Below are positions 1 through 64,000 of a stretch of 64,000 nt of DNA, in pieces. How positions within the stretch are numbered: the stretch's first letter is position 1; each line of letters starts with the position of its first letter. A program made the position numbers and the translations under genes. The stretch is from Escherichia coli. Its GTDB lineage: Bacteria > Pseudomonadota > Gammaproteobacteria > Enterobacterales > Enterobacteriaceae. The stretch is taken from assembly GCF_044647545.1 (NCBI RefSeq), contig NZ_CP172818.1, one strand, 5' to 3'. The notes under the pieces were generated by a model that was not told where the DNA came from, did not search any database, and saw nothing but the letters and a program-made list of their open reading frames with translations.

Positions 1-286
1 GCAGCATCTCAACGAACTGACCTTACTGCGCCAGGCACGCCAGGTGGGCTTTAACCTGGAGGAGAGCGGCGAACTGGTGAATCTGTTTAACGATCCGCAG
101 CGTCATAGTGCCGACGTCAAACGTCGTACGCTGGAGAAGGTGGCGGAGATCGAACGGCATATCGAAGAACTGCAATCCATGCGCAACCAGCTACTGGCGC
201 TGGCGAATGCCTGCCCTGGCGATGACAGCGCCGACTGCCCGATTATCGAAAATCTCTCCGGCTGCTGTCATCATCGGGCGGGGTGA
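1..286 (+). CDS. cueR: Cu(I)-responsive MerR-family regulator CueR, C-terminal part (5-prime end outside window)
   Basis: Open frame reaches window start; C-terminal [14 protein letters not shown] metal-binding tail; followed by ybbJ-qmcA as in E. coli. Confidence 0.8.
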
Positions 287-756
287 TTAAAAGAAAAAAA
301 GGCGATGACCGCACGGATAATCAGCGTTATCCCTTCTATCGCAATCACCTCAACATGCGTACCTGCACTGAGATCCTCGCTGGCGCTGACAGGCCATGAA
401 CTGTCACCGACGCGCATATGACCACGCCCGTTGACCAGCGGAGATTCCAGAACAAAACGTCGGCCAATCAACTGCTGCCCGCGCTGGTTTAAATGACTGT
501 CGCTGTGCTTTTGTTCGCGCACCCGCCGCGACAACCATTTCCACCACAGCCAGGCGGCGAGCAGCGTCAGGACGGCAAACATTACCCCTTGCCACTCCCA
601 ACCCAGCGGCAGCAACCAGACCACCAGACCGGTAATCACCGCTGCCACGCCGCTCCACAACAGATAACCATTGCCGCCCAACATCTCGGCTGCCAGCAGC
701 AAACCGCCGAGACTTAGCCAGAAAATATGTGGATGAACGACCATTAACTCCATCAT
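271..756 (-). CDS. ybbJ: NfeD-like inner membrane protein
   Basis: 161-codon ORF, hydrophobic N-terminus; start overlaps qmcA stop (operon). Confidence 0.8.
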
Positions 757-1670
757 GGCTGAGTCCGTTTGTTGGCGCTGTCTTTCACCAGCTCGGCAAT
801 CCCGGCAATCGACCCCATCAGGCTGCTGGCCTCTAATGGCATCATCACTACTTTGCTGTTACTGGACGAACCGATCTGCTGTAACGCTTCGGTGTATTTC
901 TGTGCGACGAAGTAGTTCACCGCCTGAATATCACCGGAGGCAATGGCTTCAGATACCATTTTGGTGGCGCGGGCTTCTGCTTCGGCAGAACGTTCACGCG
1001 CTTCGGCCTGTAAGAATGCCGATTGACGTTCACCTTCCGCTTTCAGGATTTGCGACTGTTTTTCACCTTCAGCTTTGAGGATTTCCGCCTGACGGATCCC
1101 TTCCGCTTCAAGGATGTAAGCGCGTTTGGTACGTTCCGCTTTCATCTGCGCGTTCATTGAAGAGATAAGCTCTGCCGGTGGGCGCACGTCGCGAATTTCA
1201 ATACGGGTGACTTTAATCCCCCACGGGTTGGTGGCTTCATCGACAATACGCAGCAGGCGTGAGTTGATGCTGTCGCGCTGAGAGAGCATTTCGTCAAGTT
1301 CCATTGAACCCAGCACGGTACGGATGTTAGTCATGGTCAGGTTGATGATCGCCAGCTCCAGATTGCTGACTTCATAAGCCGCGCGCGGCGCGTCAATCAC
1401 CTGAATAAAGCACACGGCGTCGATGGTAACGTTGGCGTTATCTTTCGAGATAACTTCCTGGGAAGGGATATCGAGCACTTGCTCCATCATATTGATCTTG
1501 CGACCAATGCGATCCATAAACGGCACCACCAGACTGAGCCCCGGCTGTAACGTTTTGGTATAGCGACCAAAACGTTCTACTGTCCACTGATAGCCCTGCG
1601 GCACGATTTTGACGCCCGCGCCGACAATGACCAGCGCGACAAAAATGAGAATCGGGATAAAGATAAGCAT
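753..1670 (-). CDS. qmcA: SPFH/stomatin-family membrane protease modulator QmcA
   Basis: 305 aa ORF with N-terminal TM helix and SPFH domain plus charged coiled-coil tail. Confidence 0.9.
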
Positions 1671-1812
1671 CGGAAAAACCTCCTGTTGTACCGTCCATAA
1701 TCAGCAAAATTGCTGCTTGATTAAACAAATTATACCTGATTACTGAAAGAGAGTTCCCCCTTATTCCTGCGAAGGATAAACTGTTTTTAGTAAAAATCAG
1801 AAAAAGGGAACA

Positions 1813-2493
1813 GTGATGCAGGAAAATAGTCCTTTGCTTCAGCTACAAAACGTAGGATATCTGGCGGGTGATGCGAAGATTCTTAATAACATCAATTTTT
1901 CGCTGCGTGCTGGCGAATTTAAGTTAATTACCGGTCCTTCTGGTTGTGGCAAAAGTACGCTGCTAAAAATAGTTGCTTCATTGATCAGCCCAACCAGCGG
2001 AACGTTACTGTTTGAAGGTGAGGATGTCAGCACACTAAAGCCAGAAATCTACCGCCAGCAAGTCTCTTATTGCGCCCAGACGCCGACGCTGTTTGGCGAC
2101 ACGGTATACGATAATCTGATCTTTCCTTGGCAGATCCGTAACCAGCAGCCTGACCCAGCCATTTTTCTCGATTTTCTCGAACGCTTCGCCTTACCGGACA
2201 CCATTTTGACGAAGAATATCGCCGAGCTATCTGGTGGGGAAAAACAACGCATCTCATTGATTCGTAACCTGCAATTTATGCCGAAGGTTTTATTGCTGGA
2301 TGAAATAACCAGTGCGCTGGACGAAAGTAATAAACATAACGTTAATGAGATGATCCACCGTTATGTGCGCGAGCAAAATATTGCCGTGCTGTGGGTGACA
2401 CACGATAAAGACGAAATTAATCATGCGGATAAAGTGATTACACTGCAACCGCATGCCGGAGAAATGCAGGAAGCACGCTATGAACTCGCATAA
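1813..2493 (+). CDS. fetA: ABC transporter ATP-binding protein FetA
   Basis: Walker A GPSGCGKST and LSGGEKQR signature motifs. Confidence 0.85.
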   Translation: MMQENSPLLQLQNVGYLAGDAKILNNINFSLRAGEFKLITGPSGCGKSTLLKIVASLISPTSGTLLFEGEDVSTLKPEIYRQQVSYCAQTPTLFGDTVYDNLIFPWQIRNQQPDPAIFLDFLERFALPDTILTKNIAELSGGEKQRISLIRNLQFMPKVLLLDEITSALDESNKHNVNEMIHRYVREQNIAVLWVTHDKDEINHADKVITLQPHAGEMQEARYELA

Positions 2494-3259
2494 TATTACT
2501 AACGAATCATTAGCACTGGCATTGATGCTGGTGGTGGTGGCAATCTTAATTAGCCATAAAGAAAAACTGGCGCTGGAGAAAGATATTCTCTGGAGCGTCG
2601 GGCGCGCGATAATCCAGCTGATTATTGTCGGCTATGTGCTGAAGTATATTTTCAGCGTGGATGATGCCAGCCTGACATTATTGATGGTGTTATTTATCTG
2701 CTTTAATGCGGCGTGGAATGCGCAAAAACGCAGTAAATATATTGCTAAAGCTTTTATCTCATCGTTTATTGCCATTACGGTCGGGGCGGGAATTACCCTG
2801 GCGGTGCTGATTCTCTCAGGGTCGATTGAATTTATCCCGATGCAGGTGATCCCTATCGCCGGGATGATAGCCGGTAACGCCATGGTAGCGGTGGGGTTGT
2901 GTTACAACAATTTAGGGCAACGGGTGATTAGCGAACAGCAACAGATTCAGGAGAAACTGAGTCTTGGCGCGACGCCGAAACAGGCTTCAGCGATATTGAT
3001 TCGCGACAGTATTCGCGCTGCTTTAATTCCGACGGTCGATTCAGCAAAAACGGTAGGCTTAGTGAGTTTACCAGGAATGATGTCCGGGCTGATATTTGCC
3101 GGGATTGATCCGGTGAAGGCGATTAAATATCAGATTATGGTGACCTTTATGCTGCTCTCAACCGCCAGCCTGTCGACCATTATTGCCTGCTATTTAACCT
3201 ATCGTAAGTTTTACAATTCGCGCCACCAGTTGGTGGTGACGCAATTGAAGAAGAAATGA
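2480..3259 (+). CDS. fetB: ABC transporter permease FetB
   Basis: Polytopic membrane ORF overlapping fetA 3-prime end; start chosen at MNSHNIT. Confidence 0.8.
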   Translation: MNSHNITNESLALALMLVVVAILISHKEKLALEKDILWSVGRAIIQLIIVGYVLKYIFSVDDASLTLLMVLFICFNAAWNAQKRSKYIAKAFISSFIAITVGAGITLAVLILSGSIEFIPMQVIPIAGMIAGNAMVAVGLCYNNLGQRVISEQQQIQEKLSLGATPKQASAILIRDSIRAALIPTVDSAKTVGLVSLPGMMSGLIFAGIDPVKAIKYQIMVTFMLLSTASLSTIIACYLTYRKFYNSRHQLVVTQLKKK

Positions 3260-3265
3260 TGCAAT

Positions 3266-3291
3266 GCCGGATGCGCAGCATCGCATCCGGC
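3266..3291. terminator. REP-like GC hairpin between convergent fetB and ybbN
   Basis: Inverted repeat GCCGGATGCG/CGCATCCGGC with 6-nt loop. Confidence 0.4.
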
Positions 3292-3321
3292 GTTGTGGTT
3301 CATGTGCCGATCAACGGAAAC

Positions 3322-4218
<897 letters not shown>

Positions 4219-4236
4219 TTAAGCGCGCGCTTCAAC

Positions 4237-5046
4237 TCACCCCTGCAATATTTTGTCCATCACGCGCCCCGGCAGCAGGCGCTTAAGCACCATTACTGCC
4301 CAGGTCACCAGCGTTACCGGATAGCGCATCTTCGGCTTCTCGCTAATAAAAGCATGGCGCACTTTGTCGACCACCGCTTCCGGTCCTAACGTAAAGCGGG
4401 CGGCGATGCCGGGATTTTCGACTGGTTTATCACTTTGCGTCTGGTTGACGTTGTCGGTGAAGCGAGTACGAATGGGACCAGGTTCGATCAGGCTGACTTT
4501 AATTCCGCTGTGGCGCAGCTCCATGCGCAGTGCGTCTGACCACGCCTCCAGCGCATATTTACTGGCCGCGTAAGCGCCACGACCCGGTGTGGAGATTAAT
4601 CCCATCACCGATGAGGTCATCACAATACGCCCTTCACCGTGCGGCAACATCGCGGGTAACAGGCGCATGGTGAGCTGGTGTGCGCCGAAAAAGTTGGCGG
4701 AAAACTGCTGTTCCATCTGCGCACGGCTGATGGTGGAAAGGGGGCCATACATGCCGAATCCGGCATTGTTAAAGATCCCATACAGACAATTATCGGTCAG
4801 GGCGATCACTTCGTCGGCTGCGCGATCAACACATTCTGGCGAATCCAGATCGATCAACACGCCGGTAAATCCCATGCTGTTCATGCGCTCAACATCATCC
4901 GCTTTCCGGCAACCTGCCAGCACATGAAAACCCTGGCGTTTTAATTCGAGCGCGCTTTCCAGGCCAATTCCACTGGAACATCCGGTAATTAAGACCGATT
5001 TTTGCATAACTTTACCTGTCAGGATCTCCGTTGCTTTATGAGTCAT
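4237..5046 (-). CDS. ybbO: Short-chain dehydrogenase/reductase YbbO
   Basis: TGCSSGIG Rossmann motif and YAASK catalytic motif. Confidence 0.85.
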   Translation of the reverse strand: MTHKATEILTGKVMQKSVLITGCSSGIGLESALELKRQGFHVLAGCRKADDVERMNSMGFTGVLIDLDSPECVDRAADEVIALTDNCLYGIFNNAGFGMYGPLSTISRAQMEQQFSANFFGAHQLTMRLLPAMLPHGEGRIVMTSSVMGLISTPGRGAYAASKYALEAWSDALRMELRHSGIKVSLIEPGPIRTRFTDNVNQTQSDKPVENPGIAARFTLGPEAVVDKVRHAFISEKPKMRYPVTLVTWAVMVLKRLLPGRVMDKILQG

Positions 5047-5662
5047 GATTTACTAAAGGCTGCAACTGCTTCGCCATCCAGTCGGCAATAAACGGCTGGG
5101 CGTCGCGGTTGGGATGAATACCGTCATCCTGCATCCATTGTGGTTTGAGGTAGACCTCTTCCATAAAAAAGGGCAGCAGCGGAACATCAAACTCTTTGGC
5201 GAGTTTGGGGTAAATGGCGCTAAAGGCTTCATTATAACGGCGACCATAGTTTGCAGGCAGACGTATTTGCATTAACAATGGTTCAGCGTTGGTGGCTTTG
5301 ACCTCCTGCAAAATCTGGCGCAGCGTTTGCTCGGTTTGTTGTGGCTGAAAACCACGCAAACCGTCATTGCCGCCCAGTTCAACCAGCACCCAACGCGGCT
5401 GATGCTGTTTCAGCAGAGCCGGAAGGCGCGCCAGCCCTTGTTGCGAGGTGTCGCCGCTGATGCTGGCATTGACTACCGACGTTTTACTCTGCCACTTATC
5501 ATTCAACAAGGCAGGCCAGGCCGCGCTGGCAGACATTCGATACCCGGCGCTCAGGCTATCACCCAGAATCAATAACGTGTCCGCTGCAGCGGCACGGAAG
5601 GTTAACAGGACCAGGAACAGGAAGGGCAAATGCCAGCGGAAAACATTGTTGAAGTTCATCAT
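5036..5662 (-). CDS. tesA: Acyl-CoA thioesterase I / lysophospholipase L1 TesA (SGNH hydrolase)
   Basis: Signal peptide then GDSLSAGY SGNH motif; start chosen at MMNFNN. Confidence 0.9.
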   Translation of the reverse strand: MMNFNNVFRWHLPFLFLVLLTFRAAAADTLLILGDSLSAGYRMSASAAWPALLNDKWQSKTSVVNASISGDTSQQGLARLPALLKQHQPRWVLVELGGNDGLRGFQPQQTEQTLRQILQEVKATNAEPLLMQIRLPANYGRRYNEAFSAIYPKLAKEFDVPLLPFFMEEVYLKPQWMQDDGIHPNRDAQPFIADWMAKQLQPLVNHDS

Positions 5663-6312
5663 CTTAAGAAGTCCGTCGGTCAGGGGGAGCATGAACTCTC
5701 CATCCTCACCGGAGTTGAGCTGGTTGTCAAACGTGGCGAGACCATCGCGCTGGTGGGCGAGTCGGGATCGGGTAAGTCAACCTTGCTGGCGATCCTCGCC
5801 GGGCTGGATGACGGCAGCAGTGGCGAAGTAAATCTGGTGGGACAACCGCTACATAATATGGACGAAGAAGCGCGGGCAAAGTTACGCGCGAAGCACGTAG
5901 GTTTTGTTTTTCAGTCATTTATGTTAATTCCTACCCTTAACGCGCTGGAAAACGTCGAGCTTCCGGCGCTGCTGCGCGGTGAAAGTAGCGTGGAAAGTCG
6001 TAACGGGGCAAAAGCGTTGCTCGAACAGTTAGGACTGGGTAAACGTCTGGATCATCTTCCGGCACAGCTTTCCGGCGGCGAACAGCAACGAGTGGCGCTG
6101 GCGCGAGCTTTTAATGGTCGGCCTGATGTGCTGTTTGCCGACGAACCCACCGGCAATCTTGACCGCCAGACGGGCGATAAAATTGCCGACCTGCTGTTTT
6201 CCCTCAACCGTGAACATGGCACCACGTTGATTATGGTGACCCACGACCTGCAACTGGCGGCACGCTGCGACCGCTGCTTACGGCTGGTGAACGGGCAGTT
6301 GCAGGAGGAAGC

Positions 6313-6316
<4 letters not shown>
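5630..6316 (+). CDS. ybbA: ABC transporter ATP-binding protein YbbA
   Basis: Walker A GESGSGKST and LSGGEQQR motifs; divergent from tesA. Confidence 0.85.
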
Positions 6317-10182
<3,866 letters not shown>

Positions 10183-10235
10183 TCAAATCAGCTTGCGCGC
10201 TATTTTACGCGCCAACGCGCAAGGAAACTTGATTT

Positions 10236-11162
10236 TTAACTGCGTGGGTTGCCGAAAATTTCTAAAAATCCGCTGATTTCCGGCCTGCGCTGGGTAAACA
10301 AGGTCACAATATCTTCTATCGCTTTGCCGCTGCCAAATTTGCGCCATGCCAGACTCAATGGTGAAGGAGGGCGCATCGTTGGGATTACCCGGCTGACCAG
10401 TTGTTGATTATCGATCATTGACTGGCAAAGTGATTTTGGCAAAAAACCAATGCCAACGCCCGCCAGATGGGCGGCGATTTTCGTTTCCATATCGGGAACA
10501 ATAATCTCTTTTTGCCCCGGCAATCGCCAGGCGACGCGTTTGGTTAGTGTGCGGGCGCTGTCTTCAATATTAACCGCCGGAAAGCGCCGCAACTGTGCTT
10601 CTGTTAGCGGCTCTTCAACGTTCGCCAGCGGATGATCCGCCGCCATGACAAAGCGCCATTGCACCGATCCTAAGGGATCAAGACTAAAGGTATTTGCCAG
10701 CGCCTCGGTTCCCGTGACGCCGATAGCCAGTGAAAAACCTTCGTATAATAGCGAATCCCAGACGCCCATATAGATTTGTCGGGAGATGTGAAACTGGGTA
10801 AAGGGGTAACGCTCATTCAGCCACGCCAGCAACTGGGCGACGGCCTGGGGGTTATAGAGCAGGTTGTTGATGACAATATTCACCTGGCGTTCCACGCCAT
10901 CATTCACCTGTTGCAGCTCGCTTGGCATACTTTCCAGCCAGCTCAGCCAGTCTCTGGCCTGGGAAAGTAGATGCTCGCCAGCCGCTGTCAACGTCACGCT
11001 GCGAGTCGTGCGGAAAAACAGCGCCACTCCGGTGTTCTCTTCCAGAAGTTTAATGCGATAACTGATCGTCGCCGTGGTTTTACATAATCGTTCTGCCGCT
11101 TTTGAAAAACTTCCTGTTTCAGCAACCGCAATGAAAGTCCGTAAGGTTTCTGGATCGAACAT
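10236..11162 (-). CDS. allS: LysR-family activator of allantoin catabolism AllS
   Basis: 308 aa LysR-type ORF with N-terminal HTH, divergent from allA. Confidence 0.9.
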
Positions 11163-11269
11163 CTTCAGGTATCCCCTTTTAAATCCGCAAGTTGCGTGAT
11201 TTTCTTATCCTCTGATTTATCAGTATTTTTACATGATAACCCTGTTCAATTTGTGGACTAAATCTAGTT

Positions 11270-11286
11270 TTGGAAAAATATTCCAA
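11270..11286. promoter_or_regulatory. Candidate AllR operator (TTGGAAAAATATTCCAA) in allS-allA divergent promoter region
   Basis: Near-palindrome with TTGGAA/TTCCAA half-sites, same architecture as the site upstream of gcl. Confidence 0.45.
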
Positions 11287-11391
11287 CTTTTGTATTGATG
11301 TTGTTCTCTTAAGGTTTTAGATTGCCTGTTATTGAAACCAAGCTGACCGGTCGGCGGTGGTTGAACGGAATTATGTTACAAGGACAAAAAG

Positions 11392-11874
11392 ATGAAACTT
11401 CAGGTATTACCGTTAAGTCAGGAAGCCTTTAGTGCTTATGGCGACGTAATCGAAACGCAGCAACGGGATTTTTTCCATATTAACAATGGCCTGGTGGAGC
11501 GTTACCACGATTTGGCGCTGGTTGAGATTCTTGAGCAAGACCGTACGCTTATCAGCATTAACCGAGCGCAACCGGCGAATCTGCCGCTGACCATTCACGA
11601 ACTCGAACGTCATCCGCTGGGTACTCAGGCCTTTATCCCGATGAAAGGTGAAGTGTTTGTGGTAGTCGTGGCGTTAGGTGACGACAAACCAGACCTGTCA
11701 ACGCTGCGGGCGTTTATTACCAACGGTGAACAGGGGGTGAATTACCATCGTAACGTCTGGCATCACCCACTTTTCGCCTGGCAGCGCGTCACCGATTTTC
11801 TGACCATCGATCGCGGCGGCAGTGACAACTGTGATGTTGAAAGTATTCCTGAACAGGAACTCTGTTTTGCGTGA
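11392..11874 (+). CDS. allA: Ureidoglycolate lyase AllA
   Basis: 160 aa ORF, position and length match. Confidence 0.9.
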
Positions 11875-11951
11875 CGCCTGCAACCGACTTGCATAAGATA
11901 AACGAATTGTTCATTGTTTATGCTCACTTGTAGGTCGGAGTTAACGTAGGT

Positions 11952-12767
11952 ATGACGGAAGTTAGACGGCGCGGCAGGCCAGGACAGGCGGAGCCTGTGG
12001 CACAGAAGGGCGCACAGGCGTTAGAGCGGGGAATTGCGATTCTGCAATATCTGGAAAAAAGTGGGGGAAGTTCGTCGGTTAGCGATATTTCTCTCAATCT
12101 GGATTTGCCGCTCTCCACGACCTTTCGCTTGCTGAAGGTTTTACAGGCAGCGGATTTTGTCTATCAGGACAGTCAGTTAGGCTGGTGGCATATAGGATTA
12201 GGTGTCTTTAACGTCGGTGCAGCGTACATCCATAACCGCGATGTCCTCTCCGTCGCCGGGCCGTTTATGCGCCGCCTGATGTTACTTTCCGGCGAAACGG
12301 TCAATGTCGCGATCCGTAACGGCAATGAAGCAGTATTAATTGGTCAGTTAGAGTGTAAATCGATGGTCAGGATGTGTGCGCCACTGGGCAGTCGTCTGCC
12401 GCTGCATGCTTCCGGTGCGGGCAAGGCGTTGCTTTATCCGCTGGCGGAAGAGGAGTTGATGAGCATCATTCTGCAAACCGGTTTGCAGCAGTTTACGCCA
12501 ACGACGCTTGTGGATATGCCCACCTTGCTGAAGGACCTGGAACAAGCGCGTGAACTGGGCTATACCGTAGATAAAGAAGAGCATGTTGTAGGTCTGAATT
12601 GCATAGCTTCAGCAATTTACGATGATGTCGGTAGCGTTGTTGCCGCTATCTCCATCTCCGGGCCTTCATCAAGACTGACAGAAGATCGTTTTGTCAGTCA
12701 GGGTGAGCTGGTCAGAGACACCGCCCGCGATATCAGCACGGCGTTGGGACTGAAAGCACATCCATAG
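11952..12767 (+). CDS. allR: IclR-family repressor AllR
   Basis: 271 aa IclR-type ORF with N-terminal HTH. Confidence 0.9.
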
Positions 12768-12778
12768 TGTCTGTCGCA

Positions 12779-12804
12779 TCCCGCTCTGCGGAGCGGGTTT
12801 TTTT
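12779..12804 (+). terminator. Rho-independent terminator after allR
   Basis: Hairpin CCCGCTC-TGCG-GAGCGGG followed by T7 run. Confidence 0.5.
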
Positions 12805-12819
12805 GACAAAATTTGAAAG

Positions 12820-12836
12820 TTGGAAAATTTTTCCAA
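12820..12836. promoter_or_regulatory. Candidate AllR operator (TTGGAAAATTTTTCCAA) upstream of gcl
   Basis: Perfect 8-bp inverted repeat around a central T, about 20 bp upstream of gcl start. Confidence 0.5.
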
Positions 12837-12856
12837 TTAATAGAGGTAGGAATAAA

Positions 12857-14638
12857 ATGGCAAAAATGAGAGCCGTTGACGCGGCAATGTATGTGCTGGA
12901 GAAAGAAGGTATCACCACCGCCTTCGGCGTTCCGGGAGCTGCAATCAATCCGTTCTACTCAGCGATGCGTAAGCACGGCGGTATTCGTCACATTCTGGCG
13001 CGTCATGTGGAAGGTGCTTCGCACATGGCGGAAGGTTATACCCGCGCAACGGCAGGGAATATCGGCGTATGTCTGGGGACTTCCGGTCCTGCGGGCACGG
13101 ACATGATCACCGCGCTCTATTCCGCTTCTGCTGATTCCATTCCTATTCTGTGCATTACCGGCCAGGCTCCGCGCGCCCGTCTGCATAAAGAAGATTTCCA
13201 GGCCGTTGATATTGAAGCAATTGCTAAACCGGTCAGCAAAATGGCGGTTACAGTTCGTGAAGCGGCGCTGGTGCCTCGTGTGCTGCAACAGGCATTTCAC
13301 CTGATGCGTTCTGGTCGTCCGGGTCCGGTACTGGTGGATTTACCGTTCGACGTTCAGGTTGCGGAAATCGAGTTTGATCCTGACATGTACGAACCGCTGC
13401 CGGTCTACAAACCTGCTGCCAGCCGTATGCAGATCGAAAAAGCTGTAGAAATGTTAATCCAGGCCGAACGTCCGGTGATTGTTGCCGGGGGCGGGGTAAT
13501 TAATGCTGACGCAGCTGCACTGTTACAACAGTTTGCTGAACTGACCAGCGTTCCGGTGATCCCAACGCTGATGGGCTGGGGCTGTATCCCGGACGATCAT
13601 GAACTGATGGCCGGGATGGTGGGTCTGCAAACCGCGCATCGTTACGGTAATGCAACGCTGCTGGCGTCCGACATGGTGTTTGGTATCGGTAACCGTTTTG
13701 CTAACCGTCATACCGGTTCGGTAGAGAAATACACCGAAGGGCGCAAAATCGTTCATATCGATATTGAGCCGACGCAAATTGGCCGCGTGCTGTGTCCGGA
13801 TCTCGGCATTGTCTCTGATGCTAAAGCGGCGCTGACGCTGCTGGTTGAAGTGGCGCAGGAGATGCAAAAAGCGGGTCGTCTGCCGTGTCGTAAAGAATGG
13901 GTCGCCGACTGCCAGCAGCGCAAACGCACTTTGCTGCGCAAAACCCATTTCGACAATGTGCCGGTGAAACCGCAGCGCGTGTATGAAGAGATGAACAAAG
14001 CCTTTGGTCGCGATGTTTGTTATGTCACCACCATTGGTCTGTCACAAATCGCTGCGGCACAAATGCTGCATGTCTTTAAAGACCGCCACTGGATCAACTG
14101 TGGGCAGGCAGGCCCGTTGGGCTGGACCATTCCGGCGGCGCTGGGCGTGTGTGCCGCTGATCCAGAGCGCAATGTGGTGGCGATTTCCGGTGACTTCGAC
14201 TTCCAGTTCCTGATTGAAGAATTAGCCGTTGGCGCACAGTTCAACATTCCGTACATCCATGTACTGGTCAATAACGCCTATCTCGGTCTGATTCGCCAGT
14301 CGCAGCGCGCGTTTGATATGGATTACTGCGTACAGCTCGCGTTCGAAAATATTAACTCCAGCGAAGTGAACGGTTACGGCGTCGACCACGTAAAAGTAGC
14401 GGAAGGTTTAGGTTGTAAAGCGATTCGCGTTTTCAAACCGGAAGATATTGCACCGGCCTTTGAACAGGCGAAAGCCTTAATGGCGCAATATCGGGTACCG
14501 GTAGTCGTGGAAGTTATTCTCGAGCGTGTGACCAATATTTCGATGGGCAGCGAACTGGATAACGTCATGGAATTTGAAGATATCGCCTATAACGCAGTGG
14601 ACGCACCGACTGAAACCTGCTTCATGCACTATGAATAA
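12857..14638 (+). CDS. gcl: Glyoxylate carboligase (ThDP enzyme)
   Basis: 593 aa from [16 protein letters not shown]; ThDP-binding fold. Confidence 0.95.
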
Positions 14639-14650
14639 GGGAGATAAATA

Positions 14651-15427
14651 ATGTTACGTTTCTCTGCTAATTTATCGATGTTATTTGGTGAATATGATTT
14701 TCTCGCCCGTTTTGAGAAAGCTGCGCAGTGTGGTTTTCGCGGCGTTGAATTTATGTTCCCTTATGACTACGACATTGAAGAATTAAAACAGGTGCTGGCG
14801 AGTAATAAACTCGAACATACGCTGCACAATTTACCGGCAGGTGACTGGGCGGCGGGCGAGCGGGGTATTGCTTGTATTCCTGGCCGTGAAGAAGAGTTTC
14901 GGGATGGCGTAGCAGCAGCGATTCGTTATGCTCGTGCGCTGGGTAATAAAAAAATTAACTGTCTGGTCGGTAAAACGCCGACTGGTTTCAGCAGTGAACA
15001 GATTCACGCAACGCTTGTAGAAAACCTGCGTTATGCCGCGAATATGCTGATGAAAGAAGATATCTTATTACTGATTGAACCTATCAACCATTTTGATATT
15101 CCTGGTTTCCATCTCACCGGAACCCGGCAGGCACTGAAACTGATTGATGATGTTGGTTGCTGCAATTTGAAAATTCAGTATGACATTTATCATATGCAGC
15201 GGATGGAAGGTGAATTAACCAACACTATGACTCAATGGGCCGATAAAATTGGTCACCTGCAAATTGCCGATAATCCGCATCGCGGCGAACCGGGAACCGG
15301 AGAAATTAATTACGAGTATCTCTTTACGGTAATTGAAAATTCTGACTACAACGGTTGGGTTGGGTGTGAATATAAACCCCAAACCACCACGGAAGCCGGT
15401 TTACGCTGGATGGATCCGTATCGTTAA
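14651..15427 (+). CDS. hyi: Hydroxypyruvate isomerase
   Basis: 258 aa TIM-barrel isomerase ORF directly after gcl. Confidence 0.9.
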   Translation: MLRFSANLSMLFGEYDFLARFEKAAQCGFRGVEFMFPYDYDIEELKQVLASNKLEHTLHNLPAGDWAAGERGIACIPGREEEFRDGVAAAIRYARALGNKKINCLVGKTPTGFSSEQIHATLVENLRYAANMLMKEDILLLIEPINHFDIPGFHLTGTRQALKLIDDVGCCNLKIQYDIYHMQRMEGELTNTMTQWADKIGHLQIADNPHRGEPGTGEINYEYLFTVIENSDYNGWVGCEYKPQTTTEAGLRWMDPYR

Positions 15428-15526
15428 AACGTAACGCTATTCAGACAATGCTTTTTTAGGTCGCTAAGTCGGCAGGGGATCGTGTTGTCTGAATTCAGGA
15501 AAAGCGAAATTTAAAAGAGGTTAATT

Positions 15527-16405
15527 ATGAAACTGGGATTTATTGGCTTAGGCATTATGGGTACACCGATGGCCATTAATCTGGCGCGTGCCGGTCATCA
15601 ACTGCATGTCACAACCATTGGTCCGGTTGCTGATGAATTACTGTCACTGGGTGCCGTCAGCGTTGAAACTGCGCGCCAGGTAACGGAAGCATCGGACATC
15701 ATTTTTATTATGGTGCCGGATACGCCACAGGTTGAAGAAGTTCTGTTTGGTGAAAATGGTTGTACCAAAGCCTCGTTGAAGGGCAAAACCATTGTTGATA
15801 TGAGCTCCATTTCCCCGATCGAAACTAAACGTTTCGCTCGTCAGGTGAATGAACTGGGCGGTGATTATCTCGATGCGCCCGTCTCCGGCGGTGAAATCGG
15901 CGCGCGTGAAGGGACGTTGTCGATTATGGTTGGCGGTGACGAAGCGGTATTTGAACGTGTTAAACCGCTGTTTGAACTGCTCGGTAAAAATATCACCCTC
16001 GTGGGCGGTAACGGCGACGGTCAAACCTGCAAAGTAGCAAATCAGATTATCGTAGCGCTCAATATTGAAGCGGTTTCTGAAGCCCTGCTATTTGCTTCAA
16101 AAGCCGGAGCGGATCTGGTACGTGTGCGCCAGGCGCTGATGGGCGGCTTTGCTTCCTCACGTATTCTGGAAGTTCACGGTGAGCGCATGATTAAACGCAC
16201 CTTTAATCCAGGTTTTAAAATTGCGCTGCACCAGAAAGATCTCAACCTGGCACTGCAAAGTGCGAAAGCACTGGCGCTGAACCTGCCAAACACCGCGACC
16301 TGCCAGGAATTGTTTAATACCTGTGCGGCAAACGGTGGCAGCCAGTTGGATCACTCTGCGTTAGTGCAGGCGCTGGAATTAATGGCTAACCATAAACTGG
16401 CCTGA
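15527..16405 (+). CDS. glxR: Tartronate semialdehyde reductase
   Basis: GFIGLGIMG NAD-binding motif, 292 aa. Confidence 0.9.
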   Translation: MKLGFIGLGIMGTPMAINLARAGHQLHVTTIGPVADELLSLGAVSVETARQVTEASDIIFIMVPDTPQVEEVLFGENGCTKASLKGKTIVDMSSISPIETKRFARQVNELGGDYLDAPVSGGEIGAREGTLSIMVGGDEAVFERVKPLFELLGKNITLVGGNGDGQTCKVANQIIVALNIEAVSEALLFASKAGADLVRVRQALMGGFASSRILEVHGERMIKRTFNPGFKIALHQKDLNLALQSAKALALNLPNTATCQELFNTCAANGGSQLDHSALVQALELMANHKLA

Positions 16406-16574
16406 TACCCGCAATAAAAATGGCCGATATCAGAAAATGAATCGGCCAGCAATATTAAAAAAAGAAAGCAGCCAAAGATGTTGCTTCAGTATTAAAAATA
16501 ATATTTTTATTTTATTTGTTCCTCATAGCTAGATTAAAAAGACGTTATTCGATACGTGAAATTAAGAGGGATTT

Positions 16575-18029
16575 ATGGAACATCAGAGAAAACTATTCCA
16601 GCAACGCGGCTATAGCGAAGATCTATTGCCGAAAACGCAAAGCCAGCGGACCTGGAAAACATTTAACTATTTTACCTTATGGATGGGTTCGGTTCATAAC
16701 GTTCCCAATTATGTGATGGTCGGTGGCTTTTTTATTCTCGGCTTGTCTACCTTTAGTATTATGCTGGCAATTATCCTCAGCGCCTTTTTCATTGCCGCGG
16801 TAATGGTATTAAACGGTGCTGCGGGCAGTAAATACGGCGTACCGTTTGCCATGATCCTGCGTGCTTCTTATGGCGTACGTGGCGCACTGTTTCCCGGATT
16901 ATTAAGAGGCGGGATTGCTGCCATTATGTGGTTTGGCCTGCAATGTTACGCCGGATCGCTGGCCTGCTTGATCCTGATTGGCAAAATCTGGCCGGGATTT
17001 TTAACTCTCGGTGGTGATTTCACTCTGTTAGGCCTTTCTCTACCGGGCTTAATTACTTTCTTACTCTTCTGGCTGGTCAACGTTGGTATAGGTTTTGGCG
17101 GTGGCAAAGTTTTAAATAAATTCACTGCCATTCTTAACCCGTGCATCTATATCGTTTTCGGCGGTATGGCGATTTGGGCGATTTCGCTGGTCGGGCTCGG
17201 TCCAATCTTTGACTACATTCCGAGCGGTATTCAGAAAGCAGAAAACAGTGGATTCTTGTTCCTGGTGGTGATTAACGCGGTAGTTGCGGTCTGGGCGGCA
17301 CCGGCGGTGAGCGCATCCGACTTTACGCAAAACGCCCACTCGTTTCGTGAGCAAGCGCTGGGGCAAACGCTGGGTTTAGTTGTGGCCTATATTCTGTTTG
17401 CGGTCGCCGGGGTATGTATTATTGCCGGAGCCAGTATTCACTACGGCGCTGACACCTGGAACGTGCTGGATATTGTTCAGCGTTGGGACAGCCTGTTTGC
17501 CTCGTTCTTTGCGGTACTGGTTATTCTGATGACGACCATTTCCACTAACGCCACCGGTAATATTATTCCGGCCGGTTATCAGATTGCCGCTATTGCACCG
17601 ACGAAACTGACCTATAAAAACGGCGTACTGATTGCCAGTATTATCAGCCTGGTGATCTGCCCGTGGAAATTAATGGAAAATCAGGACAGTATTTATCTGT
17701 TCCTCGATATTATCGGCGGAATGCTGGGTCCGGTAATTGGTGTCATGATGGCGCATTATTTTATGGTGATGCGCGGACAAATTAATCTTGATGAACTGTA
17801 TACCGCAGCAGGTGATTTCAAATATTACGATAACGGCTTTAACCTTACCGCGTTCTCAGTAACTTTGGTCGCCGTTATTTTATCTCTCGGTGGTAAATTT
17901 ATTCCGTTCATGGAGCCTTTATCACGCGTTTCATGGTTTGTCGGCGTTATTGTCGCATTCGCTGCCTACGCGTTATTAAAAAAACGTACAGCAGCAGAAA
18001 AAACAGGAGAACAAAAAGTCACAGGTTAA
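16575..18029 (+). CDS. ybbW: Putative allantoin permease (NCS1 family)
   Basis: 484 aa polytopic membrane ORF between glxR and allB. Confidence 0.85.
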   Translation: MEHQRKLFQQRGYSEDLLPKTQSQRTWKTFNYFTLWMGSVHNVPNYVMVGGFFILGLSTFSIMLAIILSAFFIAAVMVLNGAAGSKYGVPFAMILRASYGVRGALFPGLLRGGIAAIMWFGLQCYAGSLACLILIGKIWPGFLTLGGDFTLLGLSLPGLITFLLFWLVNVGIGFGGGKVLNKFTAILNPCIYIVFGGMAIWAISLVGLGPIFDYIPSGIQKAENSGFLFLVVINAVVAVWAAPAVSASDFTQNAHSFREQALGQTLGLVVAYILFAVAGVCIIAGASIHYGADTWNVLDIVQRWDSLFASFFAVLVILMTTISTNATGNIIPAGYQIAAIAPTKLTYKNGVLIASIISLVICPWKLMENQDSIYLFLDIIGGMLGPVIGVMMAHYFMVMRGQINLDELYTAAGDFKYYDNGFNLTAFSVTLVAVILSLGGKFIPFMEPLSRVSWFVGVIVAFAAYALLKKRTAAEKTGEQKVTG

Positions 18030-18089
18030 TTAATCCCGATATTGAACATTGAGTTAAAAAACCAATCTGTATTTTACAAGGAGTTTGTT

Positions 18090-19451
18090 ATGTCTTTTGA
18101 TTTAATCATTAAAAACGGCACCGTTATTTTAGAAAACGAAGCTCGCGTTGTAGATATCGCCGTTAAAGGCGGAAAAATTGCTGCTATCGGTCAGGATCTG
18201 GGCGATGCAAAAGAAGTGATGGATGCGTCTGGTCTGGTGGTTTCTCCAGGCATGGTTGATGCGCACACCCATATTTCTGAGCCGGGTCGTAGCCACTGGG
18301 AAGGTTATGAAACTGGTACTCGCGCAGCGGCAAAAGGTGGTATCACCACCATGATCGAAATGCCGCTCAACCAGCTGCCAGCAACGGTTGACCGCGCTTC
18401 AATTGAACTGAAGTTCGATGCCGCTAAAGGCAAGCTGACTATCGATGCGGCACAACTCGGTGGCCTGGTGTCTTACAACATCGACCGTCTGCATGAGCTG
18501 GATGAAGTGGGCGTTGTCGGCTTCAAATGCTTCGTTGCGACCTGTGGCGATCGCGGTATCGACAACGACTTCCGTGATGTAAACGACTGGCAGTTCTTCA
18601 AAGGTGCGCAGAAGCTGGGCGAACTGGGGCAGCCGGTGCTGGTGCACTGCGAAAACGCGCTGATCTGTGACGAACTGGGCGAAGAAGCGAAGCGTGAAGG
18701 TCGCGTAACTGCTCATGACTATGTGGCTTCGCGTCCGGTATTTACCGAAGTGGAAGCGATTCGCCGCGTGCTGTATCTGGCGAAAGTTGCCGGTTGCCGT
18801 CTGCACGTTTGCCATATCAGCAGCCCGGAAGGCGTTGAAGAAGTGACTCGTGCACGTCAGGAAGGTCAGGACGTTACTTGTGAATCCTGCCCGCATTACT
18901 TTGTACTTGATACCGATCAGTTCGAAGAAATCGGTACTCTGGCGAAGTGTTCACCGCCGATCCGCGATCTGGAAAACCAGAAAGGCATGTGGGAAAAACT
19001 GTTTAACGGTGAAATCGACTGCCTGGTTTCCGACCACTCTCCATGTCCGCCGGAAATGAAAGCCGGCAATATCATGAAAGCATGGGGTGGTATCGCCGGT
19101 CTGCAAAGCTGCATGGACGTGATGTTCGATGAAGCGGTACAGAAACGCGGTATGTCTCTGCCGATGTTCGGCAAATTAATGGCGACTAACGCAGCAGATA
19201 TTTTCGGTCTGCAGCAAAAAGGCCGTATCGCCCCAGGAAAAGATGCCGACTTCGTCTTCATTCAGCCGAATAGCAGCTATGTTCTTACCAATGACGATCT
19301 GGAATATCGCCACAAAGTCAGCCCGTATGTTGGCCGTACCATTGGCGCGCGTATCACGAAAACCATCTTACGTGGTGATGTGATTTACGACATCGAACAG
19401 GGCTTCCCTGTTGCGCCGAAAGGTCAATTTATCCTTAAACATCAGCAGTAA
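18090..19451 (+). CDS. allB: Allantoinase (cyclic amidohydrolase)
   Basis: DAHTH metal-binding motif; start chosen at MSFDLII. Confidence 0.9.
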
Positions 19452-19507
19452 TCTGGCCCCTGCAATGCCCGTCCTTGCGGCGGGCATTCTCCGGTTAAGG
19501 TGTTTTT

Positions 19508-20809
19508 ATGTTCAATTTTGCAGTCAGCCGCGAAAGCCTGTTATCAGGATTTCAGTGGTTTTTCTTTATTTTTTGCAACACGGTTGTGGTTCCTCCTACG
19601 CTACTTTCTGCTTTTCAGTTGCCGCAAAGTAGCCTGCTTACGCTCACGCAATATGCTTTTCTTGCTACCGCACTGGCCTGCTTCGCTCAGGCGTTCTGCG
19701 GTCATCGTCGCGCTATTATGGAGGGGCCGGGCGGCCTGTGGTGGGGAACCATCCTGACTATCACCCTTGGCGAAGCATCGCGCGGGACACCGATCAACGA
19801 TATCGCTACCAGTCTGGCGGTGGGAATTGCGCTCTCCGGCGTGCTGACGATGTTGATTGGTTTTAGCGGATTAGGCCATCGCCTGGCACGGTTATTTACG
19901 CCGTCGGTGATGGTCTTGTTTATGTTGATGCTGGGCGCGCAGCTGACCACTATCTTTTTCAAAGGTATGCTCGGGCTGCCGTTTGGCATAGCCGACCCGA
20001 ATTTTAAAATTCAGTTACCGCCGTTCGCGCTTTCGGTCGCGGTGATGTGCCTGGTACTGGCGATGATTATCTTTCTGCCGCAACGTTTTGCCCGTTATGG
20101 CCTGCTGGTCGGTACCATAACCGGCTGGTTGTTGTGGTACTTTTGCTTTCCTTCTTCGCATTCGCTCTCCGGTGAGTTGCACTGGCAGTGGTTCCCGCTC
20201 GGCAGTGGCGGTGCTTTGTCGCCGGGGATTATTCTGACGGCGGTGATTACAGGTCTGGTAAATATCAGCAATACCTACGGTGCGATTCGTGGCACGGATG
20301 TTTTTTATCCGCAGCAGGGCGCGGGGAATACACGTTATCGTCGCAGCTTTGTGGCGACCGGATTTATGACACTGATAACCGTGCCGCTGGCGGTAATTCC
20401 ATTTTCACCGTTTGTTTCATCCATTGGTTTATTAACCCAGACTGGCGATTACACGCGGCGTTCGTTTATTTATGGCAGCGTTATTTGCCTGCTGGTGGCA
20501 CTGGTTCCGGCACTCACGCGACTGTTTTGCAGTATCCCCTTACCGATGAGTAGCGCGGTCATGCTGGTTTCTTATCTGCCTTTACTCTTTTCCGCGCTGG
20601 TGTTTAGCCAGCAAATCACGTTTACCGCTCGCAATATTTATCGACTCGCATTGCCGTTATTTGTCGGCATATTTTTAATGGCATTACCGCCTGTGTATCT
20701 GCAAGACCTTCCATTAACGCTTCGTCCTCTGCTCAGTAACGGCTTACTGGTCGGAATTTTACTGGCTGTTCTTATGGATAATCTTATTCCGTGGGAACGC
20801 ATCGAATAA
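19508..20809 (+). CDS. ybbY: Putative purine/uracil permease family transporter
   Basis: 433 aa polytopic membrane ORF. Confidence 0.8.
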   Translation: MFNFAVSRESLLSGFQWFFFIFCNTVVVPPTLLSAFQLPQSSLLTLTQYAFLATALACFAQAFCGHRRAIMEGPGGLWWGTILTITLGEASRGTPINDIATSLAVGIALSGVLTMLIGFSGLGHRLARLFTPSVMVLFMLMLGAQLTTIFFKGMLGLPFGIADPNFKIQLPPFALSVAVMCLVLAMIIFLPQRFARYGLLVGTITGWLLWYFCFPSSHSLSGELHWQWFPLGSGGALSPGIILTAVITGLVNISNTYGAIRGTDVFYPQQGAGNTRYRRSFVATGFMTLITVPLAVIPFSPFVSSIGLLTQTGDYTRRSFIYGSVICLLVALVPALTRLFCSIPLPMSSAVMLVSYLPLLFSALVFSQQITFTARNIYRLALPLFVGIFLMALPPVYLQDLPLTLRPLLSNGLLVGILLAVLMDNLIPWERIE

Positions 20810-20830
20810 TTTGTTGAAAAAGGATTGATA

Positions 20831-21976
20831 ATGAAGATTGTCATTGCGCCAGACTCGTTTAAAGAGAGCTTAAGTGCAGAAAAATGTTGTCAGGCAATTA
20901 AAGCCGGGTTTTCGACCCTCTTTCCCGATGCGCACTATATCTGTTTACCGATAGCGGATGGCGGCGAAGGGACAGTGGATGCGATGGTCGCCGCGACGGG
21001 CGGCAACATCGTGACGCTTGAAGTCTGCGGGCCGATGGGCGAAAAAGTGAATGCTTTTTATGGCATTACCGGCGACGGGAAAACGGCGGTGATTGAGATG
21101 GCTGCGGCAAGCGGCCTGATGCTGGTCGCGCCTGAAAAGCGTAATCCGTTGCTGGCCTCCAGTTTTGGTACGGGGGAGTTAATTCGCCATGCGCTGGATA
21201 ACGGCATTCGCCATATTATTCTCGGCATTGGTGGTAGCGCGACGGTTGACGGCGGTATGGGCATGGCGCAGGCGCTCGGTGTGCGTTTCCTTGATGCCTA
21301 CGGTCAGGTGCTGGCGGCTAACGGCGGCAATTTAGCACGCGTGGCAAGTATTGAGATGGATGAATGCGATCCGCGTCTGGCGAACTGCCATATTGAAGTC
21401 GCATGTGATGTTAATAATCCGCTGGTAGGGGCACGCGGCGCGGCGGCGGTGTTCGGCCCGCAAAAAGGGGCAACGCCGGAAATGGTCGAAGAGCTGGAGC
21501 AGGGGCTGCAAAATTACGCCCGTGTTTTACAACAGCAAACTGAAATCAACGTCTGCCAGATGGCGGGTGGTGGCGCGGCGGGCGGTATGGGCATTGCGGC
21601 GGCGGTATTCCTCAATGCGGATATTAAACCGGGTATTGAGATTGTGTTGAATGCGGTCAATCTTGCGCAGGCAGTGCAGGGTGCAGCACTGGTGATCACC
21701 GGGGAAGGGCGCATCGACTCGCAAACGGCAGGCGGTAAAGCGCCGCTGGGCGTGGCGTCGGTGGCGAAGCAGTTTAATGTCCCGGTGATTGGGATTGCTG
21801 GCGTATTGGGTGATGGCGTGGAAGTGGTGCACCAGTACGGCATTGATGCGGTATTCAGCATTTTGCCACGTCTGGCTCCTTTAGCCGAAGTGCTCGCCAG
21901 CGGTGAAACCAATCTCTTCAACAGTGCGCGAAATATTGCCTGCGCCATTAAAATAGGTCAGGGAATTAAAAACTGA
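20831..21976 (+). CDS. glxK: Glycerate 2-kinase
   Basis: Glycerate kinase family ORF starting [11 protein letters not shown]. Confidence 0.9.
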
Positions 21977-22090
21977 CTATTACCTTTAAAGCGGATGCGA
22001 TTTATATCGCATATTGACTACAAAAAAAGCCACGGAATAAACCGTGGCAAAATCCAACATAGCTAAAAATAATCAGGCGAGTGGTATGAC

Positions 22091-22876
22091 TTAAATCTCT
22101 ACGTCGCGGTTGCAATCTTTCGAGTAAATATAGCTGAACGCTTCACCACGCCCTACGCCATAACCAGCCTGTAAAGAATAAGCGCCCATAAAGATGTAAT
22201 CGCCTTTTTTCACCGGGATCCAGTTATTGTCGAGGTTATAAACCCCCTGACCGGAAAGAATATAGGCACCGTGTTCCTGAACGTGGGTTTCGATATAACC
22301 GTGGCTGGCACCTGGTGCAAAAGAGAGGATATGCATGTTCATATCAAAACCTAACTCTTTGGGCAGAAAATCCAGCAGAATAACATCGTCCATGCCTTCA
22401 TAATGAATGCGTTCCAGTTCGCTGGCATTGCCAGAAACCAGCCACGGCGCATGACCTTCGACCGGAATATAGCGACGCTTATATAAAAAGATTTGGCTGT
22501 CTTCGGCCTGGGCGTTAACAAACGTCATTAAGGAGCCTGGCGGGCAATAAAGATAGCCACCTTCACTTAAGGTAAATGTTTTCCCTTCGGCTTTGGCAGT
22601 GATATTTCCAGAGATCACATACAGGAACGTTTCAATTCCTTCACCACCGAAGCCCTGTTGGTTGCCGCCGTTTTGATGTAGTGTGACCAGATAATCAACA
22701 AAAGAGGCCCCCAGCTTTGGCGTGGAGAGGATTGTCGCGTCACAATTTTCAAAGCCCGGAATAATATTTTTTACCAGACCGTCCGGGGTTAGCAGCGCGA
22801 AATTACCGTGTTTCACAATCGCACGGTTAGCCAGTAAATCATCGCGGTAACCGGTGACGTTATTTAAATATCCCAT
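22091..22876 (-). CDS. allE: (S)-ureidoglycine aminohydrolase (cupin)
   Basis: 261 aa bicupin ORF upstream of allC in same orientation. Confidence 0.85.
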   Translation of the reverse strand: MGYLNNVTGYRDDLLANRAIVKHGNFALLTPDGLVKNIIPGFENCDATILSTPKLGASFVDYLVTLHQNGGNQQGFGGEGIETFLYVISGNITAKAEGKTFTLSEGGYLYCPPGSLMTFVNAQAEDSQIFLYKRRYIPVEGHAPWLVSGNASELERIHYEGMDDVILLDFLPKELGFDMNMHILSFAPGASHGYIETHVQEHGAYILSGQGVYNLDNNWIPVKKGDYIFMGAYSLQAGYGVGRGEAFSYIYSKDCNRDVEI

Positions 22877-22886
22877 TTATAACTCC

Positions 22887-24122
22887 TTATTTCTGCCAGG
22901 CAAGTTGATAAAGCATGAGTGCCAACGTTTTGACCCCTTCGGCAAGGTCGGTAATATTGGTGCGTTCCGCCGGGTTATGGCTGATCCCGTTGATGCTGGG
23001 AATGAAAATCATGCAGGTCGGCACGCGAGGCGCGAAAATTTGTGCGTCGTGCCCGGCACCACTGTGCATTACCCGGTAATTCAGTTTTTCGCTTTCACAC
23101 AATTCTGTCAGGGTGGCGACAAGCTCCTTGTTCATCGGCACGGGTTCTTCGTCCATCCATAAATCGATATCAATACCAATGTCCATTTCATCGCAAATCG
23201 CCCGCATGTCGTTTTCTAACTGTTGGGTAAAATCGCGCAACACGGCAGTGTCGGTATGACGACAATCAATAGTGAACGTGGTTTTACCCGGCACTACATT
23301 CACCGTATTCGGGCGCGGCTCCACCTTGCCAAAGGTCAGCACCAGCGGATCGCCCATCTTTTTCGCTTTCTCAACTGACTGATGGCAAATGCGACTGAAA
23401 GCGTAAACCGTATCACGACGATAACCCATCGGCGTGGTGCCTGCATGGTTTGATTCGCCGTTCAGCGTCACCGTATAGCGACGTTGTCCGACAATTGCAT
23501 TCACCACGCCAATTGACTGACCATTACTTTCCAGCACACAACCCTGTTCGATATGCAGTTCGACAAAGGCTTTAATATCCTGACGCGGAGTTAGTGGGGC
23601 GTTCGGCAGAGTAAATCCGCAAGCCTTCATTGCATCGACAAAACTATTTCCTTTGGCATCACAGATATTCCGCACGTCGTCAGGATTCGCCAGCCCAAAG
23701 ATATTTTTACTGCCCCAGAAGACATACGGGAAGCGGCTGCCTTCTTCTTCCGCCATTGCCACCACTTCGACCGTTCGCAGCGGCGCGCCGTATTGCGTTT
23801 TCAGCCAGTCAATCGCCAGCCACGCCGCCAGTGCGCCGAATTGTCCGTCGAGGTTACCGCCGTTAACCACGGTATCAATATGCGAACCGCTCAGAATCAC
23901 TTCCTGAGGGTATTCGCTGCCGTTCAGGCGGCCGTATAAATTCCCCACTTCATCGAAACGTGTTTCCAGCCCACTTGCTGCCATTCTTTTTTTAAATTGC
24001 TGCTGGGTTTCCAGCCACTCCGGCGAATAAAGTAAACGGGTCATTCCACCCGTTGGGTCAGCACCAAAAGAGGAAAGCCAGGGCAGCGTTTCTTCTATGG
24101 CTTGACGGAAATGTGTAATCAT
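22887..24122 (-). CDS. allC: Allantoate amidohydrolase (M20 peptidase family)
   Basis: M20-family ORF; start chosen at MITHFRQ. Confidence 0.9.
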   Translation of the reverse strand: MITHFRQAIEETLPWLSSFGADPTGGMTRLLYSPEWLETQQQFKKRMAASGLETRFDEVGNLYGRLNGSEYPQEVILSGSHIDTVVNGGNLDGQFGALAAWLAIDWLKTQYGAPLRTVEVVAMAEEEGSRFPYVFWGSKNIFGLANPDDVRNICDAKGNSFVDAMKACGFTLPNAPLTPRQDIKAFVELHIEQGCVLESNGQSIGVVNAIVGQRRYTVTLNGESNHAGTTPMGYRRDTVYAFSRICHQSVEKAKKMGDPLVLTFGKVEPRPNTVNVVPGKTTFTIDCRHTDTAVLRDFTQQLENDMRAICDEMDIGIDIDLWMDEEPVPMNKELVATLTELCESEKLNYRVMHSGAGHDAQIFAPRVPTCMIFIPSINGISHNPAERTNITDLAEGVKTLALMLYQLAWQK

Positions 24123-24143
24123 AAGAAAGTCCTGTCTCAACAA

Positions 24144-25193
24144 TTATTGCGCAAAGGGATTTTTCGTTTCGTATGACGTGTTATAAAGCGCGTCGGAAAT
24201 TAAATACTGGTAAATATCATCAACAATTTCGATGCCTTCGACGGCGGTTTTGCGTTGTTTAATATCCTGATCCTGTCCGGGATAATAAACCTGGTTAAAA
24301 CCGGGCGCGGGGGTAATGGCATTTAATTCGCGCATGGTCTGGCTAAGATGTTGACGGAATAATTCGCTGGAGGAGAAAAAGTTCGGATTAATAACTACAT
24401 GTAATTGCCCCAAATTACGTCCGGCGTGTAAATCGTCATACATCGAACTGACCTGACGCCCGAACGGTAAGCCGAGTAAGACGCCTGAGAGGACGTCGAT
24501 CATCATCATCAGGCCATAACCTTTCGGTCCGGCAGCCGGGAGCAGGGCGTTAACCGCGAAGGGATCGGTTGTTGGTGCACCGTTTTTATCGACCGCCCAG
24601 GTATCCGGGATAGACATATTACGCGAGCGGGCGTCGAGCACTTTTCCCCATGCCTGTACGGTAGTCGCCATATCAAAGGTAAGAATCTCGTCGCCTTTTC
24701 CCGGCGCGGCAAAGGCCAGTGGGTTAGTGCCGTAGTAAATTTCCGCGCCGCCAAACGGCACCACCATTGGATCGGACTGGCACATCGAAATGCCAATCAA
24801 TCCGGCGCGGGCTGCCTGCTGCACAAAATAAGAGATTGCGCCGCTGTGACCCATCCGGCTGATACCGACCACTGCAACGCCATTTTGCTGGGCAGTTTTG
24901 ATGGCATGTTCCATGCCCATTTTCGCCGCGACCTGTCCGGCGGCATTGTCGGCATGCAAAATTGCTGAACATGGCCCGGTTTCTTCAAGACGAAACTCCG
25001 GTTCGCGGTTGGTGCCGCCTTTTGAAATGCGTTCTGCGTAGTATTCAACGCGCACCGCGCCATGAGAGTGGATCCCTCTGGCATCGGCGTAAACCAATAC
25101 TTCAGCCACGGTTGCAGCGTGCTCACGTTTTAACCCAGCCTGGCAGAGTTTATTCTCGATTAGCTGGTGGAGTGTTTCCCGACTGATTTTCAT
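24144..25193 (-). CDS. allD: Ureidoglycolate dehydrogenase
   Basis: 349 aa Ldh2-family ORF. Confidence 0.9.
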   Translation of the reverse strand: MKISRETLHQLIENKLCQAGLKREHAATVAEVLVYADARGIHSHGAVRVEYYAERISKGGTNREPEFRLEETGPCSAILHADNAAGQVAAKMGMEHAIKTAQQNGVAVVGISRMGHSGAISYFVQQAARAGLIGISMCQSDPMVVPFGGAEIYYGTNPLAFAAPGKGDEILTFDMATTVQAWGKVLDARSRNMSIPDTWAVDKNGAPTTDPFAVNALLPAAGPKGYGLMMMIDVLSGVLLGLPFGRQVSSMYDDLHAGRNLGQLHVVINPNFFSSSELFRQHLSQTMRELNAITPAPGFNQVYYPGQDQDIKQRKTAVEGIEIVDDIYQYLISDALYNTSYETKNPFAQ

Positions 25194-25509
25194 CTGTCTT
25201 CCTTTTTAACGACGGTGTGAAGCATGACTGCAATTAACATACAGGGAAAATATCTGGATTATGTGATCCAGACAGGCAAAAAAATATAGTTAGAATTTAT
25301 TTGATAATCCGCTCGCTTTTAACCTGGTTTTTAAAACAACTATGCTTATTAAAAAATAACGCGTAATAGTCTGGCGGTTATTTGAATTCTTTTGTTAATA
25401 ATCCCTGTGTGATATTCATCACCTTATTTACTCGTTGTCATCGATACCGTAATCGCCACATTAACACTGCTCGTGCAATTGCCATGGGTGCAATTTTTAA
25501 GGAGTTGTT

Positions 25510-27177
25510 ATGATCCACGCCTTTATTCAAAAAGGGTGTTTTCAGGATTCGGTCAGTTTAATGATTATTTCACGAAAACTCAGCGAATCAGAAAATGTTG
25601 ATGATGTTTCCGTAATGATGGGTACGCCCGCCAATAAAGCGTTATTAGATACCACAGGTTTCTGGCATGACGATTTTAATAACGCCACGCCGAACGATAT
25701 TTGCGTGGCAATTCGTAGCGAAGCGGCGGATGCGGGGATCGCGCAGGCGATTATGCAGCAGCTTGAAGAGGCGCTAAAACAACTGGCGCAGGGGTCAGGC
25801 AGCAGCCAGGCGTTGACGCAGGTGCGTCGCTGGGACAGTGCCTGTCAGAAATTACCCGACGCCAGTCTGGCGCTGATTTCAGTGGCTGGCGAGTATGCGG
25901 CGGAGGTTGCGAACCAGGCGCTGGATCGCAACCTCAACGTGATGATGTTCTCCGATAACGTCACGCTGGAAGATGAAATCCAGCTCAAAACCCGCGCACG
26001 CGATAAAGGCTTGCTGGTGATGGGGCCAGACTGCGGTACGTCGATGATTGCCGCCACGCCGCTGGCTTTTGCTAACGTGATGCCGGAAGGCAACATTGGC
26101 GTCATTGGCGCTTCCGGTACCGGGATTCAGGAACTGTGCTCGCAGATTGCGCTTGCAGGGGAGGGAATTACCCACGCGATTGGTCTTGGCGGGCGCGACC
26201 TCAGCCGTGAAGTGGGCGGCATCAGTGCGCTAACGGCGCTGGAAATGTTATGCACCGATGCGAAAAGCGAAGTGCTGGCATTTGTTTCAAAACCACCTGC
26301 CGAAGTTGTGCGTCTGAAAATTGTTAATGCCATGAAAGCAACCGGCAAACCGACGGTGGCGCTGTTTTTAGGTTATACCCCGGCGGTGGCCCGCGACGAG
26401 AATGTCTGGTTTGCCTCCTCGCTTGATGAGGCCGCACGCCTGGCTTGCCTGCTTTCACGCGTCACGGCGCGACGTAACGCAATAGCACCTGTCAGCAGCG
26501 GATTTATTTGCGGTTTGTATACCGGCGGTACGCTGGCTGCTGAAGCGGCGGGATTACTTGCCGGACACCTTGGCGTGGAAGCCGACGATACCCATCAACA
26601 TGGCATGATGCTCGACGCCGACGGACATCAGATCCTCGACCTGGGCGATGATTTTTACACCGTCGGGCGTCCCCATCCGATGATCGACCCGACCTTACGC
26701 AACCTGTTAATTGCCGATCTCGGCGCTAAACCGCAAGTGCGCGTGTTGCTGCTTGATGTCGTGATTGGCTTCGGTGCGACTGCCGATCCTGCCGCCTCGC
26801 TGGTGAGCGCCTGGCAAAAAGCCTGTGCCGCGCGTCCAGACAATCAACCACTGTATGCCATTGCCACGGTGACAGGCACCGAACGTGACCCGCAATGCCG
26901 CTCGCAACAAATCGCCACGCTGGAAGATGCGGGGATCGCGGTCGTGAGTTCGCTGCCGGAAGCCACCTTGCTGGCGGCAGCGTTAATTCATCCGCTCTCG
27001 CCTGCCACACAGCAACACACACCGTCATTACTGGAAAACGTCGCCGTGATTAACATCGGATTACGCAGCTTTGCGCTGGCGCTACAAAGCGCCAGCAAAC
27101 CGGTTGTGCATTACCAATGGTCGCCAGTCGCCGGCGGCAATAAAAAACTGGCTCGTTTATTAGAACGTTTGCAATAA
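25510..27177 (+). CDS. fdrA: FdrA, acyl-CoA synthetase/succinyl-CoA synthetase alpha-like protein
   Basis: 555 aa ORF with CoA-binding GASGTG motif. Confidence 0.85.
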   Translation: MIHAFIQKGCFQDSVSLMIISRKLSESENVDDVSVMMGTPANKALLDTTGFWHDDFNNATPNDICVAIRSEAADAGIAQAIMQQLEEALKQLAQGSGSSQALTQVRRWDSACQKLPDASLALISVAGEYAAEVANQALDRNLNVMMFSDNVTLEDEIQLKTRARDKGLLVMGPDCGTSMIAATPLAFANVMPEGNIGVIGASGTGIQELCSQIALAGEGITHAIGLGGRDLSREVGGISALTALEMLCTDAKSEVLAFVSKPPAEVVRLKIVNAMKATGKPTVALFLGYTPAVARDENVWFASSLDEAARLACLLSRVTARRNAIAPVSSGFICGLYTGGTLAAEAAGLLAGHLGVEADDTHQHGMMLDADGHQILDLGDDFYTVGRPHPMIDPTLRNLLIADLGAKPQVRVLLLDVVIGFGATADPAASLVSAWQKACAARPDNQPLYAIATVTGTERDPQCRSQQIATLEDAGIAVVSSLPEATLLAAALIHPLSPATQQHTPSLLENVAVINIGLRSFALALQSASKPVVHYQWSPVAGGNKKLARLLERLQ

Positions 27178-27186
27178 GGGGTTCCC

Positions 27187-28446
27187 ATGTTTACATCAGT
27201 GGCGCAAGCCAATGCTGCGGTTATCGAACAAATTCGTCGTGCTCGTCCACACTGGCTGGATGTGCAACCGGCTTCTTCACTTATCAGCGAACTAAACGAG
27301 GGCAAAACACTGCTTCACGCCGGGCCGCCAATGCGCTGGCAGGAGATGACCGGACCCATGAAAGGGGCATGTGTGGGCGCATGTCTGTTTGAAGGCTGGG
27401 CGAAAGATGAAGCGCAGGCGCTGGCAATGCTGGATCAGGGGGAAGTGAACTTCATTCCTTGTCACCATGTGAATGCCGTCGGGCCAATGGGCGGCATTAC
27501 TTCTGCCAGTATGCCGATGCTGGTGGTCGAGAACGTGACCGACGGCAACCGGGCGTACTGCAACCTCAACGAAGGTATCGGCAAAGTGATGCGTTTTGGC
27601 GCTTACGGCGAAGATGTTCTGACTCGCCATCGCTGGATGCGCGATGTGTTAATGCCAGTATTAAGCGCGGCGCTGGGGCGCATGGAGCGCGGTATCGATC
27701 TCACCGCGATGATGGCGCAGGGCATTACCATGGGCGATGAGTTCCATCAACGCAATATTGCTTCCTCAGCACTGTTAATGCGTGCGCTGGCCCCACACAT
27801 TGCTCGCCTCGATCATGATAAACAGCACATCGCGGAAGTGATGGATTTCCTCAGCGTGACCGATCAGTTCTTCCTTAACCTCGCGATGGCTTACTGCAAG
27901 GCGGCGATGGATGCTGGTGCGATGATCCGCGCAGGCAGCATCGTCACGGCTATGACCCGCAACGGCAATATGTTCGGGATTCGGGTAAGCGGGCTGGGCG
28001 AACGCTGGTTTACTGCGCCTGTAAACACTCCCCAAGGGCTGTTTTTCACCGGCTTCTCGCAGGAGCAGGCGAACCCGGATATGGGCGATAGCGCAATTAC
28101 CGAAACCTTTGGTATTGGCGGTGCGGCGATGATCGCAGCGCCTGGCGTAACGCGCTTTGTCGGTGCGGGTGGCATGGAAGCGGCCAGAGCGGTATCTGAA
28201 GAGATGGCGGAAATCTTCCTTGAACGCAATATGCAGTTGCAGATCCCCGGCTGGGATTTCCAGGGCGCGTGCCTGGGGCTGGATATTCGTCGCGTGGTAG
28301 AAACCGGCATTACGCCGCTCATCAATACCGGAATCGCCCATAAAGAGGCGGGGATCGGGCAGATTGGCGCAGGCACTGTGCGGGCACCGTTGGCCTGCTT
28401 TGAACAAGCGCTGGAAGCACTGGCTGAAAGCATGGGGATAGGTTGA
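27187..28446 (+). CDS. ylbE: DUF1116 protein YlbE (single intact 419-codon frame)
   Basis: ORF tightly following fdrA. Confidence 0.8.
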
Positions 28447-28456
28447 GGAACGCGCA

Positions 28457-29272
28457 ATGACGATCATCCATCCTCTGCTTGCCAGCCGTAGCGCACCGAA
28501 TTATCGCCAGTCCTGGCGGTTAGCGGGCGTGTGGCGGCGGGCGATTAACCTGATGACGGAAAGCGGCGAACTGTTAACGCTGCATCGTCAGGGTAGTGGT
28601 TTCGGCCCCGGAGGATGGGTGCTTCGCCGCGCGCAATTCGATGCGTTATGCGGTGGATTATGCGGCAATGAACGACCACAGGTTGTGGTTCAAGGGATTC
28701 GCCTCGGGCGTTTCACGGTTAAACAGCCACAGCGTTATTGTTTGCTGCGTATTACGCCGCCTGCGCATCCTCAACCGCTTGCAGCGGCATGGATGCAACG
28801 CGCGGAGGAAACCGGGCTTTTCGGGCCGCTGGCGTTGGCGGCAAGCGATCCGCTGCCTGCTGAATTACGCCAGTTTCGTCACTGTTTTCAGGCCGCGCTC
28901 AATGGCGTTAAGACCGACTGGCGGCACTGGCTGGGTAAAGGCCCCGGATTAACGCCAAGTCATGATGACACGCTGAGCGGAATGCTGCTGGCGGCCTGGT
29001 ATTATGGCGCTTTAGATGCGCGCTCCGGTCGCCCGTTTTTTGCCTGTTCCGACAATCTTCAACTCGTTACCACAGCGGTGAGCGTTAATTATTTACGTTA
29101 TGCCGCGCAAGGATATTTCGCCTCGCCACTCCTGCACTTTGTTCATGCTCTGAGTTGCCCGAAACGTACCGCAGCGGCGATCGATTCGCTGCTGGCGCTG
29201 GGGCATACGTCAGGGGCCGATACGCTGCTGGGGTTCTGGCTTGGCCAACAATTATTACAAGGAAAACCATGA
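28457..29272 (+). CDS. ylbF: DUF2877 protein YlbF
   Basis: 271 aa ORF, stop overlaps ybcF start. Confidence 0.8.
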
Positions 29273-30162
29273 AAACACTGGTTGTGGCTCTTGGGGGCAA
29301 CGCCTTACTCCAGCGCGGTGAGGCGCTGACGGCAAAAAATCAATATCGCAATATTGCCAGTGCTGTGCCCGCGCTGGCGCGCCTGGCCCGTTCTTATCGT
29401 CTGGCGATTGTTCACGGCAACGGGCCGCAGGTGGGGCTGCTGGCGTTACAGAATCTGGCGTGGAAAGAGGTAGAACCGTATCCGCTGGATGTACTGGTGG
29501 CGGAAAGCCAGGGGATGATTGGCTATATGCTGGCGCAGAGCTTGAGCGCACAGCCGCAGATGCCGCCTGTCACGACGGTGCTGACGCGCATTGAGGTTTC
29601 GCCTGATGATCCGGCGTTTTTGCAGCCAGAGAAGTTTATTGGTCCGGTTTATCAGCCAGAAGAACAAGAGGCACTGGAAGCGGCTTACGGCTGGCAGATG
29701 AAACGTGATGGTAAATATTTACGCCGGGTGGTGGCGTCTCCGCAACCGCGTAAAATTCTCGACAGCGAAGCCATCGAGTTGTTGCTCAAAGAGGGGCATG
29801 TGGTGATTTGCAGTGGCGGCGGCGGTGTGCCTGTGACGAAAGACGGGGTAGGGAGTGAAGCAGTGATTGATAAAGATCTCGCCGCTGCGTTGCTCGCCGA
29901 GCAGATTAATGCCGATGGACTGGTGATCCTCACCGATGCTGATGCGGTATATGAAAACTGGGGAACGCCGCAGCAACGTGCCATTCGCCATGCCACACCG
30001 GATGAGTTAGCGCCATTTGCCAAAGCCGATGGTTCGATGGGGCCGAAGGTAACGGCGGTGAGTGGCTATGTCAGAAGCCGTGGTAAACCTGCGTGGATTG
30101 GGGCGTTATCGCGGATTGAAGAGACGCTGGCGGGCGAAGCGGGGACCTGTATTTCGCTGTAG
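29269..30162 (+). CDS. ybcF: Carbamate kinase-like protein
   Basis: Amino-acid kinase fold ([10 protein letters not shown] ... [11 protein letters not shown]); start chosen at MKTLVV. Confidence 0.85.
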
Positions 30163-30169
30163 TGATGGG

Positions 30170-30390
30170 CACCAGGCAATTGGCACATCTAGCCTGATGC
30201 GATGCTGGCGCGTCTTATCAGGTCTACAGGCGGTGTCGGAACGGTAGGCCGGATAAGGCGTTCACGCCGCATCCGGCAATCGGCACACCATGCCTGATGC
30301 GATGCTGGCGCATCTTATCAGGCCTACAGTCGGTGTTGGAACGGTAGGCCGGATAAGGCGTTCACGCCGCATGCGGCAAGAAAATGAGCA
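30170..30390. repeat. Tandem REP/BIME cluster (two ~120 bp units)
   Basis: Two near-identical copies containing GCCTGATGCGATGCTGGCGC...TAGGCCGGATAAGGCGTTCACGCCGCATCCGGCA. Confidence 0.75.
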
Positions 30391-30394
30391 TCAA

Positions 30395-31462
30395 TTAACT
30401 GAACTTGCTCTGCGCCCAAATCACGCCGCTAGCATATTCTGGCGGCAGCAGCGGGATTAAGGCTTCCAGCGTCGCGGTCAGACGCGATGTGTCGCTGTCG
30501 GTCAAATTTAAATGCCCCACTTTACGCCCCGGACGGACTTCTTTGTCGTACCAGTGCAGATGCACCAGCGGCAGTTTCAGCCAGTCATAATTCACATCGC
30601 TACCAATCAGGTTGATCATCACCGACGGACTATTCACCACCGGTTGTGGTAACGGCAGATCGGTAATCGCCCGCAGATGCAGCTCAAACTGGCTGATGCT
30701 GGCACCGTTTTGCGTCCAGTGCCCACTGTTATGCACACGCGGAGCCAGTTCGTTGATCAGCAGACCTTGTGGGGTGACAAAACACTCCATCGCCATCACG
30801 CCCACATAGCCCAGCTCCTGCATAATCGCCGACAGCATCTCTTCGGCCTGCGCCTGCTGCTGCGCGTTGGCCTGCGGGAAAGCGACGCTGGTGCGCAAAA
30901 TACCGTCCTGATGCAGGTTATGCGTCAGCGGATAAAACACGGTACTACCATCAAAGCCGCGCGCGCCAACCAGCGACACTTCACCAGAGAAGTTTATGCC
31001 CTGCTCGACAATACATTCGCCGTAGCATTCAGTCGGTAACTGTTCGGTTTCATCGGCGCGTAAACGCCATTGACCGCGTCCGTCATAGCCACCAGTGCGA
31101 CGCTTAACAATCGCCAGCTCACCTAAACGCTTAAACACCGCAGGCCACTCGCTGCGATCGGCAAGTAACTGCCACGGTGCGGTCGGCAGGTGGAGCTTAT
31201 CGAAAAGCTGCTTCTGAGTCAGACGGTCAGCAATAATCGGGAACACATCGCGGTTCACAAAGGCCGGATGGCGCGCCAGCTCGCGGGTTAATGCGGTTTC
31301 CGGCCAGCGTTCGATCTCAGCGGTAATCACACTTTGTTGAAAAGGCACCGCCGCCGGTTCAGCGTCCAGCCCGACTGGCCAGACAGCAATGCCTAACGGT
31401 TCGCCTGCCTGACGCAGCATACGGCCTAACTGCCCGTTCCCGAGGACGCAAACCTGTTTCAT
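30395..31462 (-). CDS. purK: N5-carboxyaminoimidazole ribonucleotide synthase
   Basis: 355 aa ATP-grasp ORF upstream-coupled to purE. Confidence 0.95.
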
Positions 31463-31968
31463 GCCGCACCTCGCGGGTCCGGGTTTTCCAGCACTTCGTC
31501 AGTCTGGGCTTTGCGCCAGTCATTCAGACGCTGGTGCAGTTCTTTATCATGAGTCGCAAGAATTTGTGCTGCCAGTAACGCCGCGTTTGCCGCGCCAGCT
31601 TTACCAATCGCCAGCGTACCCACCGGAATGCCGCGCGGCATTTGTACGATGGAGTAGAGACTATCGACACCGCTCAGTGCGGCGCTCTGTACTGGCACGC
31701 CCAGCACTGGCACCAGCGTTTTGGTGGCAATCATGCCAGGCAGGTGCGCTGCGCCGCCTGCGCCCGCAATAATCACCTGATAACCGTTCTCTTCGGCGCT
31801 TTCGGCGAAGCTGAACAGTTTATCGGGGGTGCGGTGAGCAGAAACCACTTCAACGTGGTGCGGGACATTCAGGATTTCGAAGATTTCGGCGGCGAACTGC
31901 ATGGTAGCCCAGTCGCTTTTGGACCCCATCACGATGGCGACACGCGCCGGATTATTGCGGGAAGACAT
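31459..31968 (-). CDS. purE: N5-CAIR mutase
   Basis: 169 aa from [19 protein letters not shown]. Confidence 0.95.
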
Positions 31969-32085
31969 GCGTCTTAAAACTCCTGTGGTACACAACTCTC
32001 GGCTTTAGAGGGCACAGAGAATAGCACGGAAAGAGAGCAAGGAAAACGGTTGCGTGGCTGTGAAATCAGCAAAGTTGCGGGTTTT

Positions 32086-32808
32086 TTAAAAAGGAAAATG
32101 AATCAGCTCAACGTCATCCGCCGTGACTTTTACCATTGAACCTTCAGTATGCCAGGCACCCAGCACGACGCGGAAAGCAGGTTGCTGATTGGCGATAAGT
32201 TCATGTACTGCCGGGCGATGGGTATGCCCGTGAATCAGCCATTGCACCTGATGTTTTTCCATCGCACTGACCACCGCGTTTTGGTTAACGTCCATGATCG
32301 CCAGCGATTTACTGCTGTTGGCTTCTTTGCTGTTCGCTCGCATTCGCGCGGCAATGCGTTTGCGCACAAACAACGGCAGGGCGAGGAATAGCGTTTGCAG
32401 CCAGGGTTTGTGGACTTTGGCGCGAAAAGCCTGATAACCGGCGTCATCGGTGCACAGCGTGTCGCCATGCATAATCAATACCCGGCGACCATACAGTTCG
32501 AGCACCTTTTCTTCCGGCAATAACGTCATGCCGCTTTCACGGGCAAAGCGTTTGCCGAGCAGAAAATCACGGTTGCCATGAATGAAATAACAGGGAACAC
32601 CGGAATCGGACACCGCTTTGATCGCTGCCGCCATCTGGCGATGGAGTGGGTTGGGATCGTCGTCGCCAATCCACGCTTCAAACAGATCGCCAAGAATATA
32701 CAGCGCGTCGGCCTTGCGGGCTTCCCCCGCTAAAAAACGCAGAAAACCGGCGGTGATCGCCGGTTCTTCCGCGCAGAGATGAAGATCTGCAATAAAGAGT
32801 GTCGCCAC
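32086..32808 (-). CDS. lpxH: UDP-2,3-diacylglucosamine hydrolase
   Basis: Calcineurin-like phosphoesterase motifs (DLHL, GDLF, GNRD). Confidence 0.9.
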
Positions 32809-32810
32809 GA

Positions 32811-33305
32811 TTACTCGCTAACGGTCACGCTTTCAATGATAACGTCTTCTTTTGGCACGTCCTGGTGCATACCGCTACGACCGGTTGCCACACCTTTGAT
32901 TTTGTCTACCACGTCCATGCCTTCAACCACTTCAGCAAACACGCAGTAACCCCAACCTTGCAGGCTTTCGCCAGAGAAGTTCAGGAAGTCGTTATCAACC
33001 ACGTTGATGAAGAACTGTGCAGTTGCAGAGTGCGGTGCCTGAGTACGGGCCATTGCCAGTGTACCACGGGTATTTTTCAGACCGTTGTTGGCTTCGTTTT
33101 TGATCGGTTCTTTGGTGGCTTTTTGTTTCATGCCCGGTTCAAAACCGCCGCCCTGAATCATAAAGCCGTTGATAACACGGTGGAAAATGGTGTTGTTGTA
33201 AAAACCTTCGCGGCAGTAGTCCAGGAAGTTTTTAACTGTTTCAGGTGCTTTATCGTCAAAAGTTTTGATGACAATATCGCCGTGATTGGTGTGGAAAGTA
33301 ACCAT
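32811..33305 (-). CDS. ppiB: Peptidyl-prolyl cis-trans isomerase B (cyclophilin)
   Basis: 164 aa cyclophilin ORF. Confidence 0.95.
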
Positions 33306-33478
33306 TTTTGCATCCTGTTCCGTTTGATTGGTGCTTCAACCCGGTTCGGGTCATATATAGGGTGGTGTTATAGCATAACCGCACGATCGGATCATCACGC
33401 AATGTATGCTGATTCGCGCGGGAAATATGGGTATTATACGCAACTCAATTACCCACACATGTCTAAACGGAATCTTCG

Positions 33479-34864
33479 ATGCTAAAAATCTTCAATACTC
33501 TGACACGCCAAAAAGAGGAATTTAAGCCTATTCACGCCGGGGAAGTCGGCATGTACGTGTGTGGAATCACCGTTTACGATCTCTGTCATATCGGTCACGG
33601 GCGTACCTTTGTTGCTTTTGACGTGGTTGCGCGCTATCTGCGTTTCCTCGGCTATAAGCTGAAGTATGTGCGCAACATTACCGATATCGACGACAAAATC
33701 ATCAAACGCGCCAATGAAAATGGCGAAAGCTTTGTAGCGCTGGTGGATCGCATGATCGCCGAAATGCACAAAGATTTTGATGCTTTGAATATTCTGCGCC
33801 CGGATATGGAGCCGCGCGCGACGCACCATATCGCAGAAATTATTGAACTCACTGAACAACTGATCGCCAAAGGTCACGCGTATGTGGCGGACAACGGCGA
33901 CGTGATGTTCGACGTCCCGACCGATCCGACCTATGGCGTGCTGTCGCGTCAGGATCTCGACCAGCTGCAGGCAGGCGCGCGCGTTGACGTGGTCGACGAC
34001 AAACGCAACCCGATGGACTTCGTTCTGTGGAAGATGTCGAAAGAGGGCGAACCGAGCTGGCCGTCTCCGTGGGGCGCGGGCCGTCCTGGCTGGCACATTG
34101 AGTGTTCGGCAATGAACTGCAAACAGTTGGGTAACCACTTTGATATCCACGGCGGCGGTTCTGACCTGATGTTCCCGCACCACGAAAACGAAATCGCGCA
34201 GTCCACCTGTGCCCATGATGGCCAGTATGTGAACTACTGGATGCACTCCGGAATGGTGATGGTTGACCGCGAGAAGATGTCCAAATCGCTGGGTAACTTC
34301 TTTACCGTGCGCGATGTGCTGAAATACTACGACGCGGAAACCGTGCGTTACTTCCTGATGTCGGGCCACTATCGCAGCCAGCTGAACTACAGCGAAGAGA
34401 ACCTGAAGCAGGCGCGTGCGGCGCTGGAGCGTCTCTACACTGCGCTGCGCGGCACAGATAAAACTGTTGCGCCTGCCGGTGGCGAAGCGTTTGAAGCGCG
34501 CTTTATTGAAGCGATGGACGACGATTTCAACACCCCGGAAGCCTATTCCGTGCTGTTTGATATGGCCCGTGAAGTGAACCGTCTGAAAGCAGAAGATATG
34601 GCAGCGGCGAATGCAATGGCATCTCACCTGCGTAAACTTTCCGCCGTATTGGGCCTGCTGGAGCAAGAACCAGAAGCGTTCCTGCAAAGCGGCGCGCAGG
34701 CAGACGACAGCGAAGTGGCTGAGATTGAAGCGTTAATTCAACAGCGTCTGGATGCCCGTAAAGCGAAAGACTGGGCGGCGGCAGATGCGGCGCGTGATCG
34801 TCTTAACGAGATGGGGATCGTGCTGGAAGATGGCCCGCAAGGGACCACCTGGCGTCGTAAGTAA
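33479..34864 (+). CDS. cysS: Cysteinyl-tRNA synthetase
   Basis: Class I HIGH (HIGHGR) and KMSKS motifs. Confidence 0.95.
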
Positions 34865-34874
34865 TTGCGCTATT

Positions 34875-34899
34875 GCCGGATGCGAGTTTTCGCATCCGG
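34875..34899. terminator. REP-like hairpin between convergent cysS and ybcI
   Basis: GCCGGATGCG-AGTTTT-CGCATCCGG inverted repeat. Confidence 0.4.
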
Positions 34900-35421
34900 T
34901 TATCGCCTGCGCCACCACAACATTCCCATCAGTAGCATCCCCGGCAACCACACCCACATTAATTCAGAAATAATCACCTGATGCCCGTACGGCGTGGTGT
35001 AACGAGACAATGCAAACGGCGCGACTTTAATCACCTGCCAGGGAGCGAAAAAGCGTTCATCTGACCACGGCCACAGCCAGCCAACCCCTTTACCGCCAGT
35101 GGTTACCGAATCCAGCAAGCTGTGCGATAGCAACGAGACGGTTAAAAACAGCCAGCAGCGAATCAGCCCAGCCCTGAACCATCGACGTCCAATCAGCACA
35201 CATAACAGCGGGACAACAAACGCAAACACCAACGAATGGGTAAACCCGCGATGACCAAAAACATTGCCGTAAGCAACGCCAAATTTAAATGACAATACGT
35301 CGGCATCGGGCAGCATCGCCAGGACGATTCCGGCAAATAACAGGCGCGGAGGGATGACTTTTGAACCCAACCCTAAACCAATGCAAAGGGGAACGGCGGC
35401 GTGCGTAATAACGGTTGGCAT
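34900..35421 (-). CDS. ybcI: Inner membrane metal-dependent hydrolase-like protein YbcI
   Basis: 173 aa polytopic membrane ORF. Confidence 0.8.
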   Translation of the reverse strand: MPTVITHAAVPLCIGLGLGSKVIPPRLLFAGIVLAMLPDADVLSFKFGVAYGNVFGHRGFTHSLVFAFVVPLLCVLIGRRWFRAGLIRCWLFLTVSLLSHSLLDSVTTGGKGVGWLWPWSDERFFAPWQVIKVAPFALSRYTTPYGHQVIISELMWVWLPGMLLMGMLWWRRR

Positions 35422-35528
35422 GATGATCGCTTCGGCAAAATATCGATGCTATCAGCATGGATGAACGAGGCGTAGGGGGCAACAGTCTGAAAAGAGAACC
35501 GGCCTGTTGATACAGGCCGGGAAAGGGA

Positions 35529-35741
35529 TCAGGCAACAACCTGTACGCTGTGACCTGCAAAACTTACTGTCTGCCCGGCGACAATTTTGCAGCGTTTGCG
35601 CGTTTCAACCGCACCGTCGACTTTCACCTGGCCTTCGGCAATCGCGATTTTCGCCTGCGCGCCGCTTTCGCTCCAGCCTTCCAGTTTCAGCAAGTCGCAC
35701 AGCTCAACGTGCGGATGTTTACCTAAAGAAAATGTCGCCAT
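35529..35741 (-). CDS. ybcJ: S4-like RNA-binding protein YbcJ
   Basis: 70 aa from MATFSLGKHPHVEL. Confidence 0.8.
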   Translation of the reverse strand: MATFSLGKHPHVELCDLLKLEGWSESGAQAKIAIAEGQVKVDGAVETRKRCKIVAGQTVSFAGHSVQVVA

Positions 35742-35742
35742 G

Positions 35743-36609
35743 TTACTCACCCTGTGGATCATGATATTCAACGCACGCCTGTAGCGTGTTTTCAATCAGC
35801 GTGGCAACCGTCATCGGGCCAACGCCGCCGGGAACAGGCGTAATGTATGAGGCGCGTTTAGCCGCGTCTTCAAACACGACGTCGCCCACAACTTTGCCAT
35901 TTTCCAGACGGTTGATGCCGACATCAATCACAATTGCGCCTTCTTTGATCCAGTCACCAGGAATAAAGCCCGGCTTGCCGACGGCAACGATCAGTAGATC
36001 GGCATTTTCTACGTGGTGACGCAGATTTTTAGTGAAACGGTGAGTCACGGTGGTGGTGCAACCTGCCAGTAGCAGTTCCATGCTCATCGGGCGGCCAACG
36101 ATATTCGATGCGCCAATCACCACGGCGTTGAGGCCGAAGGTATCAATATTGTAACGCTCAAGCAGCGTGACAATACCGCGCGGGGTGCAGGGACGCAGAC
36201 GCGGCGCGCGCTGGCACAGGCGACCGACGTTATAAGGATGGAAACCGTCTACGTCTTTGTCCGGATGAATACGTTCCAGCACTTTGACGTTATCAATACC
36301 CGCCGGTAACGGCAGTTGAACCAGAATGCCATCGATGGTGTTGTCGGCATTCAGCGCATCGATAAGCTCCAACAGCTCCGCTTCGCTGGTGGTTTCCGGG
36401 AGGTCATAAGAGCGGGAGACGAACCCGACTTCTTCACAAGCCTTGCGTTTGCTTGCGACATAAATTTGCGATGCAGGGTTACTACCCACCAGCACAACGG
36501 CCAGTCCTGGTGCCCGCAGTCCGGCTGCAATACGCGCCTGAACTTTTTGAGCAACTTCAGAGCGCACCTGCTGCGCAATCGTTTTACCGTCAATAATCTT
36601 TGCTGCCAT
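35743..36609 (-). CDS. folD: Bifunctional methylene-THF dehydrogenase/cyclohydrolase
   Basis: 288 aa ORF starting [14 protein letters not shown]. Confidence 0.95.
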
Positions 36610-37080
36610 CAGAGAGAGGATTCCATCTGTTACGTAGGTCGAAGGGGATGCGCCTATTTTGTCAGAAGCGGGGCGCGCTGTCAGGTTTCGTTTCAGATTT
36701 ATCGCGTGAAGCGACCTCTTGCGAAGGTGAGGCGCACCGTCGCTGAGATTGAAAGCTTCATTTTTCGTCCATGATGACGTTGTAAATCTGGAACTGATTT
36801 ATTTCCTTGTCTAAGGATTAAGATAATTTAAGAAATACCTGACAATATAAAAAGAATTTTCAGCCTGGTAATTTACCGCTTCAGGTCTATATTTGTGTTG
36901 AATATATTTTGCGCGGAAATATTCATCTAACGGGGCTCTCTATTTTTTAGAATAGAGTGCATATTTTCAATTAAGACATTCTTAGAGGATAAAAAGGAAT
37001 TTTACTACTATCAGTGTCTTAAATAAAGTAATCGGTTATATACGGATGTGGAGTCGATAAATGAGATTGAAGGAATATAT

Positions 37081-37623
37081 ATGAAATTAAGATTTATTTC
37101 GTCTGCGCTGGCCGCCGCACTATTCGCCGCTACGGGTAGTTATGCTGCCGTTGTAGATGGCGGTACAATTCACTTTGAAGGCGAACTGGTGAATGCTGCC
37201 TGTTCAGTGAATACTGACTCGGCAGACCAGGTTGTCACACTCGGTCAATATCGTACCGATATTTTCAATGCTGTTGGTAATACCTCTGCATTAATTCCAT
37301 TCACTATACAGTTGAACGACTGCGATCCTGTCGTTGCCGCTAATGCTGCCGTTGCATTTTCTGGTCAGGCGGATGCAATCAATGATAATTTATTGGCCAT
37401 TGCATCCAGTACTAATACAACAACAGCAACGGGTGTCGGTATTGAAATACTTGATAATACATCCGCAATTCTCAAACCTGATGGGAATAGCTTCTCAACC
37501 AACCAGAACTTGATCCCCGGGACCAACGTTCTTCATTTTTCTGCACGTTATAAAGGTACCGGTACAAGTGCATCAGCAGGGCAAGCAAATGCTGACGCGA
37601 CTTTTATTATGAGATACGAATAA
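37081..37623 (+). CDS. sfmA: Type 1-like fimbrial major subunit
   Basis: Signal peptide plus fimbrial subunit fold; long AT-rich upstream region. Confidence 0.85.
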
Positions 37624-37842
37624 TCAAAACCACGTTGTTTTGAATTATATATCACGTCTTATAACAAAGTAATGTACCGGTTGTCTGAAGCGGTATGGTG
37701 GCAATGTAAATCGAAATCACGCTCACTTTGTATCATGCCGCTTTATTAAATGAAAAGGGAATGATGTGTTGTAAGAAACCAAAGCAATCATTTCTTTATA
37801 CTCCTTATTTTTGCCGTCAGGAATACACAAGGCGTATTAACT

Positions 37843-38535
37843 ATGATGACTAAAATAAAGTTATTGATGCTCATTATATTTTATTTAATCATTTCGGTCA
37901 GCGCCCATGCTGCCGGAGGGATCGCATTAGGTGCCACGCGTATTATTTATCCCGCTGATGCTAAACAGACTGCGGTATGGATTAGAAATAGCCATACCAA
38001 TGAGCGCTTTCTGGTCAATTCGTGGATTGAAAACAGCAGCGGTGTAAAAGAAAAGTCATTCATCATTACACCGCCACTGTTTGTTAGTGAACCCAAAAGC
38101 GAAAATACTTTGCGTATTATTTACACCGGTCCACCGCTGGCGGCAGATCGTGAGTCTCTGTTCTGGATGAATGTTAAGACGATCCCTTCGGTAGATAAAA
38201 ATGCATTGAACGGCAGGAATGTTTTGCAACTGGCGATTTTATCACGCATGAAATTATTTCTCCGTCCAATTCAATTACAAGAATTACCCGCAGAAGCGCC
38301 GGACACACTCAAGTTTTCGCGATCCGGTAACTATATCAATGTTCATAATCCATCACCTTTTTATGTCACCCTGGTTAACTTGCAAGTGGGCAGCCAAAAA
38401 CTGGGGAATGCTATGGCTGCACCCAGAGTTAATTCACAAATTCCCTTACCCTCAGGAGTGCAGGGAAAGCTGAAATTTCAGACCGTTAATGATTATGGTT
38501 CAGTAACCCCGGTCAGAGAAGTGAACTTAAACTAA
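37843..38535 (+). CDS. sfmC: Fimbrial periplasmic chaperone
   Basis: PapD-like chaperone ORF. Confidence 0.85.
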
Positions 38536-38565
38536 CCGAATCATCTGACAATATCAGAGCTAATT

Positions 38566-41175
38566 ATGAAAATACCCACTACTACGGATATTCCGCAGAG
38601 GTATACCTGGTGTCTGGCCGGAATTTGTTATTCATCTCTTGCCATTTTACCCTCCTTTTTAAGCTATGCGGAAAGTTATTTCAACCCGGCATTTTTATTA
38701 GAGAATGGCACATCCGTTGCTGATTTATCGCACTTTGAGAGAGGTAATCATCAACCTGCGGGCGTGTATCGGGTGGATCTCTGGCGTAATGATGAGTTCA
38801 TTGGTTCACAGGATATCGTATTTGAATCGACGACAGTAAATACAGGTGATAAATCAGGTGGGTTAATGCCTTGTTTTAACCAGGCACTCCTTGAACGAAT
38901 TGGCCTTAATAGCAGTGCATTCCCCGAGTTAGCCCAGCAGCAAAATAATAAATGCATCAATTTACTGAAAGCTGTACCTGATGCCACAATTAACTTTGAT
39001 TTTGCAGCGATGCGCCTGAACATCACTATTCCTCAGATAGCGTTGTTGAGTAGCGCTCACGGTTATATTCCGCCTGAAGAGTGGGATGAAGGTATTCCTG
39101 CTTTACTCCTGAATTATAATTTCACCGGTAACAGAGGTAATGGTAACGATAGCTATTTTTTTAGTGAACTCAGCGGGATTAATATTGGCCCGTGGCGTTT
39201 ACGCAACAATGGTTCCTGGAATTATTTTCGCGGAAATGGATATCATTCAGAACAGTGGAATAATATTGGCACCTGGGTACAGCGCGCCATTATTCCGCTG
39301 AAAAGTGAACTGGTAATGGGAGACGGTAATACAGGGAGTGATATTTTCGATGGCGTTGGATTTCGAGGTGTACGGCTTTATTCTTCCGATAATATGTATC
39401 CTGATAGCCAGCAGGGATTTGCTCCAACGGTACGTGGGATTGCCCGTACGGCGGCCCAGCTAACGATTCGGCAAAATGGTTTTATTATCTATCAAAGCTA
39501 TGTTTCCCCCGGCGCTTTTGAAATTACAGATTTGCACCCGACATCTTCAAATGGCGATCTGGACGTCACCATCGACGAGCGTGATGGTAATCAGCAGAAT
39601 TACACGATTCCGTATTCAACAGTGCCAATTTTACAACGCGAAGGGCGTTTCAAATTTGACCTGACGGCGGGCGATTTTCGTAGCGGTAATAGTCAGCAAT
39701 CGTCGCCTTTCTTTTTTCAGGGCACGGCACTCGGCGGTTTACCACAGGAATTTACTGCCTACGGCGGGACGCAATTATCTGCAAATTACACCGCCTTTTT
39801 GTTAGGGCTGGGGCGCAACCTCGGGAACTGGGGCGCAGTGTCGCTGGATGTAACGCATGCGCGCAGTCAGTTAGCCGACGACAGTCGTCATGAGGGGGAT
39901 TCCATTCGCTTCCTCTATGCGAAATCAATGAACACTTTCGGCACCAATTTTCAGTTAATGGGTTACCGCTATTCGACACAAGGTTTTTATACTCTTGATG
40001 ATGTTGCGTATCGTCGAATGGAGGGGTACGAATATGATTACGATTATGACGGTGAGCATCGCGATGAACCGATAATCGTGAATTACCACAATTTACGCTT
40101 TAGTCGTAAAGACCGTTTGCAGTTAAATATTTCACAATCACTTAATGACTTTGGCTCGCTTTATATTTCTGGTACCCATCAAAAATACTGGAATACTTCG
40201 GATTCAGATACCTGGTATCAGGTGGGGTATACCAGCAGCTGGGTTGGCATCAGTTATTCACTCTCATTTTCGTGGAATGAATCTGTAGGGATCCCCGATA
40301 ACGAACGTATTGTCGGACTTAATGTTTCAGTGCCTTTCAATGTTCTGACCAAACGTCGCTACACCCGGGAAAATGCGCTCGACCGCGCTTATGCCTCCTT
40401 TAACGCCAACCGTAACAGCAACGGGCAAAATAGCTGGCTGGCAGGCGTTGGTGGGACCTTACTGGAAGGCCACAACCTGAGTTATCACGTAAGCCAGGGC
40501 GATACCTCGAATAATGGGTATACGGGCAGCGCCACGGCAAACTGGCAGGCCGCTTACGGTACGCTGGGGGTCGGGTATAACTACGACCGCGATCAACATG
40601 ACGTTAACTGGCAGCTGTCTGGCGGTGTGGTCGGGCATGAAAATGGTATAACGCTGAGCCAGCCTTTAGGGGATACCAATGTTTTGATTAAAGCGCCAGG
40701 CGCAGGCGGTGTACGCATTGAAAATCAAACTGGAATTTTAACCGACTGGCGCGGCTATGCGGTGATGCCGTATGCCACGGTTTATCGGTATAACCGTATC
40801 GCGCTTGATACCAATACGATGGGGAATTCCATCGATGTTGAAAAAAATATTAGCAGCGTTGTGCCGACGCAAGGCGCGTTGGTTCGTGCCAATTTTGATA
40901 CCCGCATAGGCGTGCGGGCGCTCATTACCGTTACCCAGGGCGGAAAACCGGTGCCGTTTGGATCACTGGTACGGGAAAACAGTACCGGAATAACCAGTAT
41001 GGTGGGTGATGACGGGCAAGTTTATTTAAGCGGTGCGCCATTGTCTGGTGAATTACTGGTTCAGTGGGGAGACGGCGCGAACTCACGCTGCATAGCGCAC
41101 TATGTATTGCCGAAGCAAAGCTTACAGCAAGCCGTCACTGTTATTTCGGCAGTTTGCACACATCCTGGCTCATAA
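38566..41175 (+). CDS. sfmD: Fimbrial outer membrane usher
   Basis: 869 aa usher ORF. Confidence 0.9.
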
Positions 41176-41187
41176 AGGAAATTATCA

Positions 41188-42195
41188 ATGAAGATAATCT
41201 GCAGATTATTATTGGCGATGGCATGTTTGTGGTTAACAAACATATCCTGGGCTACTGTTTGTGCAAATAGTACTGGCGTAGCAGAAGATGAACACTATGA
41301 TCTCTCAAATGTCTTTAATAGCACCAATAACCAGCCAGGGCAGATTGTTGTTTTACCGGAAAAATCCGGCTGGGTAGGTGTATCAGCAATTTGTCCACCC
41401 GGCACGCTGGTGAATTATACATACCGTAGTTATGTCACCAACTTTATTGTTCAGGAAACTATCGATAATTATAAATATATGCAATTAAATGATTATCTAT
41501 TAGGTGCGATGAGTCTGGTTGATAGCGTGATGGATATTCAATTCCCTCCGCAAAATTATATTCGTATGGGAACAGATCCTAACGTTTCGCAAAACCTTCC
41601 GTTCGGGGTGATGGATTCTCGTTTGATATTTCGTTTAAAGGTTATTCGTCCCTTTATTAACATGGTGGAGATCCCCAGACAGGTGATGTTTACCGTGTAT
41701 GTGACATCAACGCCTAACGATCCGTTGGTTACACCTGTTTATACCATTAGTTTTGGTGGCCGGGTTGAAGTACCGCAAAACTGCGAATTAAATGCCGGGC
41801 AAATTGTTGAATTTGATTTTGGTGATATCGGCGCATCGTTATTTAGTGCGGCAGGGCCGGGGAATCGACCAGCTGGTGTCATGCCGCAAACCAAGAGCAT
41901 TGCGATCAAATGTACGAATGTTGCTGCGCAGGCTTATTTAACAATGCGTCTGGAAGCCAGTGCCGTTTCTGGTCAGGCGATGGTGTCGGACAATCAGGAT
42001 TTAGGTTTTATTGTGGCCGATCAGAACGATACGCCGATCACGCCTAACGATCTCAATAGCGTTATTCCTTTCCGTCTGGATGCAGCTGCGGCAGCCAATG
42101 TCACACTTCGCGCCTGGCCTATCAGTATTACCGGTCAAAAACCGACCGAAGGGCCGTTTAGCGCGCTGGGGTATTTACGCGTCGATTATCAATGA
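41188..42195 (+). CDS. sfmH: Fimbrial adhesin-like subunit
   Basis: 335 aa signal-peptide ORF after usher. Confidence 0.8.
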   Translation: MKIICRLLLAMACLWLTNISWATVCANSTGVAEDEHYDLSNVFNSTNNQPGQIVVLPEKSGWVGVSAICPPGTLVNYTYRSYVTNFIVQETIDNYKYMQLNDYLLGAMSLVDSVMDIQFPPQNYIRMGTDPNVSQNLPFGVMDSRLIFRLKVIRPFINMVEIPRQVMFTVYVTSTPNDPLVTPVYTISFGGRVEVPQNCELNAGQIVEFDFGDIGASLFSAAGPGNRPAGVMPQTKSIAIKCTNVAAQAYLTMRLEASAVSGQAMVSDNQDLGFIVADQNDTPITPNDLNSVIPFRLDAAAAANVTLRAWPISITGQKPTEGPFSALGYLRVDYQ

Positions 42196-42205
42196 GGTAC
42201 GGAGA

Positions 42206-42721
42206 ATGAGAAGAGTACTCTTTAGCTGTTTCTGCGGGCTACTGTGGAGTTCCAGTGGATGGGCAGTTGACCCTTTAGGAACGATTAATATCAATTTGCA
42301 CGGTAACGTTGTTGATTTCTCCTGTACCGTAAACACAGCGGATAAGGATAAGACGGTAGATTTAGGCAGATGGCCTACGACACAATTACTGAGCGCTGGC
42401 GATACCACGGCACTCGTCCCTTTTAGCCTGCGGCTGGAGGGATGTCCTCCGGGTTCAGTTGCGATTTTATTTACGGGAACGCCGGCATCTGATGCCAACC
42501 TGCTGGCTCTGGATGATCCCGCAATGGCACAAACCGTCGCCATCGAATTACGTAATAGCGATCGCTCCCGGCTCGCACTGGGGGAGGCGAGCTCGACTGA
42601 GGAAGTTGATGCAAATGGCAATGTCACACTAAACTTTTTTGCCAATTATCGAGCGTTAGCCAGCGGTGTTCAGCCTGGTGTGGCGAAAGCGGATGCGATA
42701 TTTATGATCAATTATAATTAA
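42206..42721 (+). CDS. sfmF: Fimbrial minor subunit
   Basis: Start chosen at MRRVLFSCF; fimbrial subunit fold. Confidence 0.8.
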   Translation: MRRVLFSCFCGLLWSSSGWAVDPLGTININLHGNVVDFSCTVNTADKDKTVDLGRWPTTQLLSAGDTTALVPFSLRLEGCPPGSVAILFTGTPASDANLLALDDPAMAQTVAIELRNSDRSRLALGEASSTEEVDANGNVTLNFFANYRALASGVQPGVAKADAIFMINYN

Positions 42722-42723
42722 TA

Positions 42724-43356
42724 TTATATTAATTCATATAATTTGGCGTAGTCGATAAGCTCTACAATTGAATGCAAACCTAGCTTGCCATAAATATTAG
42801 ATTTATGTGCACTAACTGTTTTATTGCTAAGTAATAACTTATCGGCAATTTCTTTATTAGATAATCCGCTAACCAGATAACGTAATATGGTTACTTCACG
42901 ATTAGATAGCACAGTGACCGTTGAACTATTCGTACTACATTTATTGCTTTTTATATAGTTGAGCGTTTCGCTGGGAAAAAAAGTGTATCCGGAGAGAATC
43001 ATCTGAACGGCATGAAAAATATCATTCTGATCATTGCATTTACTGACAAAACCGTTAGCACCAGCTTGTATCGCTCTGCCAGCATAAAAGCATTCTGATT
43101 TCGATGATAAAAATAATACTTTCACTGTACTCTGAATTTGTTTGATCCTTTTTAGGAAGGTAAAACCGTCTGTACCGGGCAAGTCTATATCCATAATGAT
43201 TAAATCAACAGGACGGGTTCGGAGATAATCGATGGTTATGCGGTAATCATCCGTTTTCAGGACAATCTGCAATTCACTGTTTTTTTGCAACAGAACTTCA
43301 ATAGACATTCTGATGATAGGATGAGTATCCATAATGATCACCGACGTTGGTTTCAT
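42724..43356 (-). CDS. fimZ: LuxR-family response regulator of fimbrial expression
   Basis: REC domain plus C-terminal LuxR HTH; start chosen at MKPTSVIIMD. Confidence 0.85.
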   Translation of the reverse strand: MKPTSVIIMDTHPIIRMSIEVLLQKNSELQIVLKTDDYRITIDYLRTRPVDLIIMDIDLPGTDGFTFLKRIKQIQSTVKVLFLSSKSECFYAGRAIQAGANGFVSKCNDQNDIFHAVQMILSGYTFFPSETLNYIKSNKCSTNSSTVTVLSNREVTILRYLVSGLSNKEIADKLLLSNKTVSAHKSNIYGKLGLHSIVELIDYAKLYELI

Positions 43357-43538
43357 AGTTACCAGTCTCATTGGATCGGACAATTTTCCGTTAGGGCGGT
43401 AAATTGTACTTGATACATGAAAATACGGGTTTTCCTGATTCAGACGCGCAGCGGTGTGCGTTTGTTTGCCGCTATAACGAAATAAATCAGAAAATCAGAC
43501 GCGGTCGTTCACTTGTTCAGCAACCAGATCAAAAGCCA

Positions 43539-43566
43539 TTGACTCAGCAAGGGTTGACCGTATAAT
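43539..43566 (+). promoter_or_regulatory. Candidate sigma70 promoter for argU (-35 TTGACT, 16-bp spacer, -10 TATAAT)
   Basis: Consensus hexamers about 30 bp upstream of the tRNA 5-prime end. Confidence 0.45.
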
Positions 43567-43597
43567 TCACGCGATTACACCGCATTGCGGTATCAAC

Positions 43598-43674
43598 GCG
43601 CCCTTAGCTCAGTTGGATAGAGCAACGACCTTCTAAGTCGTGGGCCGCAGGTTCGAATCCTGCAGGGCGCGCCA
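43598..43674 (+). tRNA. argU: tRNA-Arg (anticodon UCU)
   Basis: Cloverleaf GCGCCCTTAGCTCAGTTGGATAGAGC...GGTTCGAATCC...GCGCCA; anticodon loop CTTCTAA. Confidence 0.9.
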
Positions 43675-43689
43675 TTACAATTCAATCAG

Positions 43690-44853
43690 TTACGCCTTCT
43701 TTATATCCTCCATAATTCCAGAGTGGGACATATTTGGGACATTATCACCAAAAATGTCGTCTATTTTCCTCGCATGCTCTGTCAAATGATTAGGCGCAAG
43801 GTGAGCATACCTACGAACCATTTCTATGGACTCCCATCCGCCCATTTCCTGAAGCACTGATAATGGGACGCCTGACTGAATCAGCCAGCTTGCCCAGGTG
43901 TGTCTGAGGTCATGGAAACGGAAATCTTCAATTCCTGCACGACGACAAGCTGATAGCCATGATGTCTTGCTGTCGATGCGCATCTTCCTGACCGCAGGCG
44001 TTGATGTTCCATCTGCTCGCTTAGCCGCCTTGGTATGTACAAACACCCATTTGTGATGCTTGCCTATTTGATCACGCAACACTTTACAGGCGGTATCGTT
44101 CAGCGCCACACCAATGGCGCGGTTTGATTTGCTCTCTTCTGGATTCACCCAGGCAACTCGTCGCTGCATGTCGATTTGTTGCCATTCCAGATTTATGATG
44201 TTCGACTTTCTCAGACCAGTTGCCAGCGCAAACTTGACGACAGATTTCAGTGGTTCGGGGCACTCATCAATAAGGCGTTTTGCTTCCTCCTTTTCCAGCC
44301 ATCTGACTCGCTTGTTTCTGACCGCTGGTATCTTGATGACAGGCGCTTTTTCCAGCCACTTCCAGTCGCGTTCTGCAGCACGGAGAATGGCCTTTATCAT
44401 GGCAAGATGCTTTGCCTTTGTCTGAGTTGATACTGGCTTTGGTTCATAAACAGGCAGTTCTTTACCTTTCCTGATGGCGGCCTGAACTTTCTGTTTCCAT
44501 ATTTCTTTCGTCTTTCTGTTATGCATTCTGCTTACAGCAGAGTAAATCTTTGCCTCCGAGATATCTTTAAGCCTTATACCCTCAAAATGTTCAAGCCAGA
44601 ACTCAATCCGGCTTTTATCTGAATCGAGAGATTTTTTATCAGCTTTTTCCTCAAGCCATCTTAGGCAGGCCTCTTCAAAAGTGACATCAGGTAAATCCCC
44701 TAGCTTTTCTACTCGCCAGAGTTCTGCTTTTCGCTTGTCGTGCAACTCCTGAGCTTGCCGCTTGTCCTTTGTGCCAAGAGATTCCTTAATTCGTTTCCCG
44801 CCCGGGAGCGAATACGAGGCATACCATATTTCATTTCTGCGGAAGAGTGACAT
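43690..44853 (-). CDS. intD: Prophage tyrosine integrase
   Basis: 387 aa ORF with C-terminal HxxR...Y catalytic region, adjacent to tRNA. Confidence 0.9.
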
Positions 44854-44972
44854 TTTCTTTCCTCTGTTATGCCATCACCCGCGCTCACCTGGACAGTATG
44901 CAGCGGAGACTGAAGCGCCGCAATGCAGGCTTGCCGTGTTGTGAGGTACCCGGATATTATCGTGAGGATGCG

Positions 44973-45311
44973 TCATCGCCATTGCTCCCCAAATACAAAA
45001 CCAATTTCAGCCAGTGCCTCGTCCATTTTTTCGATGAACTCCGGCACCATCTCGTCAAAACTCGCCATGTACTTTTCATCCCGCTCAACCACGACATAAT
45101 GCAGTCCTTCACGCTTCATACGCGGGTCATAGTTGGCAAAGTACCAGGCATCTTTTCGTGTCACCCACATGCTGTACTGCACCTGGGCCATGTAAGCCGA
45201 CTTTATGGCCTCGAAACCACCGAGCCGGAACTTCATGAAATCCCGGGAGGTACGAGTATTGCCGGAAGCGCGGGCTGTATCCGGATGCAGAGTCTTATCC
45301 GTGGAAATCAA
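44973..45311 (-). pseudogene. exoD: Lambda exonuclease-like C-terminal fragment
   Basis: 112-codon ORF with exo-like C-terminus, no intact N-terminus. Confidence 0.55.
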
Positions 45312-45349
45312 ACGCGCACTACTGGCTGGTTACCAACCTGTATCAGAAC

Positions 45350-45562
45350 ATGCGGGCCAATGCGTTGACTGACGCGGAATTACGGCGCAAGGCTGCCGAT
45401 GAACTGTCCTGTATGACCGCACGAATTAACCGTGGTGAGGCTATACCTGAACCAGTAAAACAACTTCCTGTCATGGGCGGTAGACCTCTAAATCGTGCAC
45501 AGGCTCTGGCGAAGATCGCAGAAATCAAAGCTAAGTTTGGGCTGAAAGGAGCAAGGGTATGA
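45350..45562 (+). pseudogene. peaD: Replication protein P-like C-terminal fragment, stop overlapping ren start
   Basis: 70-codon ORF ending in ATGA overlap with ren, the lambda P-ren junction arrangement. Confidence 0.5.
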
Positions 45563-45707
45563 CGGGCAAAGAGGCAATTATTCATTACCTGGGGACTCAT
45601 AAGAAATTCTGTGCGCAGGACGTTGCCGCGGTAACAGGCGCAACGGTAATCTGATCTTACCCAGCAATAGTGGACACGCGGCTAAGTGAGTAAACTCTCA
45701 GTCAGAG

Positions 45708-46016
45708 GTGACTCACATGACAAAAACAGTATCAACCAGTAAAAAACCCCGTAAACAGCATTCGCCTGAATTTCGCAGTGAAGCCCTGAAGCTTGCTGAA
45801 CGCATCGGTGTTACTGCCGCAGCCCGTGAACTCAGCCTGTATGAATCACAACTCTACAACTGGCGCAGTAAACAGCAAAATCAGCAGACGTCTTCTGAAC
45901 GTGAACTGGAGATGTCTACCGAGATTGCACGTCTCAAACGCCAGCTGGCAGAACGGGATGAAGAGCTGGCTATCCTCCAAAAGGCCGCGACATACTTCGC
46001 GAAGCGCCTGAAATGA
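45708..46016 (+). CDS. insE: IS3 transposase OrfA
   Basis: 102 aa [35 protein letters not shown]. Confidence 0.9.
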
Positions 46017-46879
46017 AGTATGTCTTTATTGAAAAACATCAGGCTGAGTTCAGCATCAAAGCAATGTGCCGCGTGCTCCGGGTGGCCCGCAGCGGCTGGT
46101 ATACGTGGTGTCAGCGGCGGACAAGGATAAGCACGCGTCAGCAGTTCCGCCAACACTGCGACAGCGTTGTCCTCGCGGCTTTTACCCGGTCAAAACAGCG
46201 TTACGGTGCCCCACGCCTGACGGATGAACTGCGTGCTCAGGGTTACCCCTTTAACGTAAAAACCGTGGCGGCAAGCCTGCGCCGTCAGGGACTGAGGGCA
46301 AAGGCCTCCCGGAAGTTCAGCCCGGTCAGCTACCGCGCACACGGCCTGCCTGTGTCAGAAAATCTGTTGGAGCAGGATTTTTACGCCAGTGGCCCGAACC
46401 AGAAGTGGGCAGGAGACATCACGTACTTACGTACAGATGAAGGCTGGCTGTATCTGGCAGTGGTCATTGACCTGTGGTCACGTGCCGTTATTGGCTGGTC
46501 AATGTCGCCACGCATGACGGCGCAACTGGCCTGCGATGCCCTGCAGATGGCGCTGTGGCGGCGTAAGAGGCCCCGGAACGTTATCGTTCACACGGACCGT
46601 GGAGGCCAGTACTGTTCAGCAGATTATCAGGCGCAACTGAAGCGGCATAATCTGCGTGGAAGTATGAGCGCAAAAGGTTGCTGCTACGATAATGCCTGCG
46701 TGGAAAGCTTCTTTCATTCGCTGAAAGTGGAATGTATCCATGGAGAACACTTTATCAGCCGGGAAATAATGCGGGCAACGGTGTTTAATTATATCGAATG
46801 TGATTACAATCGGTGGCGGCGGCACAGTTGGTGTGGCGGCCTCAGTCCGGAACAATTTGAAAACAAGAACCTCGCTTAG
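46013..46879 (+). CDS. insF: IS3 transposase OrfB (DDE)
   Basis: 288 aa DDE integrase-core ORF in -1 frame relative to orfA. Confidence 0.9.
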
Positions 46880-47189
46880 GCCTGTGTCCATATTACGTGG
46901 GTAGGATCAACCAGCATAAATCAGGCTGCGGCTAAAATGGCACGGGCAGGTCTTCTGGCTATCGAAGGTAAGGTCTGGCGAACGGTGTATTACCGGTTTG
47001 CTACCAGAGAAGAACGGGAAGGAAAGGTGAGCACGAATCTGATTTTTAAGGAGTGTCGCCAGAGTGCCGCGATGAAACGGGTATTGAGGGTATATAAAAG
47101 AACATCAATGGGTACACAATGATGAAACAGGTGAGTTGAGTTCAAACTGTAGTACAATTCTCTCCAGTTTGAACAGGAAAGAATATTCT

Positions 47190-47522
47190 ATGAACCCTTA
47201 TATTTATCTTGGTGGTGCAATACTTGCAGAGGTCATTGGTACAACCTTAATGAAGTTTTCAGAAGGTTTTACACGGTTATGGCCATCTGTTGGTACAATT
47301 ATTTGTTATTGTGCATCATTCTGGTTATTAGCTCAGACGCTGGCTTATATTCCTACAGGGATTGCTTATGCTATCTGGTCAGGAGTCGGTATTGTCCTGA
47401 TTAGCTTACTGTCATGGGGACTTTTCGGCCAACGGCTGGACCTGCCAGCCATTATAGGCATGATGTTGATTTGTGCCGGTGTGTTGGTTATTAATTTATT
47501 GTCACGAAGCACACCACATTAA
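47190..47522 (+). CDS. emrE: Small multidrug resistance efflux protein EmrE
   Basis: 110 aa from MNPYIYLGGAILAEVIGTT with conserved membrane-embedded Glu14. Confidence 0.9.
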   Translation: MNPYIYLGGAILAEVIGTTLMKFSEGFTRLWPSVGTIICYCASFWLLAQTLAYIPTGIAYAIWSGVGIVLISLLSWGLFGQRLDLPAIIGMMLICAGVLVINLLSRSTPH

Positions 47523-47553
47523 AAATAATTTGTTTCTAAACGACTAAAATATG

Positions 47554-47587
47554 GAGGCTCTTATATTTATATGAGCCTCGTTTTATG
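47554..47587 (+). terminator. Rho-independent terminator after emrE
   Basis: GAGGCTC-12 nt loop-GAGCCTC followed by GTTTT. Confidence 0.5.
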
Positions 47588-47778
47588 CTTTTTGTTAATG
47601 TCTTTATTTTTTTATGTATTCTTTTGTGCTTTCAAGATTATGGCGTAAGAAAATTGCAATACGATTATTGTTGTATATTCAAGATAATGTGACCTTAATT
47701 GTCTTTTTAAATAAAAATTAAACAAAAATTATATCCCACCACTAAGGTTTATAAAAGCATACGTTAGCAGGTGTCACC

Positions 47779-49305
47779 ATGAAAAAAGCCATAGCATATA
47801 TGCGATTTTCATCACCAGGTCAGATGTCTGGCGACTCATTAAACCGACAGAGAAGACTTATTGCTGAATGGTTAAAGGTAAATAGTGATTATTATCTTGA
47901 TACCATAACATATGAAGATTTAGGATTAAGTGCATTCAAAGGAAAGCATGCACAATCAGGAGCTTTTTCGGAATTTTTAGATGCTATAGAGCATGGTTAT
48001 ATATTGCCAGGAACTACATTGTTAGTTGAAAGTCTGGACAGACTTTCAAGAGAAAAAGTCGGTGAAGCGATTGAACGTCTGAAATTGATTTTGAATCACG
48101 GTATTGATGTTATAACTCTTTGCGACAATACAGTCTATAATATTGACTCTTTGAATGAGCCATATTCATTAATAAAAGCCATACTTATAGCACAAAGGGC
48201 AAATGAAGAAAGCGAGATAAAGTCAAGTCGGGTTAAATTATCATGGAAGAAAAAACGGCAGGATGCACTGGAATCAGGTACGATTATGACGGCGTCTTGT
48301 CCGAGATGGCTCTCCTTAGATGACAAAAGAACGGCTTTTGTTCCAGACCCCGACAGGGTGAAAACTATTGAGCTAATTTTTAAACTCAGGATGGAAAGGC
48401 GCTCATTGAATGCAATAGCCAAGTATTTAAATGATCATGCTGTAAAGAATTTCTCAGGAAAAGAAAGTGCATGGGGACCTTCTGTAATTGAAAAATTATT
48501 AGCGAATAAAGCTCTGATAGGTATATGCGTACCTTCATATCGTGCAAGAGGTAAAGGAATAAGTGAAATCGCTGGCTATTATCCCAGAGTCATATCAGAT
48601 GATTTGTTTTACGCTGTACAGGAAATTCGGTTGGCACCTTTTGGTATTAGCAATAGTAGCAAAAATCCTATGTTGATAAATCTACTTCGAACAGTTATGA
48701 AGTGCGAGGCTTGTGGTAATACCATGATTGTTCATGCGGTATCTGGAAGTTTGCATGGCTATTATGTTTGTCCGATGAGAAGACTGCATCGATGTGACAG
48801 GCCATCAATAAAGAGAGATTTGGTTGATTATAATATCATTAATGAGTTGCTTTTTAATTGTAGTAAAATCCAACCAGTTGAAAACAAGAAAGATGCTAAT
48901 GAAACTTTAGAGTTGAAAATTATTGAGCTCCAGATGAAAATTAATAATTTAATTGCTGCATTATCTGTTGCGCCTGAAGTTACCGCTATAGCAGAAAAAA
49001 TCAGAGTATTAGATAAGGAATTACGAAGGGCTTCTGTATCATTAAAAACTTTGAAGAGTAAAGCGGTGAGTTCACTTGGTGATTTTCATGCTATTGACTT
49101 AACCAGTAAAAATGGGCGAGAGCTATGTCGTACACTTGCCTATAAAACATTCGAAAAAATCATAATCAATACAGATAATAAAACCTGTGATATCTATTTT
49201 ATGAATGGCATTGTTTTTAAACACTATCCTTTAATGAAAACAATATCCGCCCAGCAGGCGATAAGTACTCTCAAATATATGGTTGATGGTGAGGTTTATT
49301 TTTGA
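47779..49305 (+). CDS. ybcK: Large serine recombinase-like protein
   Basis: N-terminal resolvase catalytic domain (AYMRFSSPGQ), recombinase domain and Cys-rich zinc ribbon. Confidence 0.85.
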   Translation: MKKAIAYMRFSSPGQMSGDSLNRQRRLIAEWLKVNSDYYLDTITYEDLGLSAFKGKHAQSGAFSEFLDAIEHGYILPGTTLLVESLDRLSREKVGEAIERLKLILNHGIDVITLCDNTVYNIDSLNEPYSLIKAILIAQRANEESEIKSSRVKLSWKKKRQDALESGTIMTASCPRWLSLDDKRTAFVPDPDRVKTIELIFKLRMERRSLNAIAKYLNDHAVKNFSGKESAWGPSVIEKLLANKALIGICVPSYRARGKGISEIAGYYPRVISDDLFYAVQEIRLAPFGISNSSKNPMLINLLRTVMKCEACGNTMIVHAVSGSLHGYYVCPMRRLHRCDRPSIKRDLVDYNIINELLFNCSKIQPVENKKDANETLELKIIELQMKINNLIAALSVAPEVTAIAEKIRVLDKELRRASVSLKTLKSKAVSSLGDFHAIDLTSKNGRELCRTLAYKTFEKIIINTDNKTCDIYFMNGIVFKHYPLMKTISAQQAISTLKYMVDGEVYF

Positions 49306-49500
49306 GTAATAATCTTTTTTACGTCGTGCTATAGTAAGAAAGTGCAAGACAGAATTAATTATCTTTGACGAAACTTAATGGGTAATTACTTTGTTTGCTC
49401 CCACAAGCGAGTTTTGTACGGCTGTATTGGGGTAGTAAATGAGCTATACAATCTTAATCATTTGTTAGGTGAGAACTCTTGGTCGCAGATTCAAATACTG

Positions 49501-49550
49501 AAAATACGTGACAAATTATTATGAGCAAAATGGTGTATGTCACGTATTTT
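49501..49550. repeat. Perfect 13-bp inverted repeat (AAAATACGTGACA / TGTCACGTATTTT) with 24-bp spacer
   Basis: Read directly in ybcK-ybcL intergenic region. Confidence 0.6.
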
Positions 49551-49762
49551 GAATGGTAGGTTAAAAAATAACACCGACTTTCGTAGGTATTACTAATAAT
49601 AAAGCAGAGTTTTTAGATAGTATCAATGTGCTTTGTGTATATTGTGGCAAATAATTGGGTTGCTGAGGGGTAGAATGTGATTGCTTTTGCATGAACACTT
49701 TATGCATAATGAGATAAAGGAATATCAAATAAAGAACGATAGGTCATAACAAAGAGGTTTTT

Positions 49763-50312
49763 ATGAAAACACTTATCGTTTCAACTGTATTGGCATTCAT
49801 AACATTTTCTGCGCAGGCTGCAGCATTTCAGGTCACTAGTAATGAAATAAAAACAGGAGAGCAACTTACAACGTCTCATGTCTTTCTCGATTTGGGTGTG
49901 AAGGTGGTAATACATCGCCCTCATTAACCTGGTCTGGTGTTCCTGAAGGTACCAAAAGCTTTGCCGTAACTGTATATGATCCAGATGCACCTACAGGCAG
50001 TGGTTGGTGGCATTGGACTGTTGTTAATATTCCAGCAACAGTAACATATTTTCCGTTGATGCAGGGAGACGTGATGGAACAAAACTGCCGACTGGTGCTG
50101 TTCAAGGCCGAAATGATTTTGGCTATGCTGGGTTTGGTGGCGCATGTCCTCCTAAAGGAGATAAACCACATCATTACCAGTTTAAAGTATGGGCTCTAAA
50201 AACTGAAAAGATTCCTGTAGATTCTAACTCCAGCGGAGCGTTAGTTGGTTATATGCTTAATGCTAATAAAATCGCAACCGCTGAGATAACACCAGTTTAT
50301 GAGATAAAGTAG
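49763..50312 (+). pseudogene. ybcL: PEBP/RKIP-family periplasmic protein gene disrupted by two single-base frameshifts
   Basis: Signal peptide frame stops after 54 codons; [13 protein letters not shown] segment in -1 frame; [10 protein letters not shown] segment in a further -1 frame; total 550 bp. Confidence 0.75.
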
Positions 50313-50321
50313 GGTGAGAGT

Positions 50322-51119
50322 ATGCTGGCAAGAGGTAAGACTAACTTAAAGATCGAAGAAATACGGATGCATAAACATCATGAGATTCATAGGGTTAAGC
50401 CTCTTATGCCAGCTTTGTGTCGTATCCGTCAGGGAAAGAAAGTTATCAATTGGGAGACGCATACTTTAACTGTTGATAATAATCAAATAATATTATTTCC
50501 TTGTGGTTATGAATTTTATATTGAGAATTATCCTGAAGCAGGGCTTTATCTTGCAGAAATGCTTTACTTACCCATTGATTTAATTGAGAGTTTCCAAAAA
50601 CTTTATACGGTAACTGATCAAATACGTAACAAAACAAGTTTCTTTTTACCTCAGAATCCTGAGTTAATATATTGTTGGGAGCAACTAAAAACATCTGTTT
50701 CCCGAGGCTTCTCAACTAAAATTCAGGAGCACTTAGCAATGGGCGTTCTACTTTCGTTAGGAGTGAATCATGTTAATCATTTACTTTTATCATATAGTAA
50801 ACAATCATTGATAAGTCGTTGTTATAACCTGCTGCTATCCGAACCCGGCACAAAATGGACAGCAAACAAGGTTGCTCGATATCTCTACATTTCTGTTTCT
50901 ACATTACATCGCCGTCTAGCAAGCGAGGGGGTAAGTTTCCAAAGTATACTGGACGATGTGAGGTTAAATAATGCGTTGTCTGCTATACAAACGACGGTAA
51001 AACCTATAAGCGAGATTGCCAGAGAAAATGGTTATAAGTGTCCTTCTCGTTTTACTGAAAGATTTCATAATCGTTTTAATATAACACCAAGAGAGATAAG
51101 AAAAGCTTCCAGAGAGTAA
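50322..51119 (+). CDS. ybcM: AraC-family transcriptional regulator
   Basis: C-terminal AraC HTH ([26 protein letters not shown]). Confidence 0.8.
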
Positions 51120-51333
51120 AAGTGTTTTAAGAAGGAGCAATTCTATCGATTTTGATTTGCGATAATCAACTCGCCATAATCATGTCATCGGAGCCTGAAC
51201 AACTCCGGTGACTTCTGCGCTAAACGGGGACGTTTATGCGCACACACAATCCAAACTCTCTTCTCCCTCCACAGATGCAGAAATGCACCTGCGATATATT
51301 GTATCCAGCGTTTGACCTCTGCGGAGGTGAAGC

Positions 51334-51789
51334 GTGAATCTCCCACAAGATGGCATCAAATTACATCGCGGTAACTTCACCGCTATCGGTCGGCAGATCC
51401 AGCCTTATCTGGAGGAGGGCAAATGCTTTCGCATGGTGCTTAAACCGTGGCGTGAGAAACGCAGTCTTTCCCAGAATGCACTCAGCCACATGTGGTACAG
51501 CGAAATCAGTGAATACCTCATCAGCAGGGGTAAAACGTTCGCTACTCCAGCTTGGGTAAAAGATGCTCTCAAACACACATATCTCGGTTATGAAACCAAA
51601 GACCTGGTTGATGTCGTAACCGGTGATATCACCACTATCCAGTCGTTACGCCATACCTCCGATCTTGATACCGGAGAGATGTATGTCTTCCTGTGTAAGG
51701 TTGAAGCCTGGGCGGTGAATATTGGCTGCCACCTGACTATTCCGCAGAGCTGCGAGTTCCAGCTGCTCCGCGACAAGCAGGAGGCGTAA
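51334..51789 (+). CDS. ybcN: Prophage protein YbcN
   Basis: 151 aa ORF at head of nin-like gene block. Confidence 0.75.
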
Positions 51790-51959
51790 TGGCTACACCG
51801 CTTATTCGTGTCATGAACGGACACATCTACAGAGTACCAGATCGTCGTAAGCGTAAACCGGAGCTGAAGCCTTCCGAAATACCAACACTGCTCGGATATA
51901 CCGCCAGCCTGGTTGATAAAAAATGGTTGCGACTGGCAGCAAGGAGGAATCATGGCTGA
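51789..51959 (+). CDS. ninE: NinE-like protein
   Basis: 56 aa [21 protein letters not shown]..., start overlaps ybcN stop. Confidence 0.7.
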   Translation: MATPLIRVMNGHIYRVPDRRKRKPELKPSEIPTLLGYTASLVDKKWLRLAARRNHG

Positions 51960-52242
51960 TTTGAGAAAAGCAGCGCGTAGTCGGGAATGCCAGGTAAGAA
52001 TCCCTGGCGTATGTAATGGCAACCCTGAAACGTCTGTACTGGCACATATCCGGCTGACTGGATTGTGCGGCACCGGTACCAAACCGCCAGACCTGATTGC
52101 CACCATTGCATGTTCTGCCTGCCACGACGAAATCGACCGCCGCACACATTTTGTCGATGCTGCATATGCAAAAGAATGCGCGCTGGAAGGTATGGCGAGA
52201 ACACAGGTTATCTGGCTGAAAGAGGGGGTTATTAAGGCGTGA
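51952..52242 (+). CDS. ybcO: Prophage protein YbcO
   Basis: 96 aa Cys-rich ORF overlapping ninE end. Confidence 0.75.
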
Positions 52243-52601
52243 ATACCTACAGCATCACATTACCCTGGCCTCCGAGCAATAATCGCTATTACCGCCATAA
52301 TCGCGGGCGCACGCACGTCAGCGCAGAGGGGCAGGCATACCGCGATAACGTCGCCCGAATCATTAAAAACGCAATGCTGGATATCGGCCTGGCTATGCCT
52401 GTGAAAATCCGCATTGAGTGCCACATGCCGGATCGCCGTCGCCGTGACCTGGATAATCTGCAAAAAGCCGCTTTTGACGCACTCACTAAAGCAGGTTTCT
52501 GGCTGGATGATGCTCAGGTCGTTGATTACCGCGTTGTGAAGATGCCTGTTACCAAAGGTGGGAGGCTGGAACTGACCATCACCGAAATGGGGAATGAATG
52601 A
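52239..52601 (+). CDS. rusA: Holliday junction resolvase RusA
   Basis: 120 aa ORF with RusA catalytic Asp cluster. Confidence 0.9.
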
Positions 52602-52738
52602 TGTTTGAGTTTTATATGGCAGAACGTCTTCGCCACCGCTGGGGGCGTCTGCGCTTATATCGTTTCCCCGGTTCTGTTTTGACCGATTACCGAATACTGA
52701 AGAATTACGCCAAAACCCTGACAGGAGCAGGAGTATGA
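52598..52738 (+). CDS. ylcG: Small prophage protein YlcG
   Basis: 46 aa ORF with start overlapping rusA stop. Confidence 0.55.
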
Positions 52739-52823
52739 AGTCAGAGATAACAATCAACTAATACTGTTTCGTTGATTTTTGCTTGTAATTGGCGTTCTGG
52801 TCTGATTTTTGTGGAGTAAGTTG

Positions 52824-53207
52824 ATGCGTGATATTCAGATGGTTCTTGAGCGTTGGGGAGCGTGGGCGGCTAATAATCATGAAGATGTGACCTGGTCGTC
52901 CATTGCCGCCGGTTTTAAGGGATTAATTACTTCAAAAGTAAAATCTCGCCCACAATGTTGTGACGATGACGCGATGATCATTTGCGGGTGCATGGCCCGT
53001 CTGAAAAAGAACAACAGCGATTTGCATGATTTATTGGTGGACTATTATGTCGGCGGCATGACTTTTATGGCGCTTGCACGTAAGCATGGGCGATCTGATT
53101 GTTGGGTTGGCAGGATGCTTCAGAAAGCTGAGGGCGTAGTGGAGGGTATGCTGATGGTGTTGGATCTCCGATTGGAGATGGATGTCGTTGTTAATAACTC
53201 TAATTAA
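52824..53207 (+). CDS. quuD: Lambda Q-like late antiterminator
   Basis: 127 aa from [14 protein letters not shown] with Cys-rich zinc motif. Confidence 0.85.
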
Positions 53208-53458
53208 TATGCCAATTGTTTACTAAAAATTATTAAAAATGGGGCGTTGAGACGCCCCCAAAAATAAAGGGTAATATATAACAGAAGGTTTATATAGTTA
53301 GAAGCAAGGTTGTGCTTCTAAAGGAAGTGGCTTGAGGGAGCCACTTATATGTTGGGGAGGCAACGCCTCCCGCAACATATCTTTTTCGTAATCAGATTAG
53401 AACTGGTAAACCAGACCTACAGCAACGATGTCATCAGTGCTTACACCGAGTGCTTTAG

Positions 53459-54653
<1,195 letters not shown>

Positions 54654-56110
54654 TTAGTGAAGTCATTTTTGTCAAGCAGGTTGATTTTGTAATCAACGAA
54701 AGTAGACATATTTTTGTTGAAGTAATAGGTTGCACCTACATCAACATATTTGACTAAGTCCTGATCGCCCCATACTCCAAGATCCTTACCTTTAGATTGC
54801 AGGTAAGCAACGGACGGACGCAGACCGAAATCGAACTGATATTGTGCAACAGCTTCGAAGTTTTGGGCTTTATTAGCAACGAAGTGATCAGCAAATACAG
54901 TCATATTCTGGGTTTCAGAATAGGTAGTGGCCAGGTAAATGTTGTTAGCGTCATATTTCAGACCTGCGGCCCAAACTTCTGCATTTTTACCGGAAGCAAA
55001 TACTTCAGGAAGAACTTTCCCTGCATTAACTTGAGTGTCGGTACGATCAGATTTCGCATAAGTTGCACCGATACCGAATCCTTCGTATTCATAGGTAGCA
55101 GAGAAACCGAAGCCATCACCGTTACCTTCAGTGTAGTTATCGAAATCGCTACGATCGTTTTTGCCTTGGTACTGAATCGCAAAATCAAGACCATCAACCA
55201 GGCCAAGAAATCATAGTTACGGTAGGTTGCAACACCGTTGGTACGACCATTCATGAAGTTGTCAGCGGAAGCCCAGGAATCGCCACCCCATTCAACTAAC
55301 ATATCGGTATAAGCTGCGGCATCATAAGCAACACCGTAGTTACGGCCATAGTCAAATGACCACTCGTTATATTTCAAACCGGCGAAGGTTAAACGGGTTT
55401 TTTCCTGGTTTTCACCTTCGGGCTTGCTGGCGTCGAGGTTGTATTCAAACTGACCAAAACCAGTCAGTTCGCTGGTGATTTGGGTTTCACCTTTGAAGCC
55501 AAGACGGGCATAAGTAGTATCACCATCATCTGCATCATTAGAGGAGAAGTAGTGCTTAGCATTAACTTTCCCGTACAGATCCAGCTTGTTACTGTCTTTA
55601 TTATAAATTTCAGCTGCCTGAGCAGACATCGCCATTAGTACTGATGCAGCTACAGCAGAAATTGCCACTGTTAATTTTTTCATCGTGAGCCCTTTTTTTG
55701 AACTATTATTAAAAAATGATGTCACTGCGCGATAAATATTCATCTAATCAATGTGATTATTTCAAGATGTAAGTTTTGGTTTCTCGTTTGATTTGTGAAG
55801 TAGATCTCTATTTTTATCTGAACTTTTTTCTATCGAATCCTATTCATGGCTCTTGGCTGAATAAAAATAAATCTATTAGCCAATTTATATTAACGGCTGT
55901 TATTTATAAGTGCTCTATAATTTGAAGGTTCAATTTAAACCGGCTAAAAATAACACTGGAAATTATTTTTTGGTTATTTGTTGAGATTTGCTTATGTATT
56001 TGTAGTGGTGTTTTCAATACTCGGTAGCATTCTCTCAAATATCATTTAGTGGTTTACGTACGTAAAAAATTGGTTATGCTGTTAAGAGTGGTTACTTCGT
56101 CACACAGCTT

Positions 56111-56140
56111 AAACCCGCCGTCGAGCGGGTTTTTCCATTT
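56111..56140 (+). terminator. tR-prime-like terminator upstream of holin gene
   Basis: AAACCCGC-CGTCGA-GCGGGTTT followed by T run. Confidence 0.5.
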
Positions 56141-56258
56141 TTTGAGTCTCGATATTAGCTGATAACCCAATACCTGAGTTATTCACTGACTCCGAGTCTG
56201 TTACGTTTCGTAGTATTCCCTCAATTTACACCCATCCGTTATTTGCGGAGGTGAGGCT

Positions 56259-56474
56259 ATGAAATCCATGGATAAGTTAACAACGGGCATTGCCTACGGC
56301 ACCTCCGCAGGCAGTGCTGGCTACTGGTTTTTACAGCTGCTCGATAAAGTCACGCCCTCACAGTGGGCAGCAATAGGTGTGCTGGGTAGCTTGGTATTTG
56401 GCCTGCTGACGTACCTGACAAACCTTTATTTCAAGATTAAAGAAGATAAGCGCAAGGCTGCGAGAGGTGAATAA
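56259..56474 (+). CDS. essD: Class I holin (lambda S-like)
   Basis: 71 aa small TM protein heading the lysis cassette. Confidence 0.9.
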
Positions 56475-56971
56475 TGCCTCCATCATTACGAAAAGCCGTT
56501 GCTGCTGCTATTGGTGGCGGAGCAATTGCTATAGCATCAGTGTTAATCACTGGCCCAAGTGGTAACGATGGTCTGGAAGGTGTCAGCTACATACCATACA
56601 AAGATATCGTTGGCGTATGGACTGTATGTCACGGGCATACAGGAAAAGACATCATTCCCGGTAAAACGTATACCGAAGCAGAATGCAAAGCCCTCCTGAA
56701 TAAAGACCTTGCCACGGTAGCCAGACAAATTAACCCGTACATCAAAGTCGATATACCGGAAACAACGCGCGGCGCTCTTTACTCGTTCGTCTATAACGTG
56801 GGCGCAGGCAATTTCAGAACATCTACTCTTCTTCGCAAAATAAACCAGGGCGATATCAAGGGCGCATGTGACCAGCTACGTCGCTGGGCATACGCTGGCG
56901 GTAAGCAATGGAAAGGCCTGATGACTCGTCGTGAGATTGAGCGTGAGGTCTGTTTGTGGGGGCAACAATGA
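56474..56971 (+). CDS. rrrD: Phage lysozyme (T4 e-like endolysin)
   Basis: 165 aa ORF with glycoside hydrolase 24 catalytic E...D...T region. Confidence 0.9.
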
Positions 56972-57342
56972 GCAGAGTCACCGCGATTATCTCCGCTCTG
57001 GTTATCTGCATCATCGTCTGCCTGTCATGGGCTGTTAATCATTACCGTGATAACGCCATCGCCTACAAAGAACAGCGCGATAAAAAAGTCAGTGAGCTGA
57101 AGCAGGCGACCGCCACCATTACTGACATGCAGCAGCGCCAGCGTGATGCTGATGCACTCGATGCTAAATACACGAAGGAGTTAGCTGATGCGAAAGCTGA
57201 AAATGATGCTCTTCGGCGCAAGCTTGATAATGGTGGTCGGGTGCTCGTCAAAGGAAAATGCCCTGTGCCATCCTCAGCCGAAACCTCCAGCGCCTCCGGC
57301 ATGGGCAATGATGCCACCGTCGAACTCAAAGACCGAGAATAA
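56968..57342 (+). CDS. rzpD: Rz-like spanin (i-spanin), apparently truncated by frameshift
   Basis: [32 protein letters not shown]-terminus as in lambda Rz; frame stops after 124 codons. Confidence 0.7.
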
Positions 57343-57445
57343 AAACTATCCAGTTAGCGACGAATATCTGGACCCAATTATCGCGACCAAAACAGCACTG
57401 AGAACGCTTCAGGAATTCATCAGGACGCAATGTCCTTCGAGATAG
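57188..57445 (+). CDS. rzoD: Rz1-like o-spanin lipoprotein frame with abnormal 3-prime extension past the Rz stop
   Basis: Embedded +1 frame with lipobox MVVGC and Pro-rich segment; tail resembles Rz C-terminus. Confidence 0.5.
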
Positions 57446-57601
57446 CGATTATTTTACTCATCATTCCCTTCACATCTGGCTCTGTAGACAGTTCACTTCT
57501 GAAATCCAATAAACATCTCATTCTGATGCTTGATATTGAGCATTTTGCGCGCGGTAAGGGGCTGCGTTGAGATAAGAACCAGTAAAAATAAACCAGGATT
57601 T

Positions 57602-57663
57602 AGCCTCGCATTCGCGGGGCTTTTTATTGCCATTACAAAAGCCACTTCCTACAGAGTGGCTTT
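57602..57663. terminator. Back-to-back hairpins (bidirectional terminator) after lysis cassette
   Basis: GCCTCGC..GCGGGGCTTTTT and AAAAGCCACT-8 nt-AGTGGCTTT. Confidence 0.45.
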
Positions 57664-57919
57664 GATAATGGTTTATACCCTACACGGGATAACTTAACTG
57701 ATATCCCTTTTAAAGGATAAAGGTATTCAAGCCTGACACATCATGCGCTGTATCGTCGCCGTATTCCCGTATTAACAGAGACCGTAGCCCGACGGGGAAC
57801 TCCTTCTGCGCGAGTGTGCGGGAATAATCAAAAACGATGCACACCGGGGTTACCGGGTACACATATTTCATCATGCCAGCGAGTCCGGTTCTGGCACGGA
57901 AGAAACCGGACGTTATGAT

Positions 57920-58330
57920 TTAGTGCGGAAATATTTGTGTAGTGTTCTGAATGTTCTCAGTAAAGAGTAATGAATTATCAAAGGTATAGTAATACCTTTT
58001 GTTTTCGTGGATATTTGTAATCCATCTGAAAACCCCTGCTGTAGCAAGATTTTTCCTGTATTCGTAAAATGATAACTCTCCTGATTTGAATCCTTTTAAG
58101 GTGGCTTCTATAAGGCATTTATTTTTTGAAAATCTTACATTTACAACCTTACCCTGTCCTTTTATTAAAACCGTATTATCGTTTTCAAGAACAAGATGAA
58201 TATTCTCTGTAGCTAAATAGTAAATGTAATGTGAGACATTGTGACGTTTTAGTTCAGAATAAAACCAGTGATAGTTTAAATTATTTCGCACTTTATCGAA
58301 TATTTGTTTAAAAATGGCAACCTGAGCCAT
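57920..58330 (-). CDS. ybcV: DUF1398-family prophage protein
   Basis: [21 protein letters not shown]... Confidence 0.75.
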
Positions 58331-58662
58331 TGTGGTACCTTCCATGTGATATGAGGGGCGTAGTCTGCACGATTATCTAAATTGCTTCAATCTGGTCTGA
58401 TTTTTGAGAATTTAAATAAGCAGATTAGAAGGGAAACGCTGAAATTCATGTTGTTTTCAATAAACAAAGAATGGACGAAAAATCATAAAGACAATACTGC
58501 CAGGACAGGTTAAAAACTATCTTAATACACATTCGATGGTTAGATGTTTAATCATGTATAGAACATCATACCTAAAATACTAAAAGCAAAAGAAACGAAG
58601 GAATCCTCTATAATTAATCTATCAAAGAAGAGAATACGTATCTGACTAAGAGACTAATCAAC

Positions 58663-58896
58663 TCAGCAATCCTCGTATTTAGGGAATACAATACGTCCAG
58701 TGTCACTCTTTTCTTTGTTTGCTTCAGGAGAAACTCTTTTTTCTGAGCACAGTCTCCGGCGGCAGGCTTCAATGACCCAGGCTGAGAAATTCCCGGACCC
58801 TTTTTGATCAAGAGCGATGTTAATTTGTTCAATCATTTGGTTAGGAAAGCGGATGTTGCGGATTGTTGTTCTGCGGGTTCTGTTCTTCGTTGACAT
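58663..58896 (-). CDS. ylcI: DUF3950-family small protein
   Basis: ORF MSTKNRTRRTTIRNIRFPNQMIEQINIALDQKGSGNFSAWVIEACRRR. Confidence 0.65.
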   Translation of the reverse strand: MSTKNRTRRTTIRNIRFPNQMIEQINIALDQKGSGNFSAWVIEACRRRLCSEKRVSPEANKEKSDTGRIVFPKYEDC

Positions 58897-59079
58897 GAGG
58901 TTGTCCCGTATTTAGTGTCGCTGATTTGTATTGTCTGAAGTTGTTTTTACGTTAAGTTGATGCAGATCAATTAATATGATACCTGCGTCATAATTGATTA
59001 TTTGACGTGGTTTGATGGCGTAGATGCACGTTGTGACATGCAGATGATAATTATTATCATTTTGCGGGTCCTTTCCGGC

Positions 59080-59284
59080 GATCCGACAGGTTACGGGGCG
59101 GCGACCTCGCGGGTTTTCGCTATTTATGAAAAATTTCCGGTTTAAGGCGTTTCCGTTCTTCTTCGTCATAACTTAATGTTTTTATTTAAAATACCCTCTG
59201 AAAAGAAAGGAAACGACAGGTGCTGAAAGCGAGCTTTTTGGCCTCTGTCGTTTCCTTTCTCTGTTTTTGTCCGTGGAATGAACA
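59080..59284 (+). other. Lambda-type cos region: cosN (GGGCGGCGACCT at 59096-59107) and cosB upstream of Nu1
   Basis: Sequence matches remembered lambda left-end and right-end junction ...CGACAGGTTACG|GGGCGGCGACCTCGCGGGTTTTCGCTATTTATGAAAA. Confidence 0.8.
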
Positions 59285-59830
59285 ATGGAAGTCAACAAAA
59301 AGCAGCTGGCTGACATTTTCGGTGCGAGTATCCGTACCATTCAGAACTGGCAGGAACAGGGAATGCCCGTTCTGCGAGGCGGTGGCAAGGGTAATGAGGT
59401 GCTTTATGACTCTGCCGCCGTCATAAAATGGTATGCCGAAAGGGATGCTGAAATTGAGAACGAAAAGCTGCGCCGGGAGGTTGAAGAACTGCGGCAGGCC
59501 AGCGAGGCAGATCTCCAGCCAGGAACTATTGAGTACGAACGCCATCGACTTACGCGTGCGCAGGCCGACGCACAGGAACTGAAGAATGCCAGAGACTCCG
59601 CTGAAGTGGTGGAAACCGCATTCTGTACTTTCGTGTTGTCGCGGATCGCAGGTGAAATTGCCAGTATTCTCGACGGGCTCCCCCTGTCGGTGCAGCGGCG
59701 TTTTCCGGAACTGGAAAACCGACATGTTGATTTCCTGAAACGGGATATTATCAAAGCCATGAACAAAGCAGCCGCGCTGGATGAACTGATACCGGGGTTG
59801 CTGAGTGAATATATCGAACAGTCAGGTTAA
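59285..59830 (+). CDS. nohD: Terminase small subunit (Nu1 homolog)
   Basis: 181 aa [39 protein letters not shown], matching remembered lambda Nu1. Confidence 0.9.
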
Positions 59831-60548
59831 CAGGCTGCGGCATTTTGTCCGCGCCGGGCTTCGCTCACTGTTCAGGCCGGAGCCACAGACCGCCGTTGAA
59901 TGGGCGGATGCTAATTACTATCTCCCGAAAGAATCCGCATACCAGGAAGGGCGCTGGGAAACACTGCCCTTTCAGCGGGCCATCATGAATGCGATGGGCA
60001 GCGACTACATCCGTGAGGTGAATGTGGTGAAGTCTGCCCGTGTCGGTTATTCCAAAATGCTGCTGGGTGTTTATGCCTACTTTATAGAGCATAAGCAGCG
60101 CAACACCCTTATTCCAGCTGGCTTCGTGGCTGTTTTCAACAGTGATGAGTCATCGTGGCATCTCGTTGAAGATCATCGGGGTAAAACGGTTTATGACGTA
60201 GCGTCAGGGGACGCGTTATTTATTTCTGAACTCGGTCCGTTACCGGAAAATGTTACCTGGTTATCGCCGGAAGGGGAGTTTCAGAAGTGGAACGGTACAG
60301 CCTGGGTGAAAGATGCAGAAGCAGAAAAACTGTTCCGGATTCGGGAGGCGGAAGAAACAAAAAACAGCCTGATGCAGGTAGCCAGTGAGCATATTGCGCC
60401 ACTTCAGGATGCTGTAGATCTGGAAATCGCAACGGAGGAAGAAACCTCATTGCTGGAAGCCTGGAAAAAATATCGGGTGTTGCTGAACCGTGTTGATACA
60501 TCAACTGCACCTGATATTGAGTGGCCTACGAACCCTGTCAGGGAGTAA
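59805..60548 (+). pseudogene. aaaD: Fusion of terminase large subunit N-terminus (lambda A) to tail fiber assembly C-terminus
   Basis: [19 protein letters not shown]... (A N-term) switches near 60110 to Tfa-like sequence ending [17 protein letters not shown]... Confidence 0.75.
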
Positions 60549-60602
60549 TCATTGGGATTATGCCGCAGCACGTCTTAAGCAAGAACATGCTGCGGTTGGA
60601 TG

Positions 60603-61187
60603 CTATTTTTTTCCTGAAGCGGAAAACATTACTACAGTACCTTGAACCTTGGTTTTAACATTCTCGAAATGCTCTGAGAGTATATGTGTTAAGCCTTCTT
60701 CGGAATCTTTTGTGTTTGAAAAGATGCCTTTCTGATTGTAAATGCGCATCAGTTTTTGACCGAAGCTATTGTGCACAACTCCATCGCCAAGAATTGTGGC
60801 TCCGTATAGAGTTCCATCGTCAGTTAAGGCCTGCGCCGCATTGCGTATTACACAGCTTTTTGTAGATATATTTCCAGGCAGGCAGTGAAGAAGGTAAGAC
60901 ATGGAAATGGAATCAAATTGACCATGTAACGCCGCGGGATAAGGTTCAAAAACATCATGGCTAATTTTATGTTTAATTTTTGATTCCCCAGCCCTTGTAG
61001 ATGCCGCGTTCAGGCTAGCTTCGTTCAAATCCATTAAAGATATCAGACTACTCTCAGGTACGTGAGTAAGGTAAAACCCAGTTCCAACACCAATATCCAG
61101 ATGGTTGTTACCTAAATGTTCCAGAAAGTGTGGAAGAAGGTGTTCCTTTGTAGGACATCCCCATGCAAGCCGATTTGATACTCCCAA
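60603..61187 (-). CDS. ybcY: SAM-dependent methyltransferase-like protein (possibly truncated)
   Basis: ORF with methyltransferase motif LDIGVGTGF. Confidence 0.7.
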   Translation of the reverse strand: MGVSNRLAWGCPTKEHLLPHFLEHLGNNHLDIGVGTGFYLTHVPESSLISLMDLNEASLNAASTRAGESKIKHKISHDVFEPYPAALHGQFDSISMSYLLHCLPGNISTKSCVIRNAAQALTDDGTLYGATILGDGVVHNSFGQKLMRIYNQKGIFSNTKDSEEGLTHILSEHFENVKTKVQGTVVMFSASGKK

Positions 61188-61325
61188 AACCCACCAGTCA
61201 TAAAGCTTTAGGGTAAGTGGTGTGTAAATTCTAGCCCCATCATCTGTGTTTTTTTATTAATTTCACCATGTTATAGTTTTATTTGTGAATTAAATCAATT
61301 ATGGCAATGAATTACAAGGGGTTAA

Positions 61326-61586
61326 ATGCTGCCGCAGCATAGCGATATTGAAATAGCCTGGTATGCTTCAATACAGCAGGAGCCGAATGGCTGGAAGACC
61401 GTCACCACACAGTTCTACATCCAGGAATTCAGTGAGTATATTGCGCCACTGCAGGATGCTGTAGATCTGGAAATCGCAACGGAGGAAGAAAACTCGTTGC
61501 TGGAAGCCTGGAAAAAGTATCGGGTGCTGCTAAACCGTGTGGACACTTCCGTAGCACCAGATATCGAGTGGCTTATTCAACCATAA
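61326..61586 (+). pseudogene. tfaX: Tail fiber assembly protein C-terminal fragment
   Basis: 86-codon ORF whose C-terminal ~50 residues repeat the aaaD tail. Confidence 0.7.
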
Positions 61587-62131
61587 TAAACAGTATGTAT
61601 ATCATAGGTTATTAATTGTGAGTTTTTTCGGTGTGTTATTTGTTTGTTTGATGTTATGCTTTTGCGCCCCAAAAGGTTGTTTAGATGTATTTTATCAATT
61701 GATTTTCAATGTCGTTTAATAAAGAAAAATTAAGCAAGCTGGATGTTGGTTTTTTGTTAATTGAATGGTTCTAATAATGTTTTTTTACTGTTGTTGAATG
61801 TGACTTGATAAGAAATGCAAGTAAAAATGATACTCTTTTTATTTTAAATTCAAACGGTTGACATATATATAGCAAGAGGTTTCAGGTGCGTTGTAGTGAG
61901 TTTATGTTAATAAAAAGTATAGTAAGCGTTGAAAAATGTAACTTTGAAATACGTTAGAATAAAAAACAATATACATATAATAATTTAATCTTAAATGAAA
62001 TTTATTAAAATTTGCAAACTATAATTTTGTGTATAAAAATATAAATGCACATCATCCTGATTATGATTGTGTATTTAATTGGTTGTTATTTGACTGCTAT
62101 CAACTTGTTTTAATTTTATGATAGGTGCAAG

Positions 62132-62881
62132 ATGGATTATGTTTGCTCCGTAGTTTTCATCTGTCAATCATTTGATTTAATTATAAACAGGAGAGTTATC
62201 TCGTTCAAAAAAAATTCATTGTTTATTGTAAGCGACAAAATTAGAAGGGAGTTACCAGTATGCCCCTCTAAACTAAGAATTGTTGATATAGATAAGAAAA
62301 CATGTTTATCCTTTTTTATCGACGTGAATAATGAGCTGCCTGGCAAATTTACTCTTGATAAGAATGGCTATATTGCTGAAGAGGAACCTCCATTATCGCT
62401 TGTTTTTTCTCTGTTTGAAGGGATTAAAATAGCAGACTCACACTCCCTTTGGTTAAAAGAAAGACTATGTATATCCTTACTTGCCATGTTCAAAAAACGC
62501 GAAAGTGTAAATTCATTTATACTAACAAATATAAATACATTTACCTGTAAAATTACTGGAATAATCAGTTTTAATATTGAGCGGCAATGGCATTTAAAAG
62601 ATATTGCGGAATTGATTTATACGAGTGAAAGTTTAATAAAAAAAAGATTAAGGGATGAAGGAACGTCATTTACTGAAATATTGAGAGATACTAGGATGAG
62701 GTATGCAAAAAAACTCATAACTTCAAACTCTTATTCTATCAATGTCGTAGCCCAGAAATGTGGCTATAACAGTACTTCATATTTCATATGTGCATTTAAA
62801 GATTATTATGGTGTCACGCCATCTCATTATTTTGAGAAAATAATCGGCGTCACAGATGGAATAAACAAAACAATTGACTGA
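62132..62881 (+). CDS. appY: AraC-family regulator AppY
   Basis: 249 aa ORF with C-terminal AraC HTH, AT-rich codon usage. Confidence 0.9.
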
Positions 62882-63129
62882 TAATGTTTATTACAAGTTG
62901 CCTACATGTTAATTATAATATTATACAGCGTTTTTTTGATGTGATATTCTGGAACCATTAATTTGTAATTGGGTTGCTGTCGCCTATTTTATACATGCTA
63001 TAATTGATGGTTTTCTATGTGATTTAGTTAATAACCTTCTGGGTTTATTTTAAGGGTTAATTGTTACATTGAAATGGCTAGTTATTCCCCGGGGCGATTG
63101 TCACCTCGGGGAAATTTTAGTTGGCGTTC

Positions 63130-64000
63130 TTAAAATGTGTACTTAAGACCAGCAGTAGTGATGAAGTTATAGTTTTCTATGCCTGCACCATTTTTGCTGT
63201 AGTCTGAAGTGTTATCATTGTGATCATAAAGTGAAGTATTACCTTTTTTATTCGTAACCCGATTCCATGCGCCTTCAACATAAACTTTTGCGTTAGGTGT
63301 TACGTAATAACCTGCATTGACTGCAACAGAATAGTAATTTTGGTCTTTGACTTTACTGCGATAAGTGATTCTTTTTCCTGGGTCATAGTGCTCATCGTTA
63401 TCAGATGCTTCCACCCAGCCGCTGTATTTAAATGTGCCACCTAGCTCAAAATCTTCATAACGATAACTTCCAGTCAAGCCAATGTAGGGCATTTTAAAAC
63501 GTTGTTTGTAGCCGATTGCTCTTTCTCCATTCGGGAAGGAGCCGATATCATCTCTGAATCCCTCCTCAGAACTGTAGATATAGGAACCACCTCTGGCTGT
63601 AAAGCTATAACGGCTTTCCTGATATCCGGCCATGAGTCCCAGGCGGTAATTGGGTTCGTTGAGGAGCCAGCCTTTGATATTCAGATCAAATTCGTTGGCA
63701 TAATTGAGTTGTGTATCAGGGTGCCTACTTTCATCTGTCCAGGTTCCGGGGTTACTGGAATCCATCCAGTCCTGATCGACCATATTGCCACCTCGGCTGC
63801 CGAGAGTAGTCCAGCCCGCAGCCCCAATAGATATCTGGGGCATCAAATCCCAATTAATTGCACCTTTAATAATTGCAGCGTTATTGAATTTCCAGTCGAG
63901 TTGACTGACTTTTCGGCCTCCTTCTTCGGCTAGATAAACACGCTCTTTTGTTTTTCCGCTCAGAGTTCCAAGACTAATGTCCGCATTTATGTTGTCAGGA
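63130..64000 (-). CDS. ompT: Outer membrane protease OmpT (omptin), 3-prime portion; 5-prime end beyond window
   Basis: C-terminus ...YNFITTAGLKYTF and omptin beta-barrel sequence; frame open to window end. Confidence 0.9.
   Translation of the reverse strand, partial: PDNINADISLGTLSGKTKERVYLAEEGGRKVSQLDWKFNNAAIIKGAINWDLMPQISIGAAGWTTLGSRGGNMVDQDWMDSSNPGTWTDESRHPDTQLNYANEFDLNIKGWLLNEPNYRLGLMAGYQESRYSFTARGGSYIYSSEEGFRDDIGSFPNGERAIGYKQRFKMPYIGLTGSYRYEDFELGGTFKYSGWVEASDNDEHYDPGKRITYRSKVKDQNYYSVAVNAGYYVTPNAKVYVEGAWNRVTNKKGNTSLYDHNDNTSDYSKNGAGIENYNFITTAGLKYTF

Follow-up and report, generated by a model that had tools for sequence, protein, structure and literature searches.

Conserved head-to-head overlap of the divergent tesA and ybbA genes in Escherichia coli

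The divergent genes tesA and ybbA meet at their 5' ends on opposite strands of the E. coli DNA analysed here, a stretch of 64,000 nucleotides that we refer to as the window. Positions 5000-6400 match 5418 of 5426 complete genomes, several at 100% identity, and thus represent ordinary E. coli chromosome; both genes together are 98.1% identical to those of K-12, and 5589-5748 is without any difference. The following features, those of tesA and ybbA being supported by both the open reading frames and RefSeq annotations, make up the locus:

4237..5046, minus strand: ybbO, downstream in the tesA-ybbO operon; its start overlaps the 3' end of tesA by 11 nt (5036..5046)
5036..5662, minus strand: tesA coding sequence, for periplasmic thioesterase I / protease I / lysophospholipase L1
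5630..6316, plus strand: ybbA coding sequence, for the 228-aa ATPase subunit of the type VII ABC transporter YbbAP
6313..8708, plus strand: ybbP, the permease partner of YbbA; its ATG shares bases with the ybbA stop codon (ATGA, 6313..6316)
5630..5662, both strands: head-to-head coding overlap, YbbA residues 1-11 against TesA residues 1-11

The minus-strand reading frame of tesA reads MMNFNNVFRWHLPFLFLVLLTFRAAAADTLL... (longer stretch, MMNFNNVFRWHLPFLFLVLLTFRAAAADTLLILGDSLSAGY...) and runs to a stop codon at 5036, giving 208 aa from Met1 (codon 5662..5660) or 207 aa from Met2 (codon 5659..5657). Its product matches Pfam Lipase_GDSL_2 (E=3e-29, 103 bits against a cut-off of 32.9) and Lipase_GDSL (96.6 bits), and the presence of the catalytic serine block ILGDSLSAGY places it among the SGNH (GDSL) hydrolases. 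From Ala27 onwards it differs by two substitutions from its closest PDB chains, 1IVN, 5TIC and 9GE8_T (E about 1e-120). Because mature TesA starts at Ala27 (ADTLL) in all PDB entries, a signal peptide of 26 residues (1-26) is predicted, consisting of an n-region in which Arg9 is the sole positive charge, a hydrophobic core (LPFLFLVLLTF), and AAA before and A after the predicted cleavage site; leaderless 'TesA is defined by the absence of the N-terminal 26 residues (PMC3428649). On the plus strand, the frame from 5630 reads MPAENIVEVHHLKKS... (longer stretch, MPAENIVEVHHLKKSVGQGEHELSILTGVELVVKRGETIALVGESGSGKS...), with MPAENIVEVHHLK as the N-terminal peptide of YbbA. This protein matches Pfam ABC_tran (E=7e-34, 117.8 bits), aligns over residues 1-228 to PDB 9GE6_B with two substitutions and, with its ABC_tran domain and the coupled FtsX-domain permease gene ybbP, belongs with the MacB-like ATPases. 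The 3' end of ybbP is aberrant in this window beyond about 8708.

The original prediction placed a 33-bp opposite-strand overlap of the two coding regions at 5630-5662, and the same interval is recovered from both reading frames; it is identical in RefSeq MG1655, where tesA (519139..519765, minus strand) and ybbA (519733..520419, plus strand) likewise share 33 bp. If tesA starts at Met2, as called by PGAP in strain FDAARGOS_497, the overlap is 30 bp (5630..5659). The antisense register is exact: first codon positions of ybbA lie opposite third positions of tesA, second positions lie opposite each other, the CAT of tesA His11 is the reverse complement of the ybbA ATG (5630-5632), and the CAT of ybbA His11 is the reverse complement of the tesA Met1 ATG (5662-5660). 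Because of this register, no synonymous change in one frame would be silent in the other.

Support for both starts comes from 80 orthologous loci, one genome per species, ranging from Escherichia to Cedecea, Siccibacter and Dryocola and encoding TesA proteins 86-99% identical; with the window and K-12 they form a comparison set of 82 sequences, 81 of them in register. All but one of the 82 show the same geometry, the exception (L038) having a 1-nt frameshift at the ybbA start that is probably an assembly error. Among the 81 in-register loci, the ybbA ATG and the tesA Met2 ATG are both invariant (81/81 each), and tesA Met1 is ATG in 64 and ACG in 17 (the ATG tally becomes 65 when L038 is counted). 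The change of Met1 from ATG to ACG goes with YbbA His11 to Arg in 17 of 17 cases, a single base altering both proteins. There is no upstream alternative start for ybbA, because its frame opens just 24 nt upstream of 5630, at TAA 5603-5605; in E. coli and most of the other loci the frame contains no second ATG, GTG or TTG from this stop codon to at least +90 nt. The comparative evidence for translation of both frames from mutually embedded starts is therefore strong. By this measure neither start looks mis-assigned, and Met2 is the universally available start of tesA, with Met1, and hence the 33-bp overlap, a possible start in E. coli. The original prediction had posed an either/or, with each promoter located within the opposite gene or else a wrongly assigned start; the invariance of both starts tells strongly against the second option.

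Three alternative starts were weighed against this assignment. In the first, tesA would begin at codon 12, a TTG (5629..5627), so that the genes abut and MMNFNNVFRWH is an annotation artefact. This TTG is exactly the first tesA codon outside ybbA, and an abutting ancestral state is made plausible by distant relatives whose starts abut or nearly do so (0, -2, +13 bp). Such a start is nevertheless highly improbable, as the codon varies: the Citrobacter freundii group has TGG (Trp) there, a few loci have GTG, L019, L026 and L034 have no start codon, and the more distant L083 has CTT. Met2, upstream of it, is invariant in 81 of 81 loci. In addition, TesA residues 2-11 (MNF..VFRWH) are conserved as protein, no SD-like sequence lies upstream of the TTG, and, as a real initiation region predicts, synonymous sites are frozen ahead of Met1. 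Signal peptides characteristically carry a positively charged n-region; the 15-residue signal peptide left by initiation at codon 12 would lack this region, Arg9 included. This candidate was thus rejected, on its poor conservation and the invariance of Met2.

A second alternative removes the overlap from the other side, by placing the true ybbA start further downstream. We give this next to no credence: all that favours it is the general fallibility of computational start calls, and the E. coli frame has no further ATG, GTG or TTG between 5630 and at least +90 nt. To clear the overlap, YbbA would have to begin at codon 12 or beyond and would lose its conserved first beta-strand (IVEVHHLKKSV), which is kept in distant homologues. 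The present ATG and its Shine-Dalgarno-like sequence AGGAAGGG are invariant. The downstream start was likewise rejected on conservation.

The third alternative enlarges the overlap to 63 bp, with tesA starting at an upstream ATG at 5692 (MLPLTDGLLKMMNFNN..., 218 aa). The mechanical minus-strand frame does reach 30 nt farther, to this ATG (MLPLTDGLLK-MMNFNN), which is where the ORF listing opens; TesA versions of 218-220 aa occur in some database entries, and many species have a start codon at tesA -30. We consider its use hardly credible, since the -30 codon varies among ATG, GTG and TTG and is a non-start in six loci (L012, L032, L046, L048, L055 and L062), and the frame opens only at -33 in several species. 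A start at 5692 would also bring an acidic residue into the n-region of the TesA signal peptide, and is used by neither MG1655 RefSeq nor PGAP. Its absence from the six loci led to its rejection on conservation.

With the starts placed at the ybbA ATG and at Met1 or Met2 of tesA, the sequences that would serve initiation of each gene fall inside the other:

5619..5626, plus strand: purine-rich, Shine-Dalgarno-like AGGAAGGG of ybbA, embedded in tesA codons 13-15
5663..5685, minus strand: tesA initiation region / 5' leader, CTGACCGACGGACTTCTTAAG directly before ATGATG, in ybbA codons 12-19

Conservation of these regions was measured as entropy from ungapped stacks of the loci, with positions given relative to the ybbA ATG. 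Third-codon-position entropy is 1.1-1.2 bits in the bodies of tesA and ybbA and falls to 0.13 bits in the 33-nt overlap, read in either frame; the lowest 11-codon windows away from the starts reach 0.83 bits in ybbA and 0.70 bits in tesA. Low values continue on both sides of the overlap, with 0.38 bits at ybbA +33..+57 (the tesA initiation region), 0.5-0.7 bits in ybbA out to about +104, and 0.52 bits at tesA -15..-1 (the ybbA Shine-Dalgarno). Nucleotide identity between pairs of loci averages 94% in the overlap and 79-80% in the gene bodies. Bases -11..-8 and -5..-3 relative to the ybbA ATG are invariant in 81 loci, tesA third positions included, and AGGAAGGG is also kept in the more distant locus L083. 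For tesA, the upstream Shine-Dalgarno is a weak GGA, which L083 has lost. Together, the low entropy and high identity are the signature expected of two functional initiation regions. With geometry identical in 81 of 82 sequences and synonymous sites almost frozen, the overlap is, as far as comparison of sequences can tell, more than a chance extension of reading frames.

An overlap of 30-33 bp leaves no intergenic DNA, and both promoters must for that reason be intragenic; this half of the original either/or, that the promoters lie in the partner gene, thus stands on the negative intergenic distance. Two elements are candidates:

5702..5730, minus strand: predicted tesA promoter, -35 TTGACA (5730..5725), 17-nt spacer, -10 GAGGAT (5707..5702)
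5251..5288, plus strand: element ending at a Cappable-seq transcription start site (TSS), U00096.2 518615 = window 5288, with TTGCAG-N17-AACAAT upstream

The predicted tesA promoter lies inside ybbA codons 25-34. All 81 loci share its -35 hexamer and flanks without change, even at three ybbA synonymous sites in a row; its -10 is AAGGAT in most genera, and TTGACA-N17-AAGGAT is found also in L083, whose TesA is 69% identical. Only 3 of the 6 bases of the -10 fit the consensus, and a scan of 5200-6100 on both strands for consensus promoters and terminators returned nothing, the tesA candidate falling below the -10 threshold. We predict that TTGACA-N17-(A/G)AGGAT is the tesA promoter, with a TSS at about 5694-5697 and a leader of about 33-36 nt. 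Folding of this leader RNA is no better than that of shuffled sequences (z = -0.01), and no Rfam family matches 4800-9400 at E<=1.

For ybbA, the TSS at window 5288 is the nearest plus-strand one in the published Cappable-seq list, 342 nt upstream of the ATG and within tesA. Its placement uses an offset of +776 between U00096.2 and U00096.3 at this locus, which we take to be correct and which is consistent with the promoter-like context at window 5288. The Cappable-seq plus-strand TSSs are 518388 and 518615, then none until 523635, and the score of 518615 is low, at 2.45 (PMC4782308); directed TSS mapping in 2009 (Mendoza-Vargas) gave no product for ybbA (PMC2760140). The candidate promoter (5251-5279) is largely Escherichia-specific, with a -10 that is poorly conserved outside Escherichia, and synonymous-site conservation in tesA identified no conserved ybbA promoter. 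The 5288 TSS may thus belong to a weak antisense promoter confined to this lineage and not to the main or ancestral promoter of ybbA.

More distant relatives, with TesA proteins of 41-69% identity, were surveyed as representatives together with their contigs. A divergent operon encoding an ABC ATPase and an FtsX permease adjoins tesA in every one examined, the FtsX-domain permeases lying downstream of the ATPase gene, and the tight head-to-head layout is kept where TesA identity is 41-53%. The spacing between starts is -33 bp in L083, -2 bp in L084-L086 (which share a CATG), 0 bp in L087-L089, +17 bp in L090, +25 bp in L091, -8 bp in L092 and +13 bp in L093/L094. The frames of L087, L090 and L091 open within 3-18 nt of the called starts, which makes the near-zero spacings of these loci robust. 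YbbA N-termini are equally long everywhere, with 2-6 residues before the first beta-strand; compared with the TesA signal peptides of the distant relatives, the enterobacterial one has about 7-10 extra residues. On the simplest reading, the head-to-head layout would be ancient and the 30-33-bp overlap would have arisen in Enterobacterales by 5' extension of tesA, with about 10-11 codons added to the signal-peptide n-region at ancestral start codons that abutted.

Taken together, tesA and ybbA very probably form a genuine, evolutionarily fixed head-to-head overlap at the heads of two divergent operons, tesA-ybbO on the minus strand and ybbA-ybbP on the plus strand, whose products assemble into a single envelope machine, the YbbAP-TesA complex. 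Over its first 10-11 codons each gene is antisense, in codon register, to the first 10-11 of its partner, with each ribosome-binding region inside roughly codons 12-19 of the partner and the overlap bases doubly constrained and nearly invariant across Enterobacteriaceae. On this geometry each promoter lies in the coding sequence of the partner and fires towards the other. If K-12 ybbA transcripts start, at least in part, at the low-score TSS 342 nt upstream in tesA, the two promoters would point at one another from about 410 bp apart, with mRNAs complementary over up to about 400 nt. Should both assignments hold, facing promoters and complementary mRNAs fit the listing of this pair as an excludon. 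The pair could then act as a divergent excludon, in which collision of RNA polymerases, cleavage of RNA duplexes by RNase III, or both, would couple the levels of TesA and YbbAP.

The overlap could be real without any regulatory role, a frozen accident in which a shifted start codon made the TesA signal peptide longer and double coding constraint alone accounts for the high conservation, with the antisense transcription as noise; we regard this as possible, if somewhat doubtful. Sequence change is presumably tolerated in signal-peptide n-regions and ahead of the first strand of an ABC ATPase, which would make this a permissive site for overprinting; distant relatives function at spacings of -8 to +25 bp, the TSS mapped for ybbA is weak and lacks conservation, and the tesA leader shows no significant RNA structure in a region without an Rfam family. 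Against such a reading, synonymous-site conservation extends to about +104 in ybbA and includes the invariant TTGACA, which points to selected non-coding signals; the tight layout is retained at 41-53% TesA identity; and the transcripts overlap in 50% or more of the 58 RNA-seq samples analysed (PMC12288877). These observations argue for embedded expression signals and fall short of proof of reciprocal regulation. At the other extreme, the facing promoters and the antisense overlap of about 400 nt might be a selected device, setting TesA:YbbAP stoichiometry or switching between free periplasmic and transporter-bound TesA, which we think unlikely. If it were so, the TesA signal-peptide extension would have been fixed because it locks both initiation regions together, and transcription or translation of one gene would occlude the promoter or ribosome-binding site of the other.

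A genuine, fixed overlap has practical consequences. It is not an annotation error, and annotation pipelines should therefore leave it unrepaired. Edits within 5619-5730 would alter two genes or their expression signals together, among them tesA deletions and the leaderless 'tesA constructs common in fatty-acid engineering; a clean deletion of tesA that includes its first codons also takes out the YbbA start. With TesA and YbbAP in one complex, the ancient tight arrangement is a small extra argument for their functional coupling.

The overlap itself is already known, being annotated and remarked on in two papers of 2025. The description of the YbbAP-TesA complex in PLoS Biology names tesA-ybbO as an operon, states that the two operons partially overlap, and reports similar arrangements in other Gram-negative bacteria (PMC12646458). 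The K-12 pair, tesA (b0494) and ybbA (b0495), encoding the complex in PDB 9GE6-9GE8, is the same locus with the same 33 bp, and there is no difference in the overlap between it and the window. What we add is a comparison that supports both starts, the footprint at synonymous sites, a predicted tesA promoter and a proposed evolutionary origin. The second paper, on ExcludonFinder (NAR 2025), lists tesA-ybbA as one of 16 divergent excludons in MG1655, where a pair enters the core excludome if its transcripts overlap in at least half (50%) of 58 RNA-seq samples from MG1655 (PMC12288877), so that published data, together with the Cappable-seq TSS, provide the transcript overlap that marks this class. 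The putative promoters of tesA and ybbA sit inside the partner gene and fire towards each other, the geometry that an excludon needs; divergent excludons have been framed as overlaps of 5' UTRs (PMC12288877), whereas here the coding sequences overlap too. The mutual exclusion associated with excludons would be unexpected for TesA and YbbAP, which are subunits of one complex, and the pair offers a tractable case for asking whether divergent excludons coordinate their partners rather than exclude them.

Gene overlaps in general are classed as unidirectional, convergent or divergent (PMC3887535). Like short opposite-strand overlaps in other prokaryotes, that of tesA and ybbA is short and conserved and appears to stem from the shift of a start into the neighbouring gene. 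Head-to-head overlaps are reportedly the rarest class, as Fukuda in 2003 and Johnson and Chisholm in 2004 are said to have found. Compared with short opposite-strand overlaps, tesA-ybbA is unusual in that it is fixed family-wide and its products physically interact.

Within the 33-bp head-to-head overlap of tesA (minus strand) and ybbA (plus strand), the two coding sequences vary in step across the orthologous loci. One base substitution at window 5660..5662, in ybbA codon 11, changes both TesA and YbbA: YbbA His11 CAT->CGT (Arg) accompanies every tesA Met1 ATG->ACG (Thr). Other differences are likewise matched, with the YbbA NIV / NIL / NSV / IVA variants going with the TesA FNN / FKY / FNT / CNN variants.

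Comparison loci with tesA Met1 ACG and YbbA Arg11
L009, L013, L023, L025, L028, L030-L033, L035-L037, L041, L049, L068, L073, L080

Two comparison records were irregular. In Citrobacter amalonaticus AUH_CA_2023_1 (L038), a one-base frameshift around the ybbA start codon breaks the otherwise universal register; the likeliest cause is an error made in sequencing or assembling this genome. Another record, titled 'Chryseobacterium sp. 18061' (L055, CACSKA010000001.1), carries an enterobacterial tesA-ybbA locus on an 800-kb contig, with a TesA 88% identical to that of E. coli; it probably represents a mislabelled or contaminated assembly.

Further into ybbA, at the predicted minus-strand tesA promoter, the entire spacer between the -35 and -10 elements (minus strand TCAACTCCGGT) is invariant, even at ybbA synonymous sites, as is the GGA that follows the -10 element.

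Invariant bases at the predicted tesA promoter
5699..5718, ybbA codons 24-30: invariant spacer and post-(-10) bases

Such invariance exceeds what a sigma-70 promoter alone would need, and the segment could be a binding site for a regulator. At the other end of tesA, a second, weak plus-strand Cappable-seq TSS (score 1.55) maps to window 5061 (U00096.2 position 518388), near the tesA stop and the ybbO start and antisense to both genes.

The ybbP 3' end and the DNA downstream of it (window 8709..9031) are unlike the closest genome (L095), in which a 583-bp stretch (413-995) is found that is absent from the window. In its place are ~320 nt rich in G and A, including the homopolymers G7 and A12, through which the usual YbbP C-terminus (..GKALFRQFAG*) is lost and the ORF lengthened to 957 aa (6313..9186). 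Window 8705-8990 had no blastn matches among 5426 complete E. coli genomes. The altered end has the look of an artefact, whether of assembly or of sequence, or else of a replacement specific to this strain.

The tesA frame of many species runs on upstream without a stop for as much as 777 nt, antisense to ybbA, and over-extended TesA proteins of 286-402 aa are found among database entries.

Over-extension of tesA
Loci with a long open upstream frame: L010, L013, L023, L031, L047, L051, L053, L059, L079
Over-extended TesA database proteins: P0002, P0006, P0044, P0045, P0121

Evidently, gene callers are misled here because the ABC ATPase gene has few stops in its antisense frame.

Follow-up and report, generated by a model that had tools for sequence, protein, structure and literature searches.

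Two palindromes built from TTGGAA and TTCCAA half-sites flank allA and allR in the allS-allA-allR-gcl part of the Escherichia coli chromosome, raising the question of whether both serve as operators of the intervening gene's product, the IclR-family repressor AllR, and of how a repressor bound there would act on the neighbouring promoters. We addressed this in a 64,000-nt stretch of an E. coli genome, referred to as the window, in which we determined the sequence and position of the palindromes, their match to the published AllR motif, their uniqueness, their conservation and the identity of the regulator gene. We conclude, with a probability of about 0.95, that the two palindromes are AllR operators. 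AllR operators at allS-allA and gcl are already known, and what follows sets the sites of the window against that knowledge.

The region was found by megablast in 5405 of 5426 complete E. coli genomes. Annotation and the window ORFs confirmed the assignments of allS, allA, allR and gcl made by the first-pass annotation, as well as its placing of the palindromes on either side of allA-allR (Table 1). Both palindromes are present exactly as it quoted them, and the span it gave (11269-12836) is right at its end but starts one base too far to the left. The gcl ORF, when called mechanically, starts at a GTG at 12767 and spans both the terminator and the operator; since cross-species conservation begins only at ATG 12857, we take this annotated start to be the real one. 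In the terminator shared by allR and the sRNA AllZ, the GCGGG and TTTTT blocks are conserved, the K-12 allZ annotation ends at this structure, and its T-run extends into the putative -35 element of gcl.

Table 1 Coordinates of genes, operators and promoter elements around allA and allR in the window
Feature	Position	Strand	Description
allS	10236-11162	-	LysR-type activator of allD/allF; AllS equivalog model 643 bits; divergent from operator 1
AllR operator 1 (site 1)	11270-11286		TTGGAAAAATATTCCAA; allS-allA divergent control region
allA core promoter (predicted hexamers)	11295-11331	+	-35 TTGATG 11295-11300, 17-nt spacer, -10 TAGATT 11318-11323, start A 11331
allA	11392-11874	+	ureidoglycolate lyase; transcribed rightwards from operator 1; window ORFs
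allR	11952-12767	+	IclR-family repressor gene between both operators; annotation and window ORFs
Intrinsic terminator of allR and sRNA AllZ	12780-12804	+	7-bp stem, 6 G-C pairs, T-run
Putative gcl core promoter	12803-12831	+	-35 TTGACA 12803-12808, 17-nt spacer, -10 AATTTT 12826-12831 inside operator 2
AllR operator 2 (site 2)	12820-12836		TTGGAAAATTTTTCCAA; gcl promoter
gcl	12857-14638	+	glyoxylate carboligase; first gene of the operon repressed from operator 2

Strain FDAARGOS_497 gives the best match to the window at the operator region, but the two are not collinear throughout: the ybbP-mnmH gap differs (8701-9032), and 44948-64000 shows only patchy similarity to that strain, with an integrase and lambdoid prophage genes following a tRNA-Arg gene. 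The stretch 30000-34000 (purK, purE, lpxH, ppiB, cysS) contains a short multi-copy element that megablast detects at 34 places in the median E. coli genome and that is probably a REP-type repeat.

Site 1 sits almost midway in the 229-nt divergent spacer: 107 nt separate it from the start codon of allS and 105 nt from that of allA. Site 2 lies 52 nt past the allR stop codon and 20 nt ahead of the gcl ATG. From centre to centre the two sites are 1550 bp apart and enclose allA and allR. Site 2 is a perfect 8-1-8 palindrome; site 1 is symmetric at 7 of its 8 arm positions. Exact TTGGAA-N5-TTCCAA occurs twice in the 64 kb, where 0.004 occurrences are expected. When up to 3 mismatches to the 17-mer were allowed, only sites 1 and 2 matched, each on both strands, against an expectation of 0.41 matches; in 100 dinucleotide shuffles the count never reached 4 at this threshold. 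A chance origin of the two palindromes is thereby excluded. We then scored the whole window with a weight matrix made from the orthologous sites of 20 other species, the window itself being left out. Site 2 scored 32.8 bits and site 1 32.7 bits, and the next best position in the 64 kb scored 4.6 bits. Shuffled windows gave a mean best score of 5.4 bits; because the third-ranked score of the window lies below this value, we conclude that the number of sites in the window is exactly two, with no third of lesser strength. The whole-window motif scan proposed with the first-pass annotation thus returned the two sites it had named. Its statement that no third copy lies upstream of allD was borne out as well: the allD-fdrA/allF spacer (25194-25509) is not represented among the 15 best-scoring sites of the matrix scan, and a search of 25208-25523, nearly all of that spacer, for the half-sites TTGGAA, TTCCAA, TGGAA and TTCCA found none.

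The same two positions are occupied well beyond E. coli. A scan of one genome per species yielded allR orthologues in 22 further loci, of which the 20 with both flanks were used. Citrobacter, Klebsiella, Raoultella, Superficieibacter, Buttiauxella, Izhakiella, Atlantibacter and Providencia are among these 20 species, whose AllR proteins are 66-91% identical to that of the window. Upstream of allA, and again in the allR-gcl spacer, a palindrome occurs at the same position in 20 of 20 species. Both half-sites are exact in 36 of the 40 orthologous sites, and the remaining 4 carry a single half-site mismatch. With the window included (21 species), column conservation reaches 96% in site 1 against about 51% in the rest of the spacer, and 94% in site 2 against 56-59% in its flanks; the surrounding non-coding DNA of the two spacers is 50-59% conserved overall. 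Positions 1-6 of the half-site are nearly invariant (78 to 80 of 80 instances at each position), the five bases at the centre are almost always A or T, and the outer flanks favour T/G on one side and C/A on the other, as in the published motif. The two operators are co-conserved, 1541-1636 bp apart across species. Both AllR sites are thus strict phylogenetic footprints across Enterobacterales, out to Providencia.

We draw on the literature for the binding of AllR, for the repression it exerts and its response to glyoxylate, and for the start site of allA. The published AllR motif is KTTGGAAWAWTWTTCCAAC, as listed in Table 1 of Suvorova and Gelfand 2021 (PMC8222616), which cites Rintoul et al. 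2002. Taken with one flanking base per side (11269-11287; flanks T and C), site 1 agrees with this motif at 19 of 19 positions; site 2 (12819-12837) agrees at 18 of 19, the mismatch being the last base, T for C. PMC13300388 quotes a 37-nt sequence, AAATCTAGTTTTGGAAAAATATTCCAACTTTTGTATT, which it credits to Rintoul et al. 2002 as the AllR recognition site; this was the only article in which a search of literature text for the operator sequences gave a match. The 37-mer has a single exact match in the window, at 11260-11296, symmetric about the site 1 centre at 11278. Binding of AllR to the allS-allA control region and to the gcl promoter, reduced by glyoxylate, has been reported (PMC12535856; PMC11323563), and an AllR site upstream of gcl has been marked against protein-occupancy data (bioRxiv paper). 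The identification of the palindromes as AllR operators, and of the allA and gcl promoters as the points of repression, therefore agrees with published work. When the palindromes are compared with published AllR sites, site 1 is supported by the 37-nt match, with no placement elsewhere, and site 2 is supported as far as binding at the gcl promoter.

The absence of a third palindrome at allD has an explanation in the published genetics, because allD and allF are controlled by AllS and not by AllR (PMC12535856; PMC11323563). No AllR site is predicted for allF, and an allF reporter was unchanged by deletion of allR, a deletion that derepresses the pathway (PMC12535856).

The sites also correspond to those of K-12 (Rintoul et al. 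2002, Walker et al. 2006, Hasegawa et al. 2008) in genes, positions and sequence. The allS-allA spacer is identical to that of K-12 over all 229 nt, with the published 37-nt site present exactly. The gcl operator differs at its central base, A in K-12 and T here, and is otherwise identical; this base cannot be symmetric because the palindrome has an odd length. One further change lies 3 nt downstream of the gcl operator.

The gene between the palindromes is intact in this genome and encodes a protein with the Pfam HTH_IclR and IclR_C domains. It scores 619 bits with the NCBIfam AllR equivalog model (cutoff 406) and 248 bits with the IclR model, below the cutoff of 380; the BhcR model also failed. 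It matches PDB 1TF1, the AllR effector domain, with E = 2e-110. One AllR dimer would read the two TTGGAA half-sites of each 17-bp site, with five A/T bases between them. Glyoxylate, the product of AllA, would release AllR from the DNA, and this release would induce allA, the gcl operon and allS, after which AllS would activate allD and allF, which have no AllR site. The regulatory steps of this scheme are published: AllR repression of allS, allA and gcl, relief by glyoxylate, and activation of allD/allF by AllS (PMC12535856; PMC11323563).

We then asked how each operator lies relative to its promoter. K-12 transcription start sites were converted to window positions via the K-12 locus, using an offset between the two K-12 sequence versions that we take to be 776 bp. 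The Cappable-seq start of allA, U00096.2 531,614 (+) (PMC4782308 supplement), corresponds on this conversion to the start listed in Table 1, and it fits a conserved TTGATG-17-TAGATT arrangement, in which we assign the hexamers from the sequence and from conservation of TTG.../TA..TT in 21 species. Relative to this start, operator 1 has its centre at -53 and its ends at -61 and -45, and the 37-nt recognition stretch quoted above extends to the -35 element. At allA, bound AllR would thus hinder polymerase by clashing with its contacts at and upstream of -35. Occlusion is less certain here, the -53 centre being further upstream than a simple occluding repressor site. Operator 1 is the single operator between the divergent genes, and by published genetics AllR represses allS too. 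The allS-allA operator controls allS besides allA, which adds to the first-pass annotation.

On the allS side, two promoter candidates were considered, an extended -10 element TGTAAAAAT at 11233-11225 (-) and TAGATT at 11266-11261 (-); neither was convincing. Two more blocks in this spacer, outside the AllR site and the allA promoter, are conserved across the 21 species, at 11213-11235 and 11252-11256 (TGATTT then TATTTTT.CAT; TGTGG). These may be part of the allS promoter or serve another regulator.

For gcl, we infer the -35 and -10 elements from the sequence together with a TTG-type hexamer that is conserved at this position. TTGACA-17-AATTTT is the only promoter geometry that keeps the Shine-Dalgarno sequence in the gcl transcript. 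The AATTTT hexamer has 3 of 6 consensus positions, and its assignment as the -10 element is weak. A consensus promoter scan did not report this putative promoter and gave nothing usable at either operator; its sole match nearby, TTTCCA-17-TAAAAT at 12830-12858, was rejected because transcription from it would begin inside gcl. The Cappable-seq list has no plus-strand entry for a gcl start between U00096.2 533,000 and 533,299 (PMC4782308 supplement), which is expected for a repressed promoter but proves nothing. With the elements placed in this way, operator 2 would lie over the -10 and almost reach the transcription start, so that AllR would keep RNA polymerase off the promoter, a case of classical occlusion. 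Steric repression relieved by glyoxylate is the likely mechanism at both promoters.

For allR itself, Cappable-seq starts at 11906 and 11924 (scores 27 and 44, against 2 for the allA start) reveal promoters of its own downstream of allA. The matrix scan found no AllR palindrome in the allA-allR spacer (11875-11951), and there is thus no sequence sign of direct allR autoregulation in that spacer. A very strong internal start, with a score of 410, lies at window 12573 (PMC4782308 supplement). The sRNA AllZ (b4831 in the K-12 annotation) occupies about 12570-12804 (+), running inside and past the 3' end of allR to the allR terminator upstream of the gcl operator; it has been verified by northern blot, with grcA listed as a partner (PMC8175672).

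Could the two operators be engaged together rather than singly? One AllR tetramer might bridge them as a cooperative unit, looping out the 1.55 kb that hold allA and allR. The arguments for such an arrangement are geometric. Each control region has a single palindrome, with no second site 14-45 nt away in any of the 21 species and all secondary scores negative, and the co-conservation of the two operators at 1541-1636 bp would fit as well. AllR is itself reportedly a tetramer, in work ascribed to Walker in 2006. IclR-family regulators bind as dimers or tetramers, and more than half of the groups of this family have tandem sites spaced by 18-22 nt, a pattern interpreted as binding of a tetramer (Suvorova and Gelfand 2021, PMC8222616). 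The tandem-palindrome operators of tetrameric members such as TtgV resemble the AllR sites in belonging to the same family, in being palindromic and in lying 20-80 nt upstream of the regulated gene (PMC8222616), but the AllR sites have no second palindrome 18-22 nt away in 21 species. Against bridging, the operators are just as far apart as allA and allR together are long, a distance that varies by 95 bp with no pattern, and each operator lies at its own promoter, which is sufficient to explain repression. The 37-nt recognition stretch, as quoted in PMC13300388, suggests that protein covers the flanking DNA locally, and no link between AllR and looping was found in the literature searched. We consider a bridging tetramer improbable. 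If it did exist, the repressor's own gene would lie inside the repression loop and the control of allS/allA would be linked to that of gcl, and bridging would explain the lack of the tandem second palindrome common in the IclR family.

A second alternative concerns the protein rather than its arrangement: IclR, the paralogous repressor of the glyoxylate shunt, might bind the palindromes instead of or besides AllR. The two sets of sites are indeed alike. The IclR consensus TGGAAATNATTTCCA (PMC8222616) is matched by site 1 at 11 of 14 specified positions and by site 2 at 12 of 14, the mismatches falling in the central pentamer, and an A/T-rich TGGAA-N5-TTCCA core is common to the IclR box and the AllR sites, so that the sequence taken by itself is compatible with IclR occupancy. 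The regulators are close relatives within one family, both responsive to glyoxylate: the IclR model does give AllR 248 bits, and the glyoxylate-binding residues are conserved (PMC11323563). However, the central pentamer differs between the two kinds of site, and the AllR sites add the outer T/A of TTGGAA/TTCCAA and the K and C flanks, which are specific to the AllR motif and nearly invariant in the 80 half-site instances. IclR boxes serve other target genes, at the aceBAK and iclR promoters, whereas the sites studied here are located at allS-allA and gcl; the palindromes accompany allR in every species examined, and the protein encoded beside them passes the AllR model and not, at its score, the IclR model. 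The literature assigns both promoters to AllR, deletion of which derepresses the pathway (PMC12535856), and no report of IclR at gcl or allA was found in the literature examined. Binding by IclR is thus very unlikely, and less likely still than a bridging tetramer.

Finally, it is extremely unlikely that the palindromes are not protein sites at all but nucleic-acid hairpins (leader RNA or cruciform) or chance A/T-rich inverted repeats: short RNA hairpins can form (-4.4 kcal/mol for site 1 and -7.1 kcal/mol for site 2), but they are weak (z-scores -1.3 and -2.2), site 1 lies upstream of the allA start site, the half-sites are invariant across species with no covariation while arm position 7/11 varies without keeping complementarity, and chance would supply 0.004 such sites per 64 kb.

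As AllR operators, the two palindromes belong to textbook knowledge of the E. coli allantoin regulon: they have been footprinted, entered in motif collections and used in biosensors. Our finding confirms the annotation and has little significance beyond that. The additions made here are modest: a count of exactly two AllR sites in the window, the status of both as strict footprints, and the presence of one palindrome in each control region.

Follow-up and report, generated by a model that had tools for sequence, protein, structure and literature searches.

The 232-bp spacer separating the ybcF and purK genes of Escherichia coli is filled by a repeat array that, judging by its sequence, is a BIME-2 composed of two tandem 100-bp units, each with a Z2 REP joined by a 16-nt linker to an inverted Y REP, which a 14-nt linker follows. 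We regard as very probable the overall reading that combines this identity with a presumed role as a 3′-UTR hairpin block or gyrase site and with growth by 100-bp steps. REPs and BIMEs were already known in the 1980s, and the copy-number polymorphism of BIME-2 between strains has been described since 1997. The array is a known kind of repeat with a known behavior and a textbook structure, it holds nothing new, and its importance is low. The locus does provide an allele series (at least nine spacer classes, strict 100-bp steps, stability within a clone) that could be used to test the proposal of 3′-UTR tuning by REPs, and the array persists without change in a lineage whose canonical rayT site is devoid of the gene. 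All coordinates refer to the window, that is, the whole 64,000-nucleotide stretch of DNA that was analyzed, which matches E. coli FDAARGOS_497 at 100% identity (NZ_CP033850.1, positions 2865253–2929252).

Structure and family assignment of the array

A repeat search of the window detected two head-to-tail direct copies (30169–30268 and 30269–30368) spaced by 100 bp and sharing 90% identity, and Tandem Repeats Finder reported positions 30175–30379 with a period of 100, 2.0 copies, 91% matches, no indels and a score of 347. The probability of observing at least 90 matches out of 100 at one offset by chance is ~7e-43. A previous reading of this DNA made from the sequence alone had proposed a tandem duplication of a near-identical REP/BIME unit between the convergent genes ybcF and purK, and had suggested self-alignment as the check. 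These points are borne out by our analysis, with the exception of the unit length, announced as about 120 bp and found to be exactly 100 bp by both the repeat search and Tandem Repeats Finder. The array is wholly extragenic and lies within 30163–30394, between the two stop codons.

The two copies differ at 10 positions (30172, 30174, 30181, 30188, 30190, 30191, 30212, 30223, 30230 and 30237), six of which fall within the first 23 nt, where copy 1 consists of a degenerate border remnant. The register of the repeat search starts at 30169 because this degenerate copy of the Y REP end and linker stands there; the one-unit allele found in other strains carries an intact GCATCCGGCAAT at the corresponding place. 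Over the 86 positions of the Z2-linker-Y core, the two units show 5 differences. The string GCCTGATGCGATGCTGGCGC occurs at both 30192 and 30292, and the substitution that had been cited as distinguishing the copies, GGTCTACAGG at 30221–30230 versus GGCCTACAGT at 30321–30330, is correct. The other strings that had been cited are present where expected, GGCCGGATAAGGCGTTCACGCCGCATCCGGC being located at 30247–30277, except that its counterpart in the second copy ends with CATGCGGC instead of CATCCGGC. This results from a C-to-G change at 30373, which breaks one stem pair of the second Y REP. The parts of the array and its flanking genes are listed in Table 1.

Table 1. Features of the ybcF-purK intergenic region (window coordinates)
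Feature	Position	Strand	Basis and remarks
ybcF (carbamate kinase)	29269..30162	+	ORF list; RefSeq annotation of identical NZ_CP033850.1; stop TAG 30160-30162
Left border, degenerate Y REP end plus short linker	30169..30191	.	GCACCAGGCAATTGGCACATCTA versus internal GCATCCGGCAATCGGCACACCAT
Z2-type REP no. 1, GCCTGATGCGATGCTGGCGCGTCTTATCAGGTCTAC	30192..30227	+	Consensus with 2 mismatches; hairpin in fold; 3′ foot CTAC; stem includes two G.T/G.U wobble pairs
Long linker no. 1, 16 nt, aggcggtgtcggaacg	30228..30243	+	Sequence; by base counts G-rich on + strand, hence C-rich and G-poor on purK-sense strand
Y-type REP no. 1, inverted, GTAGGCCGGATAAGGCGTTCACGCCGCATCCGGC	30244..30277	-	0 mismatches to Y consensus; GTAG foot; 2x2 internal mismatch; hairpin (((((((..((((....))))..)))))))
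Short linker, 14 nt, aatcggcacaccat, Y-to-Z2, junction of units 1 and 2	30278..30291	+	Aligns to naRNA4 consensus linker
Z2-type REP no. 2, GCCTGATGCGATGCTGGCGCATCTTATCAGGCCTAC, fully paired	30292..30327	+	Consensus with 2 mismatches; hairpin in fold; pair table
Long linker no. 2, 16 nt, agtcggtgttggaacg	30328..30343	+	Sequence
Y-type REP no. 2, inverted	30344..30377	-	1 consensus mismatch; G at 30373 weakens stem in fold
Y-linker-Z2 pair matching Rfam RF02564 (naRNA4)	30247..30324	+	83.1 bits versus gathering score 59.5, E = 1e-14
purK, last gene of purEK	30395..31462	-	ORF list and annotation; stop 30395-30397

ybcF is the last gene of the fdrA-ylbE-ylbF-ybcF run and its transcript reads into the repeat, which the purK transcript enters from the opposite side. 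Two small ORFs lying over the repeat (56 aa, 30290–30460, and 61 aa, 30062–30247) were considered and rejected, as they overlap real genes and are not robust to 100-bp indels.

Compared with the Y, Z1 and Z2 consensus strings, which are corroborated by the units of REP325 and by the Rfam naRNA4 consensus, the four REPs match in the order Z2, Y, Z2, Y with 2, 0, 2 and 1 mismatches, respectively. Their orientation alternates, Z2(+), Y(-), Z2(+), Y(-), so CTAC and GTAG face each other over the 16-nt linker. All four carry the GTAG/CTAC foot, and the stem is interrupted by a 1x1 mismatch in the Z2 REPs and by a 2x2 mismatch in the Y REPs. The four units have the features of published REPs, imperfect palindromes of 30–40 nt in which the GTAG/CTAC foot is conserved and the stem holds an internal mismatch, and the array corresponds to the published description of BIME-2 in its z2 and y REPs, their REP/iREP arrangement, their tandem repetition and the differences in unit number among strains at a given locus (Ton-Hoang et al., PMC3333891). 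That description also includes a short S linker inside the pair and s, l or r motifs outside; the linkers of the array measure 14 and 16 nt, and the shorter one aligns to the linker of naRNA4. The same classification of BIME-2 is found in PMC1187871. BIME-1 elements, by comparison, are single copies of Y and Z1 REPs with the long L linker, in which an IHF site is located (PMC3333891). The ybcF-purK array shares with them an intergenic location and REPs in inverse orientation, but it is a tandem array, the best REP matches in the consensus comparison of the spacer are to Z2 with no Z1 REP among them, it has no L linker, and the IHF consensus WATCAANNNNTTR has no match in the spacer. Lacking both a Z1 REP and a linker with an IHF site, the array is therefore not a BIME-1.

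The closest point of reference is REP325, the BIME-2 located between yjdM and yjdN of K-12, in which Y and Z2 units are reported to alternate (PMC4550694). Both arrays follow a strict 100-bp period (5.8 copies in REP325) and have near-identical Y and Z2 REPs with GTAG/CTAC feet and an internal stem mismatch, an extragenic position in a 3′ UTR, and a strain-variable number of units. They differ in that REP325 contains about 6 units instead of 2 and is found inside a tandem operon rather than between convergent genes. Whole units are 78–82% identical between the two arrays, with differences concentrated in the linkers, which measure 13 and 17 nt in REP325 versus 14 and 16 nt here. When the long linkers are read relative to the Z2-to-Y order, the strand that is C-rich in the ybcF-purK array is the opposite of that in REP325.

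The Rfam naRNA4 model was built on REP325. Its match to the array (Table 1), in which the short linker is aligned to that of naRNA4, is the sole REP-type Rfam hit within the 64-kb window, and the score on the reverse strand is 59.5 bits. A stringent search of the window for the core motif of REPs yielded only the four REPs of the array and one other match: the exact core GCCGGATGCGATG is also present at 3279–3291 (-), inside the coding sequence of cnoX, probably by chance.

Folding of the spacer gave −105.9 kcal/mol for the + strand (z = −3.6) and −100.5 kcal/mol for the − strand (z = −4.8), and none of the 200 dinucleotide shuffles of either strand folded as well. The four REPs appear in the fold as separate imperfect hairpins. 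In a shallow alignment of 22 units drawn from six alleles and from REP325, 99.1% of the stem cells contained standard pairs, versus 31–42% when the partners were slid by 1–3 columns. One Z2 stem pair is found in the C-G, U.G and U-A states, and all Z2 stem substitutions are wobble-compatible, which suggests, if weakly, that the RNA form is important. Only one pair of the 22-unit alignment was doubly changed, a level of covariation equaled by 79 out of 500 shuffles and thus not significant; it is consequently no independent proof of selection on the structure.

Variation of the spacer and growth of the array

Using as a query 400 nt of ybcF and 400 nt of purK, i.e. the flanks only, we found the locus in 5425 out of 5426 complete E. 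coli genomes. Spacer lengths were determined for 59 genomes, sampled systematically. The K-12 type of 194 bp was the most frequent (20/59), followed by spacers of 132–138 bp containing one unit (17/59) and of 532–533 bp containing five units (9/59, ST131 included). The two-unit type of the window (232–233 bp) was found in 3/59 genomes (~5%) and a three-unit type (332 bp) in 2/59. The remaining spacers measured 204 bp (3/59) or 126 bp (1/59), 152 bp with no REP (2/59), and 119 bp with a single Y REP (2/59). The comparison of copy numbers between E. coli strains that had been proposed alongside the self-alignment thus yields at least nine length classes. A REP-bearing spacer is present in roughly 95% of the sampled genomes, and inspection of the sequences confirmed that arrays of 1, 2, 3 and 5 units stay in strict 100-bp register. 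In BLAST matches H26–H29, an apparent loss of homology over ybcF was considered as the boundary of a variable region and rejected: it is a joining artefact of five-unit arrays, and ybcF is present.

Unit 1 of the window is identical to unit 2 of strain 8178 and to units 1 and 4 of strain R6. Since the same unit variants are met repeatedly, both inside one array and in different arrays, the arrays are mosaics of a few unit types, as would be expected from unequal exchange or conversion between units. Among genomes whose flanks are 100% identical to those of the window, one of them named ST648, the spacer measures 232 bp in 60 out of 60. The number of units is therefore stable within this lineage, and the locus displays a lineage-level polymorphism rather than fast switching.

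The allele of K-12 MG1655, at the same locus with flanks 96.8% identical and the same types of Z2 and Y REPs, is not a clean tandem duplication. Its 194 bp (extract 334–527) contain, in order, a Z2 REP, a truncated Y REP of which only GCCGCATCCGGCA remains, a Z2 REP and a Y REP; the internal deletion has kept the last 13 nt of the first Y REP. The Z2 loop is TTGAC and the long linker, aatgggtaccggatcg, is different. As a result of the deletion no segment of this allele reaches the gathering score of naRNA4, the best one scoring 43.9 bits. The array had been called typical of K-12-like BIMEs, a description that is loose with respect to the K-12 allele itself, given its length, its truncated first Y REP and its score below the naRNA4 threshold; the window does not come from K-12. 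The RefSeq feature table of K-12 lists no REP feature in the ybcF-purK spacer.

Other alleles depart further from this organization. The 152-bp allele of PEC1020 (extract 401–552) is devoid of REPs and contains instead a G-rich palindrome, cccctcgcccctgtggggagagggttagggtgaggggg. It is found at full length in ~238 of the 5426 genomes (~4%), and because its central 50 nt also match other loci in other genomes, it belongs to a different small dispersed repeat, which may be boxC-like. In the 119-bp allele of strain 7CC (extract 401–519), the Z2 REP is cut after GCCTGATGCGATGCTGA and followed by unrelated sequence, leaving a single Y REP; this allele is one more independent rearrangement at ybcF-purK. 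In strain TUM1881 (extract 1–400), the annotation gives ybcF as an N-terminally truncated pseudogene (“amino acid kinase family protein”), so decay of the upstream operon is under way in one lineage at least.

The array has changed length in whole 100-bp steps, and the simplest route would be for its units to have undergone unequal homologous exchange or slippage during replication. In ancestors endowed with TnpA-REP/RayT, strand exchange by RayT could also have contributed. Like the REPs of REPtrons and REPINs, those of the array possess the GTAG foot, the stem mismatch and C|T sites in the iREPs, the foot and the mismatch being needed for binding of TnpA-REP (PMC3333891). Unlike in a REPtron, in which rayT/tnpA-REP is flanked by BIMEs, no transposase gene is located near the array, and no rayT/tnpA-REP gene is annotated in the window. 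The rayT gene of K-12 matches 3575 out of 5426 genomes (66%), at one place each, in agreement with its presence in two-thirds of genomes according to Ton-Hoang et al. (PMC3333891). At the canonical site between yafL and lfhA, the only locus known for rayT, FDAARGOS_497 has no rayT, no BIME and no hicAB but a 97-bp spacer (extract 8945–9041). This empty state differs from the two states of loss reported by Ton-Hoang et al., namely precise excision leaving BIMEs and replacement by hicAB (PMC3333891). With rayT missing from its canonical site, any contribution of RayT to the array would be historical.

Proposed role and alternative interpretations

By analogy with better-studied REPs, both convergent mRNAs, purEK and fdrA-ybcF, would end in the array or run through it. 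Its four stable imperfect hairpins would hinder 3′-to-5′ exonucleases and would promote partial, Rho-dependent termination; the upstream message would be stabilized and read-through into the opposing gene limited. At the DNA level, the Y REPs would be preferred sites of cleavage by gyrase. Most likely, then, the array would form a bidirectional 3′-UTR hairpin block serving both purEK and fdrA-ybcF; it might also be a gyrase site. This model is consistent with the observations that REP325 is a partly Rho-dependent terminator and a stabilizer of the upstream mRNA, and that a genome-wide correlation links REPs placed between two convergent genes to higher expression of both (bioRxiv 10.64898/2026.03.23.713779). 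The same study reports that the effects of REPs vary widely, with no general link to mRNA half-life (10.64898/2026.03.23.713779). On the purK-sense strand, one 16-nt linker contains 8 C and 3 G and the other 7 C and 2 G, a composition compatible with a weak Rho-loading segment, to which we give no weight. A search of the locus-specific literature and of supplementary data on gyrase and REPs for purK or ybcF returned only unrelated rows of differential expression.

An interpretation to be taken seriously, even if we do not favor it, is that the array is a neutral or selfish leftover, formerly spread by RayT and persisting through drift without having been selected for a function here. The architecture of the spacer varies freely, as illustrated by the 152-bp allele without REP, the 119-bp allele with one REP and the internally deleted allele of K-12, and since alleles with no REP or a single one occur, no particular architecture is required at ybcF-purK. 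The stem-breaking change in the terminal Y REP points in the same direction, as do the published effects of REPs, which are context-dependent and often nil (10.64898/2026.03.23.713779). The prevalence of REP-bearing spacers in the sample, the nearly complete pairing of the stems with mostly wobble-compatible substitutions, and the genome-wide association of REPs between convergent genes with higher expression all speak against pure neutrality, none of them being decisive here.

Alternatively, the array might act primarily on the DNA, as a strong, transcription-independent gyrase site that relieves the positive supercoils generated by convergent transcription of purEK and fdrA-ybcF. We consider this unlikely, though with an appreciable chance of being correct. 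Gyrase cleavage sites are over-represented in BIME-2, lie mostly in y REPs and increase under rifampicin (PMC6379681), and the array offers two Y REPs between convergent genes. Yet only a subset of BIME-2 is cleaved (PMC6379681), the ybcF-purK locus was not found in the supplementary files of that study that were searched, and it is common for alleles to have just one Y REP or to lack Y REPs.

It is very unlikely that the array encodes an RNA of the naRNA4 type, in which a Y-linker-Z2 transcript would bind HU, bridge REP cruciforms and condense the chromosome, as in the model published for REP325 (PMC4550694). Positions 30247–30324 do pass the gathering score, but the Rfam model in effect fits any complete Y-Z2 pair of a BIME-2, so the match speaks for related sequence and says nothing of function. 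That function is itself in dispute: neither deletion nor overexpression of REP325 changes nucleoid volume, and REP-REP contacts are not detectable (10.64898/2026.03.23.713779). In addition, the sub-threshold score of the K-12 allele implies that such a role would not be conserved at ybcF-purK.

Stable GC-rich hairpins just 3′ of two stop codons could also evoke an intrinsic bidirectional terminator or a translational brake that stalls ribosomes near the stop codon, an interpretation that we judge highly improbable. No hairpin followed by a T-run was found on either strand, with 0 terminator-like sites in 29800–30800. Ribosome-stalling REPs lie within 15 nt of the upstream stop codon, according to the passage of PMC12306157 that cites Liang, Rudd and Deutscher 2015, and both gaps exceed this limit, the nearest REP being separated by 29 nt from the stop codon of ybcF (30163–30191) and, from the end of Y REP no. 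2, by 17 nt from that of purK (30378–30394). Finally, while assemblies may collapse or expand short tandem repeats, the chance that the duplication is an assembly artefact or a fortuitous similarity is practically negligible, considering the constant spacer length in 60 out of 60 independent complete genomes with identical flanks and the probability of a match by chance given above.

Beyond the preferred reading of a 3′-UTR hairpin block and possible gyrase site, the number of units (0, 1, 2, 3 or 5, fixed within lineages) might constitute a lineage-specific dial for the stability of the purEK and/or fdrA-ybcF mRNAs, for convergent read-through or for gyrase loading. We view this idea as speculative and rather improbable. 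If it were true, copy-number alleles would alter expression of the purine-biosynthesis or allantoin pathway with coding sequences and promoters unchanged.

Other features of the window

In the segment 43598–64000, a tRNA-Arg gene (43598–43674) has directly after it an integrase gene (intD) and a lambdoid prophage. The prophage genes include exo/bet/gam, an S24 repressor, O/P-like replication genes, emrE, ybcK, rusA, Q, essD/rrrD and nohD. This DLP12-like prophage occupies the argU site and seems to be more complete than its remnant in K-12. It contains a gathering-level Rfam hit to IS009 (227.8 bits, 60307–60505, +). Another gathering-level hit, to the sRNA STnc480 (84.1 bits, 22018–22084, +), is located between glxK and allE. 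Between purE and lpxH, strains 8178 (extract 5890–6219) and R6 (5997–6326) possess an extra annotated 330-bp hypothetical ORF, where the strain of the window (31969–32085) and K-12 have only a 117-bp spacer.

Follow-up and report, generated by a model that had tools for sequence, protein, structure and literature searches.

In Escherichia coli K-12, renD of the cryptic prophage DLP12 is interrupted by a copy of IS3, annotated in NC_000913.3 as 'insertion sequence:IS3C' at 566777-568034 within renD (b0542). The Ren protein of phage lambda protects against Rex exclusion, and the gene disrupted at this locus is its counterpart. Work by Sekine and colleagues in 1996 and 1999 is said to have described IS3 circles with a 3-bp spacer, as well as linear IS3 with 3-nt 5' overhangs of donor sequence. 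Spacers of 3-4 bp belong to IS911, IS150 and IS629. More generally, the circles formed by IS3-family elements during copy-out/paste-in transposition contain a spacer taken from the donor flank between the two ends of the element (PMC7780238). The sequence analysed here (the window, 64,000 nucleotides in full) carries an IS3 in a ren-like frame with unequal flanking triplets. It is compared below with K-12, with alleles free of the insertion and with other IS3 sites. The account as a whole, namely that the element is IS3C of K-12, that its odd triplet derives from a donor copy and that it reached the window by carry-over from a template, is held with slightly better than even confidence.

The IS3 element in renD and its K-12 counterpart

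The features of the locus are listed in Table 1. The 1258-bp element runs from a TG to a CA terminus, and its length, termini, inverted repeats, two ORFs and sequence identity all agree with those of the IS3 group. The inverted repeats are 39-nt imperfect arms with 72% complementarity, and the last 4 nt of orfA are shared with orfB, which lies in the -1 frame; RefSeq labels identical orfA/orfB pairs as a single 'programmed frameshift' transposase, the frameshift being predicted.

Table 1. Features at the renD::IS3 locus, with positions given in the window.
Feature	Position	Strand	Description
renD 5' fragment	45559..45651	+	31 codons, stop codon supplied by IS3 left end (ORF 45559-45654)
Left flanking triplet ATC	45649..45651	.	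Deviant copy; T at 45650 in place of the C of empty sites
IS3	45652..46909	+	1258/1258 identical to K-12 IS3B, IS3C, IS3D and IS3E
IRL	45652..45690	+	Starts TGATC; reads TGATCTTACCCAGC...; paired with IRR
orfA (insE)	45717..46016	+	99 aa, helix-turn-helix; Pfam HTH_Tnp_1 (E=5e-10); = K-12 insE3
orfB (insF)	46013..46879	+	288 aa, DDE integrase-core; Pfam rve (E=5e-28), rve_2, HTH_21; = K-12 insF3
IRR	46871..46909	+	Ends GATCA; reads ...GTGGGTAGGATCA; paired with IRL
Right flanking triplet ACC	46910..46912	.	Native target; empty-site alleles GTA-ACC-AGC
renD 3' fragment	46910..47122	+	= K-12 'gene fragment 2 of renD', 568035-568247

Three bases were added at the site, and the left and right triplets, ATC and ACC, differ at the middle base instead of forming a direct duplication. 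The first-pass annotation had described the same imperfect duplication, and this description was upheld, as moving either boundary of IS3 by up to 4 bp produced no valid perfect repeat. The sole exact 3-bp repeat among the shifted boundaries needs 4 bp to be trimmed from the right inverted repeat; this boundary was ruled out because exactly the termini in Table 1 are common to the five K-12 copies and to more than 20 other IS3 copies.

The splitting of a ren-like frame, also reported earlier, was confirmed by joining 45559-45648 to 46910-47122, which gives an uninterrupted ORF of 100 codons (303 nt). This reconstructed ren is 100.0% identical to the gene for a 'Ren-like exclusion protein' of phage Turner, and its identity to the ren/Ren genes adjoining replication gene P in lambda-like phages is about 94%; renD lies after a P fragment (peaD), as lambda ren lies downstream of replication gene P. 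In a Pfam search, no family matched the reconstructed Ren. The K-12 counterpart of the 5' fragment is 'gene fragment 1 of renD' (566684-566776). Alignment to an uninterrupted ren gene, which had been proposed as a check, recovered the target site. Once IS3 and ATC are taken out, at least 40 E. coli genomes with an uninterrupted gene match the window allele at 100.0% over 740 nt, and at least 21 empty-site genomes match the correspondingly edited K-12 allele at 100.0% over 764 nt. These empty sites read GGTAACCAGC where IS3 sits in renD::IS3 carriers. Since the empty-site alignments restore an intact ren, they place the target at GTA-ACC-AGC, with a single entry of IS3 into ren and the usual addition of three bases; on the same alignments ACC on the right is the native sequence and the change (C>T at 45650) lies in the left triplet.

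By sequence comparison, the element is the annotated IS3C (insE3/insF3) that splits renD of cryptic prophage DLP12 in E. coli K-12, and it is already known. The window is colinear with MG1655 at 551-578 kb, and the DLP12 setting can be recognized from argU (43598-43674) and from the IS5 in nmpC (nmpC::IS5, 53459-54653). The neighbours shared with IS3C of MG1655 (b0540-b0541) are argU, intD, xisD, exoD', peaD', emrE, ybcK and nmpC::IS5. Zero differences from MG1655 were found over 45646-46941, with the same site, orientation and junctions, and K-12 therefore also has ATC-IS3-ACC. A query with the left junction identified 302 carrier genomes, which among the matches listed were K-12 laboratory strains plus a few other records. 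All of the carriers checked have T at 45650, and the left triplet of EK2009 is also ATC. Among natural relatives of K-12 with renD::IS3, GCA_001269105.1 is without nmpC::IS5 and reads GTAA-IS3. For a perfect ACC-IS3 left junction on the K-12 haplotype, the best match was 99.8%, with no exact one among the 302 carriers, and the sole hit of a metagenome scan permitting either base was a K-12 contig, which has the ATC form. Taken by itself, the element is of minor importance, being a pseudogene disruption that is already annotated in the most thoroughly studied of bacterial genomes.

Origin of the insertion in the window

Unlike the surroundings of IS3C in MG1655, the flanks in the window have non-K-12 SNPs, which match ST405-like strains without the insertion. 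Across 5.9 kb, 78 differences separate these flanks from K-12; their haplotype is not that of K-12, with 31 SNPs in 45080-45645 and 12 in 46942-47113, and the non-K-12 SNPs closest to IS3, G at 45645 and A at 46942, lie 7 bp from its left end and 33 bp from its right end. The comparison with the ST405-like genome WP5-S18-ESBL-08 gave 0 mismatches across all colinear parts over the full window length, and the renD 5' fragment is 100% identical to the ST405-like allele as far as 45649. In WP5-S18-ESBL-08, ren is intact and the lambdoid prophage at argU is complete, and the extra DNA of this strain is absent from the window. The window carries the K-12 exoD'/peaD' deletion junctions (44948, 45252), IS3 and nmpC::IS5, and its K-12-only segments show 0 SNPs against K-12. 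The close K-12 relative UMNF18 retains the DNA that is deleted in K-12 at exoD'/peaD', and these junctions are therefore specific to the K-12 lineage. In addition, 8701-9032, at the K-12 rhsD locus, holds 330 bp of G/A-rich junk consensus matching neither K-12 nor WP5-S18-ESBL-08.

Natural recombination cannot combine foreign SNPs with K-12 structure to within 7-20 bp at each of four junctions, and we interpret the mismatch between the flank haplotype and K-12 as an assembly chimera, not as a separate insertion event. The IS3 in the window is very probably a template carry-over from a K-12-templated or K-12-polished assembly, and it may not exist in the sequenced strain, which would be ST405-like with an intact ren. 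The T at 45650 would persist in such an assembly because no alignment of reads from an empty site can span the false junction. True presence of IS3 in the ST405-like strain, whether through an independent insertion at a shared hot spot or because the K-12 insertion was transferred, appears very unlikely, even though IS3 prefers GTAA-type targets (two independent site pairs share 8/9 target bases) and DLP12-type prophages hold many IS3 insertions. It needs the K-12-specific exoD/peaD junctions and nmpC::IS5 to stand on a 0-SNP, intact-prophage background, with non-K-12 SNPs only 7 bp and 33 bp from the left and right junctions, and the same odd T would need a second origin. The junk consensus at 8701-9032 also argues against it, as does the outcome of genome, protein and metagenome look-ups, in which no other record linked the flank haplotype of the window to IS3; protein look-ups with the window-specific renD fragments gave no IS3-linked locus. 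The record closest to the window junction, BHUCD02, is of K-12 length with mixed SNPs and is therefore uninformative.

An assembly templated on K-12 lays K-12 insertions and deletions over the SNPs of another strain, and structural scans of such records would report K-12 features in strains without them. At least two RefSeq 'complete' genomes, BHUCD02 and BS-01, look similarly chimeric.

Origin of the deviant triplet

The first-pass annotation had attributed the unequal triplets either to an old insertion or to a point mutation after insertion. The former is not supported: the insertion in renD appears to be recent, because the K-12 flanks are identical to the empty-site alleles (100.0% over 764 nt), K-12 and UMNF18 are nearly identical (1 base in about 7.2 kb adjoining the site, 12 in about 15 kb) and all K-12 IS3 bodies are identical. 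The mismatched flanks are real and probably date from the insertion event rather than from its age.

A candidate source of the odd triplet is the sibling copy IS3B in yaiT, which is flanked as GTTGTAATC-IS3-ATCAGC with a perfect ATC duplication; its empty site was confirmed as GTTGTAATCAGC in uninterrupted yaiT. The deviant renD triplet, ATC, equals the target duplication of IS3B. Among the other K-12 copies, IS3E is flanked by GTC/GTC, IS3D by CAC/AAA, and the left-end tip of IS3A has been replaced. IS3B shares with IS3C an identical IS body and similar 9-bp targets in yaiT and renD (GTAATCAGC and GTAACCAGC), and it differs from IS3C in its perfect duplication, its location 175 kb away, its opposite chromosomal orientation and its presence in more genomes (373 compared with 302 for renD::IS3). 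With its presence in more genomes, IS3B is therefore plausibly the older of the two, predating IS3C.

The yaiT and renD targets are 8/9 identical, for which the empirical frequency is 2.3e-4 per position and a 17-site model gives 1.2e-3 per pair. A special donor-target relationship between them was considered and dropped, as an unrelated site pair in different genomes, TAATACAAC and TAAAACAAC, is also 8/9 identical; the likeness therefore reflects target choice, for which the target preference of IS3 suffices. A G is found six bases from the IS end in 52% of 92 left-end and 67% of 27 right-end flanks, the triplet centre is A/T in 74% and 81% of the same flanks, respectively, and IS3 flanks often have GTAA directly to the left of the triplet or overlapping it. 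Insertion targeted to inverted repeats, as for IS911, was likewise rejected: the target resembles positions 6-14 of IRL (7/9), but the insertion lies inside this segment and not at the tip, and other IS3 sites have no resemblance to IRL.

Similar anatomy was observed at other IS3 sites in a survey of 30 unique sites with both flanks, approximately 21 of them interpretable, which was small and not designed in advance, with statistics that are post hoc. Perfect 3-bp repeats were present at 16 of the 30 sites and a 4-bp repeat at one. At least three other insertions, and probably four, have one native and one deviant triplet with nothing else changed. The K-12 copy IS3D reads CAC-IS3-AAA over an empty site of ...GGCACTGCC (also written ...CCAGGCACTGCCGC), with exactly three extra bases, a native left triplet, a right triplet differing at two bases and 697 nt otherwise unchanged. 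The site designated L088 reads CTC-IS3-CGC over CCATTACGCCTCC, with three extra bases and 700 nt otherwise unchanged, and EC931, 3 bp from the L088 site, reads TTA-IS3-CTA. Site L123 reads CTA-IS3-CAT over GGAGCTACAGGG, with three extra bases in total. The deviant triplet is located at the left end in two cases and at the right end in three, and such triplets make up about one-fifth of natural insertions in this small sample. No empty sites were found for L078 and L090, and for L124 no clean resolution was obtained against the one empty allele that was found. A scan of representative genomes with the IS3 left end yielded mostly contig ends and relatives from other genera, with one usable site.

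These observations could be explained if the triplet were carried over from the donor. IS3 would leave the donor as a circle or linear intermediate bearing three donor-flank bases, either as spacer or as 5' overhang. Strand transfer with a 3-bp stagger would produce a 3-nt gap at each junction, opposite a 3-nt donor flap; if the flap were joined instead of being replaced by newly synthesised target sequence, a heteroduplex triplet would result, and replication would then give one daughter with the arrangement donor triplet, IS3, native triplet, as at renD. The enzymology may involve flap ligation or one-ended strand transfer. To judge from the triplets found, the foreign triplet evidently need not be complementary to the target, and simple annealing followed by ligation is therefore probably only part of the mechanism.

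The odd triplet is most likely derived from a donor copy and is not a product of slow decay, and for the T at 45650 in particular a donor triplet gained at insertion is given about an even chance. The point mutation proposed earlier, in which a perfect ACC/ACC duplication later underwent a random C>T change in its left copy, is possible as far as the change itself goes, since a single transition is enough, C>T is the commonest spontaneous change and the T, present in every carrier checked, could predate the K-12 isolate at any time. It is nevertheless disfavoured and considered unlikely: one change among the six duplicated bases stands against none in 764 nt of flank and one in about 7.2 kb relative to UMNF18, and the chance of a single random hit falling in six duplicated bases rather than in about 770 is near 0.008. 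The change also recreates the ATC triplet of IS3B, and the perfect-repeat form was found neither among the 302 carriers nor in the metagenome scan. The recurrence of the anatomy elsewhere points the same way, as IS3D and L123 have two altered bases per triplet (IS3D within flanks otherwise unchanged over 697 nt) and at L088 the corresponding position has undergone a G>T transversion; on these alignments, point mutation does not account for two-change triplets within untouched flanks. Ectopic gene conversion, in which an IS3C/IS3B heteroduplex extended past the IS3 left end and copied the T into the flank, would draw on bodies that are 100% identical and on left flanks, GTAATC and GTAACC, that agree at 5/6 bases beside IRL, and it would yield the T of IS3B. 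The tract must, however, stop inside a 4-bp microhomology, and the explanation fails for IS3D (AAA against CAC), L123 and L088, for which there is no known sibling with a similar flank. Conversion does not account for cases in which the flank has no similarity to a sibling, and for renD it is regarded as decidedly unlikely. Several IS3 copies have unrelated flanks, and three left flanks share the right flank CGCAGGGGTCGG, as would be expected where two IS3 insertions were fused by IS-IS recombination (inversion or deletion) and no duplication is to be expected. At renD this is extremely improbable and is refuted by the empty-site alignments, in which the flanks are the two halves of one ren, contiguous except for exactly three extra bases. 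Causes beyond the donor triplet, random mutation and conversion from IS3B take up the remainder of the probability. A Dcm/Vsr deamination hot spot was also examined and discarded, as neither AACCTGA nor CAACCAGC is a CCWGG site.

The donor origin has its own difficulties. A rate of a quarter of insertions should have shown in classic IS3 experiments, a 3-nt flap lacking complementarity (AAA opposite CAC) is a biochemically awkward substrate for ligation, and, since GTAA-C is common to the left flanks of yaiT and renD, a short conversion from IS3B could yield the same T. Among renD, IS3D, L088, EC931 and L123, a candidate donor was identified for renD only. The broader proposal, that IS3 fairly often inserts without a true duplication at one end and that the triplet there is donor flank, is accordingly put forward tentatively, at somewhat less than an even chance. 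The literature covered by our search, with the key IS3/IS150 papers and the 1998 review outside its scope, gave no account of the renD triplet mismatch or of retention of a donor triplet or spacer by IS3. Should donor-derived triplets prove correct, imperfect IS3 repeats would be unfit as a clock for insertion age, and deviant triplets could trace parent-daughter relations among IS copies, IS3B (yaiT) being the parent of IS3C (renD) in K-12. The same could perhaps extend to further elements that move by copy-out/paste-in and have a circle spacer of 3 bp.

Comparison with other transposons

Among IS3-family elements, the nearest parallel is IS2, which reportedly retains circle-junction spacer bases at its left end, as described by Lewis and Grindley in 1997 and by Lewis and co-workers in 2001. 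In both elements, bases of the donor flank would move with the element and end beside one of its ends. In IS2, however, one or two spacer bases are said to accompany a complete 5-bp duplication as an addition to it, at the left end only, whereas at the IS3 sites the foreign three bases replace one copy of the duplication and may do so at either end. No added spacer of the IS2 type was seen at renD, IS3D, L088 and L123, where only three extra bases in total are present. Beyond this family, Tn7 has 3-nt donor flaps that are thought to be removed, and the TTAA overhangs of piggyBac pair with the target and are ligated without synthesis. The intermediates proposed for IS3 would resemble both in that short 5' single-stranded extensions face the gaps left by staggered strand transfer. 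The flaps of piggyBac are always complementary to the target, whereas for IS3 flap retention is what we infer from the junctions, with triplets such as the ATC at renD.

Mosaic composition of the window

The window as a whole is a mosaic. Over positions 1-64000 it shows 0 mismatches to the ST405-like strain WP5-S18-ESBL-08 in all colinear parts, and its structure is that of K-12: segments of 2.56 kb, 1.36 kb and 5.4 kb carried by WP5-S18-ESBL-08 are absent, and the K-12-only DNA is retained with 0 SNPs. This combination of ST405-like identity and K-12 structure is indicative of an assembly that was templated or polished on K-12.

Several local features of the window were also characterized (table below). 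The 5-7 kb deleted at the K-12 exoD'/peaD' junctions are still present in UMNF18, a close relative of K-12, and in WP5-S18-ESBL-08. The low-complexity stretch has no match in K-12 or in the ST405-like genome and has the look of a collapsed consensus. The IS5 copy within nmpC is bounded by a perfect TTAG target duplication, and the adjoining sequence (55001-55500) differs from K-12 at 91 positions; this segment has no local ST405-like counterpart, and its divergence may have arisen by cross-mapping from a paralogous porin gene.

Coordinates of the features discussed in the window and in K-12
Feature	Position	Remark
exoD'/peaD' deletion junctions, K-12-specific	44948 and 45252 (window)	non-K-12 SNPs within about 20 bp
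G/A-rich low-complexity sequence, about 330 bp	8701-9032 (window)	where K-12 has the rhsD element
IS5 in nmpC, 1195 bp	53459-54653 (window)	100% identical to K-12 IS5B
K-12 IS3D (locus L009)	NC_000913.3 1094245-1095502	empty site at L133 340-360

Related records in public data

Two further RefSeq chromosomes labelled as complete, BHUCD02 (L004, NZ_CM183444.1) and BS-01 (L125, NZ_CP172816.1), possess the K-12 structure, with K-12 coordinates also found in BHUCD02 and mixed or foreign SNPs in both. BS-01 additionally contains many frameshifts, and its left junction is garbled, reading GCAAGCGTAA followed by IS3. Both records look like further K-12-templated assemblies. The record IMGVR_UViG_2711768031_000003 (L074 1900-3300) carries DLP12 with IS3 in renD and an nmpC gene without IS5; its DLP12 differs from that of K-12 by 38 SNPs, and its left renD junction reads GCAACCGTAA followed by IS3, the TC being absent. 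This genome, which is probably the same as GCA_001269105.1 (L127, CXWP01000010.1), may represent a natural K-12 relative with the renD insertion.

IS3D of K-12 is a simple insertion between GGCAC and TGCC. Its left-hand triplet is CAC and its right-hand one AAA; the insertion added three bases, but the right triplet is foreign. The same CAC/AAA flanks recur in several unrelated assemblies (L061, L062, L064 and L069). The left flank of IS3D was also observed in a contig of a metagenome-assembled genome labelled Flavobacterium psychrophilum (L049, QFQM01000612.1), and a K-12-like contig of 4.64 Mb is present in a metagenome collection (L060, VOFL01000126.1); these two records likely reflect contamination of public data by laboratory E. 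coli.

Target choice and clustering of IS3

Among all the IS3 loci collected, a preference was observed for G at position -6 from either end of the element, and the triplet frequently had GTAA on its left. At its middle base the duplicated triplet favoured A/T, with C in only 9 of 92. Several distinct insertions in different strains (L088, L126, L129-L132) lie within a few hundred bases of one another in the ybcN-ninE-ybcO and P-ren modules of DLP12-like prophages, including two in ybcN only 3 bp apart and one in gene P of FT130, which has the duplication AAC and is located some 190 bp upstream of the insertion point in renD. This part of DLP12-like prophages seems to be a regional hot spot for IS3.

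Follow-up and report, generated by a model that had tools for sequence, protein, structure and literature searches.

Lambdoid phages carry morons and mosaic modules, examples of which are lom, bor, the mosaic of the nin region and, in DLP12, emrE, nmpC and appY. Such genes are low in GC and unrelated to the lytic cycle, lie between conserved phage genes, are replaced or absent in some relatives and have junctions at functional boundaries. When low-GC cargo genes cluster between ren and the nin genes, this is a textbook case of lambdoid mosaicism. Large serine recombinases (LSRs) serve as phage integrases (SprA of SPβ, the integrases of φC31 and Bxb1, TP901-1 and the Listeria A118 type), in which a serine catalytic domain is followed by a long αE helix, a recombinase domain and a Cys4 zinc ribbon with a coiled-coil insertion. 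They are also linked to accessory or resistance-type cargo in Tn4451/TnpX, Tn5397/TndX and SCCmec/CcrAB, elements with defined ends on which the recombinase acts by recognition and which excise as circles that include the recombinase gene. Finally, (cryptic) lambdoid prophages retain the small serine invertases PinQ, PinR and PinE, whose invertible segment is bordered by inverted crossover sites, and a recent study (PMC12529663) reports that they serve in phage defence by inversion, to the benefit of the host.

The locus analysed here belongs to a prophage of the DLP12 type that shares its gene order with E. coli K-12 (colinear) and lies within a 64,000-nucleotide stretch of E. coli DNA (the window, to which all coordinates refer). 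Between ren and ylcH/ybcN lies an AT-rich block that an earlier note on this DNA had described, between renD and ybcN, as carrying emrE, ybcK, ybcL and ybcM, and Pfam and NCBIfam matches bear out this gene content. All four are annotated K-12 genes of the cryptic prophage DLP12 and were already known. The composition is distinctly low in GC, as that note had claimed: with a GC content of 0.364 against a 64-kb mean of 0.492 (sd 0.049), the block ranks lowest among all 4,056-bp windows (0.08% are as low). Along the profile, GC falls from about 0.50 in the flanks to 0.32–0.40 over roughly 47200–51200, and the block's own value stands against 0.46–0.49 in the flanks. Comparative breakpoints place the edges of the whole block at ~47095 and ~51150 (47095–51150, no strand), slightly wider than the 47136–51119 first proposed. 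The block is real foreign cargo inside a well-known E. coli cryptic prophage: conserved phage genes enclose it, related phages lack it or have other genes in its place, and its base composition is unlike that of the surrounding phage genome. Since it is compositionally foreign and absent from lambda and from some DLP12-type relatives, it was acquired separately from the phage backbone.

The block is made of two parts with different histories, 47095–49343, which travels with the backbone, and a variable slot, 49344–51150. On the left, a 3′ fragment of ren (ren′ or renD; 46937–47122, + strand) was identified as an ORF that RefSeq annotates as an incomplete "protein ren" at the colinear K-12-like position. 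It is cut by an IS3 element whose right end lies at ~46908 and whose site is identical to that of K-12, and the homology of ren to lambda and other prophages stops at ~47091–47095. In the interval from the ren stop to the emrE start, a repeat search found a 13-nt inverted repeat, GTTCAAACTGTAG / CTCCAGTTTGAAC, with a 9-nt loop (47140–47174, + strand), which is also found in a prophage remnant beside fliE. The intact emrE (47190–47522, + strand) encodes an SMR multidrug efflux pump of 110 aa (PF00893; NCBIfam EmrE, 239.6 bits against a cutoff of 226), and the start at 47136 given earlier is an upstream TTG within the same ORF. This gene has been described as a moron, induced in DMEM, in the prophage Perceval (PMC9928086).

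Sequence analysis of the emrE–ybcK spacer (47523–47778, + strand; GC 0.27) revealed a terminator-like hairpin 3′ of emrE (47554–47579) followed by a T-rich run, the small ORF ylcJ and the ybcK 5′ UTR. The spacers of the window and of EC19 show no differences; ylcJ is annotated as frameshifted in EC19. A Rho/NusG-dependent terminator has been reported in the K-12 ybcK 5′ UTR (PMC4150792). Consensus scans of promoters and terminators gave no enrichment over shuffles, with 16 promoter-like sites against 15.8 expected. Only the literature and this one hairpin point to autonomous, moron-style expression.

The ybcK gene (47779–49305, + strand) encodes an intact LSR of 508 aa with Pfam Resolvase, Recombinase and Zn_ribbon_recom domains. 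The catalytic domain (PF00239, E 7.7e-19) holds S11 within an RFS motif and a DRLSRE motif at 87–92, and R9-F10-S11 and D87-R88-L89-S90-R91-E92 are invariant in 11 orthologues of 42–60% identity, as are Cys 309, 312, 331 and 339 of the zinc ribbon (PF13408, E 8.2e-8); a recombinase domain was also matched (PF07508, E 2.3e-14). In an AF2 model of moderate quality (pLDDT 77.6, pTM 0.36), a helix at 129–166 is followed by a helical domain at 191–300, and long helices at 370–397 and 402–430 would form the coiled-coil insertion. Foldseek matched this model over its full length to the SprA (SPβ), PhiC31 and Bxb1 integrases (E 1e-17 to 1e-12). The sequence itself is very distant: a phmmer search gave no PDB match, and SprA was the sole match of a profile search (E 2e-5). 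YbcK has the features of the LSR family, namely the catalytic domain, PF07508 after an αE helix, and a Cys4 zinc ribbon with a coiled coil, and, from its motifs and predicted fold, it looks like a structurally complete and functional LSR. Its dN/dS of 0.04–0.11 indicates strong purifying selection, which suggests that YbcK has some activity.

Orthologues with 50–59% identity are found at prophage termini, in the position of an integrase, in Atlantibacter (540 bp from the 3′ end of ssrA), Yersinia, Erwinia and Ewingella, and orthologues in Pantoea and a 60%-identity relative occupy a nin-like internal position. From the orthologues at prophage ends in other Enterobacterales, we infer that the most likely ancestor of E. 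coli ybcK is a phage integrase gene that was captured into the early region. Part of a DUF1367 gene is duplicated, at 83% identity, at the borders of the 60%-identity relative, and this duplication reads as a scar of homologous or illegitimate recombination and not as an att site. No RDF candidate was identified for YbcK.

The slot is of the K-12 type here and, by comparative breakpoints (49344–51150, no strand), consists of a 268-bp leader, ybcL and ybcM. Among 80 viral loci (IMG/VR), slot contents were of at least eight types, ybcL–ybcM being one of these, with lengths of 282, 1152, 1176, 1219, 1363, 1538, 1619 and 1820 bp in addition to IS-disrupted forms. In other phages the slot holds a P22AR-C-like ORF together with one of various second genes, or an alpha/beta hydrolase, or is reduced to ~280 bp. 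The K-12-type leader contains a perfect 13-bp inverted repeat, AAAATACGTGACA-N24-TGTCACGTATTTT (49501–49550, no strand; repeat search), which occurs only with the ybcL–ybcM slot and does not travel with ybcK; as a 50-bp dyad it was not above shuffle expectation. Aligned to the intact ybcL of L001, ybcL (49763–50312, + strand), for a PEBP/Raf-kinase-inhibitor-like periplasmic protein, appears as a pseudogene that has lost one nucleotide near 49883 and another near 50052; the intact orthologue is a PEBP protein of 183 aa (PF01161 on the orthologue). The two frameshifts agree with the earlier reading that ybcL is inactivated, or they may be homopolymer sequencing errors. The intact ybcM (50322–51119, + strand; AraC-type HTH) encodes an AraC-family transcriptional regulator of 265 aa.

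To the right, conserved phage backbone common to all cargo types begins (51151–51338, + strand; cargo-type comparison). It contains a TTGATT-N6-AATCAA palindrome (51152–51169), a CCGGAG-N9-CTCCGG hairpin (51189–51209) and the small ORF ylcH (51237–51338, + strand), annotated as a hypothetical 33-aa CDS, which overlaps the start of ybcN. The latter (51334–51789, + strand; ORF and domain search) is the NinB-position gene and the first nin-region gene right of the block. Every cargo type has the same right junction, and so does L019, a prophage with other genes between ren and ybcN and no ybcK. In lambda the block is absent and ren is directly followed by the nin region, as that note had stated: only 73 bp carrying the tR2 hairpin precede ninB.

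The ren–emrE–ybcK segment is contiguous in 1,426 of 5,426 complete E. coli genomes, the full block occurs in ~670 and the K-12-type leader in 674; individual inspection covered about 120 of the ~1,400 genomes with ybcK. In EC19, EDL933, Perceval, 88-3493 and AVS0756 the segment is contiguous over 46909–49343 and backbone homology resumes at 51151. Every intact phage or prophage examined has 47095–49343 as a contiguous, 95–100% identical segment, and all of the 80 IMG/VR loci that extend upstream of ybcK have emrE and ren ahead of it. The ybcK-bearing phages also have a canonical tyrosine Int/Xis, and viable phages are among them, such as Perceval, which produces virions.

We consider it probable that the block is a piecewise stack of independently exchanged moron layers, resulting from ordinary phage mosaicism without site-specific recombination by YbcK. 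Its genes would be lysogenic-conversion cargo in a hypervariable interval of DLP12-type lambdoid phages, from ren to tR2 or the ninB position, and would form at least two layers. The first, from the ren 3′ end through emrE and ybcK (47095–49343), behaves as backbone in this phage lineage, and the second, the slot (49344–51150), would have its content exchanged between phages. For the slot we infer that homologous recombination takes place in the conserved sequence on either side, with ybcK to the left and palindrome/ylcH/ybcN to the right, and that illegitimate joins occur now and then, of which selection would keep those at functional boundaries. The low-GC DNA is transcriptionally silenced in K-12, through the terminator in the ybcK leader and Hfq/polyP binding, save for individual cargo such as emrE.

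Two observations are evidence for homologous exchange. The ybcK alleles are mosaic, K-12 differing from the window in the 5′ half and B and O157 in the 3′ half, and in the window a K-12-type slot lies between two flanks with EC19-type alleles. The switches between EC19-type and K-12-type alleles fall at 49338–49344 and 51150–51159, within 6–9 bp of both slot boundaries; this counts against the explanation above, since simple homologous recombination usually drags flanking donor SNPs. The identical right junction in all cargo types and the strong purifying selection on ybcK were also counted against it. Because the switches lie so near the slot boundaries, without dragged donor SNPs, the boundaries may have been exchanged by some more precise mechanism.

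It is unlikely, although several features would fit, that YbcK acts on a site directly 3′ of its own gene, so that the slot would be a product of cassette capture or exchange by YbcK, or a secondary attachment site, and would serve as a cargo platform in the early region. The intact catalytic and zinc residues, the purifying selection, the onset of cargo variability 38 bp past the ybcK stop codon, the boundary-matched allele switch and the single right junction would agree with such a site, and related LSRs adjoin variable DNA or prophage–host junctions in other genera. However, 49343 is a junction only where the K-12-type slot is compared with the others, most of which have another ~100–450 bp in common (a P22AR-C-like ORF) and diverge at different points, and residual similarity of the K-12-type slot runs ~40 bp beyond 49343. 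Moreover, in six cargo types the cargo-internal right ends showed no common motif, neither inverted repeats nor dyads of an att-like kind were found beside ybcK and its orthologues, with no 50-bp dyad above shuffle expectation, L019 uses the same right junction without ybcK, and the 60%-identity relative is bounded by the DUF1367 duplication instead of an att site.

We likewise regard as unlikely the broader idea that DLP12/Perceval-type lambdoid phages keep YbcK alongside their tyrosine integrase as an active recombinase, with a fixed place in the early region and a so-far unrecognised site. If true, YbcK might exchange the cargo slot or use its position as a second attachment site, or might mediate a rearrangement elsewhere that benefits phage or host, by analogy with PinQ/PinR, and the allele switches and shared right junction would be footprints of its activity. 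YbcK is a complete, strongly conserved LSR that roughly one in four complete E. coli genomes encodes.

Improbable, too, is an ancestral emrE–ybcL–ybcM cargo into whose emrE–ybcL spacer a ~2.08-kb ybcK segment (47530–49611) was later inserted as a solo mobile gene. This order of genes without ybcK does occur, next to fliE, and roughly half of the genome records that match show it there. The spacer there is 168 bp long and corresponds to 47523–47529 and 49612–49762 joined contiguously, and the extra segment has a short AATAAT repeat at each of its two edges. However, a 6-bp AT repeat is at chance level in 30%-GC DNA, 49344–49611 occurs only with ybcL–ybcM and never with ybcK in phages of other cargo, and no intact phage with emrE–ybcL–ybcM but without ybcK was found in the 80 viral loci or the sampled genomes. 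The fliE-side copy is colinear with DLP12 through Q-3′ and nmpC, includes 186 bp of phage backbone (51151–51336), and has two deletions, as it also lacks ybcN through Q; a second deletion in a decaying remnant is the simpler account. From this colinearity, the island is a decayed DLP12-type prophage and not a re-inserted or transposed cassette, and such a relic explains emrE–ybcL–ybcM beside fliE in about half of the matching E. coli records.

That YbcK inserted the whole emrE–ybcK–ybcL–ybcM block between ren and the nin genes as a single cassette, mobile as a unit, is very improbable, and the distributions have largely refuted it. In its favour, the block has a distinct composition, carries an intact, selected LSR and is absent from lambda. 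Against it, emrE–ybcK without ybcL/ybcM and emrE–ybcL–ybcM without ybcK both occur, ybcK is internal (with ~0.7 kb of the block to its left and ~1.8 kb to its right), the left breakpoint varies with the comparator (47091 in L019, ~47094 in lambda, 47113 in the fliE remnant), and what occupies the other place in the genome is a colinear remnant of a prophage, with backbone, Q-3′ and nmpC. The right breakpoint is 51150 in phages against 51336 in that remnant. The inverted repeats predicted around ~47130 and ~51130 as attachment sites were sought and not found; no terminal direct or inverted repeats were detected at 47095–47136 or 51119–51151, and no 50-bp dyads above shuffle expectation at the boundaries. 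Of the separately acquired integrative cassette mobilised by the serine recombinase that the earlier note had proposed, the foreign, separate acquisition stands, but the single YbcK-moved unit does not, as distributions differ and att features were not found. Uniform composition or identical junctions everywhere, which that note had named as counterevidence, are not literally seen, but a search for recombinase-type boundaries found none.

The stack of exchangeable moron layers remains our preferred reading, and the analysis adds to it a clear negative on a recombinase-mobilised cassette and a modular map, with backbone-like ren–emrE–ybcK followed by an exchangeable slot. Compared with integrative elements, the block lacks defined ends, the same junctions in independent contexts, joint travel of cargo and recombinase, and a recombinase at an end. 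Like Tn4451, Tn5397 and SCCmec it links an LSR to accessory cargo (emrE), but its ends are not defined, cargo and ybcK segregate independently, and no repeats flank the sub-modules. YbcK resembles the Pin invertases as a serine recombinase retained in a lambdoid prophage, but it is a large one, and no pair of inverted sites was found in the window. With the LSR phage integrases YbcK shares the whole domain order, whereas in E. coli its gene is an early-region one, placed between ren and nin in phages that already have a tyrosine Int/Xis, with no attP-like site beside it. The block is closest to the lambdoid morons in its low GC, its genes unrelated to the lytic cycle, its place between conserved phage genes, its replacement or absence in some relatives and its junctions at functional boundaries, and it differs from typical morons in that one of its genes is a full-length LSR under purifying selection.

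Positions 40901-57212 of the window aligned as a single block (97.2% identity) with a K-12-like chromosome and correspond to a DLP12-type lambdoid prophage. The gene order was sfm genes, tRNA-Arg, intD, exo', P', ren' (cut by IS3), emrE, ybcK, ybcL, and ybcM, followed by ylcH, ybcN, ninE, ybcO, rusA, ylcG, quuD, IS5, and nmpC, and the IS3 in ren and the IS5 before nmpC were inserted exactly as in K-12. Despite this colinearity, the differences between the window and K-12 were clustered, for example at 53000-53100 and 54750-55500. The best identity over the full emrE-ybcK-ybcL-ybcM block was at most 98.0% among complete E. coli genomes. The GC content fell from about 0.50 to 0.32-0.40 over 47200-51200, and the block (47095-51150) had a GC content of 0.364, the lowest of any 4-kb stretch in the 64 kb (mean 0.492, sd 0.049), in agreement with the earlier note, which had described a low-GC block between ren and the nin genes. 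More DNA of very low GC content (down to 0.28) was observed toward the right end of the prophage, at 61000-62750 and also at 57500-58250; judging by position in K-12, these stretches presumably contain appY and its neighbours.

The gene identities proposed in that note were also confirmed. EmrE matched PF00893 and scored above the cutoff of the NCBIfam EmrE model, ybcK encodes a 508-aa protein with Resolvase, Recombinase, and Zn-ribbon domains, ybcM encodes an AraC-type HTH protein, and ybcL, described as inactivated, lacks one nucleotide near 49883 and another near 50052 when compared to an intact 183-aa PEBP orthologue. The comparison made with lambda was equally correct, as ren is followed there by 73 bp containing the tR2 hairpin and then by ninB. 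The small ORF ylcJ (47571-47721, in the emrE-ybcK spacer) has an uninterrupted reading frame in K-12 and B strains and is annotated as frameshifted in strain EC19; since EC19 and the window do not differ across this spacer, ylcJ is probably frameshifted in the window too. An Rfam scan of 46800-51600 returned no RNA family, and no PADLOC defence-system model matched YbcK, YbcM, or EmrE.

When 46900-51400 was searched against 5,426 complete E. coli genomes, 4,516 gave matches, but only 670 contained at least 80% of the block. The ybcK segment (47530-49611) was present in 1,426 genomes, and the K-12-type leader belonging to ybcL-ybcM (49380-49611) in 674, as a single copy each. The full block was found in K-12, B strains, and some O157 strains. 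In a second arrangement, ren-emrE-ybcK was followed by other DNA and then by ylcH-ybcN, the filling being a P22AR-C-like ORF with differing second genes (EC19, 88-3493), an alpha/beta hydrolase gene (AVS0756, phage Perceval), or 280 bp only (EDL933, prophage at icd). In all of these cases, homology to the window was unbroken over 46909-49343 and was picked up again at 51150/51151, on either side of a slot (49344-51150) that in its K-12-type form holds a 268-bp leader, ybcL, and ybcM. A third arrangement, emrE-ybcL-ybcM beside fliE without ybcK, was found in 15 of 30 evenly spaced records, about half of the matching ones. The prophage fS54a, which has neither emrE nor ybcK, carries five other genes from ren to ylcH-ybcN. 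No lambdoid prophage with ren directly abutting ybcN was seen among the sampled records, the nearest being the EDL933 type with emrE-ybcK and 280 bp. In E. coli c1-17 (locus L003, 6191-6904), an IS1 has inserted 191 bp 3' of emrE, with envY, ybcH, and nfrA immediately beyond it; ybcK and the remaining prophage on the right side are deleted.

Among the 80 loci with an E. coli-type ybcK recovered by an IMG/VR scan, emrE and ren were located 5' of ybcK in every case in which upstream DNA was present, and the DNA from ybcK to the right backbone fell into at least eight length classes (282, 1152, 1176, 1219, 1363, 1538, 1619, and 1820 bp), in addition to IS-disrupted forms. Because emrE and ren are constant before ybcK while the downstream DNA varies, ren-emrE-ybcK behaves as backbone in the DLP12-type phage lineage, ybcL-ybcM representing one alternative filling of the slot. 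Most other slots open with a common P22AR-C-like ORF and diverge further 3', so that 49343 is a junction solely between the K-12-type slot and the others; past this position, weak similarity of the K-12-type slot to the other slots persists for about 40 bp. We consider it likely that the block is layered phage cargo: the hypervariable ren-to-nin interval of DLP12-type phages would house cargo genes acquired and exchanged piecewise via normal phage mosaicism, and ybcK would be an integrase-type gene captured by these phages.

Mosaicism, which points to ordinary recombination, was also apparent within ybcK, as the K-12 allele differs from that of the window in its 5' half and is identical in its 3' half; the opposite holds for the B, O157 TR01, and 07-4299 alleles. 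The flanks of the slot in the window are EC19-type (0-5 differences over 46909-49343 and none over 51151-52000), and the slot itself is K-12-type; EC19 is a pig isolate, and its own cargo slot differs from that of the window. The change from one type to the other occurs in the intervals 49338-49344 and 51150-51159, within 6-9 bp of the slot boundaries. In each of the five further full-block genomes examined, the 30-40 bp on the backbone side of both boundaries differ in sequence, with ~30% divergence. The combination of EC19-type flanks and a K-12-type slot was encountered neither in the 80 viral loci nor in the complete E. coli genomes, and the junction specific to the window, at which a common-type ybcK tail runs into the K-12-type slot, had no exact match in species-representative genomes.

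Of all the observations, this precise exchange of the slot fits least well with a purely homologous mechanism, and the coincidence of the allele switches with the slot boundaries is the basis for a minority reading, which we regard as improbable, in which YbcK acts at the slot adjoining its own gene. The right junction is identical across all cargo types, just 5' of a conserved TTGATT-N6-AATCAA palindrome that is followed by a CCGGAG-N9-CTCCGG hairpin (together 51152-51209), both upstream of ylcH. The cargo sides of this junction share no common motif across cargo types, and fS54a, which lacks ybcK, uses the same junction, both of which argue against an action of YbcK at this site. The arms of the palindrome are conserved and its spacer is variable among the cargo types compared; palindrome and hairpin lie where tR2 is found in lambda, 5' of the gene in the ninB position.

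The fliE-side island was inspected between fliE and yedK in loci L001 (8001-11860) and L002, from E. coli HH45 and ATCC 25922; an nmpC-like porin gene accompanies emrE-ybcL-ybcM beside fliE in about half of the matching genome records. Its identity to the window was 88-92% in ATCC 25922 and 96-99.5% in HH45. The island matched 47113-47529 (emrE), 49612-51336 (ybcL, ybcM, and a 186-bp piece of phage backbone with ylcH), 53148-53463 (the Q 3' end), and 54654-56020 (nmpC-type porin). Since these matches fall in the same order as in the window, the island seems to be the fixed remnant of a DLP12-type prophage from which 47530-49611 and 51337-53147 have been deleted. The sole feature at the edges of the missing 47530-49611 segment was a 6-bp AATAAT repeat, in DNA of 30% GC. 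An insertion of ybcK into an ancestral emrE-ybcL-ybcM trio is likewise unlikely, as the absence of ybcK from the relic is most simply a deletion within decaying DNA; the relic does not show a later insertion of ybcK, nor a cassette moving without its recombinase.

The left breakpoint of the block differed according to the comparator (47091 with fS54a, ~47094 with lambda, 47113 with the fliE relic). A search of 46900-51500 for terminal repeats of the block or of its sub-modules gave short chance-level matches only, as did a search of the 64 kb for partner copies of the ybcK-flanking or block-edge sequences that could serve as inversion or deletion sites (11-17 nt). Scans for 50-bp att-like dyads adjoining ybcK, in four cargo types and four orthologues, all yielded P >= 0.1 against shuffled sequences, and no local inverted repeat was found to travel with ybcK across cargo types or orthologues. 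The attachment sites that the earlier note had expected at the block ends were thus not recovered, and its proposal of a single integrative cassette mobilised by YbcK is essentially excluded, given that the sub-parts are distributed separately (1,426 versus 670 versus 674 genomes) and no recombinase-type boundary was detected.

An inverted repeat with perfect 13-bp arms 24 bp apart (AAAATACGTGACA...TGTCACGTATTTT, 49501-49550), located 196 bp 3' of ybcK, was rejected as an attP: it is confined to the leader of the K-12-type slot (674 genomes), and other ybcK-bearing phages lack it. It may serve as a terminator or be bound by a regulator. The CTATAG-type repeats directly after ybcK in EC19/Perceval-type phages were also rejected, this hexamer being self-complementary and forming no significant dyad. 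In a lambdoid contig encoding a 60%-identity YbcK relative (L016), a DUF1367 nin gene is partly duplicated on the two sides of the recombinase segment: a 5' fragment of 59 codons and a complete copy share 83% identity (7623-7851 and 10608-10831). The YbcK relative lies between them together with KGG and DinI genes, and a SIR2-domain gene is located upstream in the same interval. This partial duplication is a scar left by recombination between diverged phages and not an att site.

The orthologues of YbcK occupy several settings. They are encoded by the last prophage gene, in the position of an integrase, in Atlantibacter (540 bp from the ssrA 3' end), Yersinia, Erwinia (adjacent to lepA), and Ewingella, and their position suggests that these proteins are integrases; others lie inside nin-like regions (in Pantoea, and in the case of the 60%-identity relative) or in a plasmid-like region (Citrobacter). 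In Perceval, a virion-producing prophage of strain LF82 in which emrE has been called a moron (PMC9928086), ybcK is found alongside canonical tyrosine Int/Xis, and because this phage has its own integrase, YbcK is not the integrase of Perceval-type E. coli phages. In K-12, ybcK is silenced by a Rho/NusG-dependent terminator within the leader (PMC4150792). The gene is also bound by Hfq/polyphosphate in K-12, and a ybcK deletion had no effect on H47 island excision. Among the papers searched, none of those mentioning ybcK gives it a function, in recombination or otherwise.

All genes of the block were already annotated, and its architecture is of a known kind. YbcK is well conserved: all seven E. 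coli alleles examined were intact (508 aa), with pairwise dN/dS of 0.04-0.11 and dS of up to 0.18. Invariant residues in 11 orthologues (42-60% identity) included R9-F10-S11, D87-R88-L89-S90-R91-E92, R140, E143, E144, and the cysteines Cys309, Cys312, Cys331, and Cys339. These invariant catalytic and zinc residues, the low dN/dS, and a fold match to integrases indicate that YbcK is in all likelihood a bona fide large serine recombinase under selection. With phmmer, YbcK had no match among PDB sequences, and its tie to the integrases of this family comes from profile and fold searches only: a profile search reached SprA of SPβ (E 2e-5), and the AlphaFold model (pLDDT 77.6), with a predicted catalytic domain, long αE helix, recombinase domain, zinc ribbon, and coiled coil, resembled the SprA, φC31, and Bxb1 integrases over their full length (Foldseek E 1e-17 to 1e-12).

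Follow-up and report, generated by a model that had tools for sequence, protein, structure and literature searches.

A perfect inverted repeat in the ybcK-ybcL junction of a DLP12-like prophage of Escherichia coli and its candidate functions

Genes and inverted repeat of the ybcK-ybcL junction

The window analysed here is a stretch of 64,000 nucleotides of Escherichia coli (contig NZ_CP172818.1 of assembly GCF_044647545.1). It represents a DLP12-like lambdoid prophage and is not K-12 itself. The inverted repeat lies in the nin region, where the genes are ordered ren (interrupted by IS3), emrE, ylcJ, ybcK, the repeat, ybcL, ybcM, ybcN, ninE, rusA and Q. The gene names proposed in the initial annotation hold, as the neighbours match emrE, ylcJ, ybcK, ybcL and ybcM of K-12. 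The same module occurs in the nin region of functional phages, PhiR34_1 among them, which encode a tyrosine integrase of their own. The IS3 element within ren (45708-46879) is located upstream of emrE. emrE is followed on the plus strand by a terminator hairpin that we read from the sequence (47553-47586), composed of GGAGGCTC, a 12-nt loop, GAGCCTC and a T-rich tail, and a positional counterpart of this terminator is found in E. albertii. The start codon of ylcJ (47571-47648) overlaps the 3′ stem of the emrE hairpin, and the ylcJ frame reaches a stop after 25 codons in the window vs. 49 codons in K-12.

ybcK (47779-49305, plus strand) encodes a large serine recombinase. The protein matches the Pfam families Resolvase, Recombinase and Zn_ribbon_recom, all above the curated cut-offs, as well as PHROG 95 ('integrase', E = 4e-120), and comparison by sequence with defence-system models and solved structures yielded no matches. 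Its relatives in Enterobacterales are 40-61% identical, and the catalytic columns are invariant across 21 members of the family. The gene is followed by a tail of 38 bp that is common to all ybcK alleles (49306-49343), and then by a non-coding segment of 268 bp (49344-49611), which contains the repeat and forms the 5′ flank of a phage-borne ybcL-ybcM cassette. ybcL (49763-50312, plus strand) is a member of the PEBP family (Pfam PBP in the K-12 copy) and is a pseudogene in the window, having lost single bases near 49882 and near 50051 by comparison with K-12. ybcM (50322-51119, plus strand) encodes an AraC-family regulator (Pfam HTH_18 and HTH_AraC) and is 100% identical to the K-12 gene. The ybcLM promoter is found at 49644-49676 on the plus strand, with a −35 element GTGGCA at 49644-49649 and a −10 element TAGAAT at 49671-49676. 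In K-12 this promoter was described as constitutive, with the elements GTGGCA-17-TACAAT (Shimada 2014, PMC3946193); the spacer of 17 nt in K-12 is 21 nt long in the window. The ybcLM unit looks decayed here, as judged by the deletions in ybcL, the longer promoter spacer and a 6-bp deletion in the region of the YbcM footprint (see below); ybcM is intact.

The ybcK stop at 49305 and the ybcL ATG at 49763 delimit the AT-rich gap of 457 bp that had been noted initially, and the repeat-bearing segment within it has a G+C content of 34%. The arms of the repeat were recovered by a repeat finder at the positions given before, 49501-49513 for the left arm (AAAATACGTGACA) and 49538-49550 for the right arm (TGTCACGTATTTT). 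They are 13 nt long and 100% complementary, the right arm being the exact reverse complement of AAAATACGTGACA, and they enclose an asymmetric spacer of 24 bp (49514-49537, AATTATTATGAGCAAAATGGTGTA). The left arm begins with AAAA, mirroring the TTTT with which the right arm ends. The edges are sharp, with the bases that flank the arms unpaired and GAATGG directly 3′ of the right arm. The stem is AT-rich, with four G-C pairs out of 13. Within the spacer three of the 12 positions in each half are symmetric, which equals the random expectation, and the central dinucleotide of the repeat (GC, 49525-49526) is self-complementary. Rfam covariance models found no match at E ≤ 1 between 47000 and 52000. 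A 48-codon ORF that ends in the repeat matched no protein family and had no relatives among 1.84 billion representative sequences.

The repeat is real and single-copy, and it is placed in junction DNA. It had been considered too long to arise by chance in 64 kb, and for this one window a chance origin is indeed unlikely: perfect inverted repeats with arms of 13 bp or more and no more than 60 bp between them number two here, vs. 0.025 per window in dinucleotide-shuffled sequence. The argument does not carry over to the genome, since 0.025 repeats per 64 kb amount to about two per 5-Mb genome, and on that scale chance could provide such a repeat. The search for further copies of the half-site that had been suggested returned, within the window, six matches with up to two mismatches, both arms included, vs. 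1.9 expected, and hence no extra copy above chance. The repeat also lacks the multicopy character of a mobile-element terminal repeat or MITE, being present at one place per genome in 674 of 674 carrier genomes and having no second copy in the window.

The other perfect repeat of this class in the window has arms of 16 bp and a spacer of 25 bp (59204-59260, AGAAAGGAAACGACAG...). It is separated by 25 bp from the downstream Nu1 terminase gene, which starts at 59285, and constitutes the cos-proximal hairpin of the lambda type. Its geometry of arms and spacer is similar to that of the ybcK-ybcL repeat. However, its sequence is unrelated, it is located in the cos/terminase region and it is common to phage lambda itself.

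Mosaic joints and conservation of the repeat-bearing segment

Three arrangements of these genes are found in E. coli. The full emrE-ylcJ-ybcK-segment-ybcLM module is present in about 670 genomes; in the second arrangement emrE-ylcJ-ybcK is followed by unrelated DNA from 49344 onward; and in the third, found in most genomes, a chromosomal emrE-ybcL-ybcM locus of approximately 92% identity has no ybcK. The segment is missing from the latter two. The homology of the ybcK-only prophages to the window stops at 49343, and that of the chromosomal loci resumes at 49612 in E. coli and at approximately 49576 in E. albertii. Neither the repeat nor its half-site was found at the non-phage ybcLM loci of E. 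coli, E. albertii, Salmonella, Cedecea and a compost isolate. A comparison with E. albertii would put the repeat within approximately 3-25 bp of an ancient right end of the ybcK insert, but the alignment of this AT-rich DNA is so weak that the joint is not fixed by it.

Recombination has also shaped the window: ybcK is 97.2% and the 38-bp tail 70.7% identical to K-12, and both represent an allele like those of locus L005 and O157, while the DNA from 49344 to 51119 is the K-12 allele (99.3-100% identical). The tail is the stretch most diverged between the window and K-12, and the mosaic joint, 49343/49344, is at its 3′ edge. Taken together with the joints of the ybcK-only prophages, this recombinant structure indicates that the segment is exchanged along with ybcLM in phage mosaics, at the joint 49343/49344. 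By these comparisons the palindrome belongs to the phage-borne ybcLM cassette and not to ybcK. In locus L005 positions 2299-3834 replace 49344-51149 of the window and carry an Ant-like ORF and the abortive-infection gene BstA instead of ybcLM, and O157 (L176) carries a deletion derivative of the second arrangement. The slot that follows ybcK is a point of cargo exchange with fixed joints, occupied by ybcLM in some phages and by BstA in others.

Recombinases of the YbcK family recur beside variable cargo at other loci as well (L007 6001-7530; L018 6001-7530; L017, L021 and L022). Their settings include a lambdoid nin region of Atlantibacter and, in Cedecea, a place beside folD where a P2-like prophage ends. 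Edaphovirga has at least two copies of the family, whose common sequence starts 135 bp upstream of the ATG; transposition was considered as the source of these copies and rejected, as several prophages with a common mosaic joint explain them better.

The segment was found in 674 of the 5,426 E. coli genomes searched and is at least 98.9% identical in all 674; three phage copies and 33 viral-contig copies are identical. The 50-bp repeat site is unchanged in 671 of the 674 genomes. Strain LR-28 carries a G to A change at 49510, in the left arm, which is uncompensated in the right arm. The diversity of the segment (0.0039) is the same as that of the neighbouring genes, so that approximately 0.9 variable sites are expected per 50 bp, and a 70-bp block with the repeat varies in 93 genomes vs. 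73 and 128 for blocks without it. No diverged copies were found among E. coli genomes, phages, plasmids and viral contigs, and no partial or split copies in the 5,426 genomes. The only partial copy, in a viral contig (L129), was examined as a candidate rearrangement and turned out to reflect IS5, inserted into a TTAG target 36 bp away from the repeat (window 49465). As all copies are near-identical, their conservation is uninformative and a covariation test is impossible.

Regulatory and recombination sites as candidate explanations of the repeat

Two numbering systems of MG1655 are used in papers on the ybcK-ybcLM locus and are easily confused. We therefore give positions after calibration with motifs printed in two other papers, including a sigma-54 motif. 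The old numbering assigns 570,116 to the ybcL ATG and 569,850-569,899 to the repeat, and approximately 770 bp must be added to obtain positions in NC_000913.3. This offset between the systems produces an apparent coincidence of a PhoB peak with the repeat: the peak at 569,907 (PMC10294691), which would put a PhoB site on the right arm, was rejected as a numbering artefact. The PhoB ChIP-seq motif, TGTCACATCGATGTAATC, corresponds to approximately 48782-48799 of the window, inside ybcK, and is on the minus strand in K-12. ChIP-exo of YbcM, carried out under one condition, paraquat, reported 12 sites genome-wide, one of them near ybcL (570,015-570,048, signal-to-noise 357; Gao et al. 2021, PMC8464067). 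Read in the old numbering, these coordinates place the footprint (GTACAATTGTGATTGC...) over the −10 element of the ybcLM promoter, at a distance of 115 bp downstream from the repeat, whereas the new numbering would shift it into ybcK; neither position coincides with the repeat. Its equivalent in the window is at approximately 49670-49703 and is altered by the 6-bp deletion. Cappable-seq (old numbering) places the ybcL start at 570,094, relative to which the footprint spans −79 to −46 and the repeat is centred at approximately −220, and on the plus strand it shows no start between those internal to ybcK and that of ybcL (568,538 to 570,094).

AraC-family proteins can loop DNA to distal sites, and the repeat, approximately 220 bp upstream of a ybcL start that is autoregulated by an AraC-family protein, resembles in this respect distal AraC-type operators such as araO2. 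The initial annotation had suggested that it is the operator of YbcM; ybcM lies 0.8 kb downstream, and autoregulation of ybcLM by YbcM was reported (PMC8464067). However, the sole ChIP-exo site of the locus is the one on the promoter, between −79 and −46, and nothing was seen at the repeat. In addition, the footprint and the arms have by eye only the tetranucleotide GTGA in common, so that the repeat does not resemble the proximal site as a distal operator would, and it is absent upstream of ybcL in the five non-phage contexts. For the condition tested, paraquat, the suggestion is contradicted, and we regard an operator of YbcM at the repeat as very improbable. A factor other than YbcM, encoded by the host or by the phage, might use the repeat as a distal regulatory site of ybcLM or as the operator of an antisense promoter, which we consider quite unlikely. 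Such a role would fit the joint inheritance of segment and ybcLM cassette in three independent phage recombinants. It would also fit a sigma-70-like match on the minus strand (49515-49543, GTGACA-17-AATAAT, 10 of 12 positions), the best in 4.6 kb, which has its −35 element in the right arm, its −10 element AATAAT in the spacer and its predicted start in the left arm, so that a protein bound to the arms would cover it. Yet promoter-like matches occur at the rate found in shuffled sequence (16 vs. 15.8 expected), and the nearby selection peaks of PhoB, sigma-54 and RpoD/RpoS map elsewhere. The centres of the arms are 37 bp apart, equivalent to 3.5 helical turns, so that they lie on opposite sides of the helix, at a separation too large for an ordinary dimeric operator. 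The distance of approximately 220 bp to the ybcL start and the lack of both repeat and half-site in the five non-phage ybcLM contexts argue against it as well.

The other role suggested initially was that of a recombination site for YbcK. The repeat would then be an attP-type site on which a dimer of the recombinase covers 50 bp, with the zinc-ribbon domains on the arms and cleavage at the centre. The contacts of a serine integrase dimer with attP extend over approximately 50 bp, with the motif of the zinc-ribbon domain at positions 16-24 (Rutherford 2013, PMC3783163), and the repeat is exactly 50 bp long and symmetric at half-site positions 13-25. Its first base is 196 bp downstream of the ybcK stop, and the catalytic residues of this recombinase are conserved throughout the family; few other DNA-binding dimers would be expected to span so wide a site. 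In size, distal symmetry, asymmetric core and adjoining recombinase gene it resembles the attP sites of large serine integrases (A118/LI, Bxb1, phiC31), and its geometry is compatible with the suggestion, but none of the comparative tests supports it. Many E. coli prophages, that of O157 included, keep an intact ybcK without the segment; the window joins a different ybcK allele to the same segment at 49343/49344; and no repeat of a comparable kind follows the gene at 12 of 14 orthologous or ybcK-only loci, so that repeat and recombinase are not inherited together. A search of the window and of the orthologous loci for attB-like or attP-like partners gave nothing above chance. The segment is intact in 674 of 674 genomes, with no partial copy among the 5,426 genomes, and hence without products of the attL/attR type. 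Over positions 1-12, the inner part that the recombinase domain would occupy, symmetry does not exceed chance level. To our knowledge, known serine-integrase sites use asymmetric central dinucleotides, whereas the self-complementary GC at the centre of the repeat would abolish polarity. The phages that carry the module integrate by their own tyrosine integrase. We therefore judge it unlikely that the repeat is an attP-type site of YbcK, and marginally less likely still that the palindrome is the cognate attP-like site by which DLP12-type phages would carry in their nin region a second, serine-recombinase module for integration or cargo capture, adjacent to the slot at which cargo such as ybcLM or the BstA defence gene is swapped.

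The outer arms of the repeat have a partial likeness at 58632-58680, GAATACGTA-N31-CTCGTATTT, with mismatches at 3 of 18 positions; the number of such pairs is within the chance range.

A possible hairpin terminator or neutral palindrome

It had also been suggested that the arms could pair as a stem in RNA, and folding makes this part of the initial annotation plausible, although the predicted hairpin is not a canonical terminator. The 13-bp stem is predicted in both the MFE and the centroid structures on both strands. On the plus strand the MFE is −19.9 kcal/mol over 96 nt (z = −2.0 vs. shuffles), and on the minus strand it is −18.7 kcal/mol (z = −3.2), with none of 200 shuffles as stable. 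The plus strand also has an inner helix of 6 bp (three A-U and three G-U pairs) that closes a loop of 7 nt and is absent on the minus strand. Canonical terminators have a stem of at least 4 bp, a stem-loop of at most 59 nt and a loop of 3-13 nt, with a median loop of 4 nt among those mapped by Term-seq, and in bidirectional terminators an upstream A-tract pairs with the U-tract (PMC12207403). The repeat offers a perfect stem of 13 bp within 50 nt in total. Its loop of 24 nt is outside the range, and 7 nt is reached only if the inner helix of the plus strand is counted. The only U-tract is the TTTT that forms the last four bases of the right arm, inside the stem. A consensus terminator scan restricted to loops of 3-8 nt did not flag the repeat, and it likewise missed the emrE terminator. 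The Term-seq tables of PMC7815308 list no 3′ end at the repeat and only one internal to ybcK, which is weak evidence given the poor expression of the prophage.

We tentatively propose that the repeat is a weak, non-canonical, possibly bidirectional intrinsic terminator or insulator hairpin. RNA extending through ybcK would fold the two arms into the 13-bp stem, which on the plus strand the short inner helix would extend, and the stem would end in four U, paired with the AAAA at its 5′ end. Such a hairpin would reduce the transcription that reads into the autoregulated ybcLM promoter, approximately 95 bp downstream, or it might stabilise an upstream 3′ end. The hairpin is predicted by folding, and from it we infer that the repeat may terminate or stabilise a transcript. 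By our own estimate the A4/T4 ends have a chance of approximately 1% in a random AT-rich 13-mer arm. The repeat is placed in the untranslated 457-bp gap between units on the same strand, approximately 95 bp upstream of the −35 element of ybcLM, a position between one unit and the promoter of the next that would suit an insulating terminator. The obvious hairpin terminator with a 12-nt loop at the end of the upstream emrE unit counts in the same direction. Lambdoid nin regions hold several terminators (tR2-tR4). The likeness to bidirectional intrinsic terminators thus lies in the perfect stem flanked by AAAA and TTTT, the folding on both strands, the length below the limit of 59 nt and the intergenic position at a unit end; the differences lie in the loop of 24 nt, the four U within the stem, the AT-rich stem and the lack of a mapped 3′ end.

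Almost as likely, in our estimate, is that the repeat is a neutral palindrome, a functionless passenger that arose in AT-rich, silenced junction DNA by chance or by template switching (quasi-palindrome correction). About two such repeats are expected per genome, and a genome-wide scan should meet them. The 674 genomic, three phage and 33 viral-contig copies represent one recently spread allele, in which perfect arms need no selection. The diversity of the segment does not differ from that of the neighbouring genes, the number of genomes with variation is similar for blocks that contain the repeat and blocks that do not, and the arm variant of LR-28 persists uncompensated. The segment sits between two mosaic joints, and the site is unmarked in the YbcM ChIP-exo, the PhoB ChIP-seq, the Term-seq tables and plus-strand Cappable-seq. 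Against neutrality stands the rarity of the repeat within the window, which is approximately 40-fold relative to chance (0.025 expected). Its sharp edges and A4/T4 outer ends give it a more ordered appearance than expected of a random match, and the only other such repeat in the window occupies a functional position, before the terminase gene. We place the terminator or insulator hairpin only slightly ahead of the neutral palindrome.

Under none of these readings would the repeat be an element of a new kind. In K-12 YbcM has its operator on the ybcLM promoter and not at the palindrome. If the repeat were a site of YbcK, it would open a way to study this widespread recombinase, which E. coli K-12 also encodes. 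If it is a terminator or insulator, as we tentatively favour, it would be one more moron-boundary signal in the lambdoid nin region.

Follow-up and report, generated by a model that had tools for sequence, protein, structure and literature searches.

Two frameshifts in ybcL of an ST648-type Escherichia coli genome are probably assembly errors in what appears to be a K-12-templated consensus

The prophage gene ybcL is broken by two -1 frameshifts in the E. coli contig NZ_CP172818.1 (assembly GCF_044647545.1), and comparison with related sequences suggests that these are probably assembly errors and not mutations in the organism. The analysis covered one stretch of 64,000 nt from this contig, which is referred to below as the window. 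The frame breaks were confirmed to be present in the sequence as given. They are private, they lie in a cluster of changes with an unnatural spectrum, and the same window holds template-derived artefacts. As a whole, the window looks like the consensus sequence of an ST648-type (phylogroup F) isolate of E. coli, made on a K-12-like template. We infer that the same process made the ybcL lesions and the other artefacts of the window, and likewise what type of pipeline produced them. The frame breaks are not reportable as a biological pseudogene without read-level confirmation. An earlier note, made from the sequence alone, had implied such a pseudogene; this reading is not supported, in view of the 738-bp deletion-biased cluster in which the lesions lie, its unnatural spectrum, and the corruptions of the same kind found in the window.

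Results

Reading frame and identity of ybcL

Three-forward-frame translation of positions 49763-50312 revealed that ybcL is readable in three successive -1 frames. An ORF of 54 codons starts with the ATG at 49763, and a tblastn search with K-12 YbcL as the query returned three pieces in three frames of the window (Table 1), with the 5' fragment aligning to residues 1-47 and the C-terminal 85 residues being 100% identical to residues 99-183. A single uninterrupted 183-codon ORF is absent: the signal-peptide codons are intact, and the remainder is split between two other frames. At 550 bp, the locus is shorter than the 552 bp of MG1655 and six other natural alleles, and the tblastn search detected no second ybcL copy within the window. 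These results agree with the earlier note, which had described a frame from 49763 that ends after 54 codons, a PEBP segment in the -1 frame, a C-terminal segment in a further -1 frame, and a locus of 550 bp instead of the 552 bp of an intact gene.

The frame-corrected translation matched the Pfam family PBP (PF01161, E = 5.9e-42, residues 42-180), and the gene occupies the DLP12-type ybcK-ybcL-ybcM position, with gene order and near-identical surrounding DNA agreeing with MG1655 and 29 natural prophage contigs. Domain and cassette position both identify the gene as the PEBP/RKIP-family orthologue of YbcL, the assignment that had been proposed from the sequence alone. K-12 ybcL (b0545; DLP12; PDB 1FUX) has the same context as the window (emrE-ylcJ-ybcK-ybcL-ybcM-ybcN), its cassette DNA is identical outside the private cluster described below, and the frame-corrected product of the window is nearly identical to 1FUX. 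The window differs from it in its 550-bp length, its three frames, its upstream indels and, if the frame were restored, in Gly44>Arg and a change at Leu97/Pro98. K-12 YbcL also matched the YbhB structure 1FJJ.

The earlier note had taken K-12 YbcL to be an intact, exported protein, and this is consistent with 1FUX, which begins at precursor residue 20, and with a review that describes YbcL as periplasmic and released by lysis (PMC4810123). According to the same review, the uropathogenic YbcL variant suppresses neutrophil transmigration, whereas the K-12/commensal variant is inactive through one residue (PMC4810123). The uropathogenic YbcL of the UTI89/CFT073 type belongs to the same gene family and to the same emrE-linked prophage cassette as the gene in the window. 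At precursor codon 99, the window has GTT (Val, the K-12/commensal type), whereas CFT073 has ACT (Thr). This codon would correspond to mature position 78, reported by Lau et al. 2012 as the residue behind the commensal inactivity. A full-text literature search for V78T returned nothing relevant.

The two lesions at base level

Base-level alignment to intact alleles revealed that each of the two shifts couples a deletion with a substitution; these differences between lesion and intact allele are direct comparisons and involve no statistics. In lesion 1, a T is lost from the T4 run at 49883-49886, which shifts the gene to the -1 frame, and a G>C change follows five bases downstream; this substitution is the GGA>CGA change behind Gly44>Arg. 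Lesion 2 is TTGCCC>TTTCC in codons Leu97-Pro98, adjoining Val99. The first shift had previously been placed near 49886-49890, in agreement with the alignment. The second had been placed at 50062-50066, about 10 nt downstream of its actual site at 50052/50053, and had been explained by loss of a G from a GTT codon; the GTT codon beside lesion 2 (Val99) is intact. The description of the lesions as two independent single-base frameshifts stands insofar as the frame is broken twice, but each break is a deletion plus a substitution and both belong to one private cluster.

Table 1. Features discussed in the text, with their coordinates in the window
Feature	Position	Strand	Description
Garbled orphan stretch	8702-9060		Replaces the ybbP 3' end and the ybbP-mnmH intergenic region
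Private compound change	49315-49325		Just 3' of the ybcK stop; ST648-type ACTTTTTCAACC > TTTTTTACGTC; first site of the cluster
ybcL-ybcM cassette	49344-51158	+	Identical to natural K-12-type cassettes outside the private cluster; joints ...AAAGT/GCAAGAC and TTTGATTT
Private changes upstream of ybcL	49663-49735		Insertion of CTGA, C>G at 49673, deletion of T at 49676, deletion of TTGCGC at 49698, AT>G at 49734
ybcL 5' fragment	49763-49927	+	Start codon, signal peptide, residues to ~Phe42, out-of-frame tail, TAA at 49925-49927
ybcL middle segment	49882-50067	+	PEBP core (~residues 41-102), only in the -1 frame; from translation and tblastn
Lesion 1	49883-49888	+	One T lost from a TTTT run (GTCTTTTCTGG > GTCTTTCTCG) plus G>C at 49888
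Lesion 2	50052-50053	+	TATTTGCCCGTT > TATTTTCCGTT; one base lost and one substitution; second -1 shift
ybcL 3' segment	50055-50312	+	Residues 99-183, second -1 frame; stop TAG at 50310-50312
ybcM	50322-51119	+	AraC-type regulator; intact, protein 100% identical to K-12
nmpC patch	55176-55485	-	310 bp from the hchA-adjacent porin paralog, 98.5% identical to FDAARGOS_497
Degraded stretch downstream of Rz	57328-57620		From alignment to ST648-type sequence
Degraded copy of the K-12 ybcW region	58402-58733		332 bp from the 616 bp of K-12; scattered bases missing

Distribution and clustering of the lesions

Searches across several collections revealed intact ybcL and no second instance of the lesions. 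The gene is carried by 3233 of 5426 complete E. coli genomes; the best identity to the window locus was 99.1%, and none of the 3233 ybcL-bearing genomes shared the lesions. It was intact in the six sampled alleles and in 29 full-length natural prophage cassettes; in each of the 35 natural alleles examined, YbcL is encoded without a change of frame. Exact-pattern scans found the intact K-12-type site-1 sequence in 36 viral (prophage) contigs; they found the site-1 frameshift allele in no viral or metagenome contig and the site-2 allele in no viral contig or species-representative genome. Furthermore, the 54-aa truncated product had no record among 153 billion gene positions. Recurrence of the lesions in independent sequences of the lineage was thus not found in genomes, contigs, or the gene-product index. 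An origin of the lesions in another natural ybcL allele or paralog was rejected, as they are absent from the CFT073, ACN002, O111, and THO-008 alleles and from the 36 prophage contigs.

Both ybcL lesions belong to a cluster of 13 private event sites within 738 bp (49315-50052), seven of which involve indels, six of these being deletions. The CTGA insertion in the region upstream of ybcL spans 49663-6. The closest natural cassettes (e.g., L056 and L047) equal the window over all 1815 bp from 49344 to 51158 except for the cluster changes, which within the cassette are the upstream set at 49663-49734, the deletion of T at 49883-6, G>C at 49888, and GC>T at 50052. The density of lesions in the cluster is about 2%. 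The 1.1 kb that follow, with the remaining part of ybcL and all of ybcM, contain no private event, and three private differences occur elsewhere in ~50 kb of comparable sequence. A clustering scan over ~51 kb of comparable sequence gave a crude bound of ~1e-20, which still counted position 49589 as a fourteenth site. This position was dropped from the private set; its A is a common natural allele, present in 32 of 36 contigs, and MG1655 has G there.

The spectrum of the cluster also differed from natural variation, with 9 substitutions and 7 indels compared to 103 and 5 in natural comparisons drawn from the same window and cassette (Fisher p = 8e-5). As an instance of such a comparison, positions 60113-64000 show 26 substitutions relative to K-12 and a single homopolymer indel. 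With 13 sites in 738 bp, unchanged flanks, and this spectrum, the lesion pattern does not conform to natural mutation with relaxed selection. AT-richness was rejected as a cause of the patch, whose GC content (36.5%) is the same as that of the clean flanks. A promoter scan of the region upstream of ybcL gave nothing above the shuffled expectation.

Composition of the window

The core of the window (1-44948) hardly differed from strain ST648 (NZ_CP008697.1): ~35 kb contained one mismatch and no 1-bp indels, too few differences for a globally error-prone assembly. Because the rest of the assembly is this clean, errors in it would be local. The DLP12 prophage (44947-60112, argU) has the K-12 junctions to the base, namely exo'/P', IS3 in ren, IS5 in nmpC, and terminase'/tfa'. 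Prophage segments with a counterpart in the intact lambdoid prophage of ST648 were 99.75-100% ST648-type, except for patches in the lysis region (56976-57164 and 57328-57620), while segments missing from the ST648 prophage were K-12-type or degraded K-12 sequence. ST648 alleles reached within 0-5 nt of each homology edge where a discriminating site lies so close. The K-12-only segments were 0% divergent and the adjacent backbone 2-5% divergent from K-12, a combination that vertical descent cannot yield. Natural crossovers would not be expected to lie all at the extreme edges of homology.

Only those ST648-type insertions relative to K-12 that are 6 bp or shorter are present in the window. The absent ST648-specific segments measure 14 bp, ~590 bp (the ybbP-mnmH intergenic region), 2.56 kb, 5.4 kb (the exo-P region), and 1.2 kb (the cassette), and the late genes are absent as well. 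The window therefore shows the features of a templated consensus: K-12 structure with isolate alleles up to the edges; template sequence that is kept, corrupted, or hybrid; and missing large insertions. The window's ybcK allele is very common and was linked to the other, ST648-type cassette in 10/10 contigs examined. No natural genome was found with the window's ybcK/ybcL junction (best match 96.7%) or with the ST648-type P'/ren'::IS3 junction (best match 97.4%). The chimeric Q antiterminator (52824-53207) and the truncated porin product had no record anywhere. Force-alignment of the ST648 cassette was rejected as the source of the ybcL lesions, as outside the boundary sequences this cassette and that of K-12 are not homologous.

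The nmpC::IS5 region and most of the ybcL-ybcM cassette are identical to MG1655, the cassette differing at 49589. Since the A at this position is a natural allele, real DNA or a non-MG1655 template would have contributed to the cassette, and the isolate may truly carry ybcL. One possibility is that a K-12-like strain different from MG1655 served as template, another that the cassette is covered by real reads. A pure MG1655 template is only partly tenable in view of this allele and of the ST648-type sequence at 57744-58400, which is 83% identical to K-12.

Several smaller observations concern the comparison with ST648. At position 22013, in the glxK-allE intergenic region, the 14-bp ST648 stretch CTTTTTTTACCTGA is missing, and K-12 has an unrelated, REP-containing sequence of ~118 bp there. 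Positions 287-299 (vs L004 10287-12846) are without the 2.56-kb cueR-ybbJ island of ST648, which encodes hypothetical proteins and a YadA-family adhesin. ST648-type prophages (L005 20669-21886) hold a P22AR C-terminal domain protein and a hypothetical protein where ybcL-ybcM would sit, and this alternative cassette is flanked by the same boundary sequences as window positions 49344-51158 (...AAAGT and TTTGATTT). The ylcJ gene (47564-47718) matches K-12 YlcJ only from residue 13; its DNA is that of ST648, where the gene is annotated as frameshifted.

Other corrupted patches in the window

The orphan stretch at the ybbP 3' end is T-poor between 8702 and 9031 (34% G, 13% T), contains G7 and A12 runs, and has flanks identical to ST648. 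Its positions 8702-8990 matched no E. coli genome among the complete genomes, the 37 nt of 8995-9031 are K-12-only, and a base-by-base K-12/ST648 hybrid follows at 9032-9060, with ST648 bases standing in K-12 spacing. The stretch removes the ybbP stop, so that ORF 6313-9186 encodes 957 aa compared to 804 aa; the extended 957-aa YbbP product had no record anywhere.

Alignment of 58402-58733 to the K-12 ybcW region gave 298 matches, 21 mismatches, and 297 missing bases (z = 10.3 against shuffled sequences), and ST648 has only 23 bp at this position. We know of no biological process that removes scattered bases from one segment and leaves its flanks perfect. In the degraded stretch downstream of Rz, positions 57370-57620 were 87.7% identical to ST648-type sequence with 22 gap positions, mostly dropped G, while ~57328-57369 matched neither reference.

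The nmpC patch, by which nmpC is split into two frames, contains a private 1-bp deletion as well as a T>C change plus a 3-bp deletion. Real gene conversion could have produced it, or paralog reads placed on the template, and the latter explains it best. In a further patch, at 56976-57164 (from the end of rrrD into the start of Rz), there are 13 substitutions and no indels relative to ST648; this one looks like a natural recombination patch, unlike the indel-rich patches.

Discussion

The reading that we prefer for ybcL is that of a consensus error in a templated assembly. Under such a process, the consensus would take the isolate alleles perfectly where the isolate has homologous DNA; where the isolate is without a homologue, template sequence would be kept or left with scattered bases missing. 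Positions 49315-50053 run from the left cassette joint across the ybcL promoter region into the gene, of which they take in the first 55%; this interval would then be a mild case of the same deletion-biased corruption, reaching about 700 bp into the cassette from that joint, and two of the dropped bases would have fallen by chance in the ybcL coding sequence and given two -1 shifts. Some observations speak against an artefact. The corruption of ybcL is mild (about 2%) beside the heavily degraded patches, the cassette's right joint is free of comparable noise, and the cassette is not verbatim MG1655 (49589). Simple short-read mapping also fails to explain why 57744-58400, at 83% identity to K-12, is ST648-type. 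Furthermore, a T4 run such as that of lesion 1 is a natural slippage site, and real pseudogenes are common in DLP12, which is a prophage in decay.

It is unlikely, in our assessment, that ybcL is instead a genuine lineage-private pseudogene of the defective DLP12 prophage, broken by two -1 shifts, of which slippage in the T4 run caused one, and altered further once selection was lost. The frame is broken in the sequence and lesion 1 lies in a homopolymer; decay of DLP12 is seen, with ylcJ frameshifted in ST648 and nmpC interrupted by IS5; and 49589 carries a natural non-MG1655 allele. The K-12-type allele (Val99) reportedly cannot suppress neutrophil migration (PMC4810123), so its loss would cost little. 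However, neutral decay cannot put 13 events in 738 bp and leave the adjacent 1.1 kb and ~50 kb essentially unchanged, the indel-rich spectrum is unlike natural variation, the lesions were found in no other sequence searched, and consensus artefacts of this type are proven elsewhere in the window (the hybrid at 9032-9060 and the stretch at 58402-58733). If the lesions were real, they would represent ordinary decay of a K-12-type, reportedly non-suppressive ybcL in a defective prophage, and would mean little for biology.

Very little probability remains, in our view, for the cluster being a real localized mutational burst or conversion tract that arose in one event, by error-prone repair, template switching, or gene conversion from a decayed ybcL. 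Tight clustering does suggest a single event, and nmpC, provided its patch is real, offers an example of patch-wise replacement. However, there is no direct or inverted template nearby, and the longest ectopic matches (7-8 nt) equal the random expectation of 7.9, on which ground template-switch (quasi-palindrome) mutagenesis was rejected. No donor allele occurs in the 3233 genomes or the 36 prophage contigs, and for the nmpC patch, paralog reads on the template are the best explanation. A lesion density of ~2% with seven indels far exceeds known repair-associated mutagenesis. It is correspondingly a long shot that a real burst, for example in one error-prone repair event, knocked out the promoter-proximal half of ybcL in an ST648-type DLP12 remnant; if true, it would be a case of natural kataegis-like clustered mutagenesis inactivating a prophage-borne immune-modulator homologue in extraintestinal E. 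coli. Programmed ribosomal frameshifting, in which two -1 recoding events would restore full-length YbcL, is effectively refuted: both shifts are -1, but neither site has an X XXY YYZ slippery heptamer (GTC TTT CTC; TAT TTT CCG), the shifts are not conserved given that 35/35 natural alleles are single-frame, and a substitution is also present at each site.

The main value of these results concerns data quality. The window, and probably the genome as a whole, looks like a consensus made under the guidance of a template, whose sequence was kept, hybridised, or left with scattered bases missing. Given such a consensus, the apparent pseudogenes, the chimeric genes (Q, nmpC, and the extended ybbP), and the 'mosaic' prophage are not to be taken as biology. 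Similar records templated on MG1655 are present among the RefSeq complete genomes, and surveys of pseudogenes or pangenomes can be contaminated by them.

Comparable records were found among patient isolates. BHUCD01 (NZ_CM183442.1), BHUCD02 (NZ_CM183444.1), and PD007 (NZ_CP120910.1) are RefSeq records with the length (~4.6415-4.6418 Mb) and architecture of MG1655, and all three appear to be reference-templated consensus genomes. They have IS3 in ren, isolate alleles where the isolate is homologous, and template sequence kept elsewhere, as does the window with its ST648-type isolate. BHUCD01 retains 2 kb of pure MG1655 ylcJ-ybcK sequence between CFT073-type emrE and ybcL-ybcM alleles, and CFT073-type prophages are without ylcJ-ybcK. 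Unlike these MG1655-templated records, the window is not colinear with MG1655 everywhere, its rhsD interval being collapsed to ~330 bp; some of its template-only regions have scattered missing bases instead of being kept, and it carries the non-MG1655 allele at 49589.
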